A DNA stretch of 59,047 bases from an uncultured Candidatus Poseidoniales archaeon (GCA_902520595.1 CABYOM010000004.1:1-59047); one strand, 5' to 3'; counted from the first letter of the stretch, positions 1-59,047 are shown. Numbers and translations are program-made. Notes: generated by a model not told the origin, from the letters alone.

Positions 1-2073
1 CGAACAACAGACATCAATCCAAATGGAACTTTATTGGCGAGTGGATACGAGGGTGTTGTAGCGATACATGATGCTATTTCTCTTGAACTGATCTCGTATT
101 TTGAAATAGGAAGTGATGTTTTAGATGTTGAATTTTCACCTGATGGCTCAAATCTTGCTTTCACGCGTTCGGGGACATCTGCCGATACGGACACCACTCA
201 AATCATCCATGTCGAATCCATGACGCTGATGGACAAAGAACATGGTTCGAGTTCACAGCCATTGGTGGTCAAATGGTCTGTTGACGGGAACCATTTAGCA
301 GTCCCGAACAGTAACAAAGGAGTGGATATCGTACGTTTTTCTGATATGCAAATTGGTATGACTCTGAATGGTGAACACAACATGCGCGTGACGTGTATCT
401 CCTATTCAACCCTAGGAGAATACATGCTTACTGGGGATGAGTCAGGACGTGTGGTAATGTGGGATTCTGATGGAAATCCAACCGGCAAAGTTTGGGCTTT
501 GGATTCTAAAATTGAGGAATGTAGTTTCGACTCAACAGATAGCCGGTTTGCAGTTCTGACAACCGAAGGAGAACTGAGCACATGGACGTTTGCAGGTGGT
601 AATATCGGAAACACATCTCTCGAGAAAGGTTCGGCCATGAAATGGTCATCCGATAACACACTCTTGCATGTTTTAGTTGCTGGAAGCGAGCCACGGCTCA
701 TGACGGTTGATTCTACGACACTTGAACGTTCAGGGACTGTATACCTAGCACACCAAGCACTCGATTTTTCCTTGAAAGAAAATGAATTTGGAACCAGAGA
801 AGTAGTGTATGTTGCAACAAACACTGGCCACATATCTGTATACGGTGCAATGGCCGTCCCAAGTGGTTACGGAGAAAGCGGTTCAGACCTTGACGGAGAT
901 AAAGTTCCTGATATGTATGACAATGATGATGACGGTGATTCAATATCCGACGAGATTGACAGGAACTGTGAATCTGTAAACCAATTATGCAGTAAGACAC
1001 CTGACATTTCAAAAATCCGAAGCATTAACATCATGGTTAATTCGTCATCATTCACTGTTCGAGATACCTTTACTCTCGATTCTGAAACTTCCTCCATCAT
1101 GAGAAACCTTTCTCGAAAATCACTCATTGCAGATGCACAACTCAGTCAATCGGAAGAACAACTCTTTGCACAATCTATCTGTCAAAACATGAACAAAAAC
1201 CATTTTATTGATTCATGGAAGAATGTGATTCAACTCTCTACAGGCCAGCTACTTGACGGGCATGTATCGTGTGAGGTCGAACAAGGAATGACACTCACTG
1301 CTCAGATTGATTATACTACTCAAGTTTCAGTAACCTTTGTGCTGGTGTTCAATCTGAGTGAGCAATTAACACACCCATTTGATTTCACACTGCAATCACA
1401 ACCAACTGCAACAGATTCATCACTCGCTCAGCATGCAGAAATGCACCCGATTGATGTGACTGCCCAGAGTATCGATTCATCCACCGTCTACTGGTCGCCA
1501 TGGTGGATCATCGAAGGTGAACTTCCAATATCTCTTGAAGAAGAACTTGAAGAAGAGCCGAGTTTCTTCGGTAAAGTTCTTGCCGTTTTTATTGATTATC
1601 CGGTACTGTTTTTGCCCGTAATGGCATTGTTTGTTGCAGCTTTACTCGGCCTCATTCGAAACAAAAATGCAATAGATCTTGACTTCGATGAGGATGAAGA
1701 AGATTCCATTAAAGGTGAAGAAGCGACGGAGGATTCCAATACAGATATTGACAATACCGATGATGAAGTAGATTCAATTGAAGGTCGAGAAGATGACCAG
1801 ACTGAATCAACTCGTAGGAAGGTAGTTCGGAAACCAAATCCTGAAATTGAATCCCCAGTTATTGCCCGACGTACTGCAAGAAGGAATCCATATGATGATG
1901 ATGGCCCAATAACGAAAGTAAAGCGTCGACGTCTTGACAGCGGCATATCACCCCAAACCTCAGATGTTCAAAACAGGAAGACGGGTAAGAGAAAAGTTGT
2001 CTCAGCAAAGAAGAAAACTGCTGAAGTAAAGACCCGTCGTGTCGTAACTTACTCTGACAAAGATGAACAATAG
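1..2073 (+). CDS. WD40/beta-propeller membrane-anchored protein (5' partial)
   Basis: Frame open from base 1 (RTTDINPNGTLLASG). WD-like repeats (VEFSPDGSNLA, VTCISYS..GEYMLTGDESGRVVMWD), an Asp-rich Ca-binding-like DLDGDKVPDMYDNDDDGD stretch, one TM helix, then an acidic and a basic tail. Confidence 0.75.
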   Translation, partial: RTTDINPNGTLLASGYEGVVAIHDAISLELISYFEIGSDVLDVEFSPDGSNLAFTRSGTSADTDTTQIIHVESMTLMDKEHGSSSQPLVVKWSVDGNHLAVPNSNKGVDIVRFSDMQIGMTLNGEHNMRVTCISYSTLGEYMLTGDESGRVVMWDSDGNPTGKVWALDSKIEECSFDSTDSRFAVLTTEGELSTWTFAGGNIGNTSLEKGSAMKWSSDNTLLHVLVAGSEPRLMTVDSTTLERSGTVYLAHQALDFSLKENEFGTREVVYVATNTGHISVYGAMAVPSGYGESGSDLDGDKVPDMYDNDDDGDSISDEIDRNCESVNQLCSKTPDISKIRSINIMVNSSSFTVRDTFTLDSETSSIMRNLSRKSLIADAQLSQSEEQLFAQSICQNMNKNHFIDSWKNVIQLSTGQLLDGHVSCEVEQGMTLTAQIDYTTQVSVTFVLVFNLSEQLTHPFDFTLQSQPTATDSSLAQHAEMHPIDVTAQSIDSSTVYWSPWWIIEGELPISLEEELEEEPSFFGKVLAVFIDYPVLFLPVMALFVAALLGLIRNKNAIDLDFDEDEEDSIKGEEATEDSNTDIDNTDDEVDSIEGREDDQTESTRRKVVRKPNPEIESPVIARRTARRNPYDDDGPITKVKRRRLDSGISPQTSDVQNRKTGKRKVVSAKKKTAEVKTRRVVTYSDKDEQ

Positions 2074-2086
2074 AAGAAACGACGCA

Positions 2087-2884
2087 TCACCAAGCGAACT
2101 CTGCCCCATTTGGAAGACTACATGCTTCAACGAGAAACTGGTTTAGACCGTCAAGATGTTCTTGGTCAATTCGATTAAACACTTCACCAAAATATCGGTC
2201 AAGGCGTTCATAATCCAAATCCGAACGCGATTGAGCCCAGTGAATTACCGCTTTCCTACGTTCTTGGCTTTGTTCAAAGAGTCGTAGGTTATGGGTCAGC
2301 ATTCCCTGAGCGATTTTTAGTGAATCTACAGGTGTATCCCTGCGTGCGGCAAATACTCCAAACACCATCGGTTTTTGTGTAAAATGCAGCCAATCCATTC
2401 CCAAATCAAGTTGCACTGACTTCGGATTATCCTTAGCTCCTTCGAGGGCTCGGTCACCGATAAGTAACGCACCGTCGCATTTTTCAAGCATACTTTCAAG
2501 ATCTGGCCCCATAAGTAAAAGCTCAGGGCTAAGATTACGCTTTTCCAGTAAATACTTCAAAAGTTGAACAGATGTTGCGGAATCGGTTGGAAGTGCAATC
2601 GTTTTCATTTCTTGAAGAGGCATGTCACCAAAGACCAGCACACTCCCGACTTCTCCTCGGCTACTAATGCCAATTTCCGGTAAGAGTACCAATTCGTCAG
2701 CGTGTCGAGCATAGTCTGCAGCAGGAATCGGTGCAAGTATGCAGTCTCGACGCAATAAATGCCCCGTTAGCCATGCGGGAGGAGCGGGTAAAACATCCCA
2801 TTGCTCTTCAATTCCGTAAAAGAGAGGGTCGCAGTTCAGGAATGCCACTCTACCAATCGTTTTCATCCAACGTGGACCATCCAT
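2087..2884 (-). CDS. mqnA: chorismate dehydratase (futalosine menaquinone pathway)
   Basis: IGRVAFLNCDPL, GEVGSVL, SATSVQL, LLIGDRAL, DLGMDW..FT..PMVFGVFA motifs; co-oriented with mqnE. Confidence 0.85.
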   Translation of the reverse strand: MDGPRWMKTIGRVAFLNCDPLFYGIEEQWDVLPAPPAWLTGHLLRRDCILAPIPAADYARHADELVLLPEIGISSRGEVGSVLVFGDMPLQEMKTIALPTDSATSVQLLKYLLEKRNLSPELLLMGPDLESMLEKCDGALLIGDRALEGAKDNPKSVQLDLGMDWLHFTQKPMVFGVFAARRDTPVDSLKIAQGMLTHNLRLFEQSQERRKAVIHWAQSRSDLDYERLDRYFGEVFNRIDQEHLDGLNQFLVEACSLPNGAEFAW

Positions 2885-2893
2885 ACCATCAAC

Positions 2894-4108
2894 TCAGAGA
2901 TTTGCCATTTTCAATTTCTTCCGACGTTTCGGTTCAGGAGGTACAAAAATTTCAAATTTCTCATAGGTGGTGTTACGCTGAACTGGTATACAACCTGCAT
3001 CTTTGATGAGACGGGCGAGACGAATCCGGTCATGATCAAGTGGTGTAGTTGAGCCAGCTAAATGCATAATCGATTCCTTTTGCACTGTTCCGTCAATGTC
3101 ATCTGCACCGTATTGAAGAGCAAGTTCCGCCAACTCATCCCCTATATTCATTCGATACGCTTTGATATGTGGTATTGAGTCAAGCATGAGACGAGAAATA
3201 GCAATCGTTCGTAGTATTTCACTTCCAGTAGCGAGTTGAGCTTCGGGTAGACGGGTGTCATCCGGCAAGAATGGATAGGGAACAAAGCATTGGAAACCGT
3301 TGGTATCATCATTGAGTTCTCTTAACTGAATCATGTGCATGAGGCGTTGCTCAATGGTTTCAATTGTTCCAAAAAGCATCGTGCAATTCGTTGGAATTCC
3401 CAATTCGTGTGCAGACCTATGGATTTCAAGATATTCAGATGAACTTTCCTTGCCGTTACAAATTACTGCGCGAACATCATCATCTAAGATTTCGGCACCA
3501 CCGCCAGGTAGAGAGCCTAAGCCTGCTGATTTCAATCTTGATAATGTCTCTTTATATGACAAGTTAGAGAGTTGGGAAAGGTGCTTGATTTCTACAGCAG
3601 TTAGAGCCTTGATCGATACATGAGGGAACCTCTTTTTTGATTCACTGAAAATTGCTTCATAATGCTCCACACCCCAATCAGGATGAAGGCCACCAACCGA
3701 GTGCACTTCATCTACAAAATCTGCATACTGGGATAAATCATCGATATACGCTTCTACATCAAGTGCATAGGCGTCCTTCGAGCGCTTCGAGCGTCGAAAG
3801 GCACAAAATTTGCATGCTAGAACACAAACGTTCGTTTGGTTAACATGGACGTTTGAATTAAAAAATGCGTACTTGCCAAATCTTGAAACACGTACGCAAT
3901 TTGAAAGTCTACCAATCTCGGGCAGATTTGGATGAGAGTAGAGCAGTAAACCGTCTTCAAGCGAAAGACGTTCACCATTGGAAATCTTTTGAGCCAGTGG
4001 CCGAATCGGAGTACTCCACGATGAAAGGTCGCCAACTTCAGAAGAAAGAATCTCTCTCCAATTCACATTGCTACCAGCATCTTGGGTGGACGATTCCCAC
4101 GCTGACAT
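2894..4108 (-). CDS. mqnE: radical SAM aminofutalosine synthase (CofH/MqnE family)
   Basis: CxxxCxxC (CVLACKFC). GGLHP, IKALTAVEI, PGGGAEIL, HIKAY and GADDIDGTV..E.I.H.AG fit MqnE better than MqnC. Confidence 0.8.
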   Translation of the reverse strand: MSAWESSTQDAGSNVNWREILSSEVGDLSSWSTPIRPLAQKISNGERLSLEDGLLLYSHPNLPEIGRLSNCVRVSRFGKYAFFNSNVHVNQTNVCVLACKFCAFRRSKRSKDAYALDVEAYIDDLSQYADFVDEVHSVGGLHPDWGVEHYEAIFSESKKRFPHVSIKALTAVEIKHLSQLSNLSYKETLSRLKSAGLGSLPGGGAEILDDDVRAVICNGKESSSEYLEIHRSAHELGIPTNCTMLFGTIETIEQRLMHMIQLRELNDDTNGFQCFVPYPFLPDDTRLPEAQLATGSEILRTIAISRLMLDSIPHIKAYRMNIGDELAELALQYGADDIDGTVQKESIMHLAGSTTPLDHDRIRLARLIKDAGCIPVQRNTTYEKFEIFVPPEPKRRKKLKMANL

Positions 4109-4165
4109 ATCTTAACCTGTAGGACTTCATTCTTCAAGATGTGGTTGGCACCATGTGGATGAAAA

Positions 4166-7057
4166 TCAATTCTTGATGGCAAAAATGCGAGACTTTATGA
4201 TGAATTTTCTAAACTCTTCGATAACAAAAACAGCGGAAGCAACCAACGTTACAATTATCCAGTCGGACCTTTGCAAACTCATTGTCGAAAGCAAATCGCC
4301 AATTTGGATGCCGACCAAAGGTATCGGTAAGGTTGAAAATTGAACGAAGAAGAGGAGGAGGGCAAAGGAAATCATTATTGCTAAATTTATTGCCCTGTTT
4401 GAGAATATACCGAGTTTAAATACACTTTCATCGCTCGAACGACAATTAATCACGTTAAACAATTGATACACAATGAACACTGTAAATGTCATTGTCTGAG
4501 CATAAGCAAACTTGTCATCAGCATACGCTTGTGCACCCGTATAATCTCCTGATTCGCACAGAGCCAAATCATAGCCGGTGAATGTGGCCTTGTCGGTCAA
4601 TGGAGCCACTTCACACGCTGTAGGATCAATTCCTCCTCCAGCGAGGTAAAAGACCAGCAAAGTTCCAGTGACCATTACCGCCCCAAGCCAAAATATCAGT
4701 GCCATGTCTCTGAAAGTAGGGAGACCTTCGTCGACAGGCCGGGGTGGACGGGCCATGACGTTACCGTGCTTCTTTTCCACACCCAAGGCGACTGCTGGAG
4801 GCCCATCCATCAAGATGTTAATAACCAGTATCTGAGTAGCTGTCAAGGGAAGATTCCAATTGAAGATAAAGGTGGAAATTATGATGAGTGCGACAGCAGC
4901 TACATTGGTGGAAACCTGATATCGAACAAAATTTCGAATATTTTGATAGATCTTGCGACCTTCTTCAACAGCGTGTACGATGTTCGCAAAGTTATCATCT
5001 TGTAATACCATATCTGCAGCATCCTTTGCTACATCTGTTCCAGCAATACCCATCGCTATACCAATGTTCGCACGCGAGAGGGCTGGTGCATCGTTAACAC
5101 CGTCTCCAGTCATTGCAACAATCTCTCCGCGCTCTTGCAGTCCTGAAACAATCCGCATCTTTTGTTCAGGGGTAACTCTGGAAAAGATGCTGGCCTGGGC
5201 TGCAGCCTCGGAAATAGCATATTCATCCATTTCAGCGAGTGTGCTTCCATTAACCGGAGGGATACCACCGTCAGTGATATTCAGCTCACGACCAATAGCT
5301 TCAGCCGTATATTGCTGGTCGCCGGTAATCATCTTGACATGAATTCCGGCTTTTTGGCAGATTGCAATTGCATCTTTAACTTCTGCACGCGGAGGGTCCA
5401 TGATTCCGACAAGTCCAAGGAAAATAAATCCTGATTCAACGGAAGTAACGTCTTCGATGTCTTCACCTTCATCAAGACGGCGAGCACAAAGTGCAAGAAC
5501 ACGCATGGCTTGACTGGCCATTTCTTTGTTCGCTGCCGCACCCTTTTCGATGTCTTCTGGCTGGATGGGTACAATTTCTCCGTCAAGAATTTTCCAATCA
5601 GTTATGGACAAGTATCCACCAGCCCCTCCCTTCGAGAAGACCCAACGTTCGCCTTCATATTCGTGAATTACTGTCATTCTTTTTCTTGTAGTGTCGAAGA
5701 AGAATTCATGTATTCGGGAATGACGTTGAGCAAATTTACGTACATCTCCGTTTATCTTCCATCCCAGTATGGCACATGCAGAATCTGTTGGATCGCCGAT
5801 AGCTTGCCACCGTGAGTCAACTTTCGAAATCTGAGAATTATGGCACAAACTCAAGCAAGCTGCAGACAGTCGAAACGCGAGGTCGCTCTGCAGTTGTTCC
5901 ATTTTGAGATCTGAGACTTCAACACCCTCAAATGAAAGTTTTCCCTTGGGATTGAATCCCTCACCCGACACAGTAAAGGTTCCATCGGTTGTCGTCAACT
6001 GACGAACAGTCATTTGATTTTTCGTCAGTGTACCTGTTTTGTCGGAACAGATAACTGTAGTCGAACCAAGTGTTTCTACTGCTTTCATACGTCGGATAAT
6101 GGCTTTGTGACGCGCCATGTTACGCATACCAAGAGCAAGTGTAATCACCAGAATGATAGGTAAACCCTCAGGTACAATAGCGACAAAGATAGCGATAGCG
6201 ACAATGAATTGTTCGACTGCAACATCACGAAGTTCAACGGAAGTGACTGCCGGATCTGCATACGCAATCAGCACTTTAATCGATACCATAAGTGCCGCAA
6301 CAATCAAAGCAATGAATCCTAAGAATCGACCAAGCGATTCAAGTTTAAGTTCAAGTGGGGTTTTAGGCGTCTCTGTATCAACGATGTTGCTGGCAATGCG
6401 GCCAAGTTCAGTATTCATTCCAGTTTCTACAACAACACCAATGGCACGTCCGGTTGAAACACATGTGCCCATGTATGCCATATTATTTCTGTCTGCGAGA
6501 AGAGTGGTTGATGGGAGTGGTTCGGTCGATTTGAGAATACTATCTGATTCACCCGTGAGAGATGATTCATCAATTTTGCATTGATACGACTCGATAATTC
6601 GAATGTCGGCAGGGACATTTTGTCCTTCGTCTAACTTAACAACATCGCCTGGAACTAAATCAGGAGTAGAAATCGTCCAATCAACACCGTCTCGAACAAC
6701 AACACATGTCGATACCGACATTTGTTTTAGCGCATCCATTGCCTGTTCAGCTTGCCCTTCTTGCCAAAATCCAAAGATCGCATTTGCAGTAAGTGCAATA
6801 AAAATGAATATGGCATCTCCAGGTTGGTCAGGGTGAATAAGCAAAGCGACGATTGCAGCGCTGATAAGTAAGTAATTCAATGGGTCATTGTATTGCGATA
6901 AGAAACGAATTATTGCGGATGTTGTTTCAGGTTCTTTGAGCTTATTCTTGCCGTATAATTCACGCCTTTTCGAAACTTCATCTTCACCGAGCCCTTCTAA
7001 TTGAGTATCGAGTTTTTGGATGATTTTCTCAGAATCCAAATCATGCCACGAATTCAT
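4166..7057 (-). CDS. P-type cation-transporting ATPase, type IIA (probably Ca2+)
   Basis: TGES, PEGL, DKTGT phosphorylation site, MITGD, GDGVNDAP, QILVINILMDGPPA TM motif. Confidence 0.9.
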   Translation of the reverse strand: MNSWHDLDSEKIIQKLDTQLEGLGEDEVSKRRELYGKNKLKEPETTSAIIRFLSQYNDPLNYLLISAAIVALLIHPDQPGDAIFIFIALTANAIFGFWQEGQAEQAMDALKQMSVSTCVVVRDGVDWTISTPDLVPGDVVKLDEGQNVPADIRIIESYQCKIDESSLTGESDSILKSTEPLPSTTLLADRNNMAYMGTCVSTGRAIGVVVETGMNTELGRIASNIVDTETPKTPLELKLESLGRFLGFIALIVAALMVSIKVLIAYADPAVTSVELRDVAVEQFIVAIAIFVAIVPEGLPIILVITLALGMRNMARHKAIIRRMKAVETLGSTTVICSDKTGTLTKNQMTVRQLTTTDGTFTVSGEGFNPKGKLSFEGVEVSDLKMEQLQSDLAFRLSAACLSLCHNSQISKVDSRWQAIGDPTDSACAILGWKINGDVRKFAQRHSRIHEFFFDTTRKRMTVIHEYEGERWVFSKGGAGGYLSITDWKILDGEIVPIQPEDIEKGAAANKEMASQAMRVLALCARRLDEGEDIEDVTSVESGFIFLGLVGIMDPPRAEVKDAIAICQKAGIHVKMITGDQQYTAEAIGRELNITDGGIPPVNGSTLAEMDEYAISEAAAQASIFSRVTPEQKMRIVSGLQERGEIVAMTGDGVNDAPALSRANIGIAMGIAGTDVAKDAADMVLQDDNFANIVHAVEEGRKIYQNIRNFVRYQVSTNVAAVALIIISTFIFNWNLPLTATQILVINILMDGPPAVALGVEKKHGNVMARPPRPVDEGLPTFRDMALIFWLGAVMVTGTLLVFYLAGGGIDPTACEVAPLTDKATFTGYDLALCESGDYTGAQAYADDKFAYAQTMTFTVFIVYQLFNVINCRSSDESVFKLGIFSNRAINLAIMISFALLLFFVQFSTLPIPLVGIQIGDLLSTMSLQRSDWIIVTLVASAVFVIEEFRKFIIKSRIFAIKN

Positions 7058-7180
7058 AGAAGTCCCCCAACTTGCTTACGCAAGCATTCATCGGTAACGT
7101 GAACAACTTATGAGAATGATGGTGGGGGTCCCTTTGCGCGAAAGCGATGTATTCAACAACTGCTTTGCTTTGGAGATGCT

Positions 7181-9229
7181 ATGAGCGCAACGGGTGAGCC
7201 CTATATCCCTGCGTCTGAATCTCCGAAGGAACTTACACGCAGAGTGGTCATTGTAGGAATTCTTCTCGGCATACTGATGACTGCTGCAAATGCATATTTG
7301 GGTCTCAAGGTTGGAATTACAGTCTCCGCGAGTATTCCTGCGGCGGTAATGTCCATGATCATTTTGAGAACATTATTCAACGATGTTTCAATTCTAGAAA
7401 ATAACTCTGTCCAAACAATGGCAAGTGCTGGAGAGTCTCTTGCAGCAGGAATTATTTTTACAGTACCGGCATTACTCGTTATCGGTATTTGGGATGACAT
7501 ACAGTGGCTGGACACACTCATAATTGCACTGCTTGGAGGATTATTGGGTACAATGTTTACCATTGCACTAAGACGTTTATTCATCGTCGAAGAAGCTCTG
7601 CCTTATCCTGAGGGAGTTGCATGTCGAGAGGTTCTTGTTGCAGGTGAAGAAGGTGGTGAAGGCGCTTTGGCAATACTTTACGCACTCGGAATTGGTGCGA
7701 TCTACGGCCTTATGGTGAAAGGTTTCAAAGTGACTCATGAAAAAGTAGAAGTTGCTTGGGATTTTATCGGAACTCGTTTGTATGGAGGAATCGACCTTTC
7801 TGTAGCATTACTTTCTGTGGGATATATCGTTGGTGTTCGAATTGCATCGTTCATTTTTCTGGGAGGTGTCATCGGGTATGGAATATTGGTGCCCATGTAT
7901 GGACTTATTCGTGGTTGGCCTGAAACTCCAGATTTAGCATATGGATTTTACCTTATTTGGAAGTCACAAGTACGATACGTTGGTGTTGGAGCCATGGTTG
8001 TAGGAGGTGTCTACACCCTTTGGTCAATGCGAAAAACAATCATTACTGGCCTTTCTAAGGCGTTCATAAAATCTGACGGAACGGAAGAAGAACTTCTTCG
8101 AACAGAGATTGACCTACCTCTCGATAAAGTATTGCTTGTTTGCGGAATATTGGTGGGTTTGACTTTTCTCTATTATTGGTGGGCTACTGGATCGCTCATA
8201 CTCGCTTTATCCGGAGCACTTTTCTTAGGCATCGTCGCCTTCTTCTTTGCTGCAGTTGCTGGATACATTGCTGGAGTCGTAGGTTCATCGAATTCTCCAG
8301 TGTCAGGAATGACTATTGCAACTCTTTTGTTTACTGTAGCATTGGTATGGGTCATAGGCGATTTCTTCCTTGGACTCGCAACAGAAGAACTGATGCTTGC
8401 AACAATGCTCATTGCTTCAATTGTTGCAACTTCTGCAGCCATTGCAGGAGATGTCATGCAGGACTTGAAAACAGGACACATGGTTGGTGCAACTCCTTGG
8501 CGGCAACAAATTGCAGAAATTATTGGTGTCACCACTGGAGCAGTTGTCATCGGGCCTACTCTACAATTGTTGCACAAAGCATTCCGTATCACACCCACTG
8601 CTTGTGAAATGAATCCAAGGTTAGATGACCCATTGTGTGAAAATGCATTATTTGCTCCTCAGGCAGAACTCATCGGTGCAATCGTTCAAGGAGCATTTGG
8701 CGGAGATATCAACATAGAAATGGTCTTATTGGGCGCTTTACTTGCCGTCGTTCTCATCGTTTTACGAATGCCGATTATGAGTATCGCAATCGGTATTTAT
8801 CTACCACTTCTACTATCGGTTCCAATTATGCTTGGTGGTATCATCTCCTATTTCGCAATCAACGCTGCTTATCTGAGAATCGATAAAAGACTCGATAGAG
8901 AACCATCTCCTGAGGCCATAATGGCGGGCAGAGATGTCGAAAATAGAGGCGTGCTTATTGGTGCTGGTTTTATTGCTGGTGAATCGATTATGGGTGTTCT
9001 GGTCGCCGTTTTGGTGGTGGTCGGAATAAATCTACAGGCTGATTTCGGAATCACTACGCTTAACGATATCTTTTCTGTTATCTTCTTTGGCTGGTTTGTA
9101 GCAGTATTTGTTTGGCTTGCGACACGAGCCTTGCCAAAGGGTGGAAACCTGTTTACTGAGGCATTCATGATTGTTCAGAACATCGTAAAGAAATTCATCA
9201 ATGCGTTCAAACTCAATATCAACAAGTGA
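7181..9229 (+). CDS. OPT family oligopeptide transporter
   Basis: NAYLGLKVGITVSASIPAA, ENNSVQT, LPYPEG, NSPVSG, QDLKTG, APQA motifs; many TM helices. Confidence 0.9.
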   Translation: MSATGEPYIPASESPKELTRRVVIVGILLGILMTAANAYLGLKVGITVSASIPAAVMSMIILRTLFNDVSILENNSVQTMASAGESLAAGIIFTVPALLVIGIWDDIQWLDTLIIALLGGLLGTMFTIALRRLFIVEEALPYPEGVACREVLVAGEEGGEGALAILYALGIGAIYGLMVKGFKVTHEKVEVAWDFIGTRLYGGIDLSVALLSVGYIVGVRIASFIFLGGVIGYGILVPMYGLIRGWPETPDLAYGFYLIWKSQVRYVGVGAMVVGGVYTLWSMRKTIITGLSKAFIKSDGTEEELLRTEIDLPLDKVLLVCGILVGLTFLYYWWATGSLILALSGALFLGIVAFFFAAVAGYIAGVVGSSNSPVSGMTIATLLFTVALVWVIGDFFLGLATEELMLATMLIASIVATSAAIAGDVMQDLKTGHMVGATPWRQQIAEIIGVTTGAVVIGPTLQLLHKAFRITPTACEMNPRLDDPLCENALFAPQAELIGAIVQGAFGGDINIEMVLLGALLAVVLIVLRMPIMSIAIGIYLPLLLSVPIMLGGIISYFAINAAYLRIDKRLDREPSPEAIMAGRDVENRGVLIGAGFIAGESIMGVLVAVLVVVGINLQADFGITTLNDIFSVIFFGWFVAVFVWLATRALPKGGNLFTEAFMIVQNIVKKFINAFKLNINK

Positions 9230-9310
9230 AATTACTCTATAATTTCCATTGAGGTTTGGGGAAAACCATCAAAGGTCTCCCGCTAAACCAGTGATTTGCG
9301 AGAGGATTGC

Positions 9311-10144
9311 ATGTCAAAGACAATTACTGAACTTGAAGAAATTGCACGTAAGTGCAGAGTGGAAATTGTCAAAATGGTCCATCGGGCTCAAGCAGGTCAT
9401 CCAGGTGGTTCCCTCTCAGAGATAGACCTCTTAACTGCGCTCTATGCGACCCGAATGCGCGTCAAAGCAGATGAGCCAAATTGGTCAGATCGTGACCGAT
9501 TCATTCTCTCTAAGGGCCATGCATCGCCAGGAATGTATGCCATACTCGCTGAAATGGGATTCATCTCGCATGAAGATCTGAAGTCATACAGAGTACTTGG
9601 CGGTGTATGTCAAGGTCATGTCGATATGAAGTGGTGCCCTGGCGTCGATTTCTCAGCCGGTTCACTTGGAATGGGACTTTCTTTTGGAATGGGTTGTGCT
9701 TCAGCAGCTCGCATCGATAAAAGCGAACGTAGGGCCTTTGTGATGATCGGTGACGGTGAAATGCAAGAAGGCAGTGTTTGGGAGGCTGCAATGGCCGCTG
9801 CTCACCACGAACTTGGTAATTTGAAAGTCATACTTGACAGAAACCGAATACAAAATGATGATTTCTGTAAAGAACAAATGCGAATGTTCGACATCCCGGC
9901 AAAGTGGAAAGCATTTGGCTGGAATGTTAAGGAAATTGACGGGCATAACATGGCTGAAATTATGGAAGGTCTCGACTTCTTAGAAGCGCCTGAAAACTGT
10001 CAGGGACCATCGATTCTCATTGCACACACAATCAAAGGTGGCGGTATTTCTTACATGGAAAACAATCCTTCTTTCCATGGTGCTGCACCCAATGATGAAC
10101 AATTCCACCAAGCAATGGTTGAACTCGGGGAAGTGGAAGCATGA
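9311..10144 (+). CDS. transketolase, N-terminal (ThDP-binding) subunit
   Basis: GHPGGSLS, RDRFILSKGHASP, GSLGMG, GDGEMQEG, DGHN; ATG at 9311. Confidence 0.93.
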   Translation: MSKTITELEEIARKCRVEIVKMVHRAQAGHPGGSLSEIDLLTALYATRMRVKADEPNWSDRDRFILSKGHASPGMYAILAEMGFISHEDLKSYRVLGGVCQGHVDMKWCPGVDFSAGSLGMGLSFGMGCASAARIDKSERRAFVMIGDGEMQEGSVWEAAMAAAHHELGNLKVILDRNRIQNDDFCKEQMRMFDIPAKWKAFGWNVKEIDGHNMAEIMEGLDFLEAPENCQGPSILIAHTIKGGGISYMENNPSFHGAAPNDEQFHQAMVELGEVEA

Positions 10145-11076
10145 CAAGAATGGCTGCTACCCGTGATGGATATGGTCAGGCTTTACTGGATTTGGCCGAT
10201 AATGAAAAAGTAGTCGTCCTTGAAGCGGACCTTGGTAAATCAACCAAATCACTCCATTTCAGAAAGGCATACCCTGATCGCACAATCTCATGCGGAATCG
10301 GTGAGCAAAACATGCTTCTTGTTGGCGCAGGTTTAGCCGCATCTGGATACATTCCATTCGCCAGCACCTTTGCCATATTCACCGAAAGAGCATTTGAGCA
10401 AATGCGTAATGGAGTCGCTCGTCCTAACCTCGCAGTACATCTATGCGGCAGTCACGGCGGAACGCACACCGGCACAGATGGTTCGTCGGCTCAATCTATA
10501 GAAGACTTGGCTGTGTTCCGAACTTTGCCTAATGTGGTCGTCATGCATCCGTGTGATGATGTCAGCACACGTGCGCTGACTATGCAACTTCCTGGTTTAG
10601 GTAAACCGTCCTACATGCGTACAGCCCGTAACAAGACTCCAGTGCTTTATGATGGAAGAGAAGATGAAATTCAAATCGGAAAAGGTGTTGTATTGAGAGA
10701 GGGGTATGACGTAGCAATTATCTCATGCGGTGTTTTAGTTTCCGAATCACTCAAGGCTGCTGAAGCACTTGCTGAAGAAGGTATCAACGCTACTGTTGTC
10801 GATATGCACACACTCAAACCGATCGATGGCGAACTTATTGACAGTTTAGTTGCCCAATGTGGAGCGCTCGTTACAGCAGAAGACCACAACGTCATAGGTG
10901 GTCTTGGAAGTGCTGTGGCAGAATACATCGTTTCCAACTCATTTGCACCGCTCGAAATGGTAGGTGTGCCCGATCGATTTGGTGAATCTGGACAAGCAGA
11001 TGAAATGCTCGAAGTGATGGGGATTTCTGCCCCATACATTGCAAATGCTGCTAAAGAAGCAATTTCACGCAAGTAA
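10141..11076 (+). CDS. transketolase, C-terminal subunit
   Basis: GIGEQNM, GTDGSSAQSIED, DMHTLKPID, EDHNVIGGLGSAVAE; ATGA overlap with the N-terminal subunit gene. Confidence 0.93.
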   Translation: MTRMAATRDGYGQALLDLADNEKVVVLEADLGKSTKSLHFRKAYPDRTISCGIGEQNMLLVGAGLAASGYIPFASTFAIFTERAFEQMRNGVARPNLAVHLCGSHGGTHTGTDGSSAQSIEDLAVFRTLPNVVVMHPCDDVSTRALTMQLPGLGKPSYMRTARNKTPVLYDGREDEIQIGKGVVLREGYDVAIISCGVLVSESLKAAEALAEEGINATVVDMHTLKPIDGELIDSLVAQCGALVTAEDHNVIGGLGSAVAEYIVSNSFAPLEMVGVPDRFGESGQADEMLEVMGISAPYIANAAKEAISRK

Positions 11077-11118
11077 CTCAACTGATACTTCTTTATTCGT
11101 GTTGCCTGTGAGCGAATC

Positions 11119-11484
11119 ATGGCCTCGAGCGATACCCTCGAAGATACAATTCTTCTGATTGATACATTTACCAAAGAACGTGATTGGCAACAGTTTCACA
11201 GTATCAAAAACCTCATGTCTTCAGTTTCCATTGAAGCGAGTGAATTGAATGAGACAATACAATGGGAAAACCCATCACCACTGGAAGTGAAAGAAAATCC
11301 AGAACTTGTTACTGCTATTGGTGATGAATTAGCAGATGTCATGGTTTATTGTTTGCGGTTATGCTCTGTTCTCGGTTTTGAACCGGTTGAACTCATCAAC
11401 CAAAAAATTGAGAAAAATCGTACCAAATATCCTGTTTCAAAGAGTAAAGGGAGTTCTAAAAAATACACAATGTATGAAAATTGA
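11119..11484 (+). CDS. MazG-like nucleotide pyrophosphohydrolase
   Basis: ERDWQQFHSIKNL..SVSIEASEL, DELADV, KIEKNRTKYP. Confidence 0.85.
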   Translation: MASSDTLEDTILLIDTFTKERDWQQFHSIKNLMSSVSIEASELNETIQWENPSPLEVKENPELVTAIGDELADVMVYCLRLCSVLGFEPVELINQKIEKNRTKYPVSKSKGSSKKYTMYEN

Positions 11485-11535
11485 GCCAATGAGCGAAGCA
11501 AATACTTGAAAGAGTGCCTACGACAACATCACATC

Positions 11536-12198
11536 ATGGAGTTCTTCCTTGACACAGCAGATGTAGACGAAATACGAGAAATCGCCGCTTGGGGAATCCT
11601 CGACGGTGTGACGACAAACCCCTCATTGATTAAGAAAAGTGGACGGGATTTCAAACAGGTTGTTGCTGAAATTGCTTCGATTTGTGATGGCCCAATATCT
11701 GCAGAAGTGACTGCTATGGATACCGCTGGAATGATTGAACAAGGACGAGCACTCAAAGCAGAACTACCTGATAACGTGATTATCAAGATTCCGTGCACAC
11801 CTGAAGGACTGGCTGCTACCAAAGTGTTAACTCAAGACGGAATTAAAACCAACGTCACTCTCATTTTTTCTGCTGCTCAGGCACTGATGGCCGCAAAATC
11901 GGGCGCAACTTACGTTTCCCCATTCATTGGACGCATTGATGATACTGGACACGATGGAATGAACCTTATCGCTGAGATTATGGAAACTTGGGCAAATTAT
12001 CCATACATCACGACCAAAGTTTTAGCAGCATCCATTCGCCATCCAACGCATGTTTTGCAGTGCATTCAATTGGGAGCACACACCGCAACCATGCCGGCAA
12101 AAACATTCCGTCAATTGATGAAGCATCCACTTACTGACCGTGGTCTTGAAGGTTTCATGAAGGATTGGGCTGAAGTCGAAAAAGCTGGAAATGCTTGA
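11536..12198 (+). CDS. tal: transaldolase (small TalC/FSA family)
   Basis: FFLDTA, GVTTNPS, Schiff-base Lys in IKIP, AASIR. Glu (SAEV) plus Phe (SPF) indicate transaldolase rather than FSA. Confidence 0.9.
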
Positions 12199-12270
12199 AG
12201 AAGTGCATTTTGCTCGTAAGGAGGCTTCTTGAAGGAAGGCTTCACCCGCTTACTTACGGGAGCCGGTGTA

Positions 12271-12840
12271 ATGTCATCCAATAGGGAAATGCTCAATCGA
12301 CTTTTGTCGGGTGATTTTTCACCCGAAGAAATCGCTGATGACCCTATATTGGTCAGTTTGGCAGAACGTGTTTACGGGATAAAAATCGACCCGGTTATCA
12401 CTTCTAAGCCTCGAGATTTCGTCCCCCACTCCGGTGCCGCTGAAGTAACTGAGGTAGCGCCACCTACTGATATGTTGATTGAAGTGATTGGCGATATCGC
12501 ACCAGCTTTGCCTGTTGGCGGCATGGATCTTCCTGAAATTGCTCCACCCGTAGTTGCCGAGAAGAAGAAATCAGGAATAGTACAAAAACTTGCATTCGCA
12601 GGATTTGGTTTTGTAACACTCAATTTATTTGGAATTTGGTCCTTCGTAGCCGGCAGTTTTTGTCAAAGTGGAGATTTATGCCCTTCCGATGGATATACAC
12701 GTCTTAATTTGATGGAAATATACAAAATCGATACTGGATACGGATGGTCTGAGCCTGTTCAATCTGGCGCCTATGGTATTCCTGATATCGTTGCTGTAGT
12801 CGTTCTTGGTATCGCCATTTTGGCAATGCGTAGAAAGTGA
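12271..12840 (+). CDS. hypothetical membrane protein (2 TM)
   Basis: Fills the gap in a + strand run; two hydrophobic segments near the C-terminus. Confidence 0.7.
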   Translation: MSSNREMLNRLLSGDFSPEEIADDPILVSLAERVYGIKIDPVITSKPRDFVPHSGAAEVTEVAPPTDMLIEVIGDIAPALPVGGMDLPEIAPPVVAEKKKSGIVQKLAFAGFGFVTLNLFGIWSFVAGSFCQSGDLCPSDGYTRLNLMEIYKIDTGYGWSEPVQSGAYGIPDIVAVVVLGIAILAMRRK

Positions 12841-12863
12841 TTGTGTTGACGATGTTCATCGAC

Positions 12864-13103
12864 ATGAATACTGAACTTATCGCATATTTGGGAATGATTT
12901 TGATCCTCGTTGCCTTCTTTTTAGAAACACGAAACGTAATTGAGAGTAAGTCTTCACTTTATCTTCTTCTTATGGCGGTCGGTTCTGGGCTACTCGCAAT
13001 TCGTGCTTACTTAATTGATGAATGGGCCTTTTTCATTCTTGAAATCGCATGGTTTCTCACCGCAATCGTTGGATTGCTCTACCTGAAAAGAATTACTGAA
13101 TGA
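12864..13103 (+). CDS. small membrane protein (CBU_0592/PQ-loop-like)
   Basis: Three TM helices, G..LILVAF...F.ILE.AW pattern; could start at 12837. Confidence 0.6.
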   Translation: MNTELIAYLGMILILVAFFLETRNVIESKSSLYLLLMAVGSGLLAIRAYLIDEWAFFILEIAWFLTAIVGLLYLKRITE

Positions 13104-13153
13104 CACGAACGAGTGGTAAAGAATTGAGTTTATGTTGTCAATTCAAGCGTCAT

Positions 13154-13161
13154 CTTGATGA
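13154..13161 (+). promoter_or_regulatory. TATA-position box CTTGATGA of proS (example of a recurrent motif)
   Basis: 24 nt upstream of the ATG; the same motif and spacing recur before at least ten genes. Confidence 0.6.
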
Positions 13162-13185
13162 AAGAGTGTTGACCGAAGTGCATTC

Positions 13186-14715
13186 ATGAGCCAAGGACCT
13201 GGCAAGGCCAAGCGCGGTATTCCATCTAAGGCTGAGAATTTCAATGAATGGTACCCATTCATGGTCGAGGCTGCAGAATTGGTCGACAAACGTTATCCTA
13301 TCAAGGGCATGGATGTATGGCGCCCATATGGTTGGAAAACCATGAAACTTATCGATGCACTTACTCATGCGGAGATGGAGCGAACAGACCATGAAGAAGT
13401 GAATTTCCCACTTCTCATTCCAGAAAATCTCTTGGAAAAAGAAAATGCTCTGGTTGCTCGATTAAAGCGTGCTCGTGAAGAAGGAGTCGACCCTGACGAT
13501 CTGCGTGATGAAGATGAAGAAGGTGGATTCAAGAAAGAAGTGTATTGGGTCAAACATGCTGGAGATAATGAATTGGATATTCCGATGTTCCTACGCCCTA
13601 CTTCGGAAACAGCCATGTACACAATGTTTCCATTATGGATACGATCTCACAAAGACTTGCCACTCAAGGTCTACCAAATGGTCAACACATTCCGGTATGA
13701 GACAAAGCAAACTCGTTCATTCATTCGTGTCAGAGAGATTCATTTCTTTGAAGCTCACACCGCACACGCCGATGAACAAGATGCATCTCGACAAATCGCT
13801 CAAGACCTCGAGATTGTAGACAATCTCATGCACGACTTGTGTCTTCCAATTATCAAAGCAAAGCGACCAGTCTGGGACACATTCCCTGGAGCATGGTACA
13901 CCATCGGAATTGATGCAGTAATGCCGAATGGAAGAACCCTGCAAGTTGCTTCTTGCCACCATTATCGTGACCAGTGGGCCAAAGCATTCGACCTCTCCTA
14001 TGAAAATCTTGAAGCAAAGCAAGAATATTGCCATCAGACAACTTATGGAATGTCGGAGCGATTACTCGGAGCCGTTGTTGGTATGCACGGTGATGAAAAC
14101 GGGTTGATTATGCCGCCTGCAGTTGCGCCATTCCAAGTGGTCATATGCCCAATGATTCGAAAGAACTCAGATGTAGACACCGTGGCAGTTGCACAAGACA
14201 TGGCATCTACACTCAAGAAGCACGGACTTCGAGTGAAAGTTGATTCACGAGATATCCATGCTGGTCAGAAGTATTACGATTGGGAAATTAAAGGTGTTCC
14301 ACTGCGACTCGATGTCGGTCCTCGAGACATTGCTCAAGGAACTGCATTTGCAGCTCGCCGAACTGGAGGAAAAGAACCAATCCCTATGGATGACTTACCG
14401 AATGCATGCCTTGCTATATTGGATGAAATTGCTACAGAATTACGCAATCGTTCATCTGCGCACATGCACGATGTCATACAACCCCTACCCGCCTTTGAAG
14501 AAAATGACGGGAACTGGGTCATGAAAGGTGAAATTGAAGAAGGCAAAATCTACCAAATCCCATTCGATGGAACTGACGCACATGCAGAAGCAATTGAACG
14601 TACGACTGGAATGACATTCCTCGGCGATTCAACTGAAGATTTTGATGAAGAAGTTCCATGCCACATGAGTGGTAAAATGACCAAGCGTCGTGTGATTCTC
14701 GCCAAAACCTATTGA
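13186..14715 (+). CDS. proS: proline--tRNA ligase (archaeal/eukaryote type)
   Basis: RPTSET, FRYETKQTR.FIRVRE, HQTTYGMSER, APFQVVI, GVPLR, C-terminal AKTY. Confidence 0.95.
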   Translation: MSQGPGKAKRGIPSKAENFNEWYPFMVEAAELVDKRYPIKGMDVWRPYGWKTMKLIDALTHAEMERTDHEEVNFPLLIPENLLEKENALVARLKRAREEGVDPDDLRDEDEEGGFKKEVYWVKHAGDNELDIPMFLRPTSETAMYTMFPLWIRSHKDLPLKVYQMVNTFRYETKQTRSFIRVREIHFFEAHTAHADEQDASRQIAQDLEIVDNLMHDLCLPIIKAKRPVWDTFPGAWYTIGIDAVMPNGRTLQVASCHHYRDQWAKAFDLSYENLEAKQEYCHQTTYGMSERLLGAVVGMHGDENGLIMPPAVAPFQVVICPMIRKNSDVDTVAVAQDMASTLKKHGLRVKVDSRDIHAGQKYYDWEIKGVPLRLDVGPRDIAQGTAFAARRTGGKEPIPMDDLPNACLAILDEIATELRNRSSAHMHDVIQPLPAFEENDGNWVMKGEIEEGKIYQIPFDGTDAHAEAIERTTGMTFLGDSTEDFDEEVPCHMSGKMTKRRVILAKTY

Positions 14716-15069
14716 TCGAAATTCCAGTAAACCACTTGGCCTATAGCTATGCAACCATTCTTTCGATTCAATGCGGGTATGTCGAAGACAACTGCTAGAG
14801 ACACGCTGCGTAAGCGAAAGAAATCTGCTTGGAACTAAGTTCTGACGGAAAATCCTCGGATGAAATTGAAGAAGTTGTGGTTGAATTTCCTGCTGATGAA
14901 AAGAGGGAGTTTCGAATAGTTTGAACAAGAATGAAGGAGATTCGAACTGCTAAAATGAATCATTTACCCCTTACAGCATTTCCATTCACGGCAATGTTTG
15001 CAATCGTATTTCTTGGGCAATGATCCTAAGTGCTTTGTTAAGATTCAATTATTGGGTAGAATGTGAGGA

Positions 15070-16902
15070 TTATTCGCTATCAGGAAGTCCTAAATCGAGG
15101 TTAAATTTTCGTTCTAACTCTGAAACCCTTTCAGTCGAGATGCCAAGCGTTTTGGCTTGTATTTTCAGCATCTTTCGCTCATCGTCGGTTATAATCAAAT
15201 CTTCCATTGCTACTTGATATGCTTCCATGTATGATTCTTCTTTACTCTTATCCAGAACCTCGGATTCAGTAATCTGTGCCTGAATCTTAAATTCATCGTA
15301 TTGTATTACCCCATCTTCGTTCAAGTCAATCTCTTTGAATAATTCTGAACGTGACTCTAGAGGTAGTTTCGAGACCTCTGGAGCAGCTGAAAACTCCTCC
15401 GGCGAAATGAGATTGTCGTTGTTACTGTCCATTGATACAAATGCTTTCTTGATCTCTCTTTCGTCGATTGGGGCTTCACCCGTTGTGGCAAAAACACTCA
15501 TCATATTTATTCCGCTTTTGCCGTACCGTTCGGCCAAGTCTGTGTTACCTTGACCGAGTCTTTTCAATTCATCGTACCAATCCTCAAGGTAGGCTTTTCT
15601 CTCCACATCTATTCCATAGGCTGTGGCTTGTAAATTTAGCATCGAGCGTTCATTGTCGGTGATTCTGCTGTCCTTCATAGCAAGCGAATACATCTCAAGA
15701 TAACCTAATTCTTCTTGGGTATGGGATTCTGGAATAAGCTTTGATGAGAATACACCTAATGTTGATAAAATCGGTTTTCTCATCAATATGAATGTTAATC
15801 CAATGAATACACCACCGATCCAACCCTGATTAAACACAGACTCCATAAGTTCAGTACTAACTAAGAAGAGAATGGCACCCAAGCTTGCAAAAATGGTCGT
15901 TGTGAATGTCTTTCGCAACCGCTCATCAATTCCAAACATGTCGTTTTTGATGACTGCATAAGTGAAGATTATGCCCTCAAATAAAGCAGCCAAAACAACT
16001 GCTGTGGGCATCAATGGTGGAAGAATGTAGAGTGCTGTGGTCAATTCCATGCCAGGATTAAATGGGTTTACCTTCAGAGTTGGAGGTCCACCAATAATTG
16101 AAATCATCCAAAATAAGATGAGAGTTGTTGTGACTTGTAAAACGGTCTTGCCAATAAACCCTAAACGCACTGCTCTCACTTCACCGGTTAGATTTGTATT
16201 TTTCTCCTTAAGAATTCTGTTTTTCGAACGTGTGAGGGCAACGGTTGCCACAATTGCACCGATAAGAGGTATGAAGAGCAATATTCTGCTAAGTGGCCCG
16301 ATGACCACATTCGTAAACGTCAATGGATAAACCGATTCAAATTCTTCAGTGCACACCGGCTCAAAGGGCAAAGGCTCTCCTGAATATGTGGAGCCGCGAC
16401 CAGTACCTACGCTTTCGCAGTAAATCCAACTTATGTCTCCGATTGAAACATTCGTCCCTCCCAAGAAGTGACTCGAAATAAGAATCACACTCAAGCAAAA
16501 AATAGGAACGATGTACAATCCATGGAATTTGAAAAATCCAGATATTTGTTTCGCCCATTTATTTTCACTGTAGAACGTAGCTGCAACCATGTAGAGGATG
16601 AAAAGTTGCAGCGACATAGTGTAGTATGCAACTCGGGCAGGCTTCAAAAATGTCAACGCTTCTTCGGGCCATGCATACAACCAAAACAACATTGCTGTAA
16701 AGCAACGAATTGCTTCTGTTACAAGCATGAGAGCCATAAAACGATTCTTTGTTTTTTGTGGATTGGCCTTCAAAATTAAGTAAGCAAGGAAAATTAGGAA
16801 TATTCCGGATAAAATACTGAATATCGCAAGTAAATTCCAATATCCAATGAATGTACCTACTGCTCGTAGGTAATAGGAAAGAGGCGAGCCTACATCTGCC
16901 AT
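15070..16902 (-). CDS. multi-pass (about 9 TM) receptor-like protein with an EF-hand pair
   Basis: HisKA_7TM-like N-terminus (LKANPQKTKNRF...YAVIKNDMFGID). EF loops DSNNDNLISPEE and DLNEDGVIQYDE lie between two copies of a Y...Y..AM.D..IT..ER.ML..QA...GI repeat. Confidence 0.75.
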   Translation of the reverse strand: MADVGSPLSYYLRAVGTFIGYWNLLAIFSILSGIFLIFLAYLILKANPQKTKNRFMALMLVTEAIRCFTAMLFWLYAWPEEALTFLKPARVAYYTMSLQLFILYMVAATFYSENKWAKQISGFFKFHGLYIVPIFCLSVILISSHFLGGTNVSIGDISWIYCESVGTGRGSTYSGEPLPFEPVCTEEFESVYPLTFTNVVIGPLSRILLFIPLIGAIVATVALTRSKNRILKEKNTNLTGEVRAVRLGFIGKTVLQVTTTLILFWMISIIGGPPTLKVNPFNPGMELTTALYILPPLMPTAVVLAALFEGIIFTYAVIKNDMFGIDERLRKTFTTTIFASLGAILFLVSTELMESVFNQGWIGGVFIGLTFILMRKPILSTLGVFSSKLIPESHTQEELGYLEMYSLAMKDSRITDNERSMLNLQATAYGIDVERKAYLEDWYDELKRLGQGNTDLAERYGKSGINMMSVFATTGEAPIDEREIKKAFVSMDSNNDNLISPEEFSAAPEVSKLPLESRSELFKEIDLNEDGVIQYDEFKIQAQITESEVLDKSKEESYMEAYQVAMEDLIITDDERKMLKIQAKTLGISTERVSELERKFNLDLGLPDSE

Positions 16903-17012
16903 GTAAATACGTCAAAAGCAGTGTATATTAGGACTACTCTTTGATATTCACCTTTAAGTGCCTTTGAATAATTCGAGAACAACTTAGGAACGCTATCCAG
17001 CCGCTGCAATAT

Positions 17013-17909
17013 TTATTCAGACTCAGAAAAATTGCTCGAGGCTTTTTTACCGAAAATGATTCCTGAGAGAAGAACTGATGAACCTAGGCACCCAGCGAGC
17101 GTAAAGAGAATTGCTCCTGAAATTCCCGGACTCGCAATTGCCACACGTAAGATCACAGTCGACAATACAAAGCCGGTATTTCTAGCCAAATGGGAAAAAT
17201 CAGTAATGTACTGATATGAAAGCAAGAGTATGAGAATGTCTGCCATGATGAGTATAGTGAAGAAATCAAGGAAGAATATCATTCTGTTCGTACTCCCGTC
17301 TCCCTGTAAGAGAGCGTATGACCAAGTTGATAGCGAGTAACATGCAACCACGACATACACAGTAAGGAGTAAAAGGGCGAGTTGCTTTTTTTGTGAGATG
17401 AATTTGGTCAATTCCTCATTTGCGTTCGCATTGACATCGGCATTTCTTTGCACATTGTTAAAGAACAGTGCAGTCCAGAACAGGACGATAAAAGCGACAC
17501 ACTCCATACCCAGTGTCGTTATGCTGTCGTCAATTGATGAAGAAACTGAAGCGTCGATGTCAGACAATCTTTTGAGAATGTCTCGAACAACGAGTAGAGT
17601 TATGATTTCAAATTGTTTGCCGATAGAGTTTGTAAAAGACTTGGGTATTGTGCGTATTAATTCATAGACTTCGTAGGCTAAAAATATCGAAAATGGAGTG
17701 TACAGTGAATCGAGATATGAGTCAAACAGTCCACTTGTCTTATCAGAAAAAACGATCAATTCAAACTGGTACAGGAAACAGAGGAGAAGGTGAAACAGAA
17801 AACCAAGAATTGCAGCTCGGATGCATACAACACGCAAATTTTCGTTCACACTTTTGCCCAAGAACTTGTCATAGAGAGTATTCACGGTATCAATGTTTTT
17901 TGATTTCAT
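17013..17909 (-). CDS. hypothetical polytopic membrane protein
   Basis: 298-aa ORF with about 8 hydrophobic segments (YTPFSIFLAYEVY, GKQFEIITLLVVR, RNTGFVLST). Confidence 0.7.
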   Translation of the reverse strand: MKSKNIDTVNTLYDKFLGKSVNENLRVVCIRAAILGFLFHLLLCFLYQFELIVFSDKTSGLFDSYLDSLYTPFSIFLAYEVYELIRTIPKSFTNSIGKQFEIITLLVVRDILKRLSDIDASVSSSIDDSITTLGMECVAFIVLFWTALFFNNVQRNADVNANANEELTKFISQKKQLALLLLTVYVVVACYSLSTWSYALLQGDGSTNRMIFFLDFFTILIMADILILLLSYQYITDFSHLARNTGFVLSTVILRVAIASPGISGAILFTLAGCLGSSVLLSGIIFGKKASSNFSESE

Positions 17910-17958
17910 TCATATAACTATGTCATGCTCCACCCTACGAAAGCAGATTCTCGAAGAA

Positions 17959-18085
17959 AAATTCTATGATGGAAATAGGTCATTGTACTGACAAAATGAG
18001 ATTCAGCGACTCCTACACAACGGTACCCTTGTATTCATGGGTGTACACAAGGGTTCCCCTTTGAGATACTAGAATCATAGAATTT
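17959..18085. repeat. composite repeat: 12-bp inverted repeat enclosing two ACAASGG units
   Basis: AAATTCTATGAT (17959-17970) / ATCATAGAATTT (18074-18085). Inside lie TACACAACGGTACCC (18014-18028) and TACACAAGGGTTCCC (18044-18058), and the near-palindrome ACAACGGTACCCTTGT (18017-18032). Confidence 0.7.
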
Positions 18086-18126
18086 GTAGGGAATATCAAT
18101 ATATAGATAAACTCGGAGAATTCTGC

Positions 18127-18468
18127 ATGGAGGGATCACAACAAATCAGCAAATCAGAAACGTATGAATCTAGTTTGTTTTCAACCTTGAGCATTGGCGG
18201 AATGATTTCTATCTATCAGTTTTTCAACATGCGAGCAAATTTCTGCTTTTCTATCTGGGGATATCGTTGCGAATATCCTCCAGGATACGCATATCCGTTT
18301 ATCCTTCTATTTCTCTTGATCGTTCTCTCTGTTTCGTACGGAATTTGGTGTTTGACTCGTGGAAAATGGCGCTACGGAATGGGCGCCATCTCCGGGGGAT
18401 TTTTCTCTTTGCCCCTGTTTTTTCTCGCAATGGTTTTCGGAGCGATTTCTAGTGGAACTTTGGGATAA
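18127..18468 (+). CDS. small hypothetical membrane protein
   Basis: 113 aa, about 3 TM segments, C..WG..C..PPGY loop. Confidence 0.6.
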   Translation: MEGSQQISKSETYESSLFSTLSIGGMISIYQFFNMRANFCFSIWGYRCEYPPGYAYPFILLFLLIVLSVSYGIWCLTRGKWRYGMGAISGGFFSLPLFFLAMVFGAISSGTLG

Positions 18469-18486
18469 GTAGAAAGTAAGTAATTC

Positions 18487-18658
18487 GCTTGCGCTTACAA
18501 GGGGTTATGCTAAACACCATTGTGTACAATCCACCAGTTTGAAAGGGCTCTCAGTGGGCCCTTCACTACGCTAGCGATGTATATGACCCTCTGCGAACCC
18601 ATCAATATGATGAGTCTACTCACAAGGGTGTTTAGCATCAACCCTCGTAGAGATAAGC
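18487..18658. repeat. long imperfect inverted repeat made of two 27-bp palindromic (dif/attC-like) sites with internal hairpins
   Basis: ACAAGGGG-TTATGCTAAAC-ACCATTGT (18497-18523) and ACAAGGGT-GTTTAGCATCA-ACCCTCGT (18622-18648). The arms match at 25 of 29 positions. Internal hairpin at 18540-18565. Confidence 0.85.
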
Positions 18659-18730
18659 AAACCAATTATTCACTCTTATTTGTCAGATGAAAATTTATAT
18701 CATACACTAATTTCACCCTAATGTGATACT

Positions 18731-19318
18731 ATGACAAGATTAGTTGGTGAGGAAAATCTTGGTGAAAAGGAACTGCATCCCACTGAGACCTCAGTAATTG
18801 GAGCTAAAAATCAAGGTTTTTTTCATTACAATATAGTGTCACTTTGGATGGCGATTGTTCCTATCATTGGGCTTGTCCTTTGGCTTGCCCATTCAGCAAA
18901 TGACGCTGAATTCGCCAATTCAACAGGTGATGCCGCTGGATTCGTTTTGAGTGGTTTCATGATTTCCATTCCAATTGCCATGATTAGCGCACTTTTTGCA
19001 ATTCGAGCATTGGGCAAGCGATTCTTGAATCCGATGATAATCTCAATTCTAATTGCGATACCATTAGCAATTTGGGAATATTTCAATGAGTTAAATAATG
19101 GATGTTCTGATTGGGGTTGGGGAACTTGCCCCCCTGATCCACCAGGGTACGATTTACCACGTACTATTATGTTGATTTATCTCATTATTTTGGGGGTTTA
19201 CGCTCTTTCGAAATACGATAATAAAGAAGACCAAGCACGAACTTATGGTATTGCATATGGCATGGGATTTGGCTACCTAATTTACGTTCTTGCATGGTTC
19301 TACGGCTGGTTTGGATAA
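18731..19318 (+). CDS. hypothetical membrane protein
   Basis: 195 aa, about 5 TM segments, GCSDWGWGTCPPDPPGY loop. Confidence 0.7.
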   Translation: MTRLVGEENLGEKELHPTETSVIGAKNQGFFHYNIVSLWMAIVPIIGLVLWLAHSANDAEFANSTGDAAGFVLSGFMISIPIAMISALFAIRALGKRFLNPMIISILIAIPLAIWEYFNELNNGCSDWGWGTCPPDPPGYDLPRTIMLIYLIILGVYALSKYDNKEDQARTYGIAYGMGFGYLIYVLAWFYGWFG

Positions 19319-19351
19319 ACTAATTCACATACAAAGAATCTATCTGATGCA

Positions 19352-19379
19352 GTTGGGTTGAACACAAGGGGGTCCCAAC
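19352..19379. repeat. partial copy of the island repeat between convergent genes (possible terminator hairpin)
   Basis: GTTGGG-TTGAACACAAGGGGGT-CCCAAC; resembles TGGGTGTACACAAGGGTTCCC at 18038-18058. Confidence 0.55.
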
Positions 19380-19386
19380 GTGAAGT

Positions 19387-20460
19387 TCAATCTTCAATAT
19401 GCTTCAAGCGGCTAATGGCCTTTTTCCGGTTTTCAGGAATTTTCGTATCCAATCTCTCTTGGGATTGAATCGTCACAAGGCCATCTTCTTCGTCTAATTC
19501 AAGCATTGCTAGGAAATTTTCGCTCAGAGCTTTCAATTGAGATTCTCCGAAAACAACGTAGACCTTATCGGCCTCTCCGAATACGTCTATTGACCATTCA
19601 AGTCCAAAGCAGGGAACTCCATTTCGAACTAAAATCAAACAATCTCTCATCTCAATTTTATGTCTGCTTCGAAGTTTTAATTTGCTGAAACTATTGTATT
19701 CAATGGTGTATGTTTCGGTCTTCTCTAAATCAGCGTGTAACTGTATAAGATTCTTTTTTGAGCCAGTCTCGTCTTCTTCTAAATTATATTCAGGCCAGTC
19801 AGGATGATTTACTCCAAATATCCGTGTAATCGTCAAACCTCGTTCAATTAGATCTAAATTGAAGTTAAAAAATTTCTGACCTGTTTGGGGGCGGAGCCAC
19901 CAAAGTCGCGTATTTGTGAAGGCAGTTGCATAGATTTTGTCTCCTGGTTGAGCAAATTCCGTAATCAATTGGTAGGTATCCTTCGATTCATCGGAACCTT
20001 GTAATCCCGGAGTTCTAGAGATTAATTGAATCCTCCCAAAATCACGAATATTGGCTTCCTGCTCATTAATTGTCCAATGAACAATTTGGTTTGCAACGAT
20101 TTCGCTCTTTGCATCAATTTCACGTGCAGAAATTCCCTCGATGAGATTTCGAAGTGAATAAGCAATTTTAGCTCGAATAGGGCCAATTTCTGTTAATCTC
20201 GCTTTTGAATTAGGCCAATTCATCAAAAACGTACCGAAATTACTCTCCTTCTCTTTGAGATGTAACCTGTGGATGAAAAGTACGGCTGGTCCGATGATAC
20301 TTGTTGTTACTGAAGTCAAAAGATACTGGGAGAGAACAACACTATCCCAAACAAAAATTTCTTCACCGGAAGCAACTCTTGAAGATATTGCCAATACCAA
20401 TCCAACAATCGCAGATACGACTGCTGCAATGATTATACTTGATGATCTACTTTCATTCAT
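19387..20460 (-). CDS. 2-TM protein with a soluble DUF6879/PLD-like domain
   Basis: ATG at 20460 overlaps the EamA stop. Two N-terminal TM helices, then an IYATA...WW...G..F...N.....RG.TITRIF pattern. The domain call is from memory and tentative. Confidence 0.55.
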   Translation of the reverse strand: MNESRSSSIIIAAVVSAIVGLVLAISSRVASGEEIFVWDSVVLSQYLLTSVTTSIIGPAVLFIHRLHLKEKESNFGTFLMNWPNSKARLTEIGPIRAKIAYSLRNLIEGISAREIDAKSEIVANQIVHWTINEQEANIRDFGRIQLISRTPGLQGSDESKDTYQLITEFAQPGDKIYATAFTNTRLWWLRPQTGQKFFNFNLDLIERGLTITRIFGVNHPDWPEYNLEEDETGSKKNLIQLHADLEKTETYTIEYNSFSKLKLRSRHKIEMRDCLILVRNGVPCFGLEWSIDVFGEADKVYVVFGESQLKALSENFLAMLELDEEDGLVTIQSQERLDTKIPENRKKAISRLKHIED

Positions 20461-21412
20461 TTTCTCCACCTTCCAAAGTTTCATTTTTGTTTTGCTCAAA
20501 AATAATCAATACCATGCCAGCAATCAGTACCGAGCCTCCAACCCATGTCCATATACCGGGGACTTCAGCAGTTCCTAACTGCCATCCAATCAGGGTACCT
20601 ATCAACGGCTCGAAAAGGTATGCAACGCTAACAATGATTGGAGGGAACCACCTCAACACCATACTTATTCCAGCATGACCTACAATACCAGGGAATACAG
20701 CGAGATACAACACATAGGGTAACCAAGACAAAGCCATCCAACCTACGATTGAAATATCTGCATCAGACATTGAAAACGTTGAACCTTCTGAAATCAAGGA
20801 AATGAGCGCTAATTGAATTGCAGCTATGAATGTAACCGGGAAAGCATAGACGAATAAGGGCATCCATTTCCTCAATTTACTACCTGCGATCAAGTATCCT
20901 AAAATCGCAACAGCGCCCAATATTGCTGCTATGTCACCGATCAAAGTAGCATCAACTTCAGATGAAATTCCTAGCAGCGTGATGCTTGCACCAGTAAATC
21001 CAACAATCGCGCCCGCTATTTGTTTGACAGGAACAAATCGTCTCAGTAGTAAAGCACCAGAAACGAGGAGGAGGGGATGAATCGTCACAAGAAGTAAACT
21101 GTGTGTCAATGATGTGTTGTCTAAGGACCACACCCATGCACCCATGTGCAACCCAAGACTTAATCCAGACCCTAAAAGGATGAAAATGGTTTCCTTATCC
21201 ATAATTTTGGCCATAATTTCGGGTTGCTTGCTGCATTGTCTGTATTGAATGATGAACATCGGGGCCATCAAAATTGCAGTAAGTTGAAACCTCCACGATG
21301 CCCGAAGCATAGGTTCGACATCATCCATAAGTTGAAAGATTGCCCCTGCACTTGAAACAGAAACTATAGCGAAGAATAGAATAATCCATAAAAGTATACT
21401 ATTTTTCTGAAT
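20453..21412 (-). CDS. DMT/EamA family transporter
   Basis: RASWR, AWVWSLDNTSLTHSLLLV, GD.AA..GA, PGIVGH, EPLIG motifs. The frame with TM1 extends upstream of ATG 21328 to an ATT at 21412. Confidence 0.85.
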   Translation of the reverse strand: MQKNSILLWIILFFAIVSVSSAGAIFQLMDDVEPMLRASWRFQLTAILMAPMFIIQYRQCSKQPEIMAKIMDKETIFILLGSGLSLGLHMGAWVWSLDNTSLTHSLLLVTIHPLLLVSGALLLRRFVPVKQIAGAIVGFTGASITLLGISSEVDATLIGDIAAILGAVAILGYLIAGSKLRKWMPLFVYAFPVTFIAAIQLALISLISEGSTFSMSDADISIVGWMALSWLPYVLYLAVFPGIVGHAGISMVLRWFPPIIVSVAYLFEPLIGTLIGWQLGTAEVPGIWTWVGGSVLIAGMVLIIFEQNKNETLEGGENE

Positions 21413-21568
21413 ATCCTCACCCCTCTTAGCAATCTAAGTCGGCCATAATAGCAAGCAAAATCTCATACTTATTGAAATCATCACTAATTAGCCCAAGTTT
21501 GAACAAACACAACGTATCGAATCCAATTAACCAAATCTGGTAAATGAATAAGTGGTTTACGTATAATA

Positions 21569-21652
21569 ACGAGGGGTCATGTTAACAACCCTTGTACACG
21601 ATTTGCATGTTCACAAGGTTTGCAGTGGGTCATATGCAACGGTACCGTTGTG
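21569..21652 (+). repeat. diverged inverted copy of 18564-18648 (27-bp site plus 14-bp palindrome)
   Basis: ACGAGGGG-TCATGTTAACA-ACCCTTGT (21569-21595), then GGTTTGCAGTGGGTCATATG and the perfect palindrome CAACGGTACCGTTG (21637-21650). Confidence 0.8.
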
Positions 21653-21677
21653 TTCAAAAGCGGGTAAGCGATTGAAA

Positions 21678-22703
21678 TCAGCGAGTTGCAAGAGTGAGGT
21701 TCTTCCACATCTCTTCTGGGACTTCCATAGCAAGTCTGAGACCACCCATTGCGCCGAGACGAACCGGGTCATCAACTACGTGAACATTCACATCGCCCAT
21801 GTCGGAGAGTTTACGCTCAATCATTGCACCGAGACCCTTAATTCCAGATCCGCCACCAGCAAGAACCATGTTTCGACGGAACTCGTCATGATATTCTGGG
21901 TTTGAACCAGCAATCAATTCCTTAACGTTCTCGACAATAGGATCAACAATTGATTCGCAAGCACGTTGGATACAATCTGTGATGTCAAGATTCATTGCCT
22001 TACCTTCAATAGAAAAGTCAACCATAACTGGTTCATCAGGAGATGCAGAGCCAACAAAGGAATACTGTTCCTTCCAGCGTCGAGCCATGTCCTTGGTAAT
22101 TTGCGCACCACTGTATTTGGATTGAACTTCTTTGATAATTGCCCGGTCGATGAAATCACCAGCATGACCAGTGTGCATTTGGTCGCCTGGACCAGGGATT
22201 GTTCCGTATACACGGCAAAGGTCTGCTGTTCCTGCCCCGATATCGATGACAAGAGTGTGTTCAATCATATCGAGTGCATAAGCAACTGCGAAAGGTTCTG
22301 AAATAATCATAGCAGCGTTTACAGAACCTGCTGCAGCATCAAAGATTGATGTCTTATCGACGTAACTCGCTTCAGCAGGTGCGCCTATGACTGCGACCAC
22401 ACGGTCATAATCTTCAGGGTCGGAAAGACCGATAAGATGGGTAATGAAGTGTGCAATAAATTCACGGTCTTCTTGTGTGTCCTTGATTACACCAAGTTCC
22501 AATGGACGGAAAAGATTCAGAGCGAGTCGATTTTTGAGAGCTTCTTCACCAAAAAGAACATCTCGCTTGAGGAAGTTTCGAGCAATCGGGTCCTTTGGAG
22601 TGCCAATGACTGTGAGCTCTTCTTCTTCATGACTATCCGAAGATACCATTACGGAACGGAAGGTTCCTAAATCAATTCCAATATACAATATGTCTTCTGC
22701 CAT
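21678..22703 (-). CDS. actin-like ATPase, MamK-like
   Basis: Phosphate 1 GIDLGT, VIGAPA, SEPFAVAY, phosphate 2 DIGAGTAD, KEQYSFV, adenosine LAGGGS, C-terminal GGLRLA.E.P.E.W. Confidence 0.9.
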   Translation of the reverse strand: MAEDILYIGIDLGTFRSVMVSSDSHEEEELTVIGTPKDPIARNFLKRDVLFGEEALKNRLALNLFRPLELGVIKDTQEDREFIAHFITHLIGLSDPEDYDRVVAVIGAPAEASYVDKTSIFDAAAGSVNAAMIISEPFAVAYALDMIEHTLVIDIGAGTADLCRVYGTIPGPGDQMHTGHAGDFIDRAIIKEVQSKYSGAQITKDMARRWKEQYSFVGSASPDEPVMVDFSIEGKAMNLDITDCIQRACESIVDPIVENVKELIAGSNPEYHDEFRRNMVLAGGGSGIKGLGAMIERKLSDMGDVNVHVVDDPVRLGAMGGLRLAMEVPEEMWKNLTLATR

Positions 22704-22861
22704 AGCACTCGCCTAACCTTGCCATTGCGAACTACCTTATGAAGAATACCTCCCCTGTGAGAGAAGTTTTTCACCACGAATAGTCAAATCCGTACGGAAA
22801 TCTTGATTGAATAGGTTCTATAGAGTCGGGTCTGAAAAGTAATTTTCTCGGGTATTCCCTC

Positions 22862-23878
22862 TCAACACCACTCTTCACATGACTGGCAATACCATGCAGC
22901 ATATTCTGGATAGAGTTGTGCCATTTTCCCACAACTTGTACACTCTTTGAGCGTGTCTTCACCATACATTTCCAAAACCATTTGAACATGATACACATCA
23001 TCAATACCGAGTTGCTGACGCATAGACCAAAGCAATTGGTCTTCGCTTGGTGAGATAATTCCATCTTCTAAAACCAATTCGACGATACTGCGGTAATCTT
23101 CAAAATCTTGGAGATTCCGAGCATCGAGAACAATACCATTCTTCTCTGCAACAATATCAGTGCCTCCCGGGTCATCGACGAAAAGAACCAGTGATTCAGA
23201 CTTTAGTTGATCACTGCGAAGTTCAAAAGAGATTCGAACCCCTTCAAGGGTGGCAAATACCAATTCTGAATTGTTATTAATCGTCGTCGTAATCGAACGT
23301 GCCGTATCTTCAGCAGAGCGACCCTTTCGCCATCCATTCGGGTCATTGACATTAAAGCAATAAAATTCAGTACCCATTCCGGGATACTCTAATCGAATTT
23401 CTTCCCCACCGTCAAATCCATTGGCAACTACTGTAAGTGCAGCGACTTCTGTTGAAACAATATTATCATCGTCATCAAAACTGATCATCAAAGGTTTTCT
23501 CTCTTCTGTGGCGGTGTTAAAGTGGCCCTGCATTCCAGTCATCCATTTATCTTCAAGACGAGCGAGTGATTCTTCTTGCTTTTTTGAGAGGTTCTTCTCA
23601 ACGCCGAGAACTCCTGCTAAACTACCGGATTCAATCTCGCGCTTAAATTCCTCAATTTTTTCCGTGTCTTGATGATATGTTGGGACTGCGTGTGTATTTG
23701 ATTCTTCGACATAATCGGGGTCTTGCCACTCATGTTGACAAGAAACACACGAAAGATAGCCAGTCATTGTTGATGGTTGGGCATCCCCGCCACAACGAGG
23801 GCAATCACCGCCTTCATTGAATCCGAGATTATCAACAGCCTCGCGACGACCCTTTCGTATATTGCCGAATCCCGCCAT
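22862..23878 (-). CDS. hypothetical protein with N- and C-terminal zinc ribbons and a TerB-like motif
   Basis: CPRC...CVSC and CTSC...WYCQSC; LEDGIISPSE..LL...R..LGI. Confidence 0.7.
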   Translation of the reverse strand: MAGFGNIRKGRREAVDNLGFNEGGDCPRCGGDAQPSTMTGYLSCVSCQHEWQDPDYVEESNTHAVPTYHQDTEKIEEFKREIESGSLAGVLGVEKNLSKKQEESLARLEDKWMTGMQGHFNTATEERKPLMISFDDDDNIVSTEVAALTVVANGFDGGEEIRLEYPGMGTEFYCFNVNDPNGWRKGRSAEDTARSITTTINNNSELVFATLEGVRISFELRSDQLKSESLVLFVDDPGGTDIVAEKNGIVLDARNLQDFEDYRSIVELVLEDGIISPSEDQLLWSMRQQLGIDDVYHVQMVLEMYGEDTLKECTSCGKMAQLYPEYAAWYCQSCEEWC

Positions 23879-23946
23879 GTTTAACCCACATCATTGCTTT
23901 TCTATCAAGGCTTTGGAGAAACGAATTCGAAACGCAACAGACCCCA

Positions 23947-24795
23947 TCATGGCTTAGGATAAGCCTTCAAACCATAACGAATAACGCCTTCCTGTGCGTA
24001 AATTCGTCGGACAGAGAACTCTACATCATCACCAATTTTTGGTGAATAATCTACATCATCGCAAACGAGAAATACTCCACGAGGGCCTTGCTCAAAACGT
24101 ACAAGAAGAGTTTGAATTCCTCCAAGAATTGGGGCACGAAGAGAAAATTCAGATGGTGCACCTGCTGCACTGAGTTTCGTCCATGATTCAACACGGGCTT
24201 CTCCTGCCAAAGCATGAGATTCACTTGGAATACGTTGGCCGGAAGAATCCAGTTGACGCGGTGGCCAAATGAGACTGTCATCGAGCTTTTGAGAAGCGAG
24301 GGATAAACGTGCACGGGCACCTTCAAGATACTGAGATTCTGAAACATAAGCACCTTGTGAAACGTGACTTACAGAATTTTCCTGCGCCCATGCATCACAA
24401 ATATCATTGTAGAATTGCCCGTCGATAAGTTCGATGTCAATAGGATTTTCAAACTCATATTCTTCCATTTCCGTTTTTGCGAGAACCATCGTTGCTTCTT
24501 CACCCGACAACAGATTCCACATGACCTGTTCAAATTCTAACCGTTCGTTATTGAGCATCGAATCGACTCCAGTAGCCAAAAACACGGTGGATGCTTCGAC
24601 TGTTGGTGGAAGGTGAATTGAATCGATGAGATGTCCTTGCTTTTTCATGTACTGAATGGCTGCAATAGCCAGAGTAGTATCGTCACTGTCTGAACCGTAT
24701 ACAATTTTTCCATCGAGAAGATAAGGAGATTGGATGAATAGTGCATTACCATTATCCACCGCTAAGTAACCTTTCCATCGGTGATGTTCACTCAT
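23947..24795 (-). CDS. DUF35 OB-fold thiolase partner with a degenerate N-terminal extension
   Basis: QGAYVS, WPPR, ESWT, P.IGD.VE...RRIY.Q.G..RYG.KA; ATG overlaps the thiolase stop. Confidence 0.75.
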   Translation of the reverse strand: MSEHHRWKGYLAVDNGNALFIQSPYLLDGKIVYGSDSDDTTLAIAAIQYMKKQGHLIDSIHLPPTVEASTVFLATGVDSMLNNERLEFEQVMWNLLSGEEATMVLAKTEMEEYEFENPIDIELIDGQFYNDICDAWAQENSVSHVSQGAYVSESQYLEGARARLSLASQKLDDSLIWPPRQLDSSGQRIPSESHALAGEARVESWTKLSAAGAPSEFSLRAPILGGIQTLLVRFEQGPRGVFLVCDDVDYSPKIGDDVEFSVRRIYAQEGVIRYGLKAYPKP

Positions 24796-25963
24796 TTTTA
24801 TCCCTCCCGAATATGTGAACCGCGCACGTAGCTCCTGAGCCTCCAACATTGTGTGTTAAACCAATTTCAGCATCACGCACTTGCCGTGATTTTTCGACTG
24901 TACCCCGCAATTGTTTGAACACTTCAACAGCTTGCCCAGTGCCGGTTGCACCCAGAGGATGGCCTTTCGATTTGAGCCCACCACTCGGATTGACACATAC
25001 CGATCCTTGATTGAGAATTCCTTGCCCTTCTCTGGAAAAAGAGCCCCCTTGTCCGTGTTGTGCAAACCCGAGATCTTCTGTTGCAATCAGTTCAGCAATC
25101 GTGAAACAATCATGAACTTCCGCCAAATCGACATCGTTGGAGCTAATTCCAGCAGCAGTATAGGCCAACTGTGACGCTTTTTGTGTTGCAACTAGTTGGG
25201 TTATTGATGGACGATCATGAAGTGCAAGACGATCCGATGCAGCCCCCGATGAGCGAATCCATACAGGGTCATCAGTAAATTGTTGAACGACGTGGTCGGC
25301 TGCTAGAATCACACATGATGCACCGTCTGAAGTTGGGCAGCAATCATACAACGTCAATGGGTCTGCGACCATAAATCCACTTTCAGCTTTTTCAAATGAG
25401 ACTTGCTTGCGTATGTGTGCATGCTGATTTTCATAACCGTGCATGTGATTTTTAACGCTGATATGAACTAAATCATCATGCGAAGATTGGTGTTCGTGAA
25501 AATGACGTCGTGCCATAAGGGCATATGTTCCCGGAAAAGTGAGACCTGCAAGTCGTTCCCATTCTGTGTCTCCCGAAACACCGAGCCAGAAACGCTTTCT
25601 CTCTGCGGAAAGGTCGTTCATTTTTTCAATTCCTCCAGCCACAACAATATCTGCTTGACCGCTTTTGATTGCCATCCATGCATCACGTAGAGCGAAACCA
25701 GAAGAAGCGCAGGCATTTTCAACACGGCGAACTGGAATGCCATCCAATCCCGAATGTTCGGTGAGCAATGCTGCAGTGTTACCAAGTTGAGCACCGCCAA
25801 AAGCCACACTACCGATGAATGCTTCATCCACTTGACGTGGGTCAAAATCTTTATCGACACTTGAAAAAGCGTTTTCAGCAGCCTCAGCCCACATTCCTTT
25901 CAAACCAAGTTTGTGATTGCCATACTTTGTTTGGCCAGCACCGATGACGGCTACATCAACCAT
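24788..25963 (-). CDS. acetyl-CoA acetyltransferase (archaeal thiolase)
   Basis: VENACASSG, DCCPTSDGA, AEVHDCF, NPSGGL.SKGHP.GATG, HNVGG. Confidence 0.92.
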   Translation of the reverse strand: MVDVAVIGAGQTKYGNHKLGLKGMWAEAAENAFSSVDKDFDPRQVDEAFIGSVAFGGAQLGNTAALLTEHSGLDGIPVRRVENACASSGFALRDAWMAIKSGQADIVVAGGIEKMNDLSAERKRFWLGVSGDTEWERLAGLTFPGTYALMARRHFHEHQSSHDDLVHISVKNHMHGYENQHAHIRKQVSFEKAESGFMVADPLTLYDCCPTSDGASCVILAADHVVQQFTDDPVWIRSSGAASDRLALHDRPSITQLVATQKASQLAYTAAGISSNDVDLAEVHDCFTIAELIATEDLGFAQHGQGGSFSREGQGILNQGSVCVNPSGGLKSKGHPLGATGTGQAVEVFKQLRGTVEKSRQVRDAEIGLTHNVGGSGATCAVHIFGRDKNE

Positions 25964-26070
25964 GGCACTCCCAAGAGGAGTCAGCACTTGAGTGAGTCGG
26001 TCAAAATCGAGCATTAAAACCGTTGGAACTACCCGTAGAGTCTAAGAACACGCTCCACTCCCCTCAAAAT

Positions 26071-26793
26071 ATGCTACGACAATGTCGAGAACGGTCTTGT
26101 AAAATAAACAACGGATTCTTCACTGGCCCGAATTGCCACATCTGTAACGAGGAAGGTAAATTCATCATGAGCGACCGAGAAGCGAATTCTCTTGGCCGAA
26201 TGCTTGCGCTCGTATTACGCCATGCTCCTGAAAAGTTTAACGTGGAAATGGACATCAACGGTTGGGTTAACAGCCGTGAGCTCTCTGAATCAATATCAAA
26301 GCAACGCCGTCACTATCACTGGTTAAGAGGCTGGCATTTCTCTGCAATCGCAAATTCAGATGACAAAGGAAGATACCAAGTTGAAGGAGAAATGATTCGT
26401 GCAACTTATGGTCACTCAATTGAATTGGAACTCGACCTCCCAACAGACCAAATTCCTGAAGCATTGTACTGGCCATGCGAAGAAGAGCAAGTTGAGACCA
26501 TCAAGGAACTCGGAATTACAACTGGAGATCGGAAGAACATTCACCTTTCACGAAGTATCTCGAACGCCATGGAAGCAGGATACAAAGGCTCTTCACAAAT
26601 CAACCGTCCAGCAATCCTTGAAGTTGATACAGTTCGCGCAATAGCAGACGGGCACATCATTTACAGAGCAGGTAAAACCGTCTTCTTGGTTGATGAAATG
26701 CCAGGAGAATACCTCTATCGAATAGAGGCAGATGACCCAATGGTTTTGGAAATAATTGCTCAGTGGGAACTCGAAGAGCAAGAAGAGGAATGA
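26071..26793 (+). CDS. kptA: RNA 2'-phosphotransferase (Tpt1/KptA)
   Basis: LRHAP, KGRY, IRATYGHS, R..IHLS; N-terminal Cys cluster. Confidence 0.85.
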   Translation: MLRQCRERSCKINNGFFTGPNCHICNEEGKFIMSDREANSLGRMLALVLRHAPEKFNVEMDINGWVNSRELSESISKQRRHYHWLRGWHFSAIANSDDKGRYQVEGEMIRATYGHSIELELDLPTDQIPEALYWPCEEEQVETIKELGITTGDRKNIHLSRSISNAMEAGYKGSSQINRPAILEVDTVRAIADGHIIYRAGKTVFLVDEMPGEYLYRIEADDPMVLEIIAQWELEEQEEE

Positions 26794-27129
26794 TCAGCGC
26801 TTCGTACCGCACGAAGGGCAGAAATCAAGGTCATTTTCAAGCCGTGCACCACAATCTTTGCAGTGTGCACCGCTGATACTCAGTGTATCCAGTTTCGACA
26901 CATGCTGTGGCGCTTCATCACGAGCAGTTGGAAGAACGATGTGAAGCGGGTCAATGCCCTGTTCTTTGAGTTCACGGAAACGGTTTCCGAAAATTATTGC
27001 CTCTTGGATAGCAGATTCAATTTGGAGTTGACGTGTTTCACGTTCAGTTCGGTCAGCTATTTCTTCTGATTCTTCAAGCACGGCTTGGAGATGACGCATG
27101 AAGTCACTCAGCGTTGGACCATCGGACAT
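26794..27129 (-). CDS. hypothetical zinc-ribbon protein
   Basis: C-terminal CKDCG...FCPSCG; promoter-like ATTGATGA 22 nt upstream of ATG 27129. Confidence 0.7.
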   Translation of the reverse strand: MSDGPTLSDFMRHLQAVLEESEEIADRTERETRQLQIESAIQEAIIFGNRFRELKEQGIDPLHIVLPTARDEAPQHVSKLDTLSISGAHCKDCGARLENDLDFCPSCGTKR

Positions 27130-27232
27130 ACTTACTGGTTGACTCGGTGGGTCATCAATGCTTGGTGGAAAAACGGTGATTTGAAAGAAAATCAAGGGTC
27201 ATCCTCATGAGCCATTCACCCTTGGTCGAAAT

Positions 27233-28057
27233 ATGCGTGAGCGTGTTGTCATCAAATGGGGTGGCGGACTTATCACAGAGAAATCGTCACTTTGCACTCC
27301 TGATTTGGAGATTTTGGAACGACTTGCACTGACTATAGTCGATTGTCAAAAGAATGGTATTGATGTCATATTGGTTCACGGTGCTGGCTCATACGGTCAC
27401 CTCCGTGCAAAACATTGGCGACTCAATGAAGGATTGCTCACCAATGTTCAAATCAAAAGCGATGGAGTGTGTAAAACTCAAAAAGAAGCAGTTAATACTG
27501 TTCGTCAAGAGATGCTAGAACTCAATGCACATGTATGTCATGCTCTTGAGCAAAAAAACATCACACCAATCGTGCACCCTCCTCACCTTTGGGCCAAGAA
27601 TACTGGGCCGAGTTTCGATGGGAATCTCAACCGGTTTAATCATCAGGAGCAAGGACAAGTGCATGTCACCTTTGGTGACGTTGTTAATGTTGAAGGGGAC
27701 GAGGCATTTGGTATTCTTTCCGGTGATGACCTTGTCGTACGATTGGCAGTCGAATTGCCTAGAGTCCAACGATTGGTATTCGCTATCAAGGGAGTTGATG
27801 GCATCTTACGCTTACCTCCTGATGTGGCCAAGGATAACGATCTTATCGAAAATTGGCATCCTGATATTGAATTTGAAGGGACACATCAATCACAAATAGA
27901 TGTAACTGGCGGCATAGGCCTCAAAGCTGCTCGAGGCGCTCTGGTTGCATCACATGAAATTGACGTAGTCATGGTGAATGGTGACTACACTGAACGTGTT
28001 TTAGACGCAATGCTCGGGAATGCTGTTCGTGGTACAAGAATTACAGCAAAACAGTGA
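27233..28057 (+). CDS. ipk: isopentenyl phosphate kinase
   Basis: IKWGGGLITEK, LVHGAGSYGH with the IPK His, GDVV, SGDD, DVTGGI..K. Confidence 0.88.
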   Translation: MRERVVIKWGGGLITEKSSLCTPDLEILERLALTIVDCQKNGIDVILVHGAGSYGHLRAKHWRLNEGLLTNVQIKSDGVCKTQKEAVNTVRQEMLELNAHVCHALEQKNITPIVHPPHLWAKNTGPSFDGNLNRFNHQEQGQVHVTFGDVVNVEGDEAFGILSGDDLVVRLAVELPRVQRLVFAIKGVDGILRLPPDVAKDNDLIENWHPDIEFEGTHQSQIDVTGGIGLKAARGALVASHEIDVVMVNGDYTERVLDAMLGNAVRGTRITAKQ

Positions 28058-28154
28058 ACTGCGTTCTTTACACTATGAAAATATCATTAATTCTCAACAG
28101 ATAGTAGAGAACTCTTCATGTAGCGACCGCGAACACATTGAAATTGGGGTTCAC

Positions 28155-29912
28155 ATGGCTGGCTATGATATATCCGATGTTCCAACCGTTGAACTGTCTG
28201 ATTCTGAGCAAACCTTACTCACTGAACTCGGTGCCGATTCAGTGCAATCACAACTTATGGCTGAAGCAATAATTCAGGTGAGTGAAAAAGACGAAATCAT
28301 CGGTCCAGTTTCCAAAATCTCTGCGCACAGAGATGCTGGTGCTTTACACCGGGCGTTCAGTGTACTTCTTTTTGATTCTGAAAACCGTATGCTCCTTCAA
28401 CGCAGGGCTGATGATAAAGTTACATTCCCTGGAGTTTGGGCGAACTCTTGTTGCTCTCATCCACTGCACTCAGAATCTGAACTCATCCAAGAAAATAACC
28501 TTGGCGTTAAGAATGCAGCCATTCGAAAAATGGAGCAAGAACTCGGAATTTCTCCCGATTCACTTTCAACAGATGATTTTCATTTTATGACAAAAATGCG
28601 TTACTCTGCACGTATGAATGAAACTTGGATTGAGAGAGAAGTCGACCACATCTTAGTTGCCAAAGTCGATGTCGAACTCAAGCCCAATCCAAATGAAGTA
28701 TCAGAAGTTGCCTGGGTCACCTTTGAGGAACTTGAAGAAATGCTGATTGAACAGGATCCACAAAACGGTTCAATTGCTCCATGGTTTCGATGCATTGCAG
28801 CGCTCATCATGACTAAAGAATGGTGGGAGGCTGCTGGAAACAGTTCTGCGTTAGCCGAACTTGCTGATGACAGAATCCATGACATGGGTGACGTCACACA
28901 CATGCTCCCAGATGCTGAAGGTGCGGGCCTCAATGTTTCAGTTCTTGAGGTCAAGCCTTTGGTTGAACAGCGAATCATGGATAGCCTCATGGCATCACGC
29001 CACGAACGGTTAGCTGATGCTATGACCCACCTCATTCACGGTGGAGGAAAACGTCTTCGTGCTACTCTTCCTTGGCTAGTTGGTAAGGCGGTAGGTGATA
29101 CACACTCAGGTATGCTTGACGTGGGTGCTGCAATTGAAACGGTCCACAATTTTACATTAGTCCATGATGATATTATGGATGATGATGAAGTCCGAAGAGG
29201 TAGGAATGCAGTCCACATTGAATTTGATCTCGCTACTGCAATTAACGCTGGCGATGCTATGCTTGCTATTGCTTTCGAAAGTTTAGTACAGGCGGAAGGT
29301 CTGGAAGATAAGGATGTAGCTCCACTTGTCAACAGAATAGCTTGGATGGTTCGAAGAGTCAGTGAAGGGCAGCAAATGGATATCGAATTTGAAGAAGAGC
29401 TGGCCGTTTCCGAAGAAGACTACATCGAAATGATTGAAGGAAAAACCGCAGTCATGTTCCTTACATGTGCAGAAATAGGAGCTCGAATGGCTGGTGCAGA
29501 CCAAGAGATCATCGAGTGCATGGCAGACTGGGGTCTAGCAGTGGGTCTCTGTTTCCAATTGATGGATGACCTAATCGATGTTCTCTCGGATTCAGATGTC
29601 CTTGGCAAGCCTGCCGGTTCGGATATTGCCCAAGGCAAACGCACACTGATGGTAATACATGCCCTCTCACAACCGGACAGTGACGATAAGACCACTCTGC
29701 TTGCAGCCTTAGGAAAGGGTGAAGATGCTGATGCTGAATCAATTCAAAATGCACTCATTGCTCTCGGTAATTTGGGTTCGATTGATTATGCAAGGAAAAG
29801 GGCTGTTGAATACCATGCAAAAGCACACGCATGCCTCGATAGAATCCCGAAAAGTCCAGCAATGCGTGCATTGCGTGAACTTACTGATTTCCAATTGAAG
29901 AGAATCAGTTAA
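28155..29912 (+). CDS. type 1 IPP isomerase fused to geranylgeranyl diphosphate synthase
   Basis: IDI1: LHRAFSV, TFPGVWANSCCSHP, W.E.EVDH. Prenyltransferase: GGKRLR, FTLVHDDIMD..RRG, GQQMD, KT, FQLMDDLID. Confidence 0.9.
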   Translation: MAGYDISDVPTVELSDSEQTLLTELGADSVQSQLMAEAIIQVSEKDEIIGPVSKISAHRDAGALHRAFSVLLFDSENRMLLQRRADDKVTFPGVWANSCCSHPLHSESELIQENNLGVKNAAIRKMEQELGISPDSLSTDDFHFMTKMRYSARMNETWIEREVDHILVAKVDVELKPNPNEVSEVAWVTFEELEEMLIEQDPQNGSIAPWFRCIAALIMTKEWWEAAGNSSALAELADDRIHDMGDVTHMLPDAEGAGLNVSVLEVKPLVEQRIMDSLMASRHERLADAMTHLIHGGGKRLRATLPWLVGKAVGDTHSGMLDVGAAIETVHNFTLVHDDIMDDDEVRRGRNAVHIEFDLATAINAGDAMLAIAFESLVQAEGLEDKDVAPLVNRIAWMVRRVSEGQQMDIEFEEELAVSEEDYIEMIEGKTAVMFLTCAEIGARMAGADQEIIECMADWGLAVGLCFQLMDDLIDVLSDSDVLGKPAGSDIAQGKRTLMVIHALSQPDSDDKTTLLAALGKGEDADAESIQNALIALGNLGSIDYARKRAVEYHAKAHACLDRIPKSPAMRALRELTDFQLKRIS

Positions 29913-30366
29913 TGGTGACGATTTCTTCAGTAACAAGTTCTCCACCTTGAATCACCTTGGCATACCAACGTGCTGAAGACGGGTACTTTTTCACTGAAAT
30001 CCGCATGAAATCATCATTTGTGAACGAATCTTTGATTGTTCGGCATGGTGGAGCGTCAGAAGTGATCTCTAAAATTACAGTCTGAAAGTGGAACTGGGTA
30101 CCAACCTGTACTGAACTCCAATCTATTCCCTTAAGCAATACATTTTCACCTACTGAGCCAGGAAAAATGGGGTGACCTTCATTCGAAAGTTCAGAAAGTA
30201 CTTCCGAACTGAAGATACAAACTGCCCGATTCGGTCCACCATGATGTTTCAAATCATTTTGCTTATCGCCATTACAACCCTTTTCATGAACAAGTAAATT
30301 GGACACCTCCAATTTTGGAACACCGCCATTGGGTGCGACAAATAGGCCCACAACTGAGCCACTCAT
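29905..30366 (-). CDS. MOSC domain protein (YiiM-like)
   Basis: GD.Q.D.KHHGG..RAV, PGSVGEN, PC..I, YAKV..GG. Confidence 0.85.
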   Translation of the reverse strand: MSGSVVGLFVAPNGGVPKLEVSNLLVHEKGCNGDKQNDLKHHGGPNRAVCIFSSEVLSELSNEGHPIFPGSVGENVLLKGIDWSSVQVGTQFHFQTVILEITSDAPPCRTIKDSFTNDDFMRISVKKYPSSARWYAKVIQGGELVTEEIVTIN

Positions 30367-30371
30367 GCTTC

Positions 30372-32579
30372 TCACTCAGCGTAATAGGATTCAGGGTAAG
30401 GTTCTGGTTTGAGCCCTTTACGTGTTCGAATTTGGCCTACGACCTTGTCAAACAGTTGAGGGGGAAGCATTTCGAAACCGAGATTCTCAGTGTTCCATAC
30501 TGCACGACCCTGAGATGCTGCTCGAATATCGTTGGAGAAACCAAAGGTCTCTGCAATCGGAAGAACACCGACTACAGTTGTAACTTCACCTTCTGATGGC
30601 ATGTCTTCGATAATTCCTCTTCGGTTAGTGACCTCGCGAGTTACTTGACCAAGCCAGTCGTTTGGAACTGATACGAACGCCTTCTGCATAGGTTCGAGAA
30701 GAACTGTTCGTGCTCTCATCATTGCACCCTTAATCCCGTTGCGAACGGCAGGAATTGTTTGGGCAGGTCCACGGTGAATTGCGTCCTCGTGAAGTTTTGC
30801 ATCTACGAGTCGGACAAACATTCCTTGAACGGGCTCATCAGCGATTGGACCCTTCGAGCACACACCATTGAATGCTTCAATAATCAATTCACGAGTTTCG
30901 TGAAGACCCTGAATACCCTTGGTATCATTCACGAGAACATTGGAACCATTGATAGCGTAAATTTTGCGCATCAAATCTTTGTCCATTCCGAGTTCACCGA
31001 ACTTACGGCCGACTTCCTTTGCGTCATTCGGTCGAATGGTTCCTGAGCCAAGATCTCCAGCACGGAGAGCTGCGACAACTTCAGGAGTGAGGGCTTCAAT
31101 TTCAAAGAAGAAACGGTTGTGACGGTTTGGTGATTTACCTTCAAACGCATTTCCACGATTGCTACCTTGAATACCTTCACGATAAACAACAATAGGTGGG
31201 CTTACGCTCACTTTGATGTTCTGTTCTTCTTCAATTCGGTAAACGGTAATCTCCAAGTGCAACTCTCCCATTCCAGCAAGCAGAGCTTCACCGGTTTCTT
31301 GGTTGGTTGTGACTTGAAGAGATGCGTCAGCCTTGGCAAGGGAACGTAGAGCGTCAATGAACTTTGGAAGGTCCTTCATACTCTTAGGCTCAACTGCAAC
31401 GGTAACAACAGGATCCGAGTAGTGCCGAATTGCTTCGAACGGAGTGAAATCTTTGTCACGTGAGAGGGTTACACCTGCTGCTGCGGAGCGAATACCGGTA
31501 AGAGCAGCGATGTTTCCTGCAACAACCTTTGGAACAGTAATTCGGTCTCCGCCGACCATCATGCTCACTTGCTGAACACGCTCGGCTTTTGCAGCACCGA
31601 TAGCGAAAACTGATTCACCCTGAGATATTGCTCCTGAATAAATTCGTCCAACAGCGACTTCACCAGCGTGTGGGTCCATCCAAATTTTGGTAATCATCAT
31701 TGCAAGTTCTGCTTCAGGGTCACAATTGACCATTGCTTTACCAATCTCAGAATCGAGGTCGCCAGTCCAAATGTTCGGGATACGGTAGGGTTGTGCCTCA
31801 ACAGGTCCAGGAAGTTTTGTAACTGCCATGTCCAAGAGAACTTCATGAACAGGCGCCTTAGATGCGAGCGTCTTTTGATCCTCGTTGTTACAGTATTCGA
31901 AAATTTGAGTCATCGACACCCCGGACTTTTTCATGTAAGGGATGGTAATACCCCAGTTGTGGTATGCACTACCGAACGCAACTGTTCCGTCCATAACACT
32001 GACTTGCCAACTTTTCTTGAATTCTTCAGGAGCGAACTGACCAATAAGTCGGTTCACTTTTTTGATGGTTTCAGTGAATCGAGCCATCATGTCTTCAGGA
32101 GTCACTTGCAATTCGTTAATCAGTCGGTCGACTTTGTTAATGAAAAGAACTGGCTTGACCTTTTCTTTGAGAGCTTGACGAACGACAGTTTCGGTTTGAG
32201 GCATTGGTCCTTCTACTGCGCATGCGAGAATGAAACATCCGTCAACAGCACGCATGGCACGGGTAACGTCCCCACCAAAGTCAACGTGACCTGGTGTGTC
32301 GATGAGATTGATGAGATAGTCAATTCCATCAACTCCGTGAACCATTGAAGCGGATGCTGCGTTAATGGTGATACCACGCGCAGATTCTTGCTCATCGAAA
32401 TCTAAAACACGAGCTGCACCGGCAAGATCACTGGACATCATTCCAGCACCAGCGATGAGGTTGTCAGACAACGTAGTCTTTCCGTGGTCAATGTGTGCAG
32501 CAATACATAAATTACGAATTTGAGGCAAAATATGCATGACTTCGGTTGCTTTGTTAATGTTATCTTCCTTTCGGCCCAT
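30372..32579 (-). CDS. fusA: translation elongation factor 2 (aEF-2)
   Basis: AHIDHGKTT, RGITI, DTPGHVDF, NKVD, GMGELHL; diphthamide loop LHEDAIHRGPAQ. Confidence 0.97.
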   Translation of the reverse strand: MGRKEDNINKATEVMHILPQIRNLCIAAHIDHGKTTLSDNLIAGAGMMSSDLAGAARVLDFDEQESARGITINAASASMVHGVDGIDYLINLIDTPGHVDFGGDVTRAMRAVDGCFILACAVEGPMPQTETVVRQALKEKVKPVLFINKVDRLINELQVTPEDMMARFTETIKKVNRLIGQFAPEEFKKSWQVSVMDGTVAFGSAYHNWGITIPYMKKSGVSMTQIFEYCNNEDQKTLASKAPVHEVLLDMAVTKLPGPVEAQPYRIPNIWTGDLDSEIGKAMVNCDPEAELAMMITKIWMDPHAGEVAVGRIYSGAISQGESVFAIGAAKAERVQQVSMMVGGDRITVPKVVAGNIAALTGIRSAAAGVTLSRDKDFTPFEAIRHYSDPVVTVAVEPKSMKDLPKFIDALRSLAKADASLQVTTNQETGEALLAGMGELHLEITVYRIEEEQNIKVSVSPPIVVYREGIQGSNRGNAFEGKSPNRHNRFFFEIEALTPEVVAALRAGDLGSGTIRPNDAKEVGRKFGELGMDKDLMRKIYAINGSNVLVNDTKGIQGLHETRELIIEAFNGVCSKGPIADEPVQGMFVRLVDAKLHEDAIHRGPAQTIPAVRNGIKGAMMRARTVLLEPMQKAFVSVPNDWLGQVTREVTNRRGIIEDMPSEGEVTTVVGVLPIAETFGFSNDIRAASQGRAVWNTENLGFEMLPPQLFDKVVGQIRTRKGLKPEPYPESYYAE

Positions 32580-32726
32580 GGAATCACCCGTGACTTCTCG
32601 TCAATAACGGCCACCGGAAAGGGGTTCTTAAGTAACTCGCAACGAACAAACGGTTCGGGTCGACAGTGAGCGAAAAAAGGTTTTCTCAGACACTGGATGA
32701 TGGCACAAAAATCGCTTGAAATGACT

Positions 32727-33362
32727 TCAGCGAGCAGAAGCAGCGATGCGTTCCAATTCTTCCTTCTTTGCGACTGCAAACGAAGTAGCGTCACCAGAAG
32801 ATGCCTTGGAGATTTCATTGATGACACAGTTGGTCAAGGTTCTCTTTGATTTGTGAGTTCCTTGTTGAGCACCTTTAGCAAGGTTGCGAAGAGCGACATC
32901 GAGGCGTCGAGAAGGTGAAGAATCAACTGCTTTGGGTTGTGAAACTGCACCGAACTTAATTCGAGTGATTTCTTCCATTGGAGCAGCATTGCAAATAGCA
33001 TTGACAAAAATCTGAAGTGGGTTTTCTCCGGTCTTTTCTGCGATCGCATCAAGAGCAGCTTCAAATGCCTTCATTGCGCCCTGTTTCTTTCCGGTGTAAG
33101 GTCCGGTTCGCATGAGTTTGTTGATGTAGCGTTCTACGACAGATAGCTTTGCTTTACCAAACCATGCGTTTGCGTGTCGACCACCAGTGTGCGGGACTCC
33201 AACTGTTGTGAGATTGATGTAAGGAGCAAGTCCAGGGTCTTTACAGGTTATCGCTGATGCATCCCACTTACCAAAGACGAGCGTTCCAATACCGGCAATA
33301 GGTCGAACGTCTTCAACAACAACTTCGTCTTGTTCTTCTTCGACCACTTCTGACTCTGACAT
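32727..33362 (-). CDS. rps7: 30S ribosomal protein S7 (uS7)
   Basis: VPHTGGRH, ENPLQ, AVD.SP.RR.D.ALR, KKEELERIA.SAR; S12-S7-EF2 order. Confidence 0.96.
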   Translation of the reverse strand: MSESEVVEEEQDEVVVEDVRPIAGIGTLVFGKWDASAITCKDPGLAPYINLTTVGVPHTGGRHANAWFGKAKLSVVERYINKLMRTGPYTGKKQGAMKAFEAALDAIAEKTGENPLQIFVNAICNAAPMEEITRIKFGAVSQPKAVDSSPSRRLDVALRNLAKGAQQGTHKSKRTLTNCVINEISKASSGDATSFAVAKKEELERIAASAR

Positions 33363-33373
33363 ATTCGAACACC

Positions 33374-33802
33374 TCAGCGGATTGGCTTTTCTTTTCGGCC
33401 ACGGACCATTTCGTTCAAAGAAACACCATTGACTTGAATGACTTTGTATCGGACACCAGGAATGTCTCCGTATGAACGACCCATGCGTCCACCGATACCC
33501 TCAACCATCACTTCGTCGTGTTCATCGATGAAGTTGATTGCACCGTCGCCAGGGGCGAAAGCTGTGAGTTTGTTACCGTTTTTGATAAGTGAAATCTTCA
33601 CTGCTTTTCGGATACCGGAATTCGGCTGTTTCGCCTCAATACCGACTTTTTCAATCACGATACCCTTTGCTTGAGTAGAGCCCGCAAGAGGGTCGTGTTT
33701 TGCTCGAGATTTGAGCATACGCTTCTTGTATCGGCGGTCTGACCAGCGAAACTTTTGACGGTCCTTTGCCATTTTAGCACCTGCGAAGAGTCCTCTACCC
33801 AT
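33374..33802 (-). CDS. rps12: 30S ribosomal protein S12 (uS12)
   Basis: [32 protein letters not shown]. Confidence 0.97.
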
Positions 33803-34003
33803 CATAATCACCGCATTGAAGCACTCTGCCGACTTGAATCCCCTATTTAAAACGACCCTCAAAGCCTGCGTAGACGGGTCGAAGAAATATGCTAATTATA
33901 CAGTGAAATCTTTCAAACAGAACTCGGTAAAATCAGCCCATATAGTCGAAATTCTGCATGTCTGTTAAACAAGGTTCAAGCGTTGAGTTCATTTCGCAGA
34001 AGC

Positions 34004-35275
34004 ATGGCCTTTCGCGACCACCTCGGTGCAGCCACCGTAGAATCCAACCCTGTAAGCCTCATTCATGGAATGTGGGAGCACTCTCGAGCGAGTCACCATG
34101 ATCTTACTTTATTCGACAATATTCTTGAAAGCCCCGGACAGCGTGCAGCAATCAACATTTTGACTCGTGAACGGTTGTGTGAAGCGATAGGTATCACGCC
34201 AGAGGAATATATCGATACGTTAGGCTGGGCGATGAATAATCCAAGTGAACCGATTATTGTTGACGCATCTGAAGCCGAGTGTTTCGAAAATCTACAGGAG
34301 ACTGTCGACATTACGAAACTGCCTATTCCTCATCACTGGCCGCAAGATAGAGGCCGTTATTCTTCTGCGAGTGTAATTATTGCAGAAGATAACGGAATTA
34401 GAAACATGTCGTTCCACCGCCAATTTGTCCGCGATCCAAATCATTTGGTCGTGCGTCTTGTGCCACGACATCTGCGAACAATGACTATGAATGCTCGAAA
34501 GGAAGGTCGAGAAGTCGATATTGTAATTGTCAATGCTCCAGACCCTGTCGTTTTACTTGCTGCTGCTATGTCGTTTGATGAAAACATTGATGAATTAACA
34601 ATCGCAGCTGCCCTTCACGAGAAATTGTATGGTAAGCCACTGCGACTGACACGTATGCCAAACGGAGTTCTTGCTCCTGCAGATGCGGAATTTGTTCTGT
34701 GGGGGAGAATTACAAACGAGGATGATGATGAGGGCCCATATGTCGATATTACCGGAACTGTTGACGATGTTCGCCAAGAGCCGGTAATCGAAATCGATGG
34801 TGTCATCCATCGCGACAATCCAATTTTCCATGCCCTCATTCCAGGAGAAGCAGAGCACAAGACTCTGATGGGACTCCCTCGAGCTCCAACAATCAAGGCT
34901 GCTGTGAGTGAAGTTTGCGAGTGCATCGATGTCCACATGACCGAGGGTGGATGTGGTTGGTTAGCCGCTGTCATCAAGATTCGTAAAACTCGTGCAGAAG
35001 ACCCGCTTCGCGCCATTGAGGCGGCCCTTGCTGGGCATAGAAGTATGAAGATGGTAACAGTTGTTGACGAGGATATCGACATCGGAGACCCTGTTCGAGT
35101 CGAGTGGGCTATGGTCACTCGTTGGCAACCGGACAAAGATACAATTATCCTATCAAATCAAAAGGGTAGCTCACTCGACCCTTCTCGAGACTCCGACGGA
35201 CTTACAGCAAAAGTTGGTTTTGATGCTACTTTGCCTTGGGGCGTTGACCATGATGGATTTATGTCTGTTCAATGA
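34004..35275 (+). CDS. UbiD family prFMN-dependent decarboxylase (archaeal type)
   Basis: NMSFHR, VPRHL, AEFVL.G, EGPYVDITG, GGCGWL, VVDEDID, VEWA..TR.Q, GSSLDPS. Confidence 0.88.
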   Translation: MAFRDHLGAATVESNPVSLIHGMWEHSRASHHDLTLFDNILESPGQRAAINILTRERLCEAIGITPEEYIDTLGWAMNNPSEPIIVDASEAECFENLQETVDITKLPIPHHWPQDRGRYSSASVIIAEDNGIRNMSFHRQFVRDPNHLVVRLVPRHLRTMTMNARKEGREVDIVIVNAPDPVVLLAAAMSFDENIDELTIAAALHEKLYGKPLRLTRMPNGVLAPADAEFVLWGRITNEDDDEGPYVDITGTVDDVRQEPVIEIDGVIHRDNPIFHALIPGEAEHKTLMGLPRAPTIKAAVSEVCECIDVHMTEGGCGWLAAVIKIRKTRAEDPLRAIEAALAGHRSMKMVTVVDEDIDIGDPVRVEWAMVTRWQPDKDTIILSNQKGSSLDPSRDSDGLTAKVGFDATLPWGVDHDGFMSVQ

Positions 35276-35320
35276 ACATCTTAGCGAAGAAGTTGAATGT
35301 AGGGAGACGGTGTGCAGGTC

Positions 35321-36328
35321 ATGACTGGGGAAAGTGCAGACCTTTTGCAACACCCACGTCGCAATTTAGGAAACCGTTACCGAACACAGGCTCAAAAATT
35401 TGTTCGACTTGCTTCCAAAGACCCTGAACGATTTGAAGATAATCTAGCATGGGCTGAGCAAAATGCTCGCCAAGCTCTTCTCCATGATTTTACCGACGAG
35501 AGGAATTGGCGATGTTTGGCTGACATCAAAGTCGTTAACGGTGATGGATTAGGTCTATGTGCAGTGCTTGAAGATATCTTTGTAGTCTTGGGACGGGATG
35601 CTGAGCAAGTCGAACAATTGAAAGATGTCGACTTTCTAATGGTTGGTCTTGAATTACTCGAAGCTGCATTCGCTCGAGACCCTCTTGACCCAGATTCATG
35701 GTGGTCGACATTTTCAGATTCGGTTTCACTCGAAAAGGAGCTTGAAGATTTTGCTGAACGGTGTAGACGTTTAGATTTCAGTGACCAGCGAGCAAACATC
35801 GTTTATGGACGTCGATTGGAGCGTTTACGTTCAGGTGGCCATGAGGACTTGTTCATTGAACTCTCTCGCCACCTACTCGCTCACCGACCCAATAACCATG
35901 AACTCTGGATGGAACTAGGACGACTCTATGAGCGCAGGAATGAGATGGATGAAGCATGGTCGTGTTATGACCACGTGCAACAACTGCAACCTCATCAGAA
36001 TCCTCGAGACTTGTTTTTGCAACGGATTACTGGGCGAATGATGGGCGAAGAAGAGAAACCCTGGACCTCGCCGAGTATCGAAAAGCGCTCACAATTCTTG
36101 GAACAAATGCTTCAACTTTCACAACGGATATCATCTGCCGATGAACCGACGGACGAAATCACTGAACCGCTGGAAGAAAAGATTGCAATACATCCTGATT
36201 TGAACCGTTTGCAATCACTCATCGAAGCCGGGGATTCGTCTGAAGCATTCTTTTTGGCGCGTAGACTCGTATCCCAGGGTGAGGATTGGGCTGAAGAGTG
36301 GGTCCAAAAAGCCAAGGAAAACTTCTGA
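35321..36328 (+). CDS. TPR-containing hypothetical protein
   Basis: P.NHELWMELGRLYE...EAWSCYD..QQLQP TPR motif; helical protein. Confidence 0.7.
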   Translation: MTGESADLLQHPRRNLGNRYRTQAQKFVRLASKDPERFEDNLAWAEQNARQALLHDFTDERNWRCLADIKVVNGDGLGLCAVLEDIFVVLGRDAEQVEQLKDVDFLMVGLELLEAAFARDPLDPDSWWSTFSDSVSLEKELEDFAERCRRLDFSDQRANIVYGRRLERLRSGGHEDLFIELSRHLLAHRPNNHELWMELGRLYERRNEMDEAWSCYDHVQQLQPHQNPRDLFLQRITGRMMGEEEKPWTSPSIEKRSQFLEQMLQLSQRISSADEPTDEITEPLEEKIAIHPDLNRLQSLIEAGDSSEAFFLARRLVSQGEDWAEEWVQKAKENF

Positions 36329-36337
36329 GGTGATGGT

Positions 36338-36742
36338 GTGAATGACAACCAGAATCCTGTATTTGTTCTCGCGTGGGTAACTCTTGAAGGAGAACAAATG
36401 AAAAAACTTGGAGATGGAGGGAAAGTTGTCTTTGTTGAACATCCTGAGCGGGGTTGGGAAATACCAGGTGGTCACCTGGAACAAGGCGAAACACCAGAGC
36501 AAGCATTGCTTCGTGAACTTAAGGAAGAAACTGGGATTGATGGAATTATTCGACATTGGAATAAGGAATACTATCCAAAAGGCTGGGTTGCACACGTCAC
36601 AACACAGTTGGCAGAACCCAAAGAATGGCTCGTGAATGACGAGAATGTTCGAACGGTAAAATGGTGGGAAGAAATCCCTCCCTTAATCGAATGGACTCGT
36701 GAAGAGTTCAGTGACTTAACCGAATGGTGCTCTAATCTATAG
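36338..36742 (+). CDS. NUDIX hydrolase
   Basis: Nudix box GGHLEQGETPEQALLRELKEETG. Confidence 0.9.
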   Translation: MNDNQNPVFVLAWVTLEGEQMKKLGDGGKVVFVEHPERGWEIPGGHLEQGETPEQALLRELKEETGIDGIIRHWNKEYYPKGWVAHVTTQLAEPKEWLVNDENVRTVKWWEEIPPLIEWTREEFSDLTEWCSNL

Positions 36743-36743
36743 A

Positions 36744-37808
36744 TTATATCATCGTCAATGTAGCTAAGCGAACATTCCAGAGTGACTTCAGTTCACCATC
36801 TTCAATACAATTTTGCACAATAGCGACAAGCATCGGGTCTTCAATTCCATCTGGATCTTGAATCAATGATTCAAACCGTTCGAGTTTGTCAAGTCGGTGT
36901 GCAAGACTGACCATTGCCCGTAAATCTGGCCGGTCATCACCCGTGTTTTTTTCCGGGAGATTCGAACAACACCAATCAAACACATCATGAAGATCTTCGG
37001 GGTGAACCTTGAGTTCTCTGGGCTCTTCCCCAGCATCTCTTGGTTTTGCGTTCTCAACTTGGATATGCATTTTATCGGCAGATGCATCACTTGAATTGCT
37101 TGCAAAATCCAAAAACAGGGCTCCGCCCTCAATGGCCATACCGATTTGATTCGCTTTCAAAGCATGTGCGTGCGCATTCCATGCATGACGAACCGAATCG
37201 AAACTATGACCAAGTGCGGCACAAATTCGACTGGCTCCAAGTCGGGACAATGCTACAGTTTCATCAGCATGCCCTCCATTGCGAGGAATATCAGAATAAA
37301 CAGTGAGTGCCATAAGCGGTTCACCACATGCGGTATGAAGCGCAGCCTTGTTGATGAGTGAAAGGTCGTGATCACGACTTGCGAGAGCCACAGATTTCAA
37401 ACGTGTTTCTGCCCAAGTTAGATGTTCTTTTGCAGCCTCTGTATCTCCGAGCTCATATTTGGCTAGGCCAAGTTCCATGCGAAGACGCCCCTCTAAAGCC
37501 AAATCTCGCGTGTCTGGATGTCGGGCAATATCAAGTGCTTCTTCTATGGCTTGCTGGAGGCGTGTATCGCCTAACATTCGACGGCGAACAAGTGACAAAG
37601 TGGCTTTTTCTGCGGGTGATAAAACCGTATCGATAAGCGCCAGCAATTCAGCAGCATCCAAAAAAAGAGCGGCTTCTGCTAATGGTAACCATGTGGACCA
37701 ATTCATCTCTTCACGCCACTCTTCGAGTGTGGCCATATCGACCGGTCCCTGTTCACGCCAGCGAGAAATGAAGTAACCAGGTGCGTGAGGAACCTCGATT
37801 TCCGACAC
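36744..37808 (-). CDS. hypothetical helical (TPR-like) protein
   Basis: 354-aa ORF, last gene of the minus-strand superoperon; GTG start overlaps the DHH gene stop. Confidence 0.65.
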   Translation of the reverse strand: MSEIEVPHAPGYFISRWREQGPVDMATLEEWREEMNWSTWLPLAEAALFLDAAELLALIDTVLSPAEKATLSLVRRRMLGDTRLQQAIEEALDIARHPDTRDLALEGRLRMELGLAKYELGDTEAAKEHLTWAETRLKSVALASRDHDLSLINKAALHTACGEPLMALTVYSDIPRNGGHADETVALSRLGASRICAALGHSFDSVRHAWNAHAHALKANQIGMAIEGGALFLDFASNSSDASADKMHIQVENAKPRDAGEEPRELKVHPEDLHDVFDWCCSNLPEKNTGDDRPDLRAMVSLAHRLDKLERFESLIQDPDGIEDPMLVAIVQNCIEDGELKSLWNVRLATLTMI

Positions 37809-38812
37809 TATTCATCACTCCTTTTTATTGTGGCAACAAGAGCAATAAATGAAGATTCTGCTGCAATTCGGTCGACCTTTCCACTCCATCCAGCTGCACC
37901 ATCATGACCTCCACCTTCTCCACCAATCTGCTCAGCAACAGTGGCCATTATTTCTCCAAGATGAATCCCCTTCTGTGTGGTATGTCGAGATGCTCGAGCA
38001 GTTAATCTCGTTTGCCCATCACGGAAGCGACTTACCAAGGCAATCTCAGCGCCTGTACCAATCAACAATCCGGCTAAACGGCCTTCAAGTGTCCCTGAAT
38101 ACGTATGAACGATGTTCCAGGGGCCCGAATCAACAGATGTCGCACGGCCAAGTCCTCGAAGCAGACTGCCACGTTCACTGGGTGTAGTTGTTTCAGATTC
38201 GACAAACTCGACGAAGGAAGCGTAGTCCAAGTCTTCTCCAGTTAAGACCCCAACAGCCGTTTGAAAAGCCCCTTTGTCTGCATGACGGAATCGCCCAGTA
38301 TCGGTGAGAAGTCCAGCCAGAAGCATCTTCCGAACAACCAGCGAACGTGATTGAGGAGAATATGCATTGAGGTAAGAATCTACAATTTGAGTTGTCGCAC
38401 GCACATCCCATTGCAAGAGAAGGTCGCCATCGTTTAATTCCCAATCACATGTAGAATGGTGGTCGAGAATGCATACAGGCACATTCGGTGGCAGATCGAG
38501 GCCTACCTGTCCTGAAGCAGCAGCATCAACAACGATAATCCCCCCAAGGGTCTTTGGCCAGACCGTTTGGTGTTCAGATAACTTTCGAAAAGGTGCTTGA
38601 AGCGATTCAACCATTCGTTTAGCAGTTCGGCCCAGATGTAAGCCGCAAGCCATCATGTTAGAGTGGACTGAGGAAAGAGCGATTGCAGAACCAATGGTAT
38701 CCATGTCACCGTTTTTTCCCGTGACCACTGGAACCGCCCCTTTCGAGCACGCTTCGCTTAACCAGTTATGGAACGCTTTGAGCTCTGATACCTGCGTATC
38801 GTTAAGATTCAT
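37808..38812 (-). CDS. DHH/DHHA1 family phosphoesterase
   Basis: DMDTIGS, VVD, ILDHH, TDTGRF, GGGHDGAAG. Confidence 0.88.
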   Translation of the reverse strand: MNLNDTQVSELKAFHNWLSEACSKGAVPVVTGKNGDMDTIGSAIALSSVHSNMMACGLHLGRTAKRMVESLQAPFRKLSEHQTVWPKTLGGIIVVDAAASGQVGLDLPPNVPVCILDHHSTCDWELNDGDLLLQWDVRATTQIVDSYLNAYSPQSRSLVVRKMLLAGLLTDTGRFRHADKGAFQTAVGVLTGEDLDYASFVEFVESETTTPSERGSLLRGLGRATSVDSGPWNIVHTYSGTLEGRLAGLLIGTGAEIALVSRFRDGQTRLTARASRHTTQKGIHLGEIMATVAEQIGGEGGGHDGAAGWSGKVDRIAAESSFIALVATIKRSDE

Positions 38813-39129
38813 GCGCTTTCAGTCCCCGCGAGCATTTGTTTCAATTGATTGTACGTTGCAAGCAGTTCTGCTTCACGTTCAGTAAAGCGTTCGAGGTGAC
38901 CTTTCAAAGCAACGAGTGTTACCTCGAGTTCTTTGATTAGATTTGGACGGTCGTAAACTTCGACCAATACACCACCCATTTGTTGATGTAAAGCGAGATT
39001 ATCTGGCTGATTTTTGACATTTTCAATTGTTGCCTCCAATTCAACAACTTGGGCGCGAAGGTTTGCAACTTGTTGCCGTGCAGATTGCACTTCATTAACG
39101 ACGACTTGGAGTTGTTCAAGGTTATCCAT
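38809..39129 (-). CDS. pfdB: prefoldin beta subunit
   Basis: Coiled coil - beta hairpin (HQQMGGVLVE) - coiled coil; canonical position in the exosome superoperon. Confidence 0.8.
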   Translation of the reverse strand: MDNLEQLQVVVNEVQSARQQVANLRAQVVELEATIENVKNQPDNLALHQQMGGVLVEVYDRPNLIKELEVTLVALKGHLERFTEREAELLATYNQLKQMLAGTESA

Positions 39130-39147
39130 ATCTCTCACCTGTTGTGC

Positions 39148-39408
39148 TCATTCGGTTTTGGTTGATGAACCCTCGGACTTACCTGAGAGTGAGAATAGAA
39201 GAGAATCAACAGCAATTATTCCACGCATTCGAGTATTCCACATAGCACGCAAATCCTTCGATTTTTGTTCATGCAAATAAAATTCAAAACTCTCTTTCGT
39301 GGCAGACCAATGAATTTCTTCATCCGTCACCAGAGCATCAGCAAGAGCCTTGGTATCGGCACTGGTTTTTGACTGAACGCATAGAGTAAGTGACCAACTC
39401 GCAGTCAT
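39148..39408 (-). CDS. KEOPS Pcc1-like protein
   Basis: 86 aa; DLRAMWNT.MR resembles the Pcc1 LRA..NS..R motif; lies between L37Ae and prefoldin beta. Confidence 0.6.
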   Translation of the reverse strand: MTASWSLTLCVQSKTSADTKALADALVTDEEIHWSATKESFEFYLHEQKSKDLRAMWNTRMRGIIAVDSLLFSLSGKSEGSSTKTE

Positions 39409-39432
39409 GTAAAGACACTCCTTCGAGTGTAA

Positions 39433-39792
39433 TCACTCTTCTTCGGAAATTTCACCAGCAGCGAGAGCACGCTCGTAATCAAGCGCAGCCTGTTGGGCGA
39501 TGAATGCCATATCTGCTGTGGTTGCTCCTTCAACTGAACGTCGTAGAATTCGACTGTTGGTATCGGATGCTCGAGTGAATGGTTCCCATGCACCACCAGC
39601 GAAGGTGTGGTCGCACTTTGCGCAATGCCAAATTCCAACAGAAACTCTGCGGACTTTACGGTATTGACAAACAGGACACGTGTATTTTGCAGTCTTCTTT
39701 GCTAATGCAGCACCTGCGTTTCGACGGACTGAAACACCATATCGGGCTCCAAATCGTGCTGTTGCACCTGCTTTTTGTGTTCGCTTTGCCAA
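39433..39792 (-). CDS. rpl37ae: 50S ribosomal protein L37Ae (eL43)
   Basis: RFGARYG..VR, CPVC...VRR...GIWHCAKC...FAGGAW; TTG start. Confidence 0.95.
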   Translation of the reverse strand: MAKRTQKAGATARFGARYGVSVRRNAGAALAKKTAKYTCPVCQYRKVRRVSVGIWHCAKCDHTFAGGAWEPFTRASDTNSRILRRSVEGATTADMAFIAQQAALDYERALAAGEISEEE

Positions 39793-40578
39793 TCAGTTCC
39801 CCTCCTGGGTTGCTACGAGTTTACGAAGTTCGGAGCATCGCTGATGCGCCACCTCGAATATCTCTGCAAATTCCGCCGGCGTGAACACCCCTCTTAACCC
39901 CTTTTGTAGAGAGTGGAGGTGCCCTTCATCGCCAAGAGTGATGTGAATGCGCTCATCGCCACCGAGTTCTTCCTCTTCTGAAGGATCGAAAACATATCGA
40001 CCACCTACTCGAGTAAACGAAGCCATAATCGGAGTGCCATTCACTTTCAGAGTGTAATCTTCACCGACATCAAAACGTTCAGCAGGAACAACTGCGGTTC
40101 GTAGAGCTGCAATTGCTGCAAGGCCGCATGCATCAAACACATTACCGCCATCGGATAAAACATGGATGTCAATCATGACACCCCAGACTTTCTCACCAGG
40201 AACAATGCACAGACTTTCCATGTCAATGCATCCCGATTCACGAATTCCTCGGTCAACAACACGTCCAAGTTCAATGGATTGGGGTGATGGTGGTCCAGGC
40301 TCATATTTTCGGTGTGCAACCGGTCGCAACTCGGCGCCACACATCAAAGAACCTTGAGAGGGTCGGTCTGGCCAAGGAGTACGTATTTCGAACTTCACAC
40401 CGGCGTAAACAATGGTTTTACCCATGACGACTTTCGCAGAACCTTCAGCATTGTAAAGGCAATCGATTTGTAAATCAACATCGCGTCCATCCCAACGGCC
40501 ACGGCCATCGAGGCGAAGATCATCGTCAGCAAGTCGAGCAAGTTCTTGGCGAAGAAGAGTTGGTACGAGTTCGACCAT
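39793..40578 (-). CDS. rrp42: exosome complex component Rrp42
   Basis: RLDGR, AEGSA, EPGPP....ELGRVVDRGIRES, DGGN.FDA, QKG. Confidence 0.93.
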   Translation of the reverse strand: MVELVPTLLRQELARLADDDLRLDGRGRWDGRDVDLQIDCLYNAEGSAKVVMGKTIVYAGVKFEIRTPWPDRPSQGSLMCGAELRPVAHRKYEPGPPSPQSIELGRVVDRGIRESGCIDMESLCIVPGEKVWGVMIDIHVLSDGGNVFDACGLAAIAALRTAVVPAERFDVGEDYTLKVNGTPIMASFTRVGGRYVFDPSEEEELGGDERIHITLGDEGHLHSLQKGLRGVFTPAEFAEIFEVAHQRCSELRKLVATQEGN

Positions 40579-41306
40579 CAGTTCTCACCTCCTTCGTATC
40601 GGCGCTTGAGCGCATCAACCATAATTTCATGAATCTCTGCAGCTGCTTTGAAATTGTATTCCATTGCAAGATTGTATTCATCTGGAGAGAGGTCGCCATC
40701 CATTTGCAAGAAGGCAATTTCTCCCGTATTTGGCAATATGCCAACAGGCAAGTCTGCTTGACCGTAATTGTCTTCAGCCTTGTCCAAATCTAAAACAACA
40801 ATGTCTTCGACTTTTCCAGAAGCAACACCGACAAGAAGGTCTCTCATTGGAATTCCAGCATCAGCCAAAGCAACCGATGCGGCAGTGATACCTGCACACC
40901 GAGTTCCCGCCTCTGCAGCGAGAATCTCTATTTCAACACGAATCTTCGATCGTGGATAGCGTTCGACGAGAACAACTGATTCAAGAGCCTCAGCAGTCAC
41001 TTTCGAAATTTCTCGAGAACGGCGGTTGAAACCTGGCCGAATTCGGTCGCTTGTTGAGAATGGAGCCATGTTGTAACGAACATCGATAACAGCACGGTCC
41101 TGTCGCTGAATCTTACGTGGATGTGCCTCCATAGGCCCATACACAGCAGCAACTGCAACATTCAATCCATGCGTAACCATCGCTGAACCATCAGCAGCAG
41201 GAAGAATTCCTGCCTCGATGGTCACTGGTCGCATTTCGTCAAGCTTGCGTCCGTCCAGTCGAAGACCGTCGTCGCGTAATAATTTCACATCACCGTATCC
41301 GCCCAT
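40578..41306 (-). CDS. rrp41: exosome complex exonuclease Rrp41
   Basis: RLDGRK.DE.R, ADGSA, RYNMAPFS, RRSREISKV, AGTRCA, EDNYG.AD, LQMDG. Confidence 0.95.
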   Translation of the reverse strand: MGGYGDVKLLRDDGLRLDGRKLDEMRPVTIEAGILPAADGSAMVTHGLNVAVAAVYGPMEAHPRKIQRQDRAVIDVRYNMAPFSTSDRIRPGFNRRSREISKVTAEALESVVLVERYPRSKIRVEIEILAAEAGTRCAGITAASVALADAGIPMRDLLVGVASGKVEDIVVLDLDKAEDNYGQADLPVGILPNTGEIAFLQMDGDLSPDEYNLAMEYNFKAAAEIHEIMVDALKRRYEGGEN

Positions 41307-42001
41307 TAAGCATCACCATTTGTTGGAGCATTTTTTTCAAGAGCAGAGAGGTCTGCTTCGAATGATTCTTTGTGTCCAGAAGTGTGAACCAAATCGATTG
41401 CCTGGCGAGCCCAAGCAATTCCATCAGCGTCACCATCGACCCAAACTTTACCATTTTCACCGACGATGATTCTGCAATCGCATGCATCACGAAGTCGTTG
41501 AATGGTAGCATTACCTTCACCACGAAGGCGTTCTATGTGAGTTACAGGAACTGAATGAACTGAACCTTGATTGAGACGTCGCAGACCAACACCTTTCATT
41601 GTAAGCACGACATTATGGCATTCATCGACTTCTTGAACACGTGCCAAGACTACATCTCCAATACCCATGTGCTGTCGAGCAGCTCCGAATTCGACTTTCC
41701 AAGGTGCGAGTGACATTGGTAAAAGTCCTTGAAATGGTCCGTTGATATTCATGAACCAAAGATTGTTGCGAACTTCAGCAACCGTTGCAACGATGAGGTC
41801 GCCTGAACGTGGCATGTATGCACTGTTAATCGGGTCGACTGAAACCGTGTTGTTAAGGTGTTTAACCCACCCGAGACGGGTGGCTATAATTGTATCATTT
41901 TGTGCGAGTGCACCACTTCCTACGCGCATCCCGGCAGATGGCCCAATAGCCATACCCGGGGTCACGAGGCGCAGCTCGGCGCCGTTTTGACCGTTGGACA
42001 T
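41306..42001 (-). CDS. rrp4: exosome RNA-binding protein Rrp4
   Basis: LVTPG, YMPRSGD, S1 and KH domains, IIVGENGKVW. Confidence 0.9.
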   Translation of the reverse strand: MSNGQNGAELRLVTPGMAIGPSAGMRVGSGALAQNDTIIATRLGWVKHLNNTVSVDPINSAYMPRSGDLIVATVAEVRNNLWFMNINGPFQGLLPMSLAPWKVEFGAARQHMGIGDVVLARVQEVDECHNVVLTMKGVGLRRLNQGSVHSVPVTHIERLRGEGNATIQRLRDACDCRIIVGENGKVWVDGDADGIAWARQAIDLVHTSGHKESFEADLSALEKNAPTNGDA

Positions 42002-42083
42002 TTCTTTCTCTCCAATTGTGGCGAATCGCCTACCCATGATAAAGCCGACCCTTAGAGAATCTATTGAACAAGGCAACTCAAAC

Positions 42084-42770
42084 TTATAATTCTCTGAACT
42101 CAGTGTCCGAAGATTGACGCATAAGTTTTCCAATAATTGTGTCCTTCATCCCGGCAGGTAACTCAATAATTGCCGCCCATGTACCGTTTTCGAGCCACTG
42201 CTCTTTTTCCATATATTGCCGCAGCACTCTCGAGGCTGAACCGTAAGCAGAACCGGGAACACGGATTGCCAGACGAATCGACTCAAAGGAAAGAGGAATC
42301 ATTGGCTTCAACAATTCAATGGCATCCTTTACCTGGTCCTCTAACCGCTTGAAGGGGTCTACAGAATACCTGGATTCATCAAGCGCTAACTCAATGCGAG
42401 TTTTTGGATGTGGACTTTTTGATTTCGGATCAACCGCCATTGTGTGAATCTCATGGACAATTTGTTGACGCATTTGCTCGACTCTTGCTTTTCGTTGGGC
42501 AGTTGTCAGTTGGATACTTCCTTTCGACAGAATAATCTTTGCAATTTCCAAAATATCCTGCGTTCCAAATGTATTTTCAATTGCCTCTTCTGTGGGACGT
42601 TCTGCACCACGGATGTCATGGAATACCTCATCCATTGCGAGAAATTGGTCGATGTCAACAGAAGTTGGATCTGCTTTGAAATCTTCAACTGAATTCGGAT
42701 CGACAAGTAGTTCGTATCGCTTTCCACCTTTTTCCATGCGTGCAAGCACGGCATCATCGAGACTTACCAT
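42084..42770 (-). CDS. ribosome maturation factor SBDS/Sdo1
   Basis: AVLAR...G.RYELLVDP, FGT.D, G.IQLT..QR, PHP..RIE.A. Confidence 0.93.
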   Translation of the reverse strand: MVSLDDAVLARMEKGGKRYELLVDPNSVEDFKADPTSVDIDQFLAMDEVFHDIRGAERPTEEAIENTFGTQDILEIAKIILSKGSIQLTTAQRKARVEQMRQQIVHEIHTMAVDPKSKSPHPKTRIELALDESRYSVDPFKRLEDQVKDAIELLKPMIPLSFESIRLAIRVPGSAYGSASRVLRQYMEKEQWLENGTWAAIIELPAGMKDTIIGKLMRQSSDTEFREL

Positions 42771-42824
42771 ATTCTCCCTCGTGTTTAGGTGGGGGAGACA
42801 GCATTTGAACGTGGCTATCTAATT

Positions 42825-43547
42825 TCACTCTTCCAACGGTTTGAGCCGGTCGATTTGCTTGTTGACCTCAGAGCGGTCGAGCACACGGTATCCATCAGCA
42901 TCGACTACAGTCACTTCAACTGCTTCACGGTTAAGTTCAGTATCGTTTGCGCTGCGAAGAGCTTCAAGACCGAGTTTCATGGCAGCGTTTAGCGTCAAAC
43001 CTTCTTTCCAGTTAGACTCAAAGAATTCTATCACAGTGTTTCGTCCGCTTCCAATAGCCCCTGCATGGTAGGATTGGTATGCACCACTTGGGTCAGTCTC
43101 GTAGAGGTGGATACCATTGTCGTCAACCCCACCGATGAGGAGAGCGGTTCCAAATGGTCGAGAACCTCCATATTGGGTGAAGGATTGCTTGAAATCACAA
43201 AGTTTCTTGACAAGGACATCAACTGGAACTCGTGCTGCATAAGTGATGCGATTAACTTGGGCATCAACACGAGCACGGGCTACTAACTGACGAGCGTCAG
43301 CAACAAGCCCGGAGGTTGCAATACCAATGTGGCCGTCGACTTTGAACATCTTTTCAATCGACTCAGGAATAATCAGTCGGCTTACAATGCGCTTGTCGCA
43401 GACTAAAACAACACCGTCACGGAACTTCAAACCTGCAGTCGTGGTTCCTCTTTTGACTGATTCTCGTGCATATTCAACTTGGAACAATCGTCCGTCTGGG
43501 CTGAATGTCGTAATTCCGTGGTCGTATCCTCTTCCGCTTGGTTGCAT
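42825..43547 (-). CDS. psmA: proteasome alpha subunit
   Basis: YD..ITTFSPDGRLFQVEYA, SGLVADAR, RPFG, TDPSG. Confidence 0.97.
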   Translation of the reverse strand: MQPSGRGYDHGITTFSPDGRLFQVEYARESVKRGTTTAGLKFRDGVVLVCDKRIVSRLIIPESIEKMFKVDGHIGIATSGLVADARQLVARARVDAQVNRITYAARVPVDVLVKKLCDFKQSFTQYGGSRPFGTALLIGGVDDNGIHLYETDPSGAYQSYHAGAIGSGRNTVIEFFESNWKEGLTLNAAMKLGLEALRSANDTELNREAVEVTVVDADGYRVLDRSEVNKQIDRLKPLEE

Positions 43548-43587
43548 GTCGTCACTCTCAATGTTCCGTTAAATCGACGCTTTATGA

Positions 43588-43669
43588 GGATGAGGGTTCA
43601 AGTGAATGAATCATCGCACGTAGGCCGAGACACTTTGCTGAGTTCGCCACCCCATTTGAACCCTCACCC
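43588..43669. repeat. 17-bp imperfect inverted repeat between divergent psmA and dph6
   Basis: GGATGAGGGTTCAAGTG (43588-43604) / CATTTGAACCCTCACCC (43653-43669), with one mismatch and one G-T pair. Confidence 0.65.
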
Positions 43670-43717
43670 AAACCACTTCACCCCTAAACTCTTCAAATAG
43701 TTCTCCTTAGGAAGTAT

Positions 43718-44383
43718 ATGCGAGTCGCTGTCCTGTCTTCAGGTGGTAAAGATTCTGCTGCTGCATGGTGGTGGGCTATGTGCAAAGGCTGGGAAGTCAC
43801 ACACTTGGTCACAGTTCGAGTAACTGGAGGAGATTCATGGATGTTTCAGGTCCCGGGAACGCACTTAGTTGAATACCAAGCTAAACTTGCCGGTATCGAA
43901 TGGATTCAAGTCGAATCGAGAGGCGAACAAGAAGTAGAAATCGACGACCTAGAACAGGCCCTTTCGGAACTAAAAATCGACGGCGTTGTTAGCGGAGCGT
44001 TGAGATCAGACTATCAAAAAAGTAGAATTGAAAGAATGGCTGAACGGTTGAACATCAAAAGTTGGACACCATTATGGCATCAAAAGAGTCAATTACACAT
44101 GAAAGGACTGATTGAGAATGGATTTCAAGTATTCATCACTGGAGTGAGCAGTGAGGGACTTGGTAGGGAATGGATTGGCAGGACGCTCGACGCTTCATCG
44201 CTTCTAAAACTGGAAGAATTATCACAAAAATACAGATTCAATATTGATGGGGAAGGTGGCGAATACGAAACATTGGTCACTGGAGGGCCACATTTTGCGG
44301 GCCACCTTGAACTGGACGGAACCGTACACTGGGATGGACGTAGAGGAACATTCGAAATCGAACAGGTTCACTGTATCGCTTGA
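43718..44383 (+). CDS. dph6: diphthine--ammonia ligase
   Basis: PP-loop SSGGKDS, GAL.SDYQ..R, PLW, GEGGEYET.V..P.F. Confidence 0.88.
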   Translation: MRVAVLSSGGKDSAAAWWWAMCKGWEVTHLVTVRVTGGDSWMFQVPGTHLVEYQAKLAGIEWIQVESRGEQEVEIDDLEQALSELKIDGVVSGALRSDYQKSRIERMAERLNIKSWTPLWHQKSQLHMKGLIENGFQVFITGVSSEGLGREWIGRTLDASSLLKLEELSQKYRFNIDGEGGEYETLVTGGPHFAGHLELDGTVHWDGRRGTFEIEQVHCIA

Positions 44384-45717
44384 CGAGCAAGTGCTACGCA
44401 TTCATCGACAATTTCTCCTGAAACTCCGATGTGATTTGCTGGCTCGAACATCGCTTCTAATTCTTCAGCAGAAAAGGCGGCAGCAATAGCTGGAGTTCGA
44501 CTGCAAACATCGATGAGTTCAATATTTTTGTCCACTGCCTCGAAAGATGCTGCTCGAAGAATTTCATGGGCTTCATCACGTGGAATACCGTGGTCGACCA
44601 GGTCAATCATCACTTTTTCAGCCATCACTAAACCGTTCTGTGAATGAATATTAGCAAGACAGCGCTCTGCATCAACCCACATGTTTTTCAAAACGTCACG
44701 GGTTTTCGCCATCACATCTTCGCAAAGTGCAGACGCATGCGAAAGTGTGAACCGTTCACTGCTGGAGTTCGCCAAATCACGCTCATGCCAAAGTAATGCG
44801 TTTTCATAAGTCGGGATAATCATAGCACGGACAATTCGTGCCAATCCACTTGCATTTTCTGACTTAATAGGGTTCTTTTTATGAGCCATTGTTGAAGAAC
44901 CAACTTGCTTTTCAACATCGAATCCTTCACCTGCTTCACGTATTTCTGAGCGTTGAAGGTTACGAACCTCTTGGAGTATTTTCTCACAACTTGCAGCAAC
45001 ATTTGCGAGCCAAGAAACATACTCTATGTATCGGTCTCGACCGACCACCTGTGTCGTTGCCAATGGTACCCCAAGTCCTAAGTGAGTCAAAATTAAACGC
45101 TGTAATTCACGAGCGTTTTCACCTTGCGCAGCACCTGTCCCGACCGCTCCTAGGAATTTACCTACAGATATCCGTGGCGAAGCTTCATCGAGGCGAATTA
45201 ATTGACGGCGGAGTTCATCGAGCCAAACTGCTGCTTTCAATCCAAACGTGATCGGCACAGCTGCTTGACCGTGTGTACGACCGAGCATGACGGTATCTCG
45301 TTCTCGTTCAGCGACGTCTGCACAGACACCAATCAGTAAGCAGAGTTGTTCACGCAATAAGACAATACTGTCTCGAAGCTGAAGTGCGACCGCTGTGTCA
45401 ACAATGTCATTGGATGTTGCTCCAAGGTGAATACACCATCCCGCTTCACCAGCAGCCTCTGCCATGGCCTTGGTCAGGGCCATTATGTCATGCCGTGTTT
45501 CAGCTTCAATTTCAGACACACGTTCTTTTGTTACAGAAACTGGATTCGAAATAGAGGCAACAATGTTGTAGTCTTCTTCAGTTACGCGTCCAAGTTGCAT
45601 ATGAGCCCAAATCAGTGCTCGTTCAACCTCAAGCTGGCGCTCATGACGTCCAACCTCAGACCATATTCGTTTGAAGTCTTGGCAGCCGTAGCGGTAATCA
45701 AGTGGGCAGAAGGCCAT
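44368..45717 (-). CDS. purB: adenylosuccinate lyase
   Basis: PLDYRYG, TRHD, HLGATSND, GRTHGQ, GAVG, GSSTMAHKKNP, ERDL.NS. Confidence 0.95.
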   Translation of the reverse strand: MAFCPLDYRYGCQDFKRIWSEVGRHERQLEVERALIWAHMQLGRVTEEDYNIVASISNPVSVTKERVSEIEAETRHDIMALTKAMAEAAGEAGWCIHLGATSNDIVDTAVALQLRDSIVLLREQLCLLIGVCADVAERERDTVMLGRTHGQAAVPITFGLKAAVWLDELRRQLIRLDEASPRISVGKFLGAVGTGAAQGENARELQRLILTHLGLGVPLATTQVVGRDRYIEYVSWLANVAASCEKILQEVRNLQRSEIREAGEGFDVEKQVGSSTMAHKKNPIKSENASGLARIVRAMIIPTYENALLWHERDLANSSSERFTLSHASALCEDVMAKTRDVLKNMWVDAERCLANIHSQNGLVMAEKVMIDLVDHGIPRDEAHEILRAASFEAVDKNIELIDVCSRTPAIAAAFSAEELEAMFEPANHIGVSGEIVDECVALARQAIQ

Positions 45718-45790
45718 ATTGGAGTCAGCACGCCACGCTTCATCAACATTGCCTTTGAAAAATATGCCATTCAGAGGCAGAGGTCTTGAT

Positions 45791-46219
45791 TCATTCATCC
45801 TGATCGACAGGTCCCATAACCGAGCGTATGAGAATGATAGCCAGAATTGTTGAGAGAACAAACGAAACACCGACATAAAGCGAGATGTTGTACCACATCA
45901 TCCCAACACCAACCAGCGAAGCATACGATACGATTTGGCAGATTGCAGAAGCAAAATGCAACCTGTCCATGCGCTCTTGACTGAGCTTGCCATTATGTTC
46001 AAGTAAAAAGGTGTAAATCAAAAAGTAGATTCCTTGAAACGGAATTGTCGCCGCTATAATGGCAAGAGCAATCTCACGAATAAAGGTCGGATTCGATTCC
46101 TGTTCCATTCCTTGAAAAAGCATGAAAGCGGTGTTGGTTCCGAGGAGTGCCGCCATTATTGTCCAGCGCTTGTCTTGAGATGAAGTTCGACTTTCAACAT
46201 TCACCGATTCCTCACTCAT
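45791..46219 (-). CDS. hypothetical 4-TM membrane protein
   Basis: Four hydrophobic segments; promoter-like box 23 nt before ATG 46219. Confidence 0.7.
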   Translation of the reverse strand: MSEESVNVESRTSSQDKRWTIMAALLGTNTAFMLFQGMEQESNPTFIREIALAIIAATIPFQGIYFLIYTFLLEHNGKLSQERMDRLHFASAICQIVSYASLVGVGMMWYNISLYVGVSFVLSTILAIILIRSVMGPVDQDE

Positions 46220-46313
46220 AGCCCCTACGCTGTGAGGAAAGGGTTTGATGTTTACCGTCCAATACACCCTCAAAGATGAGGTTTTCACATGCACCAATCA
46301 ACTTTCGATTCTA

Positions 46314-46568
46314 TCAAAAAGGTATCCAAGACCAAAGAAAACTAAAGTCTAGAATACTCAAAATTTTGATTATTGCCCCAGTTACCGTCGCTGATATAAG
46401 AAGAACGAGAAGCATAGAAAGGGGACCATACTGGTTTGAATCACGGAAGAGTGTGCGAATAATTCCGTCCCGTTTCAAAGCCTCCATGAATGAAGATGCT
46501 TCGGAATAATCCGGGAGTGGTCGGCGTGGAATTCGCTCACCTTCTCGAACAATGAGGTCGTCGCCCAT
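46314..46568 (-). CDS. small hypothetical membrane protein
   Basis: MGDDLIVREG start with a box 22 nt upstream; C-terminal TM helix. Confidence 0.6.
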   Translation of the reverse strand: MGDDLIVREGERIPRRPLPDYSEASSFMEALKRDGIIRTLFRDSNQYGPLSMLLVLLISATVTGAIIKILSILDFSFLWSWIPF

Positions 46569-46656
46569 GAGGCTGGGTTGAAGAGGTAGGGCATGAATGT
46601 TCCTCAAAAAATCAAACGTGGGTAAGTATCAATGCCGAGTGCCTCTTCAGCGGTCT

Positions 46657-47247
46657 ATGGGCAGAGCACGCTTTGAAGCAAGTGGAAAGCATATCCATTT
46701 GGCTGTTGAAGGAAGCATAGGCGGGACAAGCCTCGGATTGCATATGGCCACTGATGTTATTGAACAAGGTGGAAGAGTCCTGTGGGCCTCTCCGATGATG
46801 CCAGACAATGTTCGGTTTGGGCAGATATTTTCTCATCTTTCAATTGCTCATTCATCTCGATATCATGCAATGAATTTGGTTGGTGATTTTGATCAGGCAA
46901 TGGATATTTTGATTCAGACTTCAAATTCGTTACCAAGTGTAGAACTGGTCGTGTTGGATGATTGGTGTGACTCTTCAGGAAAAATACCAGCCGCCAGAAT
47001 TGCTGCGGTTCAGAGACTTTCTGAGCAAATTGATCCCTCGATTTGTCTGCTGCTTACCAGTAAAGGAAGTATCGACGCAAGTGGAAATTCCAAGGATGCC
47101 ATAGTTGCTCGTGGTCGAGAAGCAATGAGCAATGCAGGCTTTGAAATCTGGAGATTGGAGCGGCCGAAGGACGGAGCTCACAGAATTTTGGTTCAGCAAG
47201 ATGGGTCAATAGAATTGAAGTTAGAAGAAGAAGGGTATTTTCTCTAA
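46657..47247 (+). CDS. RecA/RadB-fold protein with a degenerate P-loop
   Basis: EGSIGGTSL.L (Walker A remnant), GGRVLW, LVVLDD (Walker B), C-terminal RILV...IELKLEEEG beta strands. Confidence 0.6.
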   Translation: MGRARFEASGKHIHLAVEGSIGGTSLGLHMATDVIEQGGRVLWASPMMPDNVRFGQIFSHLSIAHSSRYHAMNLVGDFDQAMDILIQTSNSLPSVELVVLDDWCDSSGKIPAARIAAVQRLSEQIDPSICLLLTSKGSIDASGNSKDAIVARGREAMSNAGFEIWRLERPKDGAHRILVQQDGSIELKLEEEGYFL

Positions 47248-47498
47248 GCTTCATCTTCTTCGTCTTCACCGAGTAATTCCGCCATTTCTTCGAGTGCTTC
47301 ATCATCCGGTTCATCAAACTGGCTCGGATTTTTTGCACCGCCACCAAGTGTATCTTCTCCAGCAATCTTCGGAGCAGCATCCTCAAGCATCGACTGGCGG
47401 TTTTCAGCGGCACGCTTTGCAATAAACCAAGCCATCCCCAAAAACAGCACGACAAGTACAACATAGGCTATATTCTTGGTTAACTCTTCACTCGCCAT
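47244..47498 (-). CDS. small single-TM protein with an acidic tail
   Basis: TM helix followed by GEDTL.GGA.NP.QFDEPDDEAL. Confidence 0.65.
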   Translation of the reverse strand: MASEELTKNIAYVVLVVLFLGMAWFIAKRAAENRQSMLEDAAPKIAGEDTLGGGAKNPSQFDEPDDEALEEMAELLGEDEEDEA

Positions 47499-47555
47499 AT
47501 TCTTGTCAATCAACGATGTGACTTATTTATTTCCCAAGAACTGAACTGGATTGAT

Positions 47556-48746
47556 TCAATCAAGCCACTCCAATGGTCGAGCAAGATGTCTACGAGCATC
47601 GGCCGGAGGCTGAACCCATGAATCGTAAGGTGGAACACGTGGAATTTCTAACCAGACCTCTTCCGTGCGTAGTTTGCACTTCGGACAACGGCATCCTTGT
47701 CCTCGCCCCATTGACTTCATGCGAACTCCACACTTTTCACAGAAAGGTCGTTGTTGGTTTGGGACAGATGAAACAACACGCAATTTCTCAAGATGTAGAA
47801 CACCGAACTCAGGGGAGATTCCGTTTCCAAGCACAACATCGCCGGGTTGGAGCCATTGTGCAAGTTTCTTAACCGAACCCGATTCGGAAAATGCTAACCA
47901 TTTACCGTGCTCTGTTGTTAGTACACAATGCCCTCGATTCAACACTTCAACGTCAGCAATTGATGCTCGGAGCGGTTCGCCAAGATGGTCATCTGTTGCC
48001 TGATTGGTAGCAAAAGTGCGTAAGCCGATTGAAGGTTCAGTTGATTCGGCAGAGAGGAGTATTTCTGCAGCACTGTTAGCTGTTTTTTCGTCACGTGCCC
48101 GTAATCCAAAGAGAACTGGACAAGGGCCCCGAGGTGCAACCATACCCGTTCCTTTTCGAGGATCTCGTGAGAGAAATGTAGATTCGATAGCGTCGACTAA
48201 ATCCAATGTTTTTTCACAAACAGAACGCTGTATAACGCCATGTCGATTCGGTAGACGCCATGCAATCGCTTCCCATGTTTGCTTCTTCCCATGCCAAGCA
48301 ACAGCCGCAGTAGCTCCAATTCTGCCTTGTCCACCCCAACAGCGGTCCGCTTGGGGAACCTCATCTAAGTGAACTTCTGATTGAACAGCCTTGGTATAAA
48401 ATGATTCATCAATGGTTGAATCTGAAAACCAAACCATACCAGGGTCTGCCGGATACTGTTTTCGCTCATCATGAGTAGAGTTGGATACATTTCCTTTGAG
48501 AGGCATCAAGTGTTTTTCCCAATAACGGTCAAGATGTTCAAGGAGCATAGGCTCATTTTCTGTCACCAATTCAACAGCAACAGCTGCATTACCTCGAGTG
48601 CGATGTTGAGCGAACGGCCAAAGCCGGACCAAGCGTGGGGTTTTGATTGAAACTGAATCTGGCAAACTTTTCAGAAGAAGATGGAATGAATATGTCGTAC
48701 ATCCTTGATTAAGGCTGTCGGTATCATCCAATCCTAGCCAACCCAT
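47556..48746 (-). CDS. tiaS: tRNA(Ile2) agmatinylcytidine synthetase
   Basis: GLDDTDS..GCTT, P.LVRL.P....TRGNAA, P.GP.PVL.G.R, TNQATDDHL, OB fold and C-terminal zinc ribbon. Confidence 0.9.
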   Translation of the reverse strand: MGWLGLDDTDSLNQGCTTYSFHLLLKSLPDSVSIKTPRLVRLWPFAQHRTRGNAAVAVELVTENEPMLLEHLDRYWEKHLMPLKGNVSNSTHDERKQYPADPGMVWFSDSTIDESFYTKAVQSEVHLDEVPQADRCWGGQGRIGATAAVAWHGKKQTWEAIAWRLPNRHGVIQRSVCEKTLDLVDAIESTFLSRDPRKGTGMVAPRGPCPVLFGLRARDEKTANSAAEILLSAESTEPSIGLRTFATNQATDDHLGEPLRASIADVEVLNRGHCVLTTEHGKWLAFSESGSVKKLAQWLQPGDVVLGNGISPEFGVLHLEKLRVVSSVPNQQRPFCEKCGVRMKSMGRGQGCRCPKCKLRTEEVWLEIPRVPPYDSWVQPPADARRHLARPLEWLD

Positions 48747-48750
48747 CAAA

Positions 48751-49419
48751 TCACCGCACTGGATGGAAGTCATCACCTTTATTTTCGGAATCAAGAATTC
48801 GTTCAATTACTGGAAAGATTCCGTGTGAATCATCGACCTGGAAGAGTCGCAAGCCTTGAGCCCAACCAGCACCCATGTCACTTCCTCGGTCGCCAACCAT
48901 ACAATCAAACAAGTGTGCAGGATTCGGCTTCTTGCCCCACCAATCAACTTCAGCATCTTTCGGAGAAATTTCTGCGATTGATTGACCTTGAGGGTGTTCG
49001 ATTTTCCCTCGAAGTACTTTTTCTCCAAATCGTAACATTCCCGGCATCGGTTTACGACACATGCATCGATCACGGTGGCGATGTGGGCAGGCAAGAATCA
49101 TATCAAAATGAGCATCTTGGTCAAATTTCAGAAACGCACTGCGCATGTGGTCGTGAATTGAGTGCAGTCGATGCTCATCCCACAAACCTCGCATGATTGG
49201 AGACTGGTTTGTAACGACGCAGATTCTGTATCCGGCCCGACGGAGCATTCCCACTGACTGCGCAGCATTGGGGAGGGGGATAAATTCACTTGGCTGATTG
49301 ATGTACTCTGAACTGCCAATATTGAGGACTCCATCGCGGTCAAGAAAAGCAATACCGCCGTGTGAAGGAGCGGAAGCCGGCAAGGGAGTCGGCGTGTACT
49401 GAACTACGAACCCTCGCAT
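48751..49419 (-). CDS. HAD-IIIA phosphatase (GmhB/HisB-N family)
   Basis: FLDRDGVLN, VVTNQS, CPH....C.CRKP.PGM, MVGDR.SD. Confidence 0.88.
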   Translation of the reverse strand: MRGFVVQYTPTPLPASAPSHGGIAFLDRDGVLNIGSSEYINQPSEFIPLPNAAQSVGMLRRAGYRICVVTNQSPIMRGLWDEHRLHSIHDHMRSAFLKFDQDAHFDMILACPHRHRDRCMCRKPMPGMLRFGEKVLRGKIEHPQGQSIAEISPKDAEVDWWGKKPNPAHLFDCMVGDRGSDMGAGWAQGLRLFQVDDSHGIFPVIERILDSENKGDDFHPVR

Positions 49420-49501
49420 GGTTATCCCAGCAGGTAGAAGGTGAAGTGATTTTGGTCGAACCAACAGAGTGTTGAAATGGAATCAGCATGTGGAATGCCT
49501 C

Positions 49502-50419
49502 ATGCTGTTCAGCGCTGAAGTGGCTTCACTCATCGGTGCTACAGGGCTAATTTCGCTCGCAGTTTCGTGGCACAGAAGGAAAAAAGGCGAAATACGCCTC
49601 GCCCAATTTGGTTGGGTTCTTGTCGGTTTAACCTTCTTCAATGATGCAGAGAAATATTTGTCGCACGGCGATGCTGTGCTTACTGTATTTACCATCGCAA
49701 CACTTCCAATGGCTGTTGGAATGGCGATATGGGAACAACGTGTGAATGATCCAAAAACACAGCGGGCTTTGATTTGGTCGAGAGGAGCTGTTGCTTATGC
49801 AGGTGGGCCTTACTTACTCATTGCCCATGTTCCTTGGCTCAACGTTCTAGCTATCTGGTTTGTCGCAAGTCAAGCAGCCCTGTTTTTGCGGTTTTCTGGT
49901 TCTGGAGACGTCGTTCTTGGTGAGACGACCGTTAACACAGTCAACGGTGAAGTTGCATGGAGTACATGGGATGGGAACCGATGGTTTATGGGCGAGTTTG
50001 TTGGCGAATATCCATTTCAAACTGAACTTTTACTCAGTGATGGGACGGCTATTGGAATTAATTTCGTATTAGCATGCACTGCTTTGCAATCGATGGTCAT
50101 CTTCATCGGCGCTATTGCAGTTCTCGACATTGATTGGAAGCGACGATGTCGGGCACTGATTCTCACACTTCCGGTCATTCACATTCTCAACTTGTTCCGT
50201 AATGCTGGATTAATTTGGATGCATATGACCTATACCGAATGGTCGTATCTGGGAATGTCAGTCTTTGAGTTCGGACACGCTTATGCTGCCCGTGTCGTCT
50301 CGTTAGGAGCCATGTTCTTGATGGCTATCGTCATGTTCGATATCCTACCCGAATTACATCGACACATTGTTCGATTGTTGCGACCGTTTGGATTGTTACA
50401 ACCCCAAGCAAAGAAATAG
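49502..50419 (+). CDS. artA: archaeosortase (ArtA-like)
   Basis: Multi-TM protein with LACTALQS (catalytic Cys), N.FRN (Arg) and H...AR. Confidence 0.8.
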   Translation: MLFSAEVASLIGATGLISLAVSWHRRKKGEIRLAQFGWVLVGLTFFNDAEKYLSHGDAVLTVFTIATLPMAVGMAIWEQRVNDPKTQRALIWSRGAVAYAGGPYLLIAHVPWLNVLAIWFVASQAALFLRFSGSGDVVLGETTVNTVNGEVAWSTWDGNRWFMGEFVGEYPFQTELLLSDGTAIGINFVLACTALQSMVIFIGAIAVLDIDWKRRCRALILTLPVIHILNLFRNAGLIWMHMTYTEWSYLGMSVFEFGHAYAARVVSLGAMFLMAIVMFDILPELHRHIVRLLRPFGLLQPQAKK

Positions 50420-50421
50420 GC

Positions 50422-53400
50422 TCACTGTTGCGCCCAATCTTGTGATGCATCGCTTCGCACCCATTTGATGCCACTACCTGCAGGATATTCAATGACTTCT
50501 TGACCGCTTGCATCGATCATACCCATCAATGCAGACGGAGGTGATTGAGGAGACGGTGTTTCAAATAAATCGCTCATGTCACCAATAGGAAGTGAATTTT
50601 CATTCTGAGGTGCTTTGTATGCATCAAATGGATTTTCCTGTTCTGAAGAATCGTTTGAAGGTTCCACTGGGCTCTCAAACTGTTCGATGGAAGGAAGCAC
50701 TTTGTCCTCTTTCTGTAGCATTCGTTCGTCAAAATCTGGAACACTGGAGTTTTCCCATTCTTGGGACGAATTGCTGTTTCCACCACTGCGTAAGAAGAAC
50801 ACGAGAATACCGATAAGCATGACAAACAGGACTCCGCCAGCAGAGTAAATCATGTCATTCGCGACACCAGGGGCGATGTCTGCATTATCACCAACTCCAT
50901 CACCATCGGTGTCAAGAGTTTCATCTGGATCATCCGGGAATGCATCTTCATCATCAGGAACACCGTCTTTATCACCGTCAAAAGCATCGAATGTGGTCTC
51001 ACAAACAAGTGCAGCCAATTCGATTTCATCGCCATCGAGTACGCTATCCTTGTCACCATCGAAAGAAGTGAATTTATAGGAATTCACGAAGGATTGTGAT
51101 GAAAACAGTTCGAGTGACACACGGTCAAAGTTTTCCAATTGATCGAACATGCTCTCTAATTCATTACTGCATGTGCAGAGTTCCTGAACAATTTCACGAT
51201 ACTCAAGCGTCTCATCACCATTGAGATCTATATCCGAGAAAACAACATCATCTGCATCAATTGAATCAAATTCTCGAACAGAAAGAACGCCATCGTTGTC
51301 AATATCGTACTGAGTCATGACCTCCTTGGCTGATTCTTGGCAAGACATGACTACGACGGGTTCATCGGGGTCATCAGGGTCGACAGATGGCAAGTCGGAA
51401 TATTCCCAATTAGCGACTAATGATACGTCTGAAAAGGATTCTTCAGCGATGAGTGAGATATCAAAACGGCCGTTTGAAGGCATTTCAATATACAGCGTAT
51501 GTTCAGTACCCTCTCCCTTGGATTCGACGGTTATTGATTCGCTTTCGATTTCCATGCCCGGCATTTGTCGTCCACCAGGCCCGCCATTGCCTTCATTTTG
51601 GCCGCCACCAAAGTTGAAGATAATCTGTTCTCCCTCGCCTTCAATGAGCAACTCACCTTCACCTCCAAATGAAATTATTTCGAGGTATTCACCGGCTTCT
51701 TCTAACTGAACGAAAAAGAACAGTTCTTCGCCTTCAGGTGCCTCGATGCCTGAAATTTCTTCACCGTTGAAGAGTTCGATTGGAGTACCATCATAACTCC
51801 AAACATATCGGTCTTCAAAGGAAGCTGTAATCATAACGTTGGCAAAGATTTCTTCAGTGTAGACCAAAATATACCACATGCCAGGCGTGGGGTCATTGAA
51901 ACCAACCATGTCACCTGCACCAGGTGTGCCTGAAAGGTAATCGAAGTTAGCAGCATCCGGGGCTTCAAGATATTGCAAGAAGAGAGTCGCTTCACCATAA
52001 CCTTCTGAAAGGTCAACTTCAAGTCGTTCAGTACCGGTAGGCACGTCGATTTTGAAATATTGAAGAAGCCCATCATAACCGCTCAAAGGACCGTAGGCAA
52101 TACCGGGAGAGAGTTCAATGGCGTCTTCAGGAGCCACGTTGTCAGGAGCATATGCGAAACTGGCCTTGATTGTGAAATCAAGGGCACGGCCAAAAGTGAA
52201 TGCAGAAGCGTAGTATATCCCGGGTTCAACATCATACAATGTAGCCATTTCTTCATTGCCTTGGCCGGTGCTCCAAGCAAGTTTCGAAGCACTGCCTTCC
52301 AAATCGTCATCTTCCTCGAAAATATCGCTGAACAAATCAAACGGATCTGGAACCGTCATCCATGAAAGTCCAAGATTTATGTTACCGGTGCCATCGTAAG
52401 TCTCGACTGATAAACTGGCAAGAGGTTCTGTGACGTTTACATAATAATACAAAATTCGATCTTCAAGAGGTGCCTGTCGACCAACATCAATCGATTGGTC
52501 AGTGACTGGAATACTGTTCTTTAATTCTGTCATCTCACTCAATTCTGGAGGTGGATCAGCGATTTCCCAGGTGAGAGTGACTGTCAAATCTTCAATGTCC
52601 TCAGTAGGGATGATGACAATCCACCAGGTGCCAGCATCTGGCCAACTCCAATCTTCCCAAAGGTAACTAAATTCAGCGACAAAGTGATCATCATGTTCCC
52701 ATGAACTTGGTATTGATTCATGAGAAATGTAAACATCGATATCAATTGGTTGTTTTTCGAATTGGTCCCAAGAATACATGTTGAAGTACATTTCTTTGGT
52801 CATTTCTTCGACATCAGCATAAAACAAAAGTTGGTCACCTGCTTCTGCAGATTCAATGATAATATCTTCATCATTGAACAATTCAACAGCCTGAGTAACT
52901 ATTGTGCCATCAGGCATAACCCAATCTGCACCGTCAATCTCTCCTGTTCGGTTTGCCTCATCTGAGGTTACCGGGCCTTCACCCTCTGCGAAGGTCCAGT
53001 TCGAAATCCAGTTTGTTGACATGTTTGAAGCAGTAATTCCAATTGAGATGTTGTCAAGCATTCCTTCAAAGAAGTTGCAGTCGCAACCTGCACCCATGCT
53101 TGCGATGTAAAGCTCATCACATGAATCACCAGATGTGAAACAGTCATTTGAGCCAAAGTCACCTTGAGGAATCATCGATTTTTCTGCAGAAATGTTTCCA
53201 GCATGTTCACCGTTGATTTTGAAATGTCCACCAACAGATTCAATGAAATCGATTTCAATATGGCTCCATTGATTTGCAACAACGGTCATGTTTGAGAGTG
53301 GATGCTTGGAAAGACTGTATTCGGAAGCATAACCAACTGCACCGTTGTTGAGATACATTCCCCATCCATAATCACCCTTCATGGTAATGAACTGAATACC

Positions 53401-54033
53401 CTGAATTGAGTAAGGAAATACCCAAGCGGAAAGGTGAAGACCACCAGTGATATTGAGAGTATCATCATGAGGAACTACGATCTTATCACCGTCACCGTTG
53501 AACCGAAGTGAAAAATCAGCACCCTCGCCAACCTCTACAACGCCATAAACTGGGAAATATTGCGGATCATTTTCCAAGTCATTCCACGTGCCTGGCATGA
53601 TGTTGCCCATGTTCGTACTCGCTATGTGAATAAAATCTTCATCGCCCCCTTCAGAGGGTTGACTGTCACCCCAGTTGTTGTAGTAAAAGGGGGAACCATC
53701 ATGCCATTTGTAAAAACCATCTTCATCATAGTCTGACAGGCCGGTCCAGAGATGTCGGGATTGATTATCAAACGTTGAGAAGGTATCAAAAATCCATTGA
53801 TTTTCAACTTCATCGTTGATGGTTGTCAAGAAACCGTCTAACCCGCGAGCGGCATCTGCTGCATCTTCCCATGAACTGGCACTGAGGAGGTGGTATGTGT
53901 GGCCGTTTTCAGGATTCACGGCAGTATCAAGAATTTCAATCCCGGTTGAATTTTCTGCTTCAACAGACATCAAGAGAGGTGATACTGAACTTAAGAAAAA
54001 CAGTGTTAAGACAATGACTGCCTGTGCTTTCAT
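50422..54033 (-). CDS. large secreted, membrane-anchored surface protein (C-type lectin, LamG, PPC-like repeats, EF-hand and TSP3-like Ca-binding motifs)
   Basis: Signal peptide; NGHTYHL..SWEDA...W.G..D...G.Y.W.DG...WND lectin domain; LamG region; repeated Y..V....L.V...G.G...L.....P...GxWYI units; DxDxDG loops; DGDKDGVPDDEDAFPDDP; TM helix and tail. Confidence 0.8.
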   Translation of the reverse strand: MKAQAVIVLTLFFLSSVSPLLMSVEAENSTGIEILDTAVNPENGHTYHLLSASSWEDAADAARGLDGFLTTINDEVENQWIFDTFSTFDNQSRHLWTGLSDYDEDGFYKWHDGSPFYYNNWGDSQPSEGGDEDFIHIASTNMGNIMPGTWNDLENDPQYFPVYGVVEVGEGADFSLRFNGDGDKIVVPHDDTLNITGGLHLSAWVFPYSIQGIQFITMKGDYGWGMYLNNGAVGYASEYSLSKHPLSNMTVVANQWSHIEIDFIESVGGHFKINGEHAGNISAEKSMIPQGDFGSNDCFTSGDSCDELYIASMGAGCDCNFFEGMLDNISIGITASNMSTNWISNWTFAEGEGPVTSDEANRTGEIDGADWVMPDGTIVTQAVELFNDEDIIIESAEAGDQLLFYADVEEMTKEMYFNMYSWDQFEKQPIDIDVYISHESIPSSWEHDDHFVAEFSYLWEDWSWPDAGTWWIVIIPTEDIEDLTVTLTWEIADPPPELSEMTELKNSIPVTDQSIDVGRQAPLEDRILYYYVNVTEPLASLSVETYDGTGNINLGLSWMTVPDPFDLFSDIFEEDDDLEGSASKLAWSTGQGNEEMATLYDVEPGIYYASAFTFGRALDFTIKASFAYAPDNVAPEDAIELSPGIAYGPLSGYDGLLQYFKIDVPTGTERLEVDLSEGYGEATLFLQYLEAPDAANFDYLSGTPGAGDMVGFNDPTPGMWYILVYTEEIFANVMITASFEDRYVWSYDGTPIELFNGEEISGIEAPEGEELFFFVQLEEAGEYLEIISFGGEGELLIEGEGEQIIFNFGGGQNEGNGGPGGRQMPGMEIESESITVESKGEGTEHTLYIEMPSNGRFDISLIAEESFSDVSLVANWEYSDLPSVDPDDPDEPVVVMSCQESAKEVMTQYDIDNDGVLSVREFDSIDADDVVFSDIDLNGDETLEYREIVQELCTCSNELESMFDQLENFDRVSLELFSSQSFVNSYKFTSFDGDKDSVLDGDEIELAALVCETTFDAFDGDKDGVPDDEDAFPDDPDETLDTDGDGVGDNADIAPGVANDMIYSAGGVLFVMLIGILVFFLRSGGNSNSSQEWENSSVPDFDERMLQKEDKVLPSIEQFESPVEPSNDSSEQENPFDAYKAPQNENSLPIGDMSDLFETPSPQSPPSALMGMIDASGQEVIEYPAGSGIKWVRSDASQDWAQQ

Positions 54034-54105
54034 ATAAAATTGCATCAAACGGTAACTTATCAAGCAATTGGTGTGTTGACTAACATCACACTTGCAGTTT
54101 GAGTA

Positions 54106-57100
54106 TCATTTGAGGCGCTTGCCGCCGATTCTTAATTCAGTTTGCAATGGCATTTGATGCTCCCAAGCAAATTCTTTGACGATTCGCCAAGCTTTTTCAG
54201 ATCCTTCGTAATCTTTCACCTCAATTATGTTGTTGCGCGTATTGGCTTTGAAGGCAGCTACAGGTTCCGCATTCTTGAACACCAAATATGCAGAACCAAA
54301 TCCGAATCTTTCTTTCAAGATGTCTGAAAAGTAAGGAGCAATTGGGTCACTGGGAGGAAGAACGAAATCACGTATCGGTGGGATTTCTTGGGCTTCCTCA
54401 AGTAAATTTTTACGACCCCAGCACACTTGGTCAAGGTCTTCGATGAGGAAACCTTTGACCAAAGTTCCATCTTCTTCAAATGAGGTGAGTACAGATTTAA
54501 TTTCCTCTGGCTTAAATGGAGTTCCTGCAAGACGGAGAATTTGTTTGAGCGTGATGACTGGATATTCTTTGACGAGGTTTCTTAGGTATTCACGCCGCAA
54601 CTCAATTCGATCGAGGTCTTTCGATACTTTCACGGTACGAAATCCGCCTCTAAAGTCTTGAACGATGTGACCAGTTCGAACCAATGGTTGAATCAGTTTC
54701 CTAAATTCCGACTGGGTTAACGCATGACGCTCTTTGAACAAGTTGGGGTCAGAATTCCCGCTAAAGAATTCGATAATATCCCAGAGTTCGTCCTCATGAG
54801 GTTCTCCACGAATCGCAAGAAGATTTTGGAAATGCTCGTAGGTCGACCAAACTTGATGTCCTCGAAGATTTACACCTTGATGCAAACGATTTGCACTGGC
54901 CATACTTTTGAGGTCGACCCGATAAAGTTCACATCTGCCTCTCAACGCAAAATCATCACGTATTTCATCGACCTTTCTCACTGCTGCACTTTCATGCTCA
55001 TGACGAGTTTTTTGATGCAAATGATGACGATAGAAAAGGGCCCTTTCTGCAATTTCTCTTGGTTGAGGGTCCACAACTCCGCCCCGAATCATTCGCTCCC
55101 CTGCCATCTTGAAGCCAATCGATTCAAGTGCAGAACGCGTCTTTTCATCCATATCAGTAACAGGTTCGCTGTTGAAATTCGACATCACTGCAACATCGAC
55201 TAATTGGTCAGCGTGATTTTCGAGAAGCAATTCAAAGGCAGAACAGAATTCTTCAAGATAAGCAGTCGGGACGTGTAAATCTTTGATGACCAAGTAATCA
55301 TTTACTTTGAACATCAGCACTTTGCCGATAGGGTCAATTCCCTTGAACACTGGAAGGTACCATCCTCGGTCGAGAACACTTCGAACTTCCCAAATGAATC
55401 GAGAAACATAAGGGTCGGACTGTGTGAGAATTCGCATTTTCCGGTCTTCTCTGCGAGGACGCTGGAGTAACTGGACTTCTTCGGGCATACAGTAGAATGC
55501 CTCAGGATCAGGAACCAAAGCCATGACTTTCGCAATGCGGCCATCTTTCTCAAGATTCATCAAAGCAACAGTGAGCTCCTCGAAAGAGCGAGAAACATAG
55601 AAACGCAAAGTGCTGCCCTTTACTGGACCCATTCGACGAATTATTTCAACCAAAGCACTCTCGAAATCAAGTGCATCGTAAACGTCGTGGACTCTGTGGA
55701 AAAGTGACAGCCGCCGCCTTCGACCTGAAACATCTTCAAATTGTTTAACAACCAACATTTGCCGTTCGAGGTTGGACATGGCATATTTGATGTCGCGCTG
55801 AAGCGCACGATGCTCATCTCCTTTCGGGAAATCTTGTAATATTTCTTGACGCGTGAGATTTTCACCGATTGGAATACGACGCAGGAGTTCTTCCTCCATT
55901 GGGCCAATCCACGGTTCAGGTTTCAAGCCGAGGAGCATAGGAATAGTGTCCTTGTTGGTATACCCCATCCGGTTGTGCAAGAGCCGACCCATAATGACAT
56001 CAGAATCCAACTGCATGTCCTGCCAATCTTTGAAGCGGAAATCTTTGACTCGATACAAAAGTTCCTGCTGTTTCTGGAAAAGAACGTGTGAGTCAAATGC
56101 AGTGAATCCGTCATTGTATTGTTTGAAGGTCTTGTCGAGAACGAGATTTTGAACCCATCTGTATTCGACAACTTCTTCAGCCCCATCAATCAATCGATGC
56201 TCGTCAATCTTGAGAATATATTCTGCGTCATCTGTTTGTTTATAGAATCCTACAGACAAAACATTGCGTGTTTCAAGTTCGAGTAAAATTCGATCAACCA
56301 TCTTTCGAGGGAACGGTAATCGATCGCTGAGAACATCGCCAGTTTGGGGCCCTTCACTACCGAGCATTTCAATAATTTTCACACGCAACGCTTCGTGAGG
56401 GTCACCGAGTTCTTTATCCTCCCAAGCAGTCGGAACCCTTCCATCAAATTCCGTTGCGACACGGTAAGAAATCCCACTGATGTGAAGCTCGCGTAAGTCA
56501 TCGACTTCACCACCACCATTCATGGAAAGACAACCGAGCGTTCCGTGAATTTCTGCCATGAATGTGCTGAACCACTTCCCGTCCAATTCTGGAGCACCGG
56601 TTCCATCGATTTTGGTAATTTTACCATCTTGGCAGAGAATTTCGACCCATTCTCGAAGCACCTCCATTTCAATGCCTTTGAGTTTCTCGCTATACAACGG
56701 GTTTTGAAAAGAAGAATCTAATCCACCTCCATGAGACATCAGAGTGAATAATTGTTCAGCATCTTTCGGAATGGGTGCTTTATCAAGATAGAATCTTGAC
56801 AATTGCTCTGGAGATAATTCTGTTGCTAGACTACGAGTTCCCAGGAGTCTCTGAAGAACTGCAGGATCAATGTCTTTTACCAAGAAGGCGCGAGTCTTCA
56901 TAGCCATTAAATCTTCAAATGCCGACATGAAAAGCGACATTCCAAGTCGAGAAGGAACGGTCACTTTGTTATGGACAATACGAGCATCACCCGTCAGGCA
57001 GAGGCTCAAAAACTGCTGGAGACTCTTCATGTCGATATCGCCAAACATGATTTCATTTTTTGCCTCTCTCATCAACAGACTGTCATCGATTGTTCGATGT

Positions 57101-58431
57101 TTGTTCAATAACGCATCAGCACGTTGCTGGAACTGTTGTGGGCTGACTTCATCTGATCCAATCCGTTTTGGTATAATCATCGAGCGACCTGAAACCTCTC
57201 TGAATCTTTTGGCAAAAATTTGAGTGTTTACGATATACCGCTCAATGACTTCAGTGTAATCGTTATCCCTAAACGCTTGATACATCTGCCCGGGGTCGAC
57301 TTCTTCGGAGGTTCGAATCAAAAGACCATTTTCATCGAATGACAATTCAATAACCGATATATTGTTTGATTCCGCTAGACCGGCCATAAAATATCCGAGA
57401 GCGGTATTGAAGCCTCTTCCTCTGCATGTGGTAATCATATATGTTGGATGGCCCCCTGAGACGACTTGCTCAACCAAGATTCGATTTGGGTCTGGGACCT
57501 GGAAAGAATCGATGGAATGCTCTTCTAAATGTCGGGCGATTGCATTCGCTACATCTGAAGAAAGTCCGTACGCATCACGAAGTAAGATTCGAGGATCTTG
57601 TTCGCGACGCAGGGCAACAATGCAGTGGCCTATGAGATTGAGTAACGCATTGGAGAGTTCACGTGAACGTGAACGAGCCTCTCCAGACCACGAAGGAACC
57701 GTTGGTCGATGCCCAGTGACTGAGGCGACATTTACGCGTGTACCTTGAATGTTGGTGACCCTGTAGGTTGAACCACCAAGTAAAATCACGTCACCTCCGC
57801 GAAGATTGGAAACGAAGGAACCTGAAAGCTGTCCGAGAATTGAACCTTCAGCGTTGAAAACAAGGTAGGAATTATCTGGAGCAATCGTTCCAATATTTTG
57901 GTAATAAATCATACGAGCATAACCACGCTTTCCATAGATGTTCTCTTCCCAGTCAATCCAGATACGTCGCTCGTCTTCAAGCATGTCCAGAACTTCAATG
58001 AAATCATCATATTCGAAATTACGGTATGACCAAGCATTAACAATAACTTCGTACGCTTCATCAATATCAATATCGTTGATGATGACCAAGCCAATCATAA
58101 ATTGTGCAACGACATCTAAACAATTTTCTGGGAAATCAAGTCGATCCATATCACCAGTTTGGATTGCCGATTGCAATGCAGCGAGTTCGATGAGGTCATC
58201 AACACTCGATGGTAAAAATCGGGCGCGAGGAATCCCGCCTACATGGTGACCTGCTCGACCAATTCTTTGAAGAGCAGTTGCAATATCACCGGGGCTACCA
58301 ATCTGTAAAACCAAGTCAACAGAACCAATGTCTATACCCATTTCTAGAGATGAGGATGTGACAACTGCACGAAGGTGTCCATGTTTCAATTTCTTTTCAA
58401 CATCAGCCGTGTAATCAATATTTACCATCAT
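54106..58431 (-). CDS. lhr: Lhr-family SF2 helicase, C-terminal portion (from just before motif V) with a long C-terminal extension; lacks the N-terminal ATPase lobe
   Basis: VVTSSSLEMGIDIG (motif V), LQRIGRAGH (motif VI), DVVAQ, YY.NIGTI, PTVPSW.GE, F..RFREV..R. No Walker A or DEAH in this ORF. Confidence 0.85.
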   Translation of the reverse strand: MMVNIDYTADVEKKLKHGHLRAVVTSSSLEMGIDIGSVDLVLQIGSPGDIATALQRIGRAGHHVGGIPRARFLPSSVDDLIELAALQSAIQTGDMDRLDFPENCLDVVAQFMIGLVIINDIDIDEAYEVIVNAWSYRNFEYDDFIEVLDMLEDERRIWIDWEENIYGKRGYARMIYYQNIGTIAPDNSYLVFNAEGSILGQLSGSFVSNLRGGDVILLGGSTYRVTNIQGTRVNVASVTGHRPTVPSWSGEARSRSRELSNALLNLIGHCIVALRREQDPRILLRDAYGLSSDVANAIARHLEEHSIDSFQVPDPNRILVEQVVSGGHPTYMITTCRGRGFNTALGYFMAGLAESNNISVIELSFDENGLLIRTSEEVDPGQMYQAFRDNDYTEVIERYIVNTQIFAKRFREVSGRSMIIPKRIGSDEVSPQQFQQRADALLNKHRTIDDSLLMREAKNEIMFGDIDMKSLQQFLSLCLTGDARIVHNKVTVPSRLGMSLFMSAFEDLMAMKTRAFLVKDIDPAVLQRLLGTRSLATELSPEQLSRFYLDKAPIPKDAEQLFTLMSHGGGLDSSFQNPLYSEKLKGIEMEVLREWVEILCQDGKITKIDGTGAPELDGKWFSTFMAEIHGTLGCLSMNGGGEVDDLRELHISGISYRVATEFDGRVPTAWEDKELGDPHEALRVKIIEMLGSEGPQTGDVLSDRLPFPRKMVDRILLELETRNVLSVGFYKQTDDAEYILKIDEHRLIDGAEEVVEYRWVQNLVLDKTFKQYNDGFTAFDSHVLFQKQQELLYRVKDFRFKDWQDMQLDSDVIMGRLLHNRMGYTNKDTIPMLLGLKPEPWIGPMEEELLRRIPIGENLTRQEILQDFPKGDEHRALQRDIKYAMSNLERQMLVVKQFEDVSGRRRRLSLFHRVHDVYDALDFESALVEIIRRMGPVKGSTLRFYVSRSFEELTVALMNLEKDGRIAKVMALVPDPEAFYCMPEEVQLLQRPRREDRKMRILTQSDPYVSRFIWEVRSVLDRGWYLPVFKGIDPIGKVLMFKVNDYLVIKDLHVPTAYLEEFCSAFELLLENHADQLVDVAVMSNFNSEPVTDMDEKTRSALESIGFKMAGERMIRGGVVDPQPREIAERALFYRHHLHQKTRHEHESAAVRKVDEIRDDFALRGRCELYRVDLKSMASANRLHQGVNLRGHQVWSTYEHFQNLLAIRGEPHEDELWDIIEFFSGNSDPNLFKERHALTQSEFRKLIQPLVRTGHIVQDFRGGFRTVKVSKDLDRIELRREYLRNLVKEYPVITLKQILRLAGTPFKPEEIKSVLTSFEEDGTLVKGFLIEDLDQVCWGRKNLLEEAQEIPPIRDFVLPPSDPIAPYFSDILKERFGFGSAYLVFKNAEPVAAFKANTRNNIIEVKDYEGSEKAWRIVKEFAWEHQMPLQTELRIGGKRLK

Positions 58432-58608
58432 TCATTTTGTTTGAGTGCAAAATAGAATCAAACGGGCATTTATGTTGACAACATTTTTTCTCTTTTCTAC
58501 GATTTCGGTAGATTTTTCACCTCTACAGTAAGAGTTTTGTTAAATTGAAAAAACGATACATTGATTTACTCGTAGCATCCGATGTGCGAACACGGGTGTG
58601 AAAAATAA

Positions 58609-59047
58609 ATGGCAGATATTCACTACTTAGAGAATCCTCTTGAGACAGAGGAACTCTTGGAGTTATTATGTCCACCCGTTCGCAACTGGTTCAAAGATAA
58701 ATTTCCTGATTTTACCGACCCGCAAAAATTAGCAATTCCAGCCATAATGGAACAAGAGCATTTGCTGCTTTGTTCACCAACAGGTTCTGGAAAAACGCTC
58801 ACAGCATTCCTCTCGATAATTGATCAACTCGTCCGTCGAGCATTAGATAATAAATTGGATAAACGCGTATACTGTGTTTACATCTCGCCAATCAAAGCCC
58901 TTGCAAACGACATTGAGCGCAATTTAATCGGTCCATTGACAGAAATTTCAGAATCGTATTTACCGAGTCGAGCACAAGAGATTAAAGTCGGCCTTCGAAC
59001 TGGAGATACGCCCCAGTCAGAGCGTCAAAAGATGCTTCGCAATCCCC
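58609..59047 (+). CDS. lhr: Lhr-family helicase, N-terminal portion (runs off the window; absent from the ORF track)
   Basis: Manual translation: MADIHYLENP...VRNWFKDKFPDFTDPQKLAIP...SPTGSGKTLTAFL...YISPIKALANDIERNL...VGLRTGDTPQSERQKMLRNP (Q motif, Walker A, motif Ia). Confidence 0.9.
   Translation, partial: MADIHYLENPLETEELLELLCPPVRNWFKDKFPDFTDPQKLAIPAIMEQEHLLLCSPTGSGKTLTAFLSIIDQLVRRALDNKLDKRVYCVYISPIKALANDIERNLIGPLTEISESYLPSRAQEIKVGLRTGDTPQSERQKMLRNP

Follow-up and report, generated by a model that had tools for sequence, protein, structure and literature searches.

What are the three 27-bp sites that lie among small membrane-protein genes in this stretch of DNA from an uncultured Candidatus Poseidoniales archaeon (59,047 nucleotides in total, hereafter called the window), and which enzyme may act on them? 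The original prediction had described them as dif- or attC-like sites of alternating orientation, at which a host tyrosine recombinase such as XerA exchanges gene modules. We found the three sites exactly at the predicted positions (Table 1). The pattern ACRAGGG-N13-CCNTTGT yielded six matches in the window when both strands were counted (0.10 expected), a number that none of 100 shuffles reached. The half-site ACACAASGG was detected at 18015, 18045, 19362 and 21645 (minus strand), and these four matches (0.84 expected) were not reached in any of 100 shuffles of the window either. As proposed, every 27-bp site and every half-site is located between ORFs. Elsewhere in the 1.42-Mb metagenome-assembled genome to which the window belongs (70% complete, coded G000; genomes of relatives are coded G003, G004, G006 and so on), the form with the 13-nt spacer gave one further weak match (C1:1875). 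The alternating orientation holds true within the window (+, -, +) but not as a general rule, since G003:C3 carries three consecutive copies on the same strand.

Inspection of the surrounding DNA indicated that each 27-mer is embedded in a repeat of about 104 bp, which we named E and of which the 27-mer is block H1. E is built of AC[AG][AT]GGG heptamers, which occur in both orientations with different spacings (7-13-7 in H1, 7-2-7 in H3, 7-3-7 in H4) and also singly, so that several inverted-repeat subsites with spacers of 2, 3 and 13 bp lie within about 100-150 bp. The element ends with H3, a 16-bp palindrome some 42 bp beyond the 27-mer, and the half-sites at 18015 and 21641-21652 are such terminal palindromes. 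The central TA of H3 is nearly invariant: among 138 distinct copies, 130 of the 131 covered rows have the T and all 131 have the A, and in a 22-copy alignment the dinucleotide did not vary at all. A short H4 palindrome about 15 bp past E often lengthens the element from about 104 to about 150 bp (30 of 114 copies are followed by an H4-type palindrome). E copies occur singly or as converging pairs with one common H3, and 16 of the 114 copies have such a converging partner.

On paper, every copy folds into two or three hairpins, and the G-U-compatible changes of H1 in the window all fall on one strand. Both observations would fit a small structured RNA or an attC-like folded single-stranded DNA. 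We consider this explanation extremely improbable. Rfam gave no match at an E-value of 1 or below in the region 17000-23000 and RNAalifold predicted no pair for E. The named stems pair in 79.8% of the cells compared with 79.1% after shuffling, and the covariation score was reached by 149 of 500 shuffles. At the variable H1 pair, A-T (31), A-A (10) and T-T (8) were counted and T-A never. The attC analogy is not supported by these data: the sequence of E is conserved and no pair covaries.

In the window, four E elements and one hybrid palindrome separate the genes between a 298-aa membrane protein and an MreB/actin-like gene (Table 1). E0 consists of the 3' part of the E body, an H3 (18017-18032, TA at 18024-18025), a 12-nt spacer and an H4-type palindrome (18045-18063). 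E2 converges on E1, and their common H3 occupies 18566-18579 (TA at 18572-18573). The TA of E3 is located at 21643-21644, and an orthologous E3 copy adjoins the actin gene in G003. Sites 2 and 3 thus belong to two elements, E2 and E3, which bracket the three-gene module as predicted. From these positions, cassette 1 would extend from 18025 to 18572 and cassette 2 from 18573 to 21643, the latter with a presumably older joint at 19372, inside the hybrid palindrome, between parts 2a and 2b. The MreB/actin-like gene is present in all 72 genomes of the genus (72/72). The gene for the 298-aa protein varies among relatives; a homolog adjoins actin in G006 and G003 and is absent from the interval in G021, G008 and others. 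The gene of the 195-aa protein has its own TATA-like box at about 18692, and a relative of this protein (44% identity) adjoins an E in G010:C52. The 113-aa and 195-aa proteins have a Cys..PPGY motif in common.

Table 1. Genes and E elements of the putative cassette array (window coordinates)
Feature	Position	Strand	Basis
298-aa membrane protein, left neighbour of the array	17013..17909	-	DUF6796, weak (Pfam E-value 2.3e-4, below cut-off)
E0, partial element	17990..18063	+	By eye against the family alignment; reported by neither profile
Cassette 1 cargo, 113-aa predicted membrane protein	18127..18468	+	ORF; no Pfam family
E1, holds site 1 (H1 18497-18523)	18477..18580	+	nhmmer 3.8e-22; R1 73.3 bits
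E2, holds site 2 (H1 18622-18648)	18566..18668	-	nhmmer 6.3e-20; R1 76.7 bits
Cassette 2a cargo, 195-aa predicted membrane protein	18731..19318	+	ORF; no Pfam family
Hybrid short palindrome	19362..19382	+	Left arm intact, right arm replaced
Cassette 2b cargo, 370-aa protein	19387..20499	-	No Pfam family
Cassette 2b cargo, EamA-type transporter	20453..21412	-	PF00892, 1.3e-12
E3, holds site 3 (H1 21569-21595) and terminal H3 (21636-21651)	21549..21651	+	nhmmer 3.4e-24; R1 81.4 bits
MreB/actin-like gene, conserved right flank	21678..22703	-	PF06723, 1.2e-24

E is a real and old repeat family. An nhmmer search of the own genome and of 37 loci from relatives gave 56 matches. The sequence-only model R1 matched E in 63 of 72 genomes of the genus (1-22 copies each) and in 90 of 121 genomes of the order, covering 18 of 21 genera and summing up to 451 matches. 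It has persisted in two families of the order, its copies are 70-80% alike within a genome, and they are located in strain-variable islands. We regard it as probable that E is a composite double-stranded recombination site with its crossover at the TA of H3, and that it bounds cassettes moved by what is likely a serine recombinase, SR-A.

When we compared the gene content between the proS-like and the actin gene among relatives, the interval proved hypervariable. Break points between strains and species coincide with the E system, and the sites do delimit gene modules: E marks joints at which small modules are swapped between strains. Homology of G004 to the window starts at 21643, the T of the TA in E3, and continues onward. 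A 3.6-kb block (B) adjoins actin in G004 and is found elsewhere in G000. The junctions are actin|E3 and A|B in G000 but A|E and actin|B in G004; each of the four consists of heptamer plus TA, with the partners swapped. The E copies at these junctions are only 71% identical, which counts against the recombination-site reading, and because of this low identity the four-way junction takes more than one event. The homology of C43 to G004 and G042 stops about 10-15 nt from an H3, and that of C22 stops 10 nt from the TA of a 2.7-kb unit bounded by inverted repeats. G006:C136 breaks at 19372 and carries an intact palindrome at the homologous place. In G006, the pair of 370-aa and EamA genes occupies another locus, between two genes that are adjacent in G000; homology of the EamA region extends to about 21495, and no E was detected flanking this copy of the module, which again counts against our reading. 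The original prediction had placed recombination at the 27-mers. Judged by the cassette joints, the crossover point is the TA-centred H3 (the half-sites), and a similar palindrome at 19362, not the 27-mer.

Joints of the same kind were seen in metagenome contigs from three or four studies, which start or stop at 18017, 18572-18591, 19369-19376, 21553-21618 and 21657-21691. One piece starts at 18017, in the H3 of E0 (X2, record 8), others start at 18572, 18575 and 18591 in three runs (E1/E2), and at the hybrid palindrome pieces end at 19372 and 19376 and start at 19369 (runs X2, X4 and X6). Run X4 has a different left flank there, which ends in the same half-site, and alternative flanks are present at 19369 and 21676/21688. 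Flipped (inverted) forms were not seen in the contigs. These patterns suggest that E copies, single or as converging pairs, bound cassettes that may be moved, swapped or inverted between TA-centred joints, both over evolutionary time and within present-day populations.

Break points at palindrome centres would also result from hairpin processing. E might be a terminal repeat or MITE-like relic moved by another enzyme, or a passive palindromic hot spot at which replication slippage or hairpin cutting leads to illegitimate rearrangements. Units bracketed by inverted copies and the converging pairs, which form palindromes of about 190 bp, are consistent with this scenario, and so are a subfamily E' with 81-91% identity at no fewer than seven places in G003 and the position of at least 23 of the 150 genus matches listed within about 350 bp of a contig start. 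We consider this explanation unlikely. The persistence across two families of copies that are so divergent is unlike a selfish burst, and the near-invariant TA, together with the constant place and orientation of E ahead of the SR-A gene (see below), argues for a dedicated enzyme. Membership in a MITE or REP family was rejected: the copies are not near-identical, no target-site duplications were visible in the flanks of E, and no gene for a Y1 transposase (PF01797) was found in the 70%-complete own assembly.

Which enzyme, then, would act on the recombination site E? SR-A (about 262 aa) keeps the catalytic motifs of serine recombinases and consists of a catalytic domain followed by the 'recombinase' domain of large serine integrases (PF07508). 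The small C-terminal helix-turn-helix of resolvases is lacking, and so is the architecture of large serine recombinases (zinc ribbon and coiled coil, 450-700 aa). Its length is 257-265 aa in nearly all of the best 120 of 1238 relatives, and the structure predicted for it aligns with roughly the first 250 columns of serine integrase structures. The best NCBIfam match is CcrB (4.7e-23, far below the cut-off of that family), which is covered from residue 7 to 247 of 542; Mpi matched weakly (3.2e-9).

Around 80 SR-A genes, we counted 96 E matches in 317,257 bases, compared with the 451 matches in 121 whole genomes. E was present upstream of SR-A in 57 of 80 metagenome loci, in all 57 cases on the opposite strand (divergent), and this proportion was 42 of 48 when at least 1 kb of upstream DNA was available. 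The distance between E and SR-A varied between 74 and 368 bp with a peak at 186-194 bp (15 loci). Nine loci represent E(-)..SR-A..E(+) units of 2.45-4.08 kb, and the inverted-E arrangement with SR-A was also found in MAGs of two families. Several findings count against SR-A. No SR-A gene was found in the own 70%-complete assembly, whose sole serine recombinase belongs to a second subfamily (38-46% identical), adjoins a C5 methyltransferase gene and has neither an E within 1.5 kb nor a flanking long inverted repeat. Moreover, only 19 of 121 genomes of the order yielded PF00239 genes, as compared with 90 of 121 for E.

The same assembly encodes one Xer-like tyrosine recombinase (364 aa), and the proposal that XerA swaps modules at dif/pdif-like sites can draw on it, on the fact that H3 is readable as 5-bp arms with a 6-bp spacer, and on the dif-arm likeness in the loop of site 1. 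However, this gene has no E within 1.5 kb, and the architecture of E is 7-13-7 (H1) or 7-2-7 (H3) instead of 11-6-11. The supposed XerC arm is peculiar to site 1, or at best to one subfamily; it is missing from the family consensus, and the loop varies between subfamilies. At the four junctions described above, a 6-bp overlap would differ among the partners whereas the 2-bp TA is common, and the dispersed copies (1-22 per genome) as well as the tight linkage of E to a serine recombinase gene also argue against XerA. We therefore regard this mechanism as very unlikely. Judged by the gene-site association, the enzyme acting on E is most likely the serine recombinase SR-A and not the Xer/dif machinery. 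Thus, the joints, the enzyme link and the absent covariation support the cassette idea of the original prediction and not its dif/XerA and attC parts.

The position of E 74-368 bp upstream of and divergent from SR-A resembles that of res before tnpR, and since res also represses, E might mainly control transcription, as an array of operators bound by SR-A or a different DNA-binding protein, with old or incidental rearrangements. The spacing of the heptamers corresponds to about one or two turns of the helix, and 14 of 39 assessable copies are divergent from a gene start. Nevertheless, many copies lie between converging gene ends (31 of 51 on the 3' side), break points fall on the TA, and population contigs break at the sites. 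We consider a purely regulatory role quite improbable; control and recombination are compatible in res-type sites. With respect to neighbouring genes, the strand of E is weakly biased (25 vs 14 on the 5' side, 31 vs 20 on the 3' side, ORFs being crudely called), which counts against the recombination-site reading.

By analogy with res, strand exchange at E would proceed at the central TA of H3. SR-A dimers would bind H3, cut the TA with a 2-nt stagger and then rotate, and the remaining heptamer blocks may be bound as accessory sites, by which the synapse would be assembled and polarity imposed. Excised modules would presumably pass through circular intermediates, and we infer that SR-A, rather than another enzyme, did this work in the window. 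The att sites of known large serine integrases have polarity. A palindromic TA, unlike those att sites, confers none, and this is a point against our reading.

The uncultured Marine Group II archaea occur in great abundance in the ocean. With a defined site, a candidate enzyme and mapped joints, their 'hypervariable islands' become a testable mechanism. Since many elements are located at the ends of contigs and SR-A is mostly encoded on contigs of 1-5 kb, both the islands and the recombinase gene assemble poorly. Serine recombinases are widely used for genome engineering, and a 262-aa enzyme whose target is compact and conserved would add a new minimal member to this class. A literature search pairing 'serine recombinase' with 'Poseidoniales' gave no paper, and broader searches returned nothing relevant among the matches listed.

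How does this system compare with known ones? The pdif sites of Acinetobacter plasmids are 28-bp 11-6-11 sites used by the host Xer tyrosine recombinases (XerC/XerD). As in E, modules lie between inversely oriented sites, and one site is common to neighbouring modules; E differs by its 7-2-7 core, its long accessory arms, its chromosomal location and its link to a serine recombinase. CcrA and CcrB of staphylococci are proteins of about 450-560 aa with zinc-ribbon and coiled-coil parts that act on simple att sites. SCC cassettes are likewise arranged in tandem by the 3' end of a conserved gene, each bounded by an attachment-core repeat, but SR-A is shorter (about 262 aa) and has a composite site. 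The invertases Hin, Gin and Mpi use sites of about 26 bp with a non-palindromic centre, and an enhancer is required. Here too, inverted sites surround a segment that can hold the recombinase gene, and, as with Mpi, one enzyme may serve many dispersed sites.

Integrons (IntI, attI, attC) are similar in that short cargo genes, most of them poor in promoters, alternate with a recurring site of 60-150 bp and that cassettes vary among strains. In contrast, they employ a tyrosine recombinase, and attC acts as folded single-stranded DNA of little sequence conservation, whereas the sequence of E is conserved. Furthermore, E orientations are mixed, no attI/intI platform was seen, and the single tyrosine recombinase of the own assembly lies away from any E. 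Integrons have been reported in Archaea (10.1101/2022.02.06.479319); the passages retrieved by a term search of the main text name other phyla, and neither Poseidoniales nor Marine Group II nor Thermoplasmatota was found there.

Similar in layout is res (Tn3/gamma-delta, Sin/res), a composite site of about 100-130 bp made of inverted-repeat subsites with different spacers. Its outermost subsite, farthest from the recombinase gene, has a palindromic dinucleotide in the centre, at which the crossover takes place. In the arrangement of res, tnpA and tnpR, the site is found immediately upstream of the gene of an enzyme with a serine-type catalytic domain and is divergent from it; E takes the same place relative to SR-A, with H3, the probable crossover subsite, on the far side. 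However, where resolvases have a small C-terminal helix-turn-helix, SR-A carries the 'recombinase' domain known from large serine integrases, the E system involves neither a transposase nor Tn3-type ends, and E sites are many, dispersed over archaeal chromosomes in both orientations and bounding cargo modules. There is about an even chance that we are dealing with an order-wide, integron-like cassette system run by a minimal 'half' serine integrase, which would act on a composite, res-like site by crossover at a palindromic TA, would excise, insert and invert modules at many joints of the chromosome, and would account for much of the variation in gene content between strains. Our expectation is just as evenly balanced that its cargo consists mostly of membrane or surface proteins, transporters and restriction-modification genes.

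The original prediction had placed three 27-bp sites of alternating orientation in the spacers between accessory genes, at 18497-18523 (+), 18622-18648 (-) and 21569-21595 (+), and we recovered all of them at exactly these positions. When both strands were counted, the 27-mer pattern gave 6 matches (0.10 expected), a number that was reached in 0 of 100 shuffles. The related ACACAASGG half-sites were also present at 18015, 18045, 19362 and, on the minus strand, 21645 (4 matches vs. 0.84 expected), and an ORF map confirmed that 27-mers and half-sites are all intergenic. The contig itself (C4) belongs to a 1.42-Mb assembly (G000) that consists of 91 contigs and is 70% complete.

When the region 17900-21700 was searched by blastn against 41 relatives, two intergenic pieces, not genes, matched many places on both strands, and the query 21540-21665 had matches in 30 of the 72 genomes of the genus. 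An iterated nhmmer profile, with 56 copies in G000 and 37 fetched loci, defined a repeat of about 104 bp made of AC[AG][AT]GGG heptamers, which we call E. Three copies lie between the genes of the window (see table), and nhmmer detected further copies in this assembly on contigs C43 (four), C49, C1 and C22.

The proS-like gene, the genes neighbouring the sites, and the copies of element E in the window
Feature	Position	Strand	Source
proS-like gene	13186-14715		
Membrane protein, weakly DUF6796-like	17013-17909	-	Pfam
Predicted membrane protein	18127-18468	+	without Pfam family
E1	18477-18580	+	nhmmer and covariance model
E2	18566-18668	-	nhmmer and covariance model
Predicted membrane protein	18731-19318	+	without Pfam family
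370-aa protein, family unknown	19387-20499	-	Pfam search
EamA transporter	20453-21412	-	Pfam
E3	21549-21651	+	nhmmer and covariance model
MreB/actin-like protein	21678-22703	-	Pfam

E consists of four parts, which are a conserved 5' block, the 27-mer (H1), an extra heptamer with a conserved GCAGTGGGTC-type block behind it, and, at the end, the 16-bp palindrome H3 (ACAACGG-TA-CCGTTGT type). Copies inside one genome are about 70-80% alike. Of the 131 rows that cover the central TA of H3 among 138 distinct copies, 130 have the T and all have the A. We surveyed the DNA beyond H3 in 114 distinct copies whose H3 end is intact and which have 45 nt of flank. Here, we found that 16 copies share their H3 with an inverted partner, as E1 and E2 do, and that 30 copies are followed, about 14-16 nt beyond H3, by a short palindrome (H4) of the type ACAAGGGG-N-CCCCTTGT; the remaining copies had neither. 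H3 palindromes account for the half-sites at 18015 and 21641-21652, H4 for the one at 18045, and one half of an H4-type palindrome for the one at 19362. A subfamily of the repeat, E' (C22:18369-21115, corresponding to L073:1369-4115, and C43:4019-4093), is better conserved and shows 81-91% identity to seven or more places in the related genome G003. On C22, a 2.7-kb unit is bounded by inverted E' copies whose TA-centred palindromes lie at its outer ends, and E' may be the most recently active lineage of E.

Several break points of homology between strains fall on or near H3. The genome G004, whose actin protein is 99.7-100% identical (99.7% by tblastn), is homologous to the window from 21643 rightward only. 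Position 21643 holds the T of the TA at the centre of H3 in E3, and G004 DNA to the left of it is unrelated to the window there. The unrelated DNA is a stretch that we call block B (G004 C78, 3843 to 92), which corresponds to C49 of G000 (669 to 4304) at 92% identity. On contig C55 of G004, a copy of E with its H3 is joined to block A, the stretch adjoining block B in G000 (C49, 673 to 2, 89% identity). The junctions actin|E3 and A|B of G000 were aligned with the junctions A|E and actin|B of G004, and all four showed an A[CT]A[AC]CGG-type heptamer, TA and then either of two right sides. As read from this alignment, every exchange at these junctions falls on the same dinucleotide, TA. The E copies taking part share only 71% identity, so that a single event is not sufficient. 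The 2-bp TA common to the partners is compatible with an exchange of the serine type; the 6-bp overlap of a tyrosine-type exchange would differ between them. The original prediction had interpreted the sites as dif/pdif- or attC-like, and for each of these site classes at least one of the defining features that we tested was absent. The same was observed for a MITE/REP reading.

Similar breaks were found elsewhere. On C43, a partial E has its H3 at 1622-1636 and its body on the G000-specific side of the break, and homology to G004 and G042 stops about 10-15 nt from this H3, at 1613. On C22, 10 nt separate the end of homology (18366) from the TA of an E' copy that is repeated in inverted orientation 2.7 kb on, with H3 outermost in both. 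Contig C136 of G006 matches 19326-19372 and continues with an intact short palindrome, H3 and a second short palindrome, in place of which G000 carries, beyond 19372, the module of the 370-aa and EamA genes. In G006, this module sits between two genes that adjoin in G000 (C7, 12459/12601), and inspection of its ends in that genome revealed no E. In our reading, the window contains two cassettes, 18025-18572 and 18573-21643, the second of which includes an older joint at 19372.

A strain comparison of the gene content between the proS-like gene and the actin gene had been proposed as a check of the original prediction. The actin gene is present in all 72 genomes of the genus, and in 20 fetched flanks the interval proved to be hypervariable. 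It measures 8 bp in G021, 0.66 kb in G008 and about 1.8 kb in G017, G051, G079 and G064. G003 carries a DUF6796 homolog, 0.7 kb and the orthologous E3; G006 a DUF6796 homolog followed by 78 bp; and G042 an EF-hand gene plus 2.1 kb. Other content, with an EamA gene 39-44% identical, was found in G012, G015, G018, G019, G024, G041, G045 and G081. Between the proS-like gene and the array, the window encodes a 610-aa protein with an EF-hand pair (15070-16902, minus strand), and this gene belongs to the variable interval because among the 20 flanks only G042 has it in the same place.

Several observations concern the neighbouring genes. The small membrane proteins carried by cassettes (18127-18468, 18731-19318 and C49:4498-4812) have in common a Cys-x-Trp/Cys-Pro-Pro-Gly-Tyr-like motif ahead of a hydrophobic helix, and they may be paralogs of one family, of unknown function, that is associated with cassettes. 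The gene at 22862-23878 (minus strand), whose 338-aa product weakly matches an IS1595-type zinc ribbon, lies beside actin in 18 of the 20 flanks, the fetched stretch being too short to reveal it in the remaining 2; it is a resident gene and no transposase remnant. In the single-contig genome G041 (C1:1175435-1176456), the match to the actin ortholog is split into residues 1-152 and 154-341; either a frameshift or an error of sequencing could account for this.

Metagenome contigs from four runs of four studies, aligned to the window at 90% identity or more, start or stop at 18017; at 18572, 18575 and 18591; at 18672; in three runs at 19369 to 19376; at 21553, 21576 and 21618; and at 21657, 21685 and 21691. 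One run showed an alternative left flank before 19369 with the same half-site at its end, and three runs showed alternative flanks before 21676/21688. Such contigs reveal joints, not frequencies. Public runs contained at most 0.32 of the sampled words of 17900-21800 and RNA runs at most 0.05, and in the four aligned runs 16806-18009 had no contig coverage, which is no proof of absence. Apparent joints from 21560 to 18500 and from 21603 to 18569 were not accepted as deletions but read as other metagenomic E copies that match piecewise.

The inverted repeats might also be taken for the stems of an RNA or of a folded single strand. An Rfam search of 17000-23000 gave no match, and RNAalifold predicted zero pairs for 22 full-length E copies. 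The named stems H1 and H3 were paired in 79.8% of cells vs. 79.1% in shuffles, and their covariation score (0.172 vs. 0.160 in shuffles) was equalled in 149 of 500 shuffles. At the one variable H1 position, 54 copies included A-T 31, A-A 10, T-T 8 and T-A 0 times, so that the H1 arms vary independently. The RNA reading thus lacks at least one of its tested defining features, and these comparisons indicate that the inverted repeats of E act as conserved heptamer motifs in duplex DNA, not as RNA or folded single strand. A small ORF inside E was ruled out by 1-nt indels between copies, and for a C/D-box reading of ATGATGA near 18609 the D box was, by eye, missing at the proper spacing.

With a sequence-only covariance model we detected E in 63 of the 72 genomes of the genus (1-22 matches per genome) and in 90 of 121 genomes drawn from the order, which cover 18 of 21 genera (55/59 in family f1, 33/59 in f3, 1/2 in f2). 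Among the 150 genus matches listed, at least 23 sit within about 350 bp of a contig start, and we therefore take the assemblies to break at E since strains differ.

A host tyrosine recombinase such as XerA had been suggested as the enzyme. The one Xer-like tyrosine recombinase of G000 has no E nearby. A Y1 transposase (PF01797) was not found in this assembly. Its one serine recombinase adjoins a C5 methyltransferase and also has no E nearby. This 292-aa protein of a second subfamily (C7:~31929-34042; L114:6930-9043) is encoded with a 4-base overlap with the start of the gene of the 412-aa C5 DNA methyltransferase, and around the pair we found, as long inverted repeats, two weak 22-23-nt pairs only.

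A different candidate emerged from a Pfam scan of ORFs in E arrays of another genus. Contig C13 of G089 encodes a 263-aa serine recombinase (PF00239, 4.8e-32; PF07508, 1.6e-5) inside a unit (2980-5624) bounded by inverted E copies. Among the 121 order genomes, 19 contain PF00239 genes, and 7 of 25 such loci have E within 1.5 kb. The family linked to E, SR-A, comprises in these MAGs proteins of 234-299 aa that share 53% identity or more with the G089 protein; the second subfamily, including the G000 gene, is 38-46% identical and has no E inside 1.5 kb. In the MAG loci, SR-A has a divergent E upstream, 66-264 bp away in L105-L109 and 600-750 bp away in L076 and L104. E-like tandem units were seen by eye in L111 and L119. 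Directly upstream of the L114 recombinase and of the L111 SR-A no E was detected, the E-like units of L111 being upstream by eye; downstream of the latter gene, in G103, lies a protein of the same family as the G000 C5 methyltransferase. Between the SR-A start and E, L105, L109, L106 and L108 contain 60-70-bp units in tandem that bear a TGTTGAA..ATCAACAAATCG-type motif, and these may be extra binding sites or the promoter/operator of the recombinase gene.

As independent test set we used 80 SR-A loci from metagenomes (317,257 bases). Here, we found 96 nhmmer matches of E (95 by covariance model) vs. 451 in the 121 whole genomes. An upstream E was present in 57 of the 80 loci (42 of the 48 with at least 1 kb of upstream DNA), and the nearest one was opposite in strand to SR-A in 57 of 57. 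Three clusters of distances stand out: 74-83 bp (4 loci), 186-194 bp (15) and 305-368 bp (5). All matches taken together, 69 minus and 7 plus copies lie upstream and 13 plus and 7 minus copies downstream, and nine loci contain E(-)..SR-A..E(+) units of 2.45-4.08 kb.

SR-A had 1238 relatives at E <= 1e-10. The best 120 of them range from 176 to 304 aa (98 have 257-265 aa), lie mostly on 1-5-kb contigs and bear generic names only. Among viral contigs, 18 pattern matches were obtained and 0 were confirmed. The residues of the catalytic motif are invariant in 32 sequences. The nearest NCBIfam models are CcrB, XisF and CcrC, far below cut-offs, and SR-A aligns with the first 247 of 542 CcrB positions. 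The solved structure closest by sequence is the catalytic domain of TP901-1 integrase, and an AlphaFold model (mean pLDDT 75.7) matched large serine integrases in Foldseek over about 250 columns (E 1.6e-9). These alignments and the Foldseek match therefore indicate that SR-A consists of catalytic domain and recombinase domain, without the zinc-ribbon and coiled-coil parts.

Taken together, E is best explained, as far as sequence can tell, as a res-like composite recombination site, and SR-A is the likely enzyme acting on it. H3 would be the crossover subsite, and the remaining heptamer blocks, including the 27-mers of the original prediction, would be accessory sites. No SR-A gene is present in the G000 assembly, at its completeness of 70%, and the majority of E-bearing MAGs are without any PF00239 gene, which may partly reflect poor assembly of such regions.

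In Tn3, res lies ahead of tnpR, with the crossover subsite as its most distant part and a palindromic dinucleotide at the centre of that subsite. The SR-A loci resemble this layout: E is upstream of SR-A, its crossover subsite would be the part farthest from the gene, and its central dinucleotide is palindromic. A literature search for 'serine recombinase' with 'Poseidoniales' found no paper, and broader searches gave nothing relevant among the matches listed; a term search in the main text of a preprint on archaeal integrons (10.1101/2022.02.06.479319) did not turn up Poseidoniales. In its working, the E/SR-A system would be similar to res/resolvase systems combined with cassette arrays like those of integrons or SCC elements, without belonging to any of these classes.
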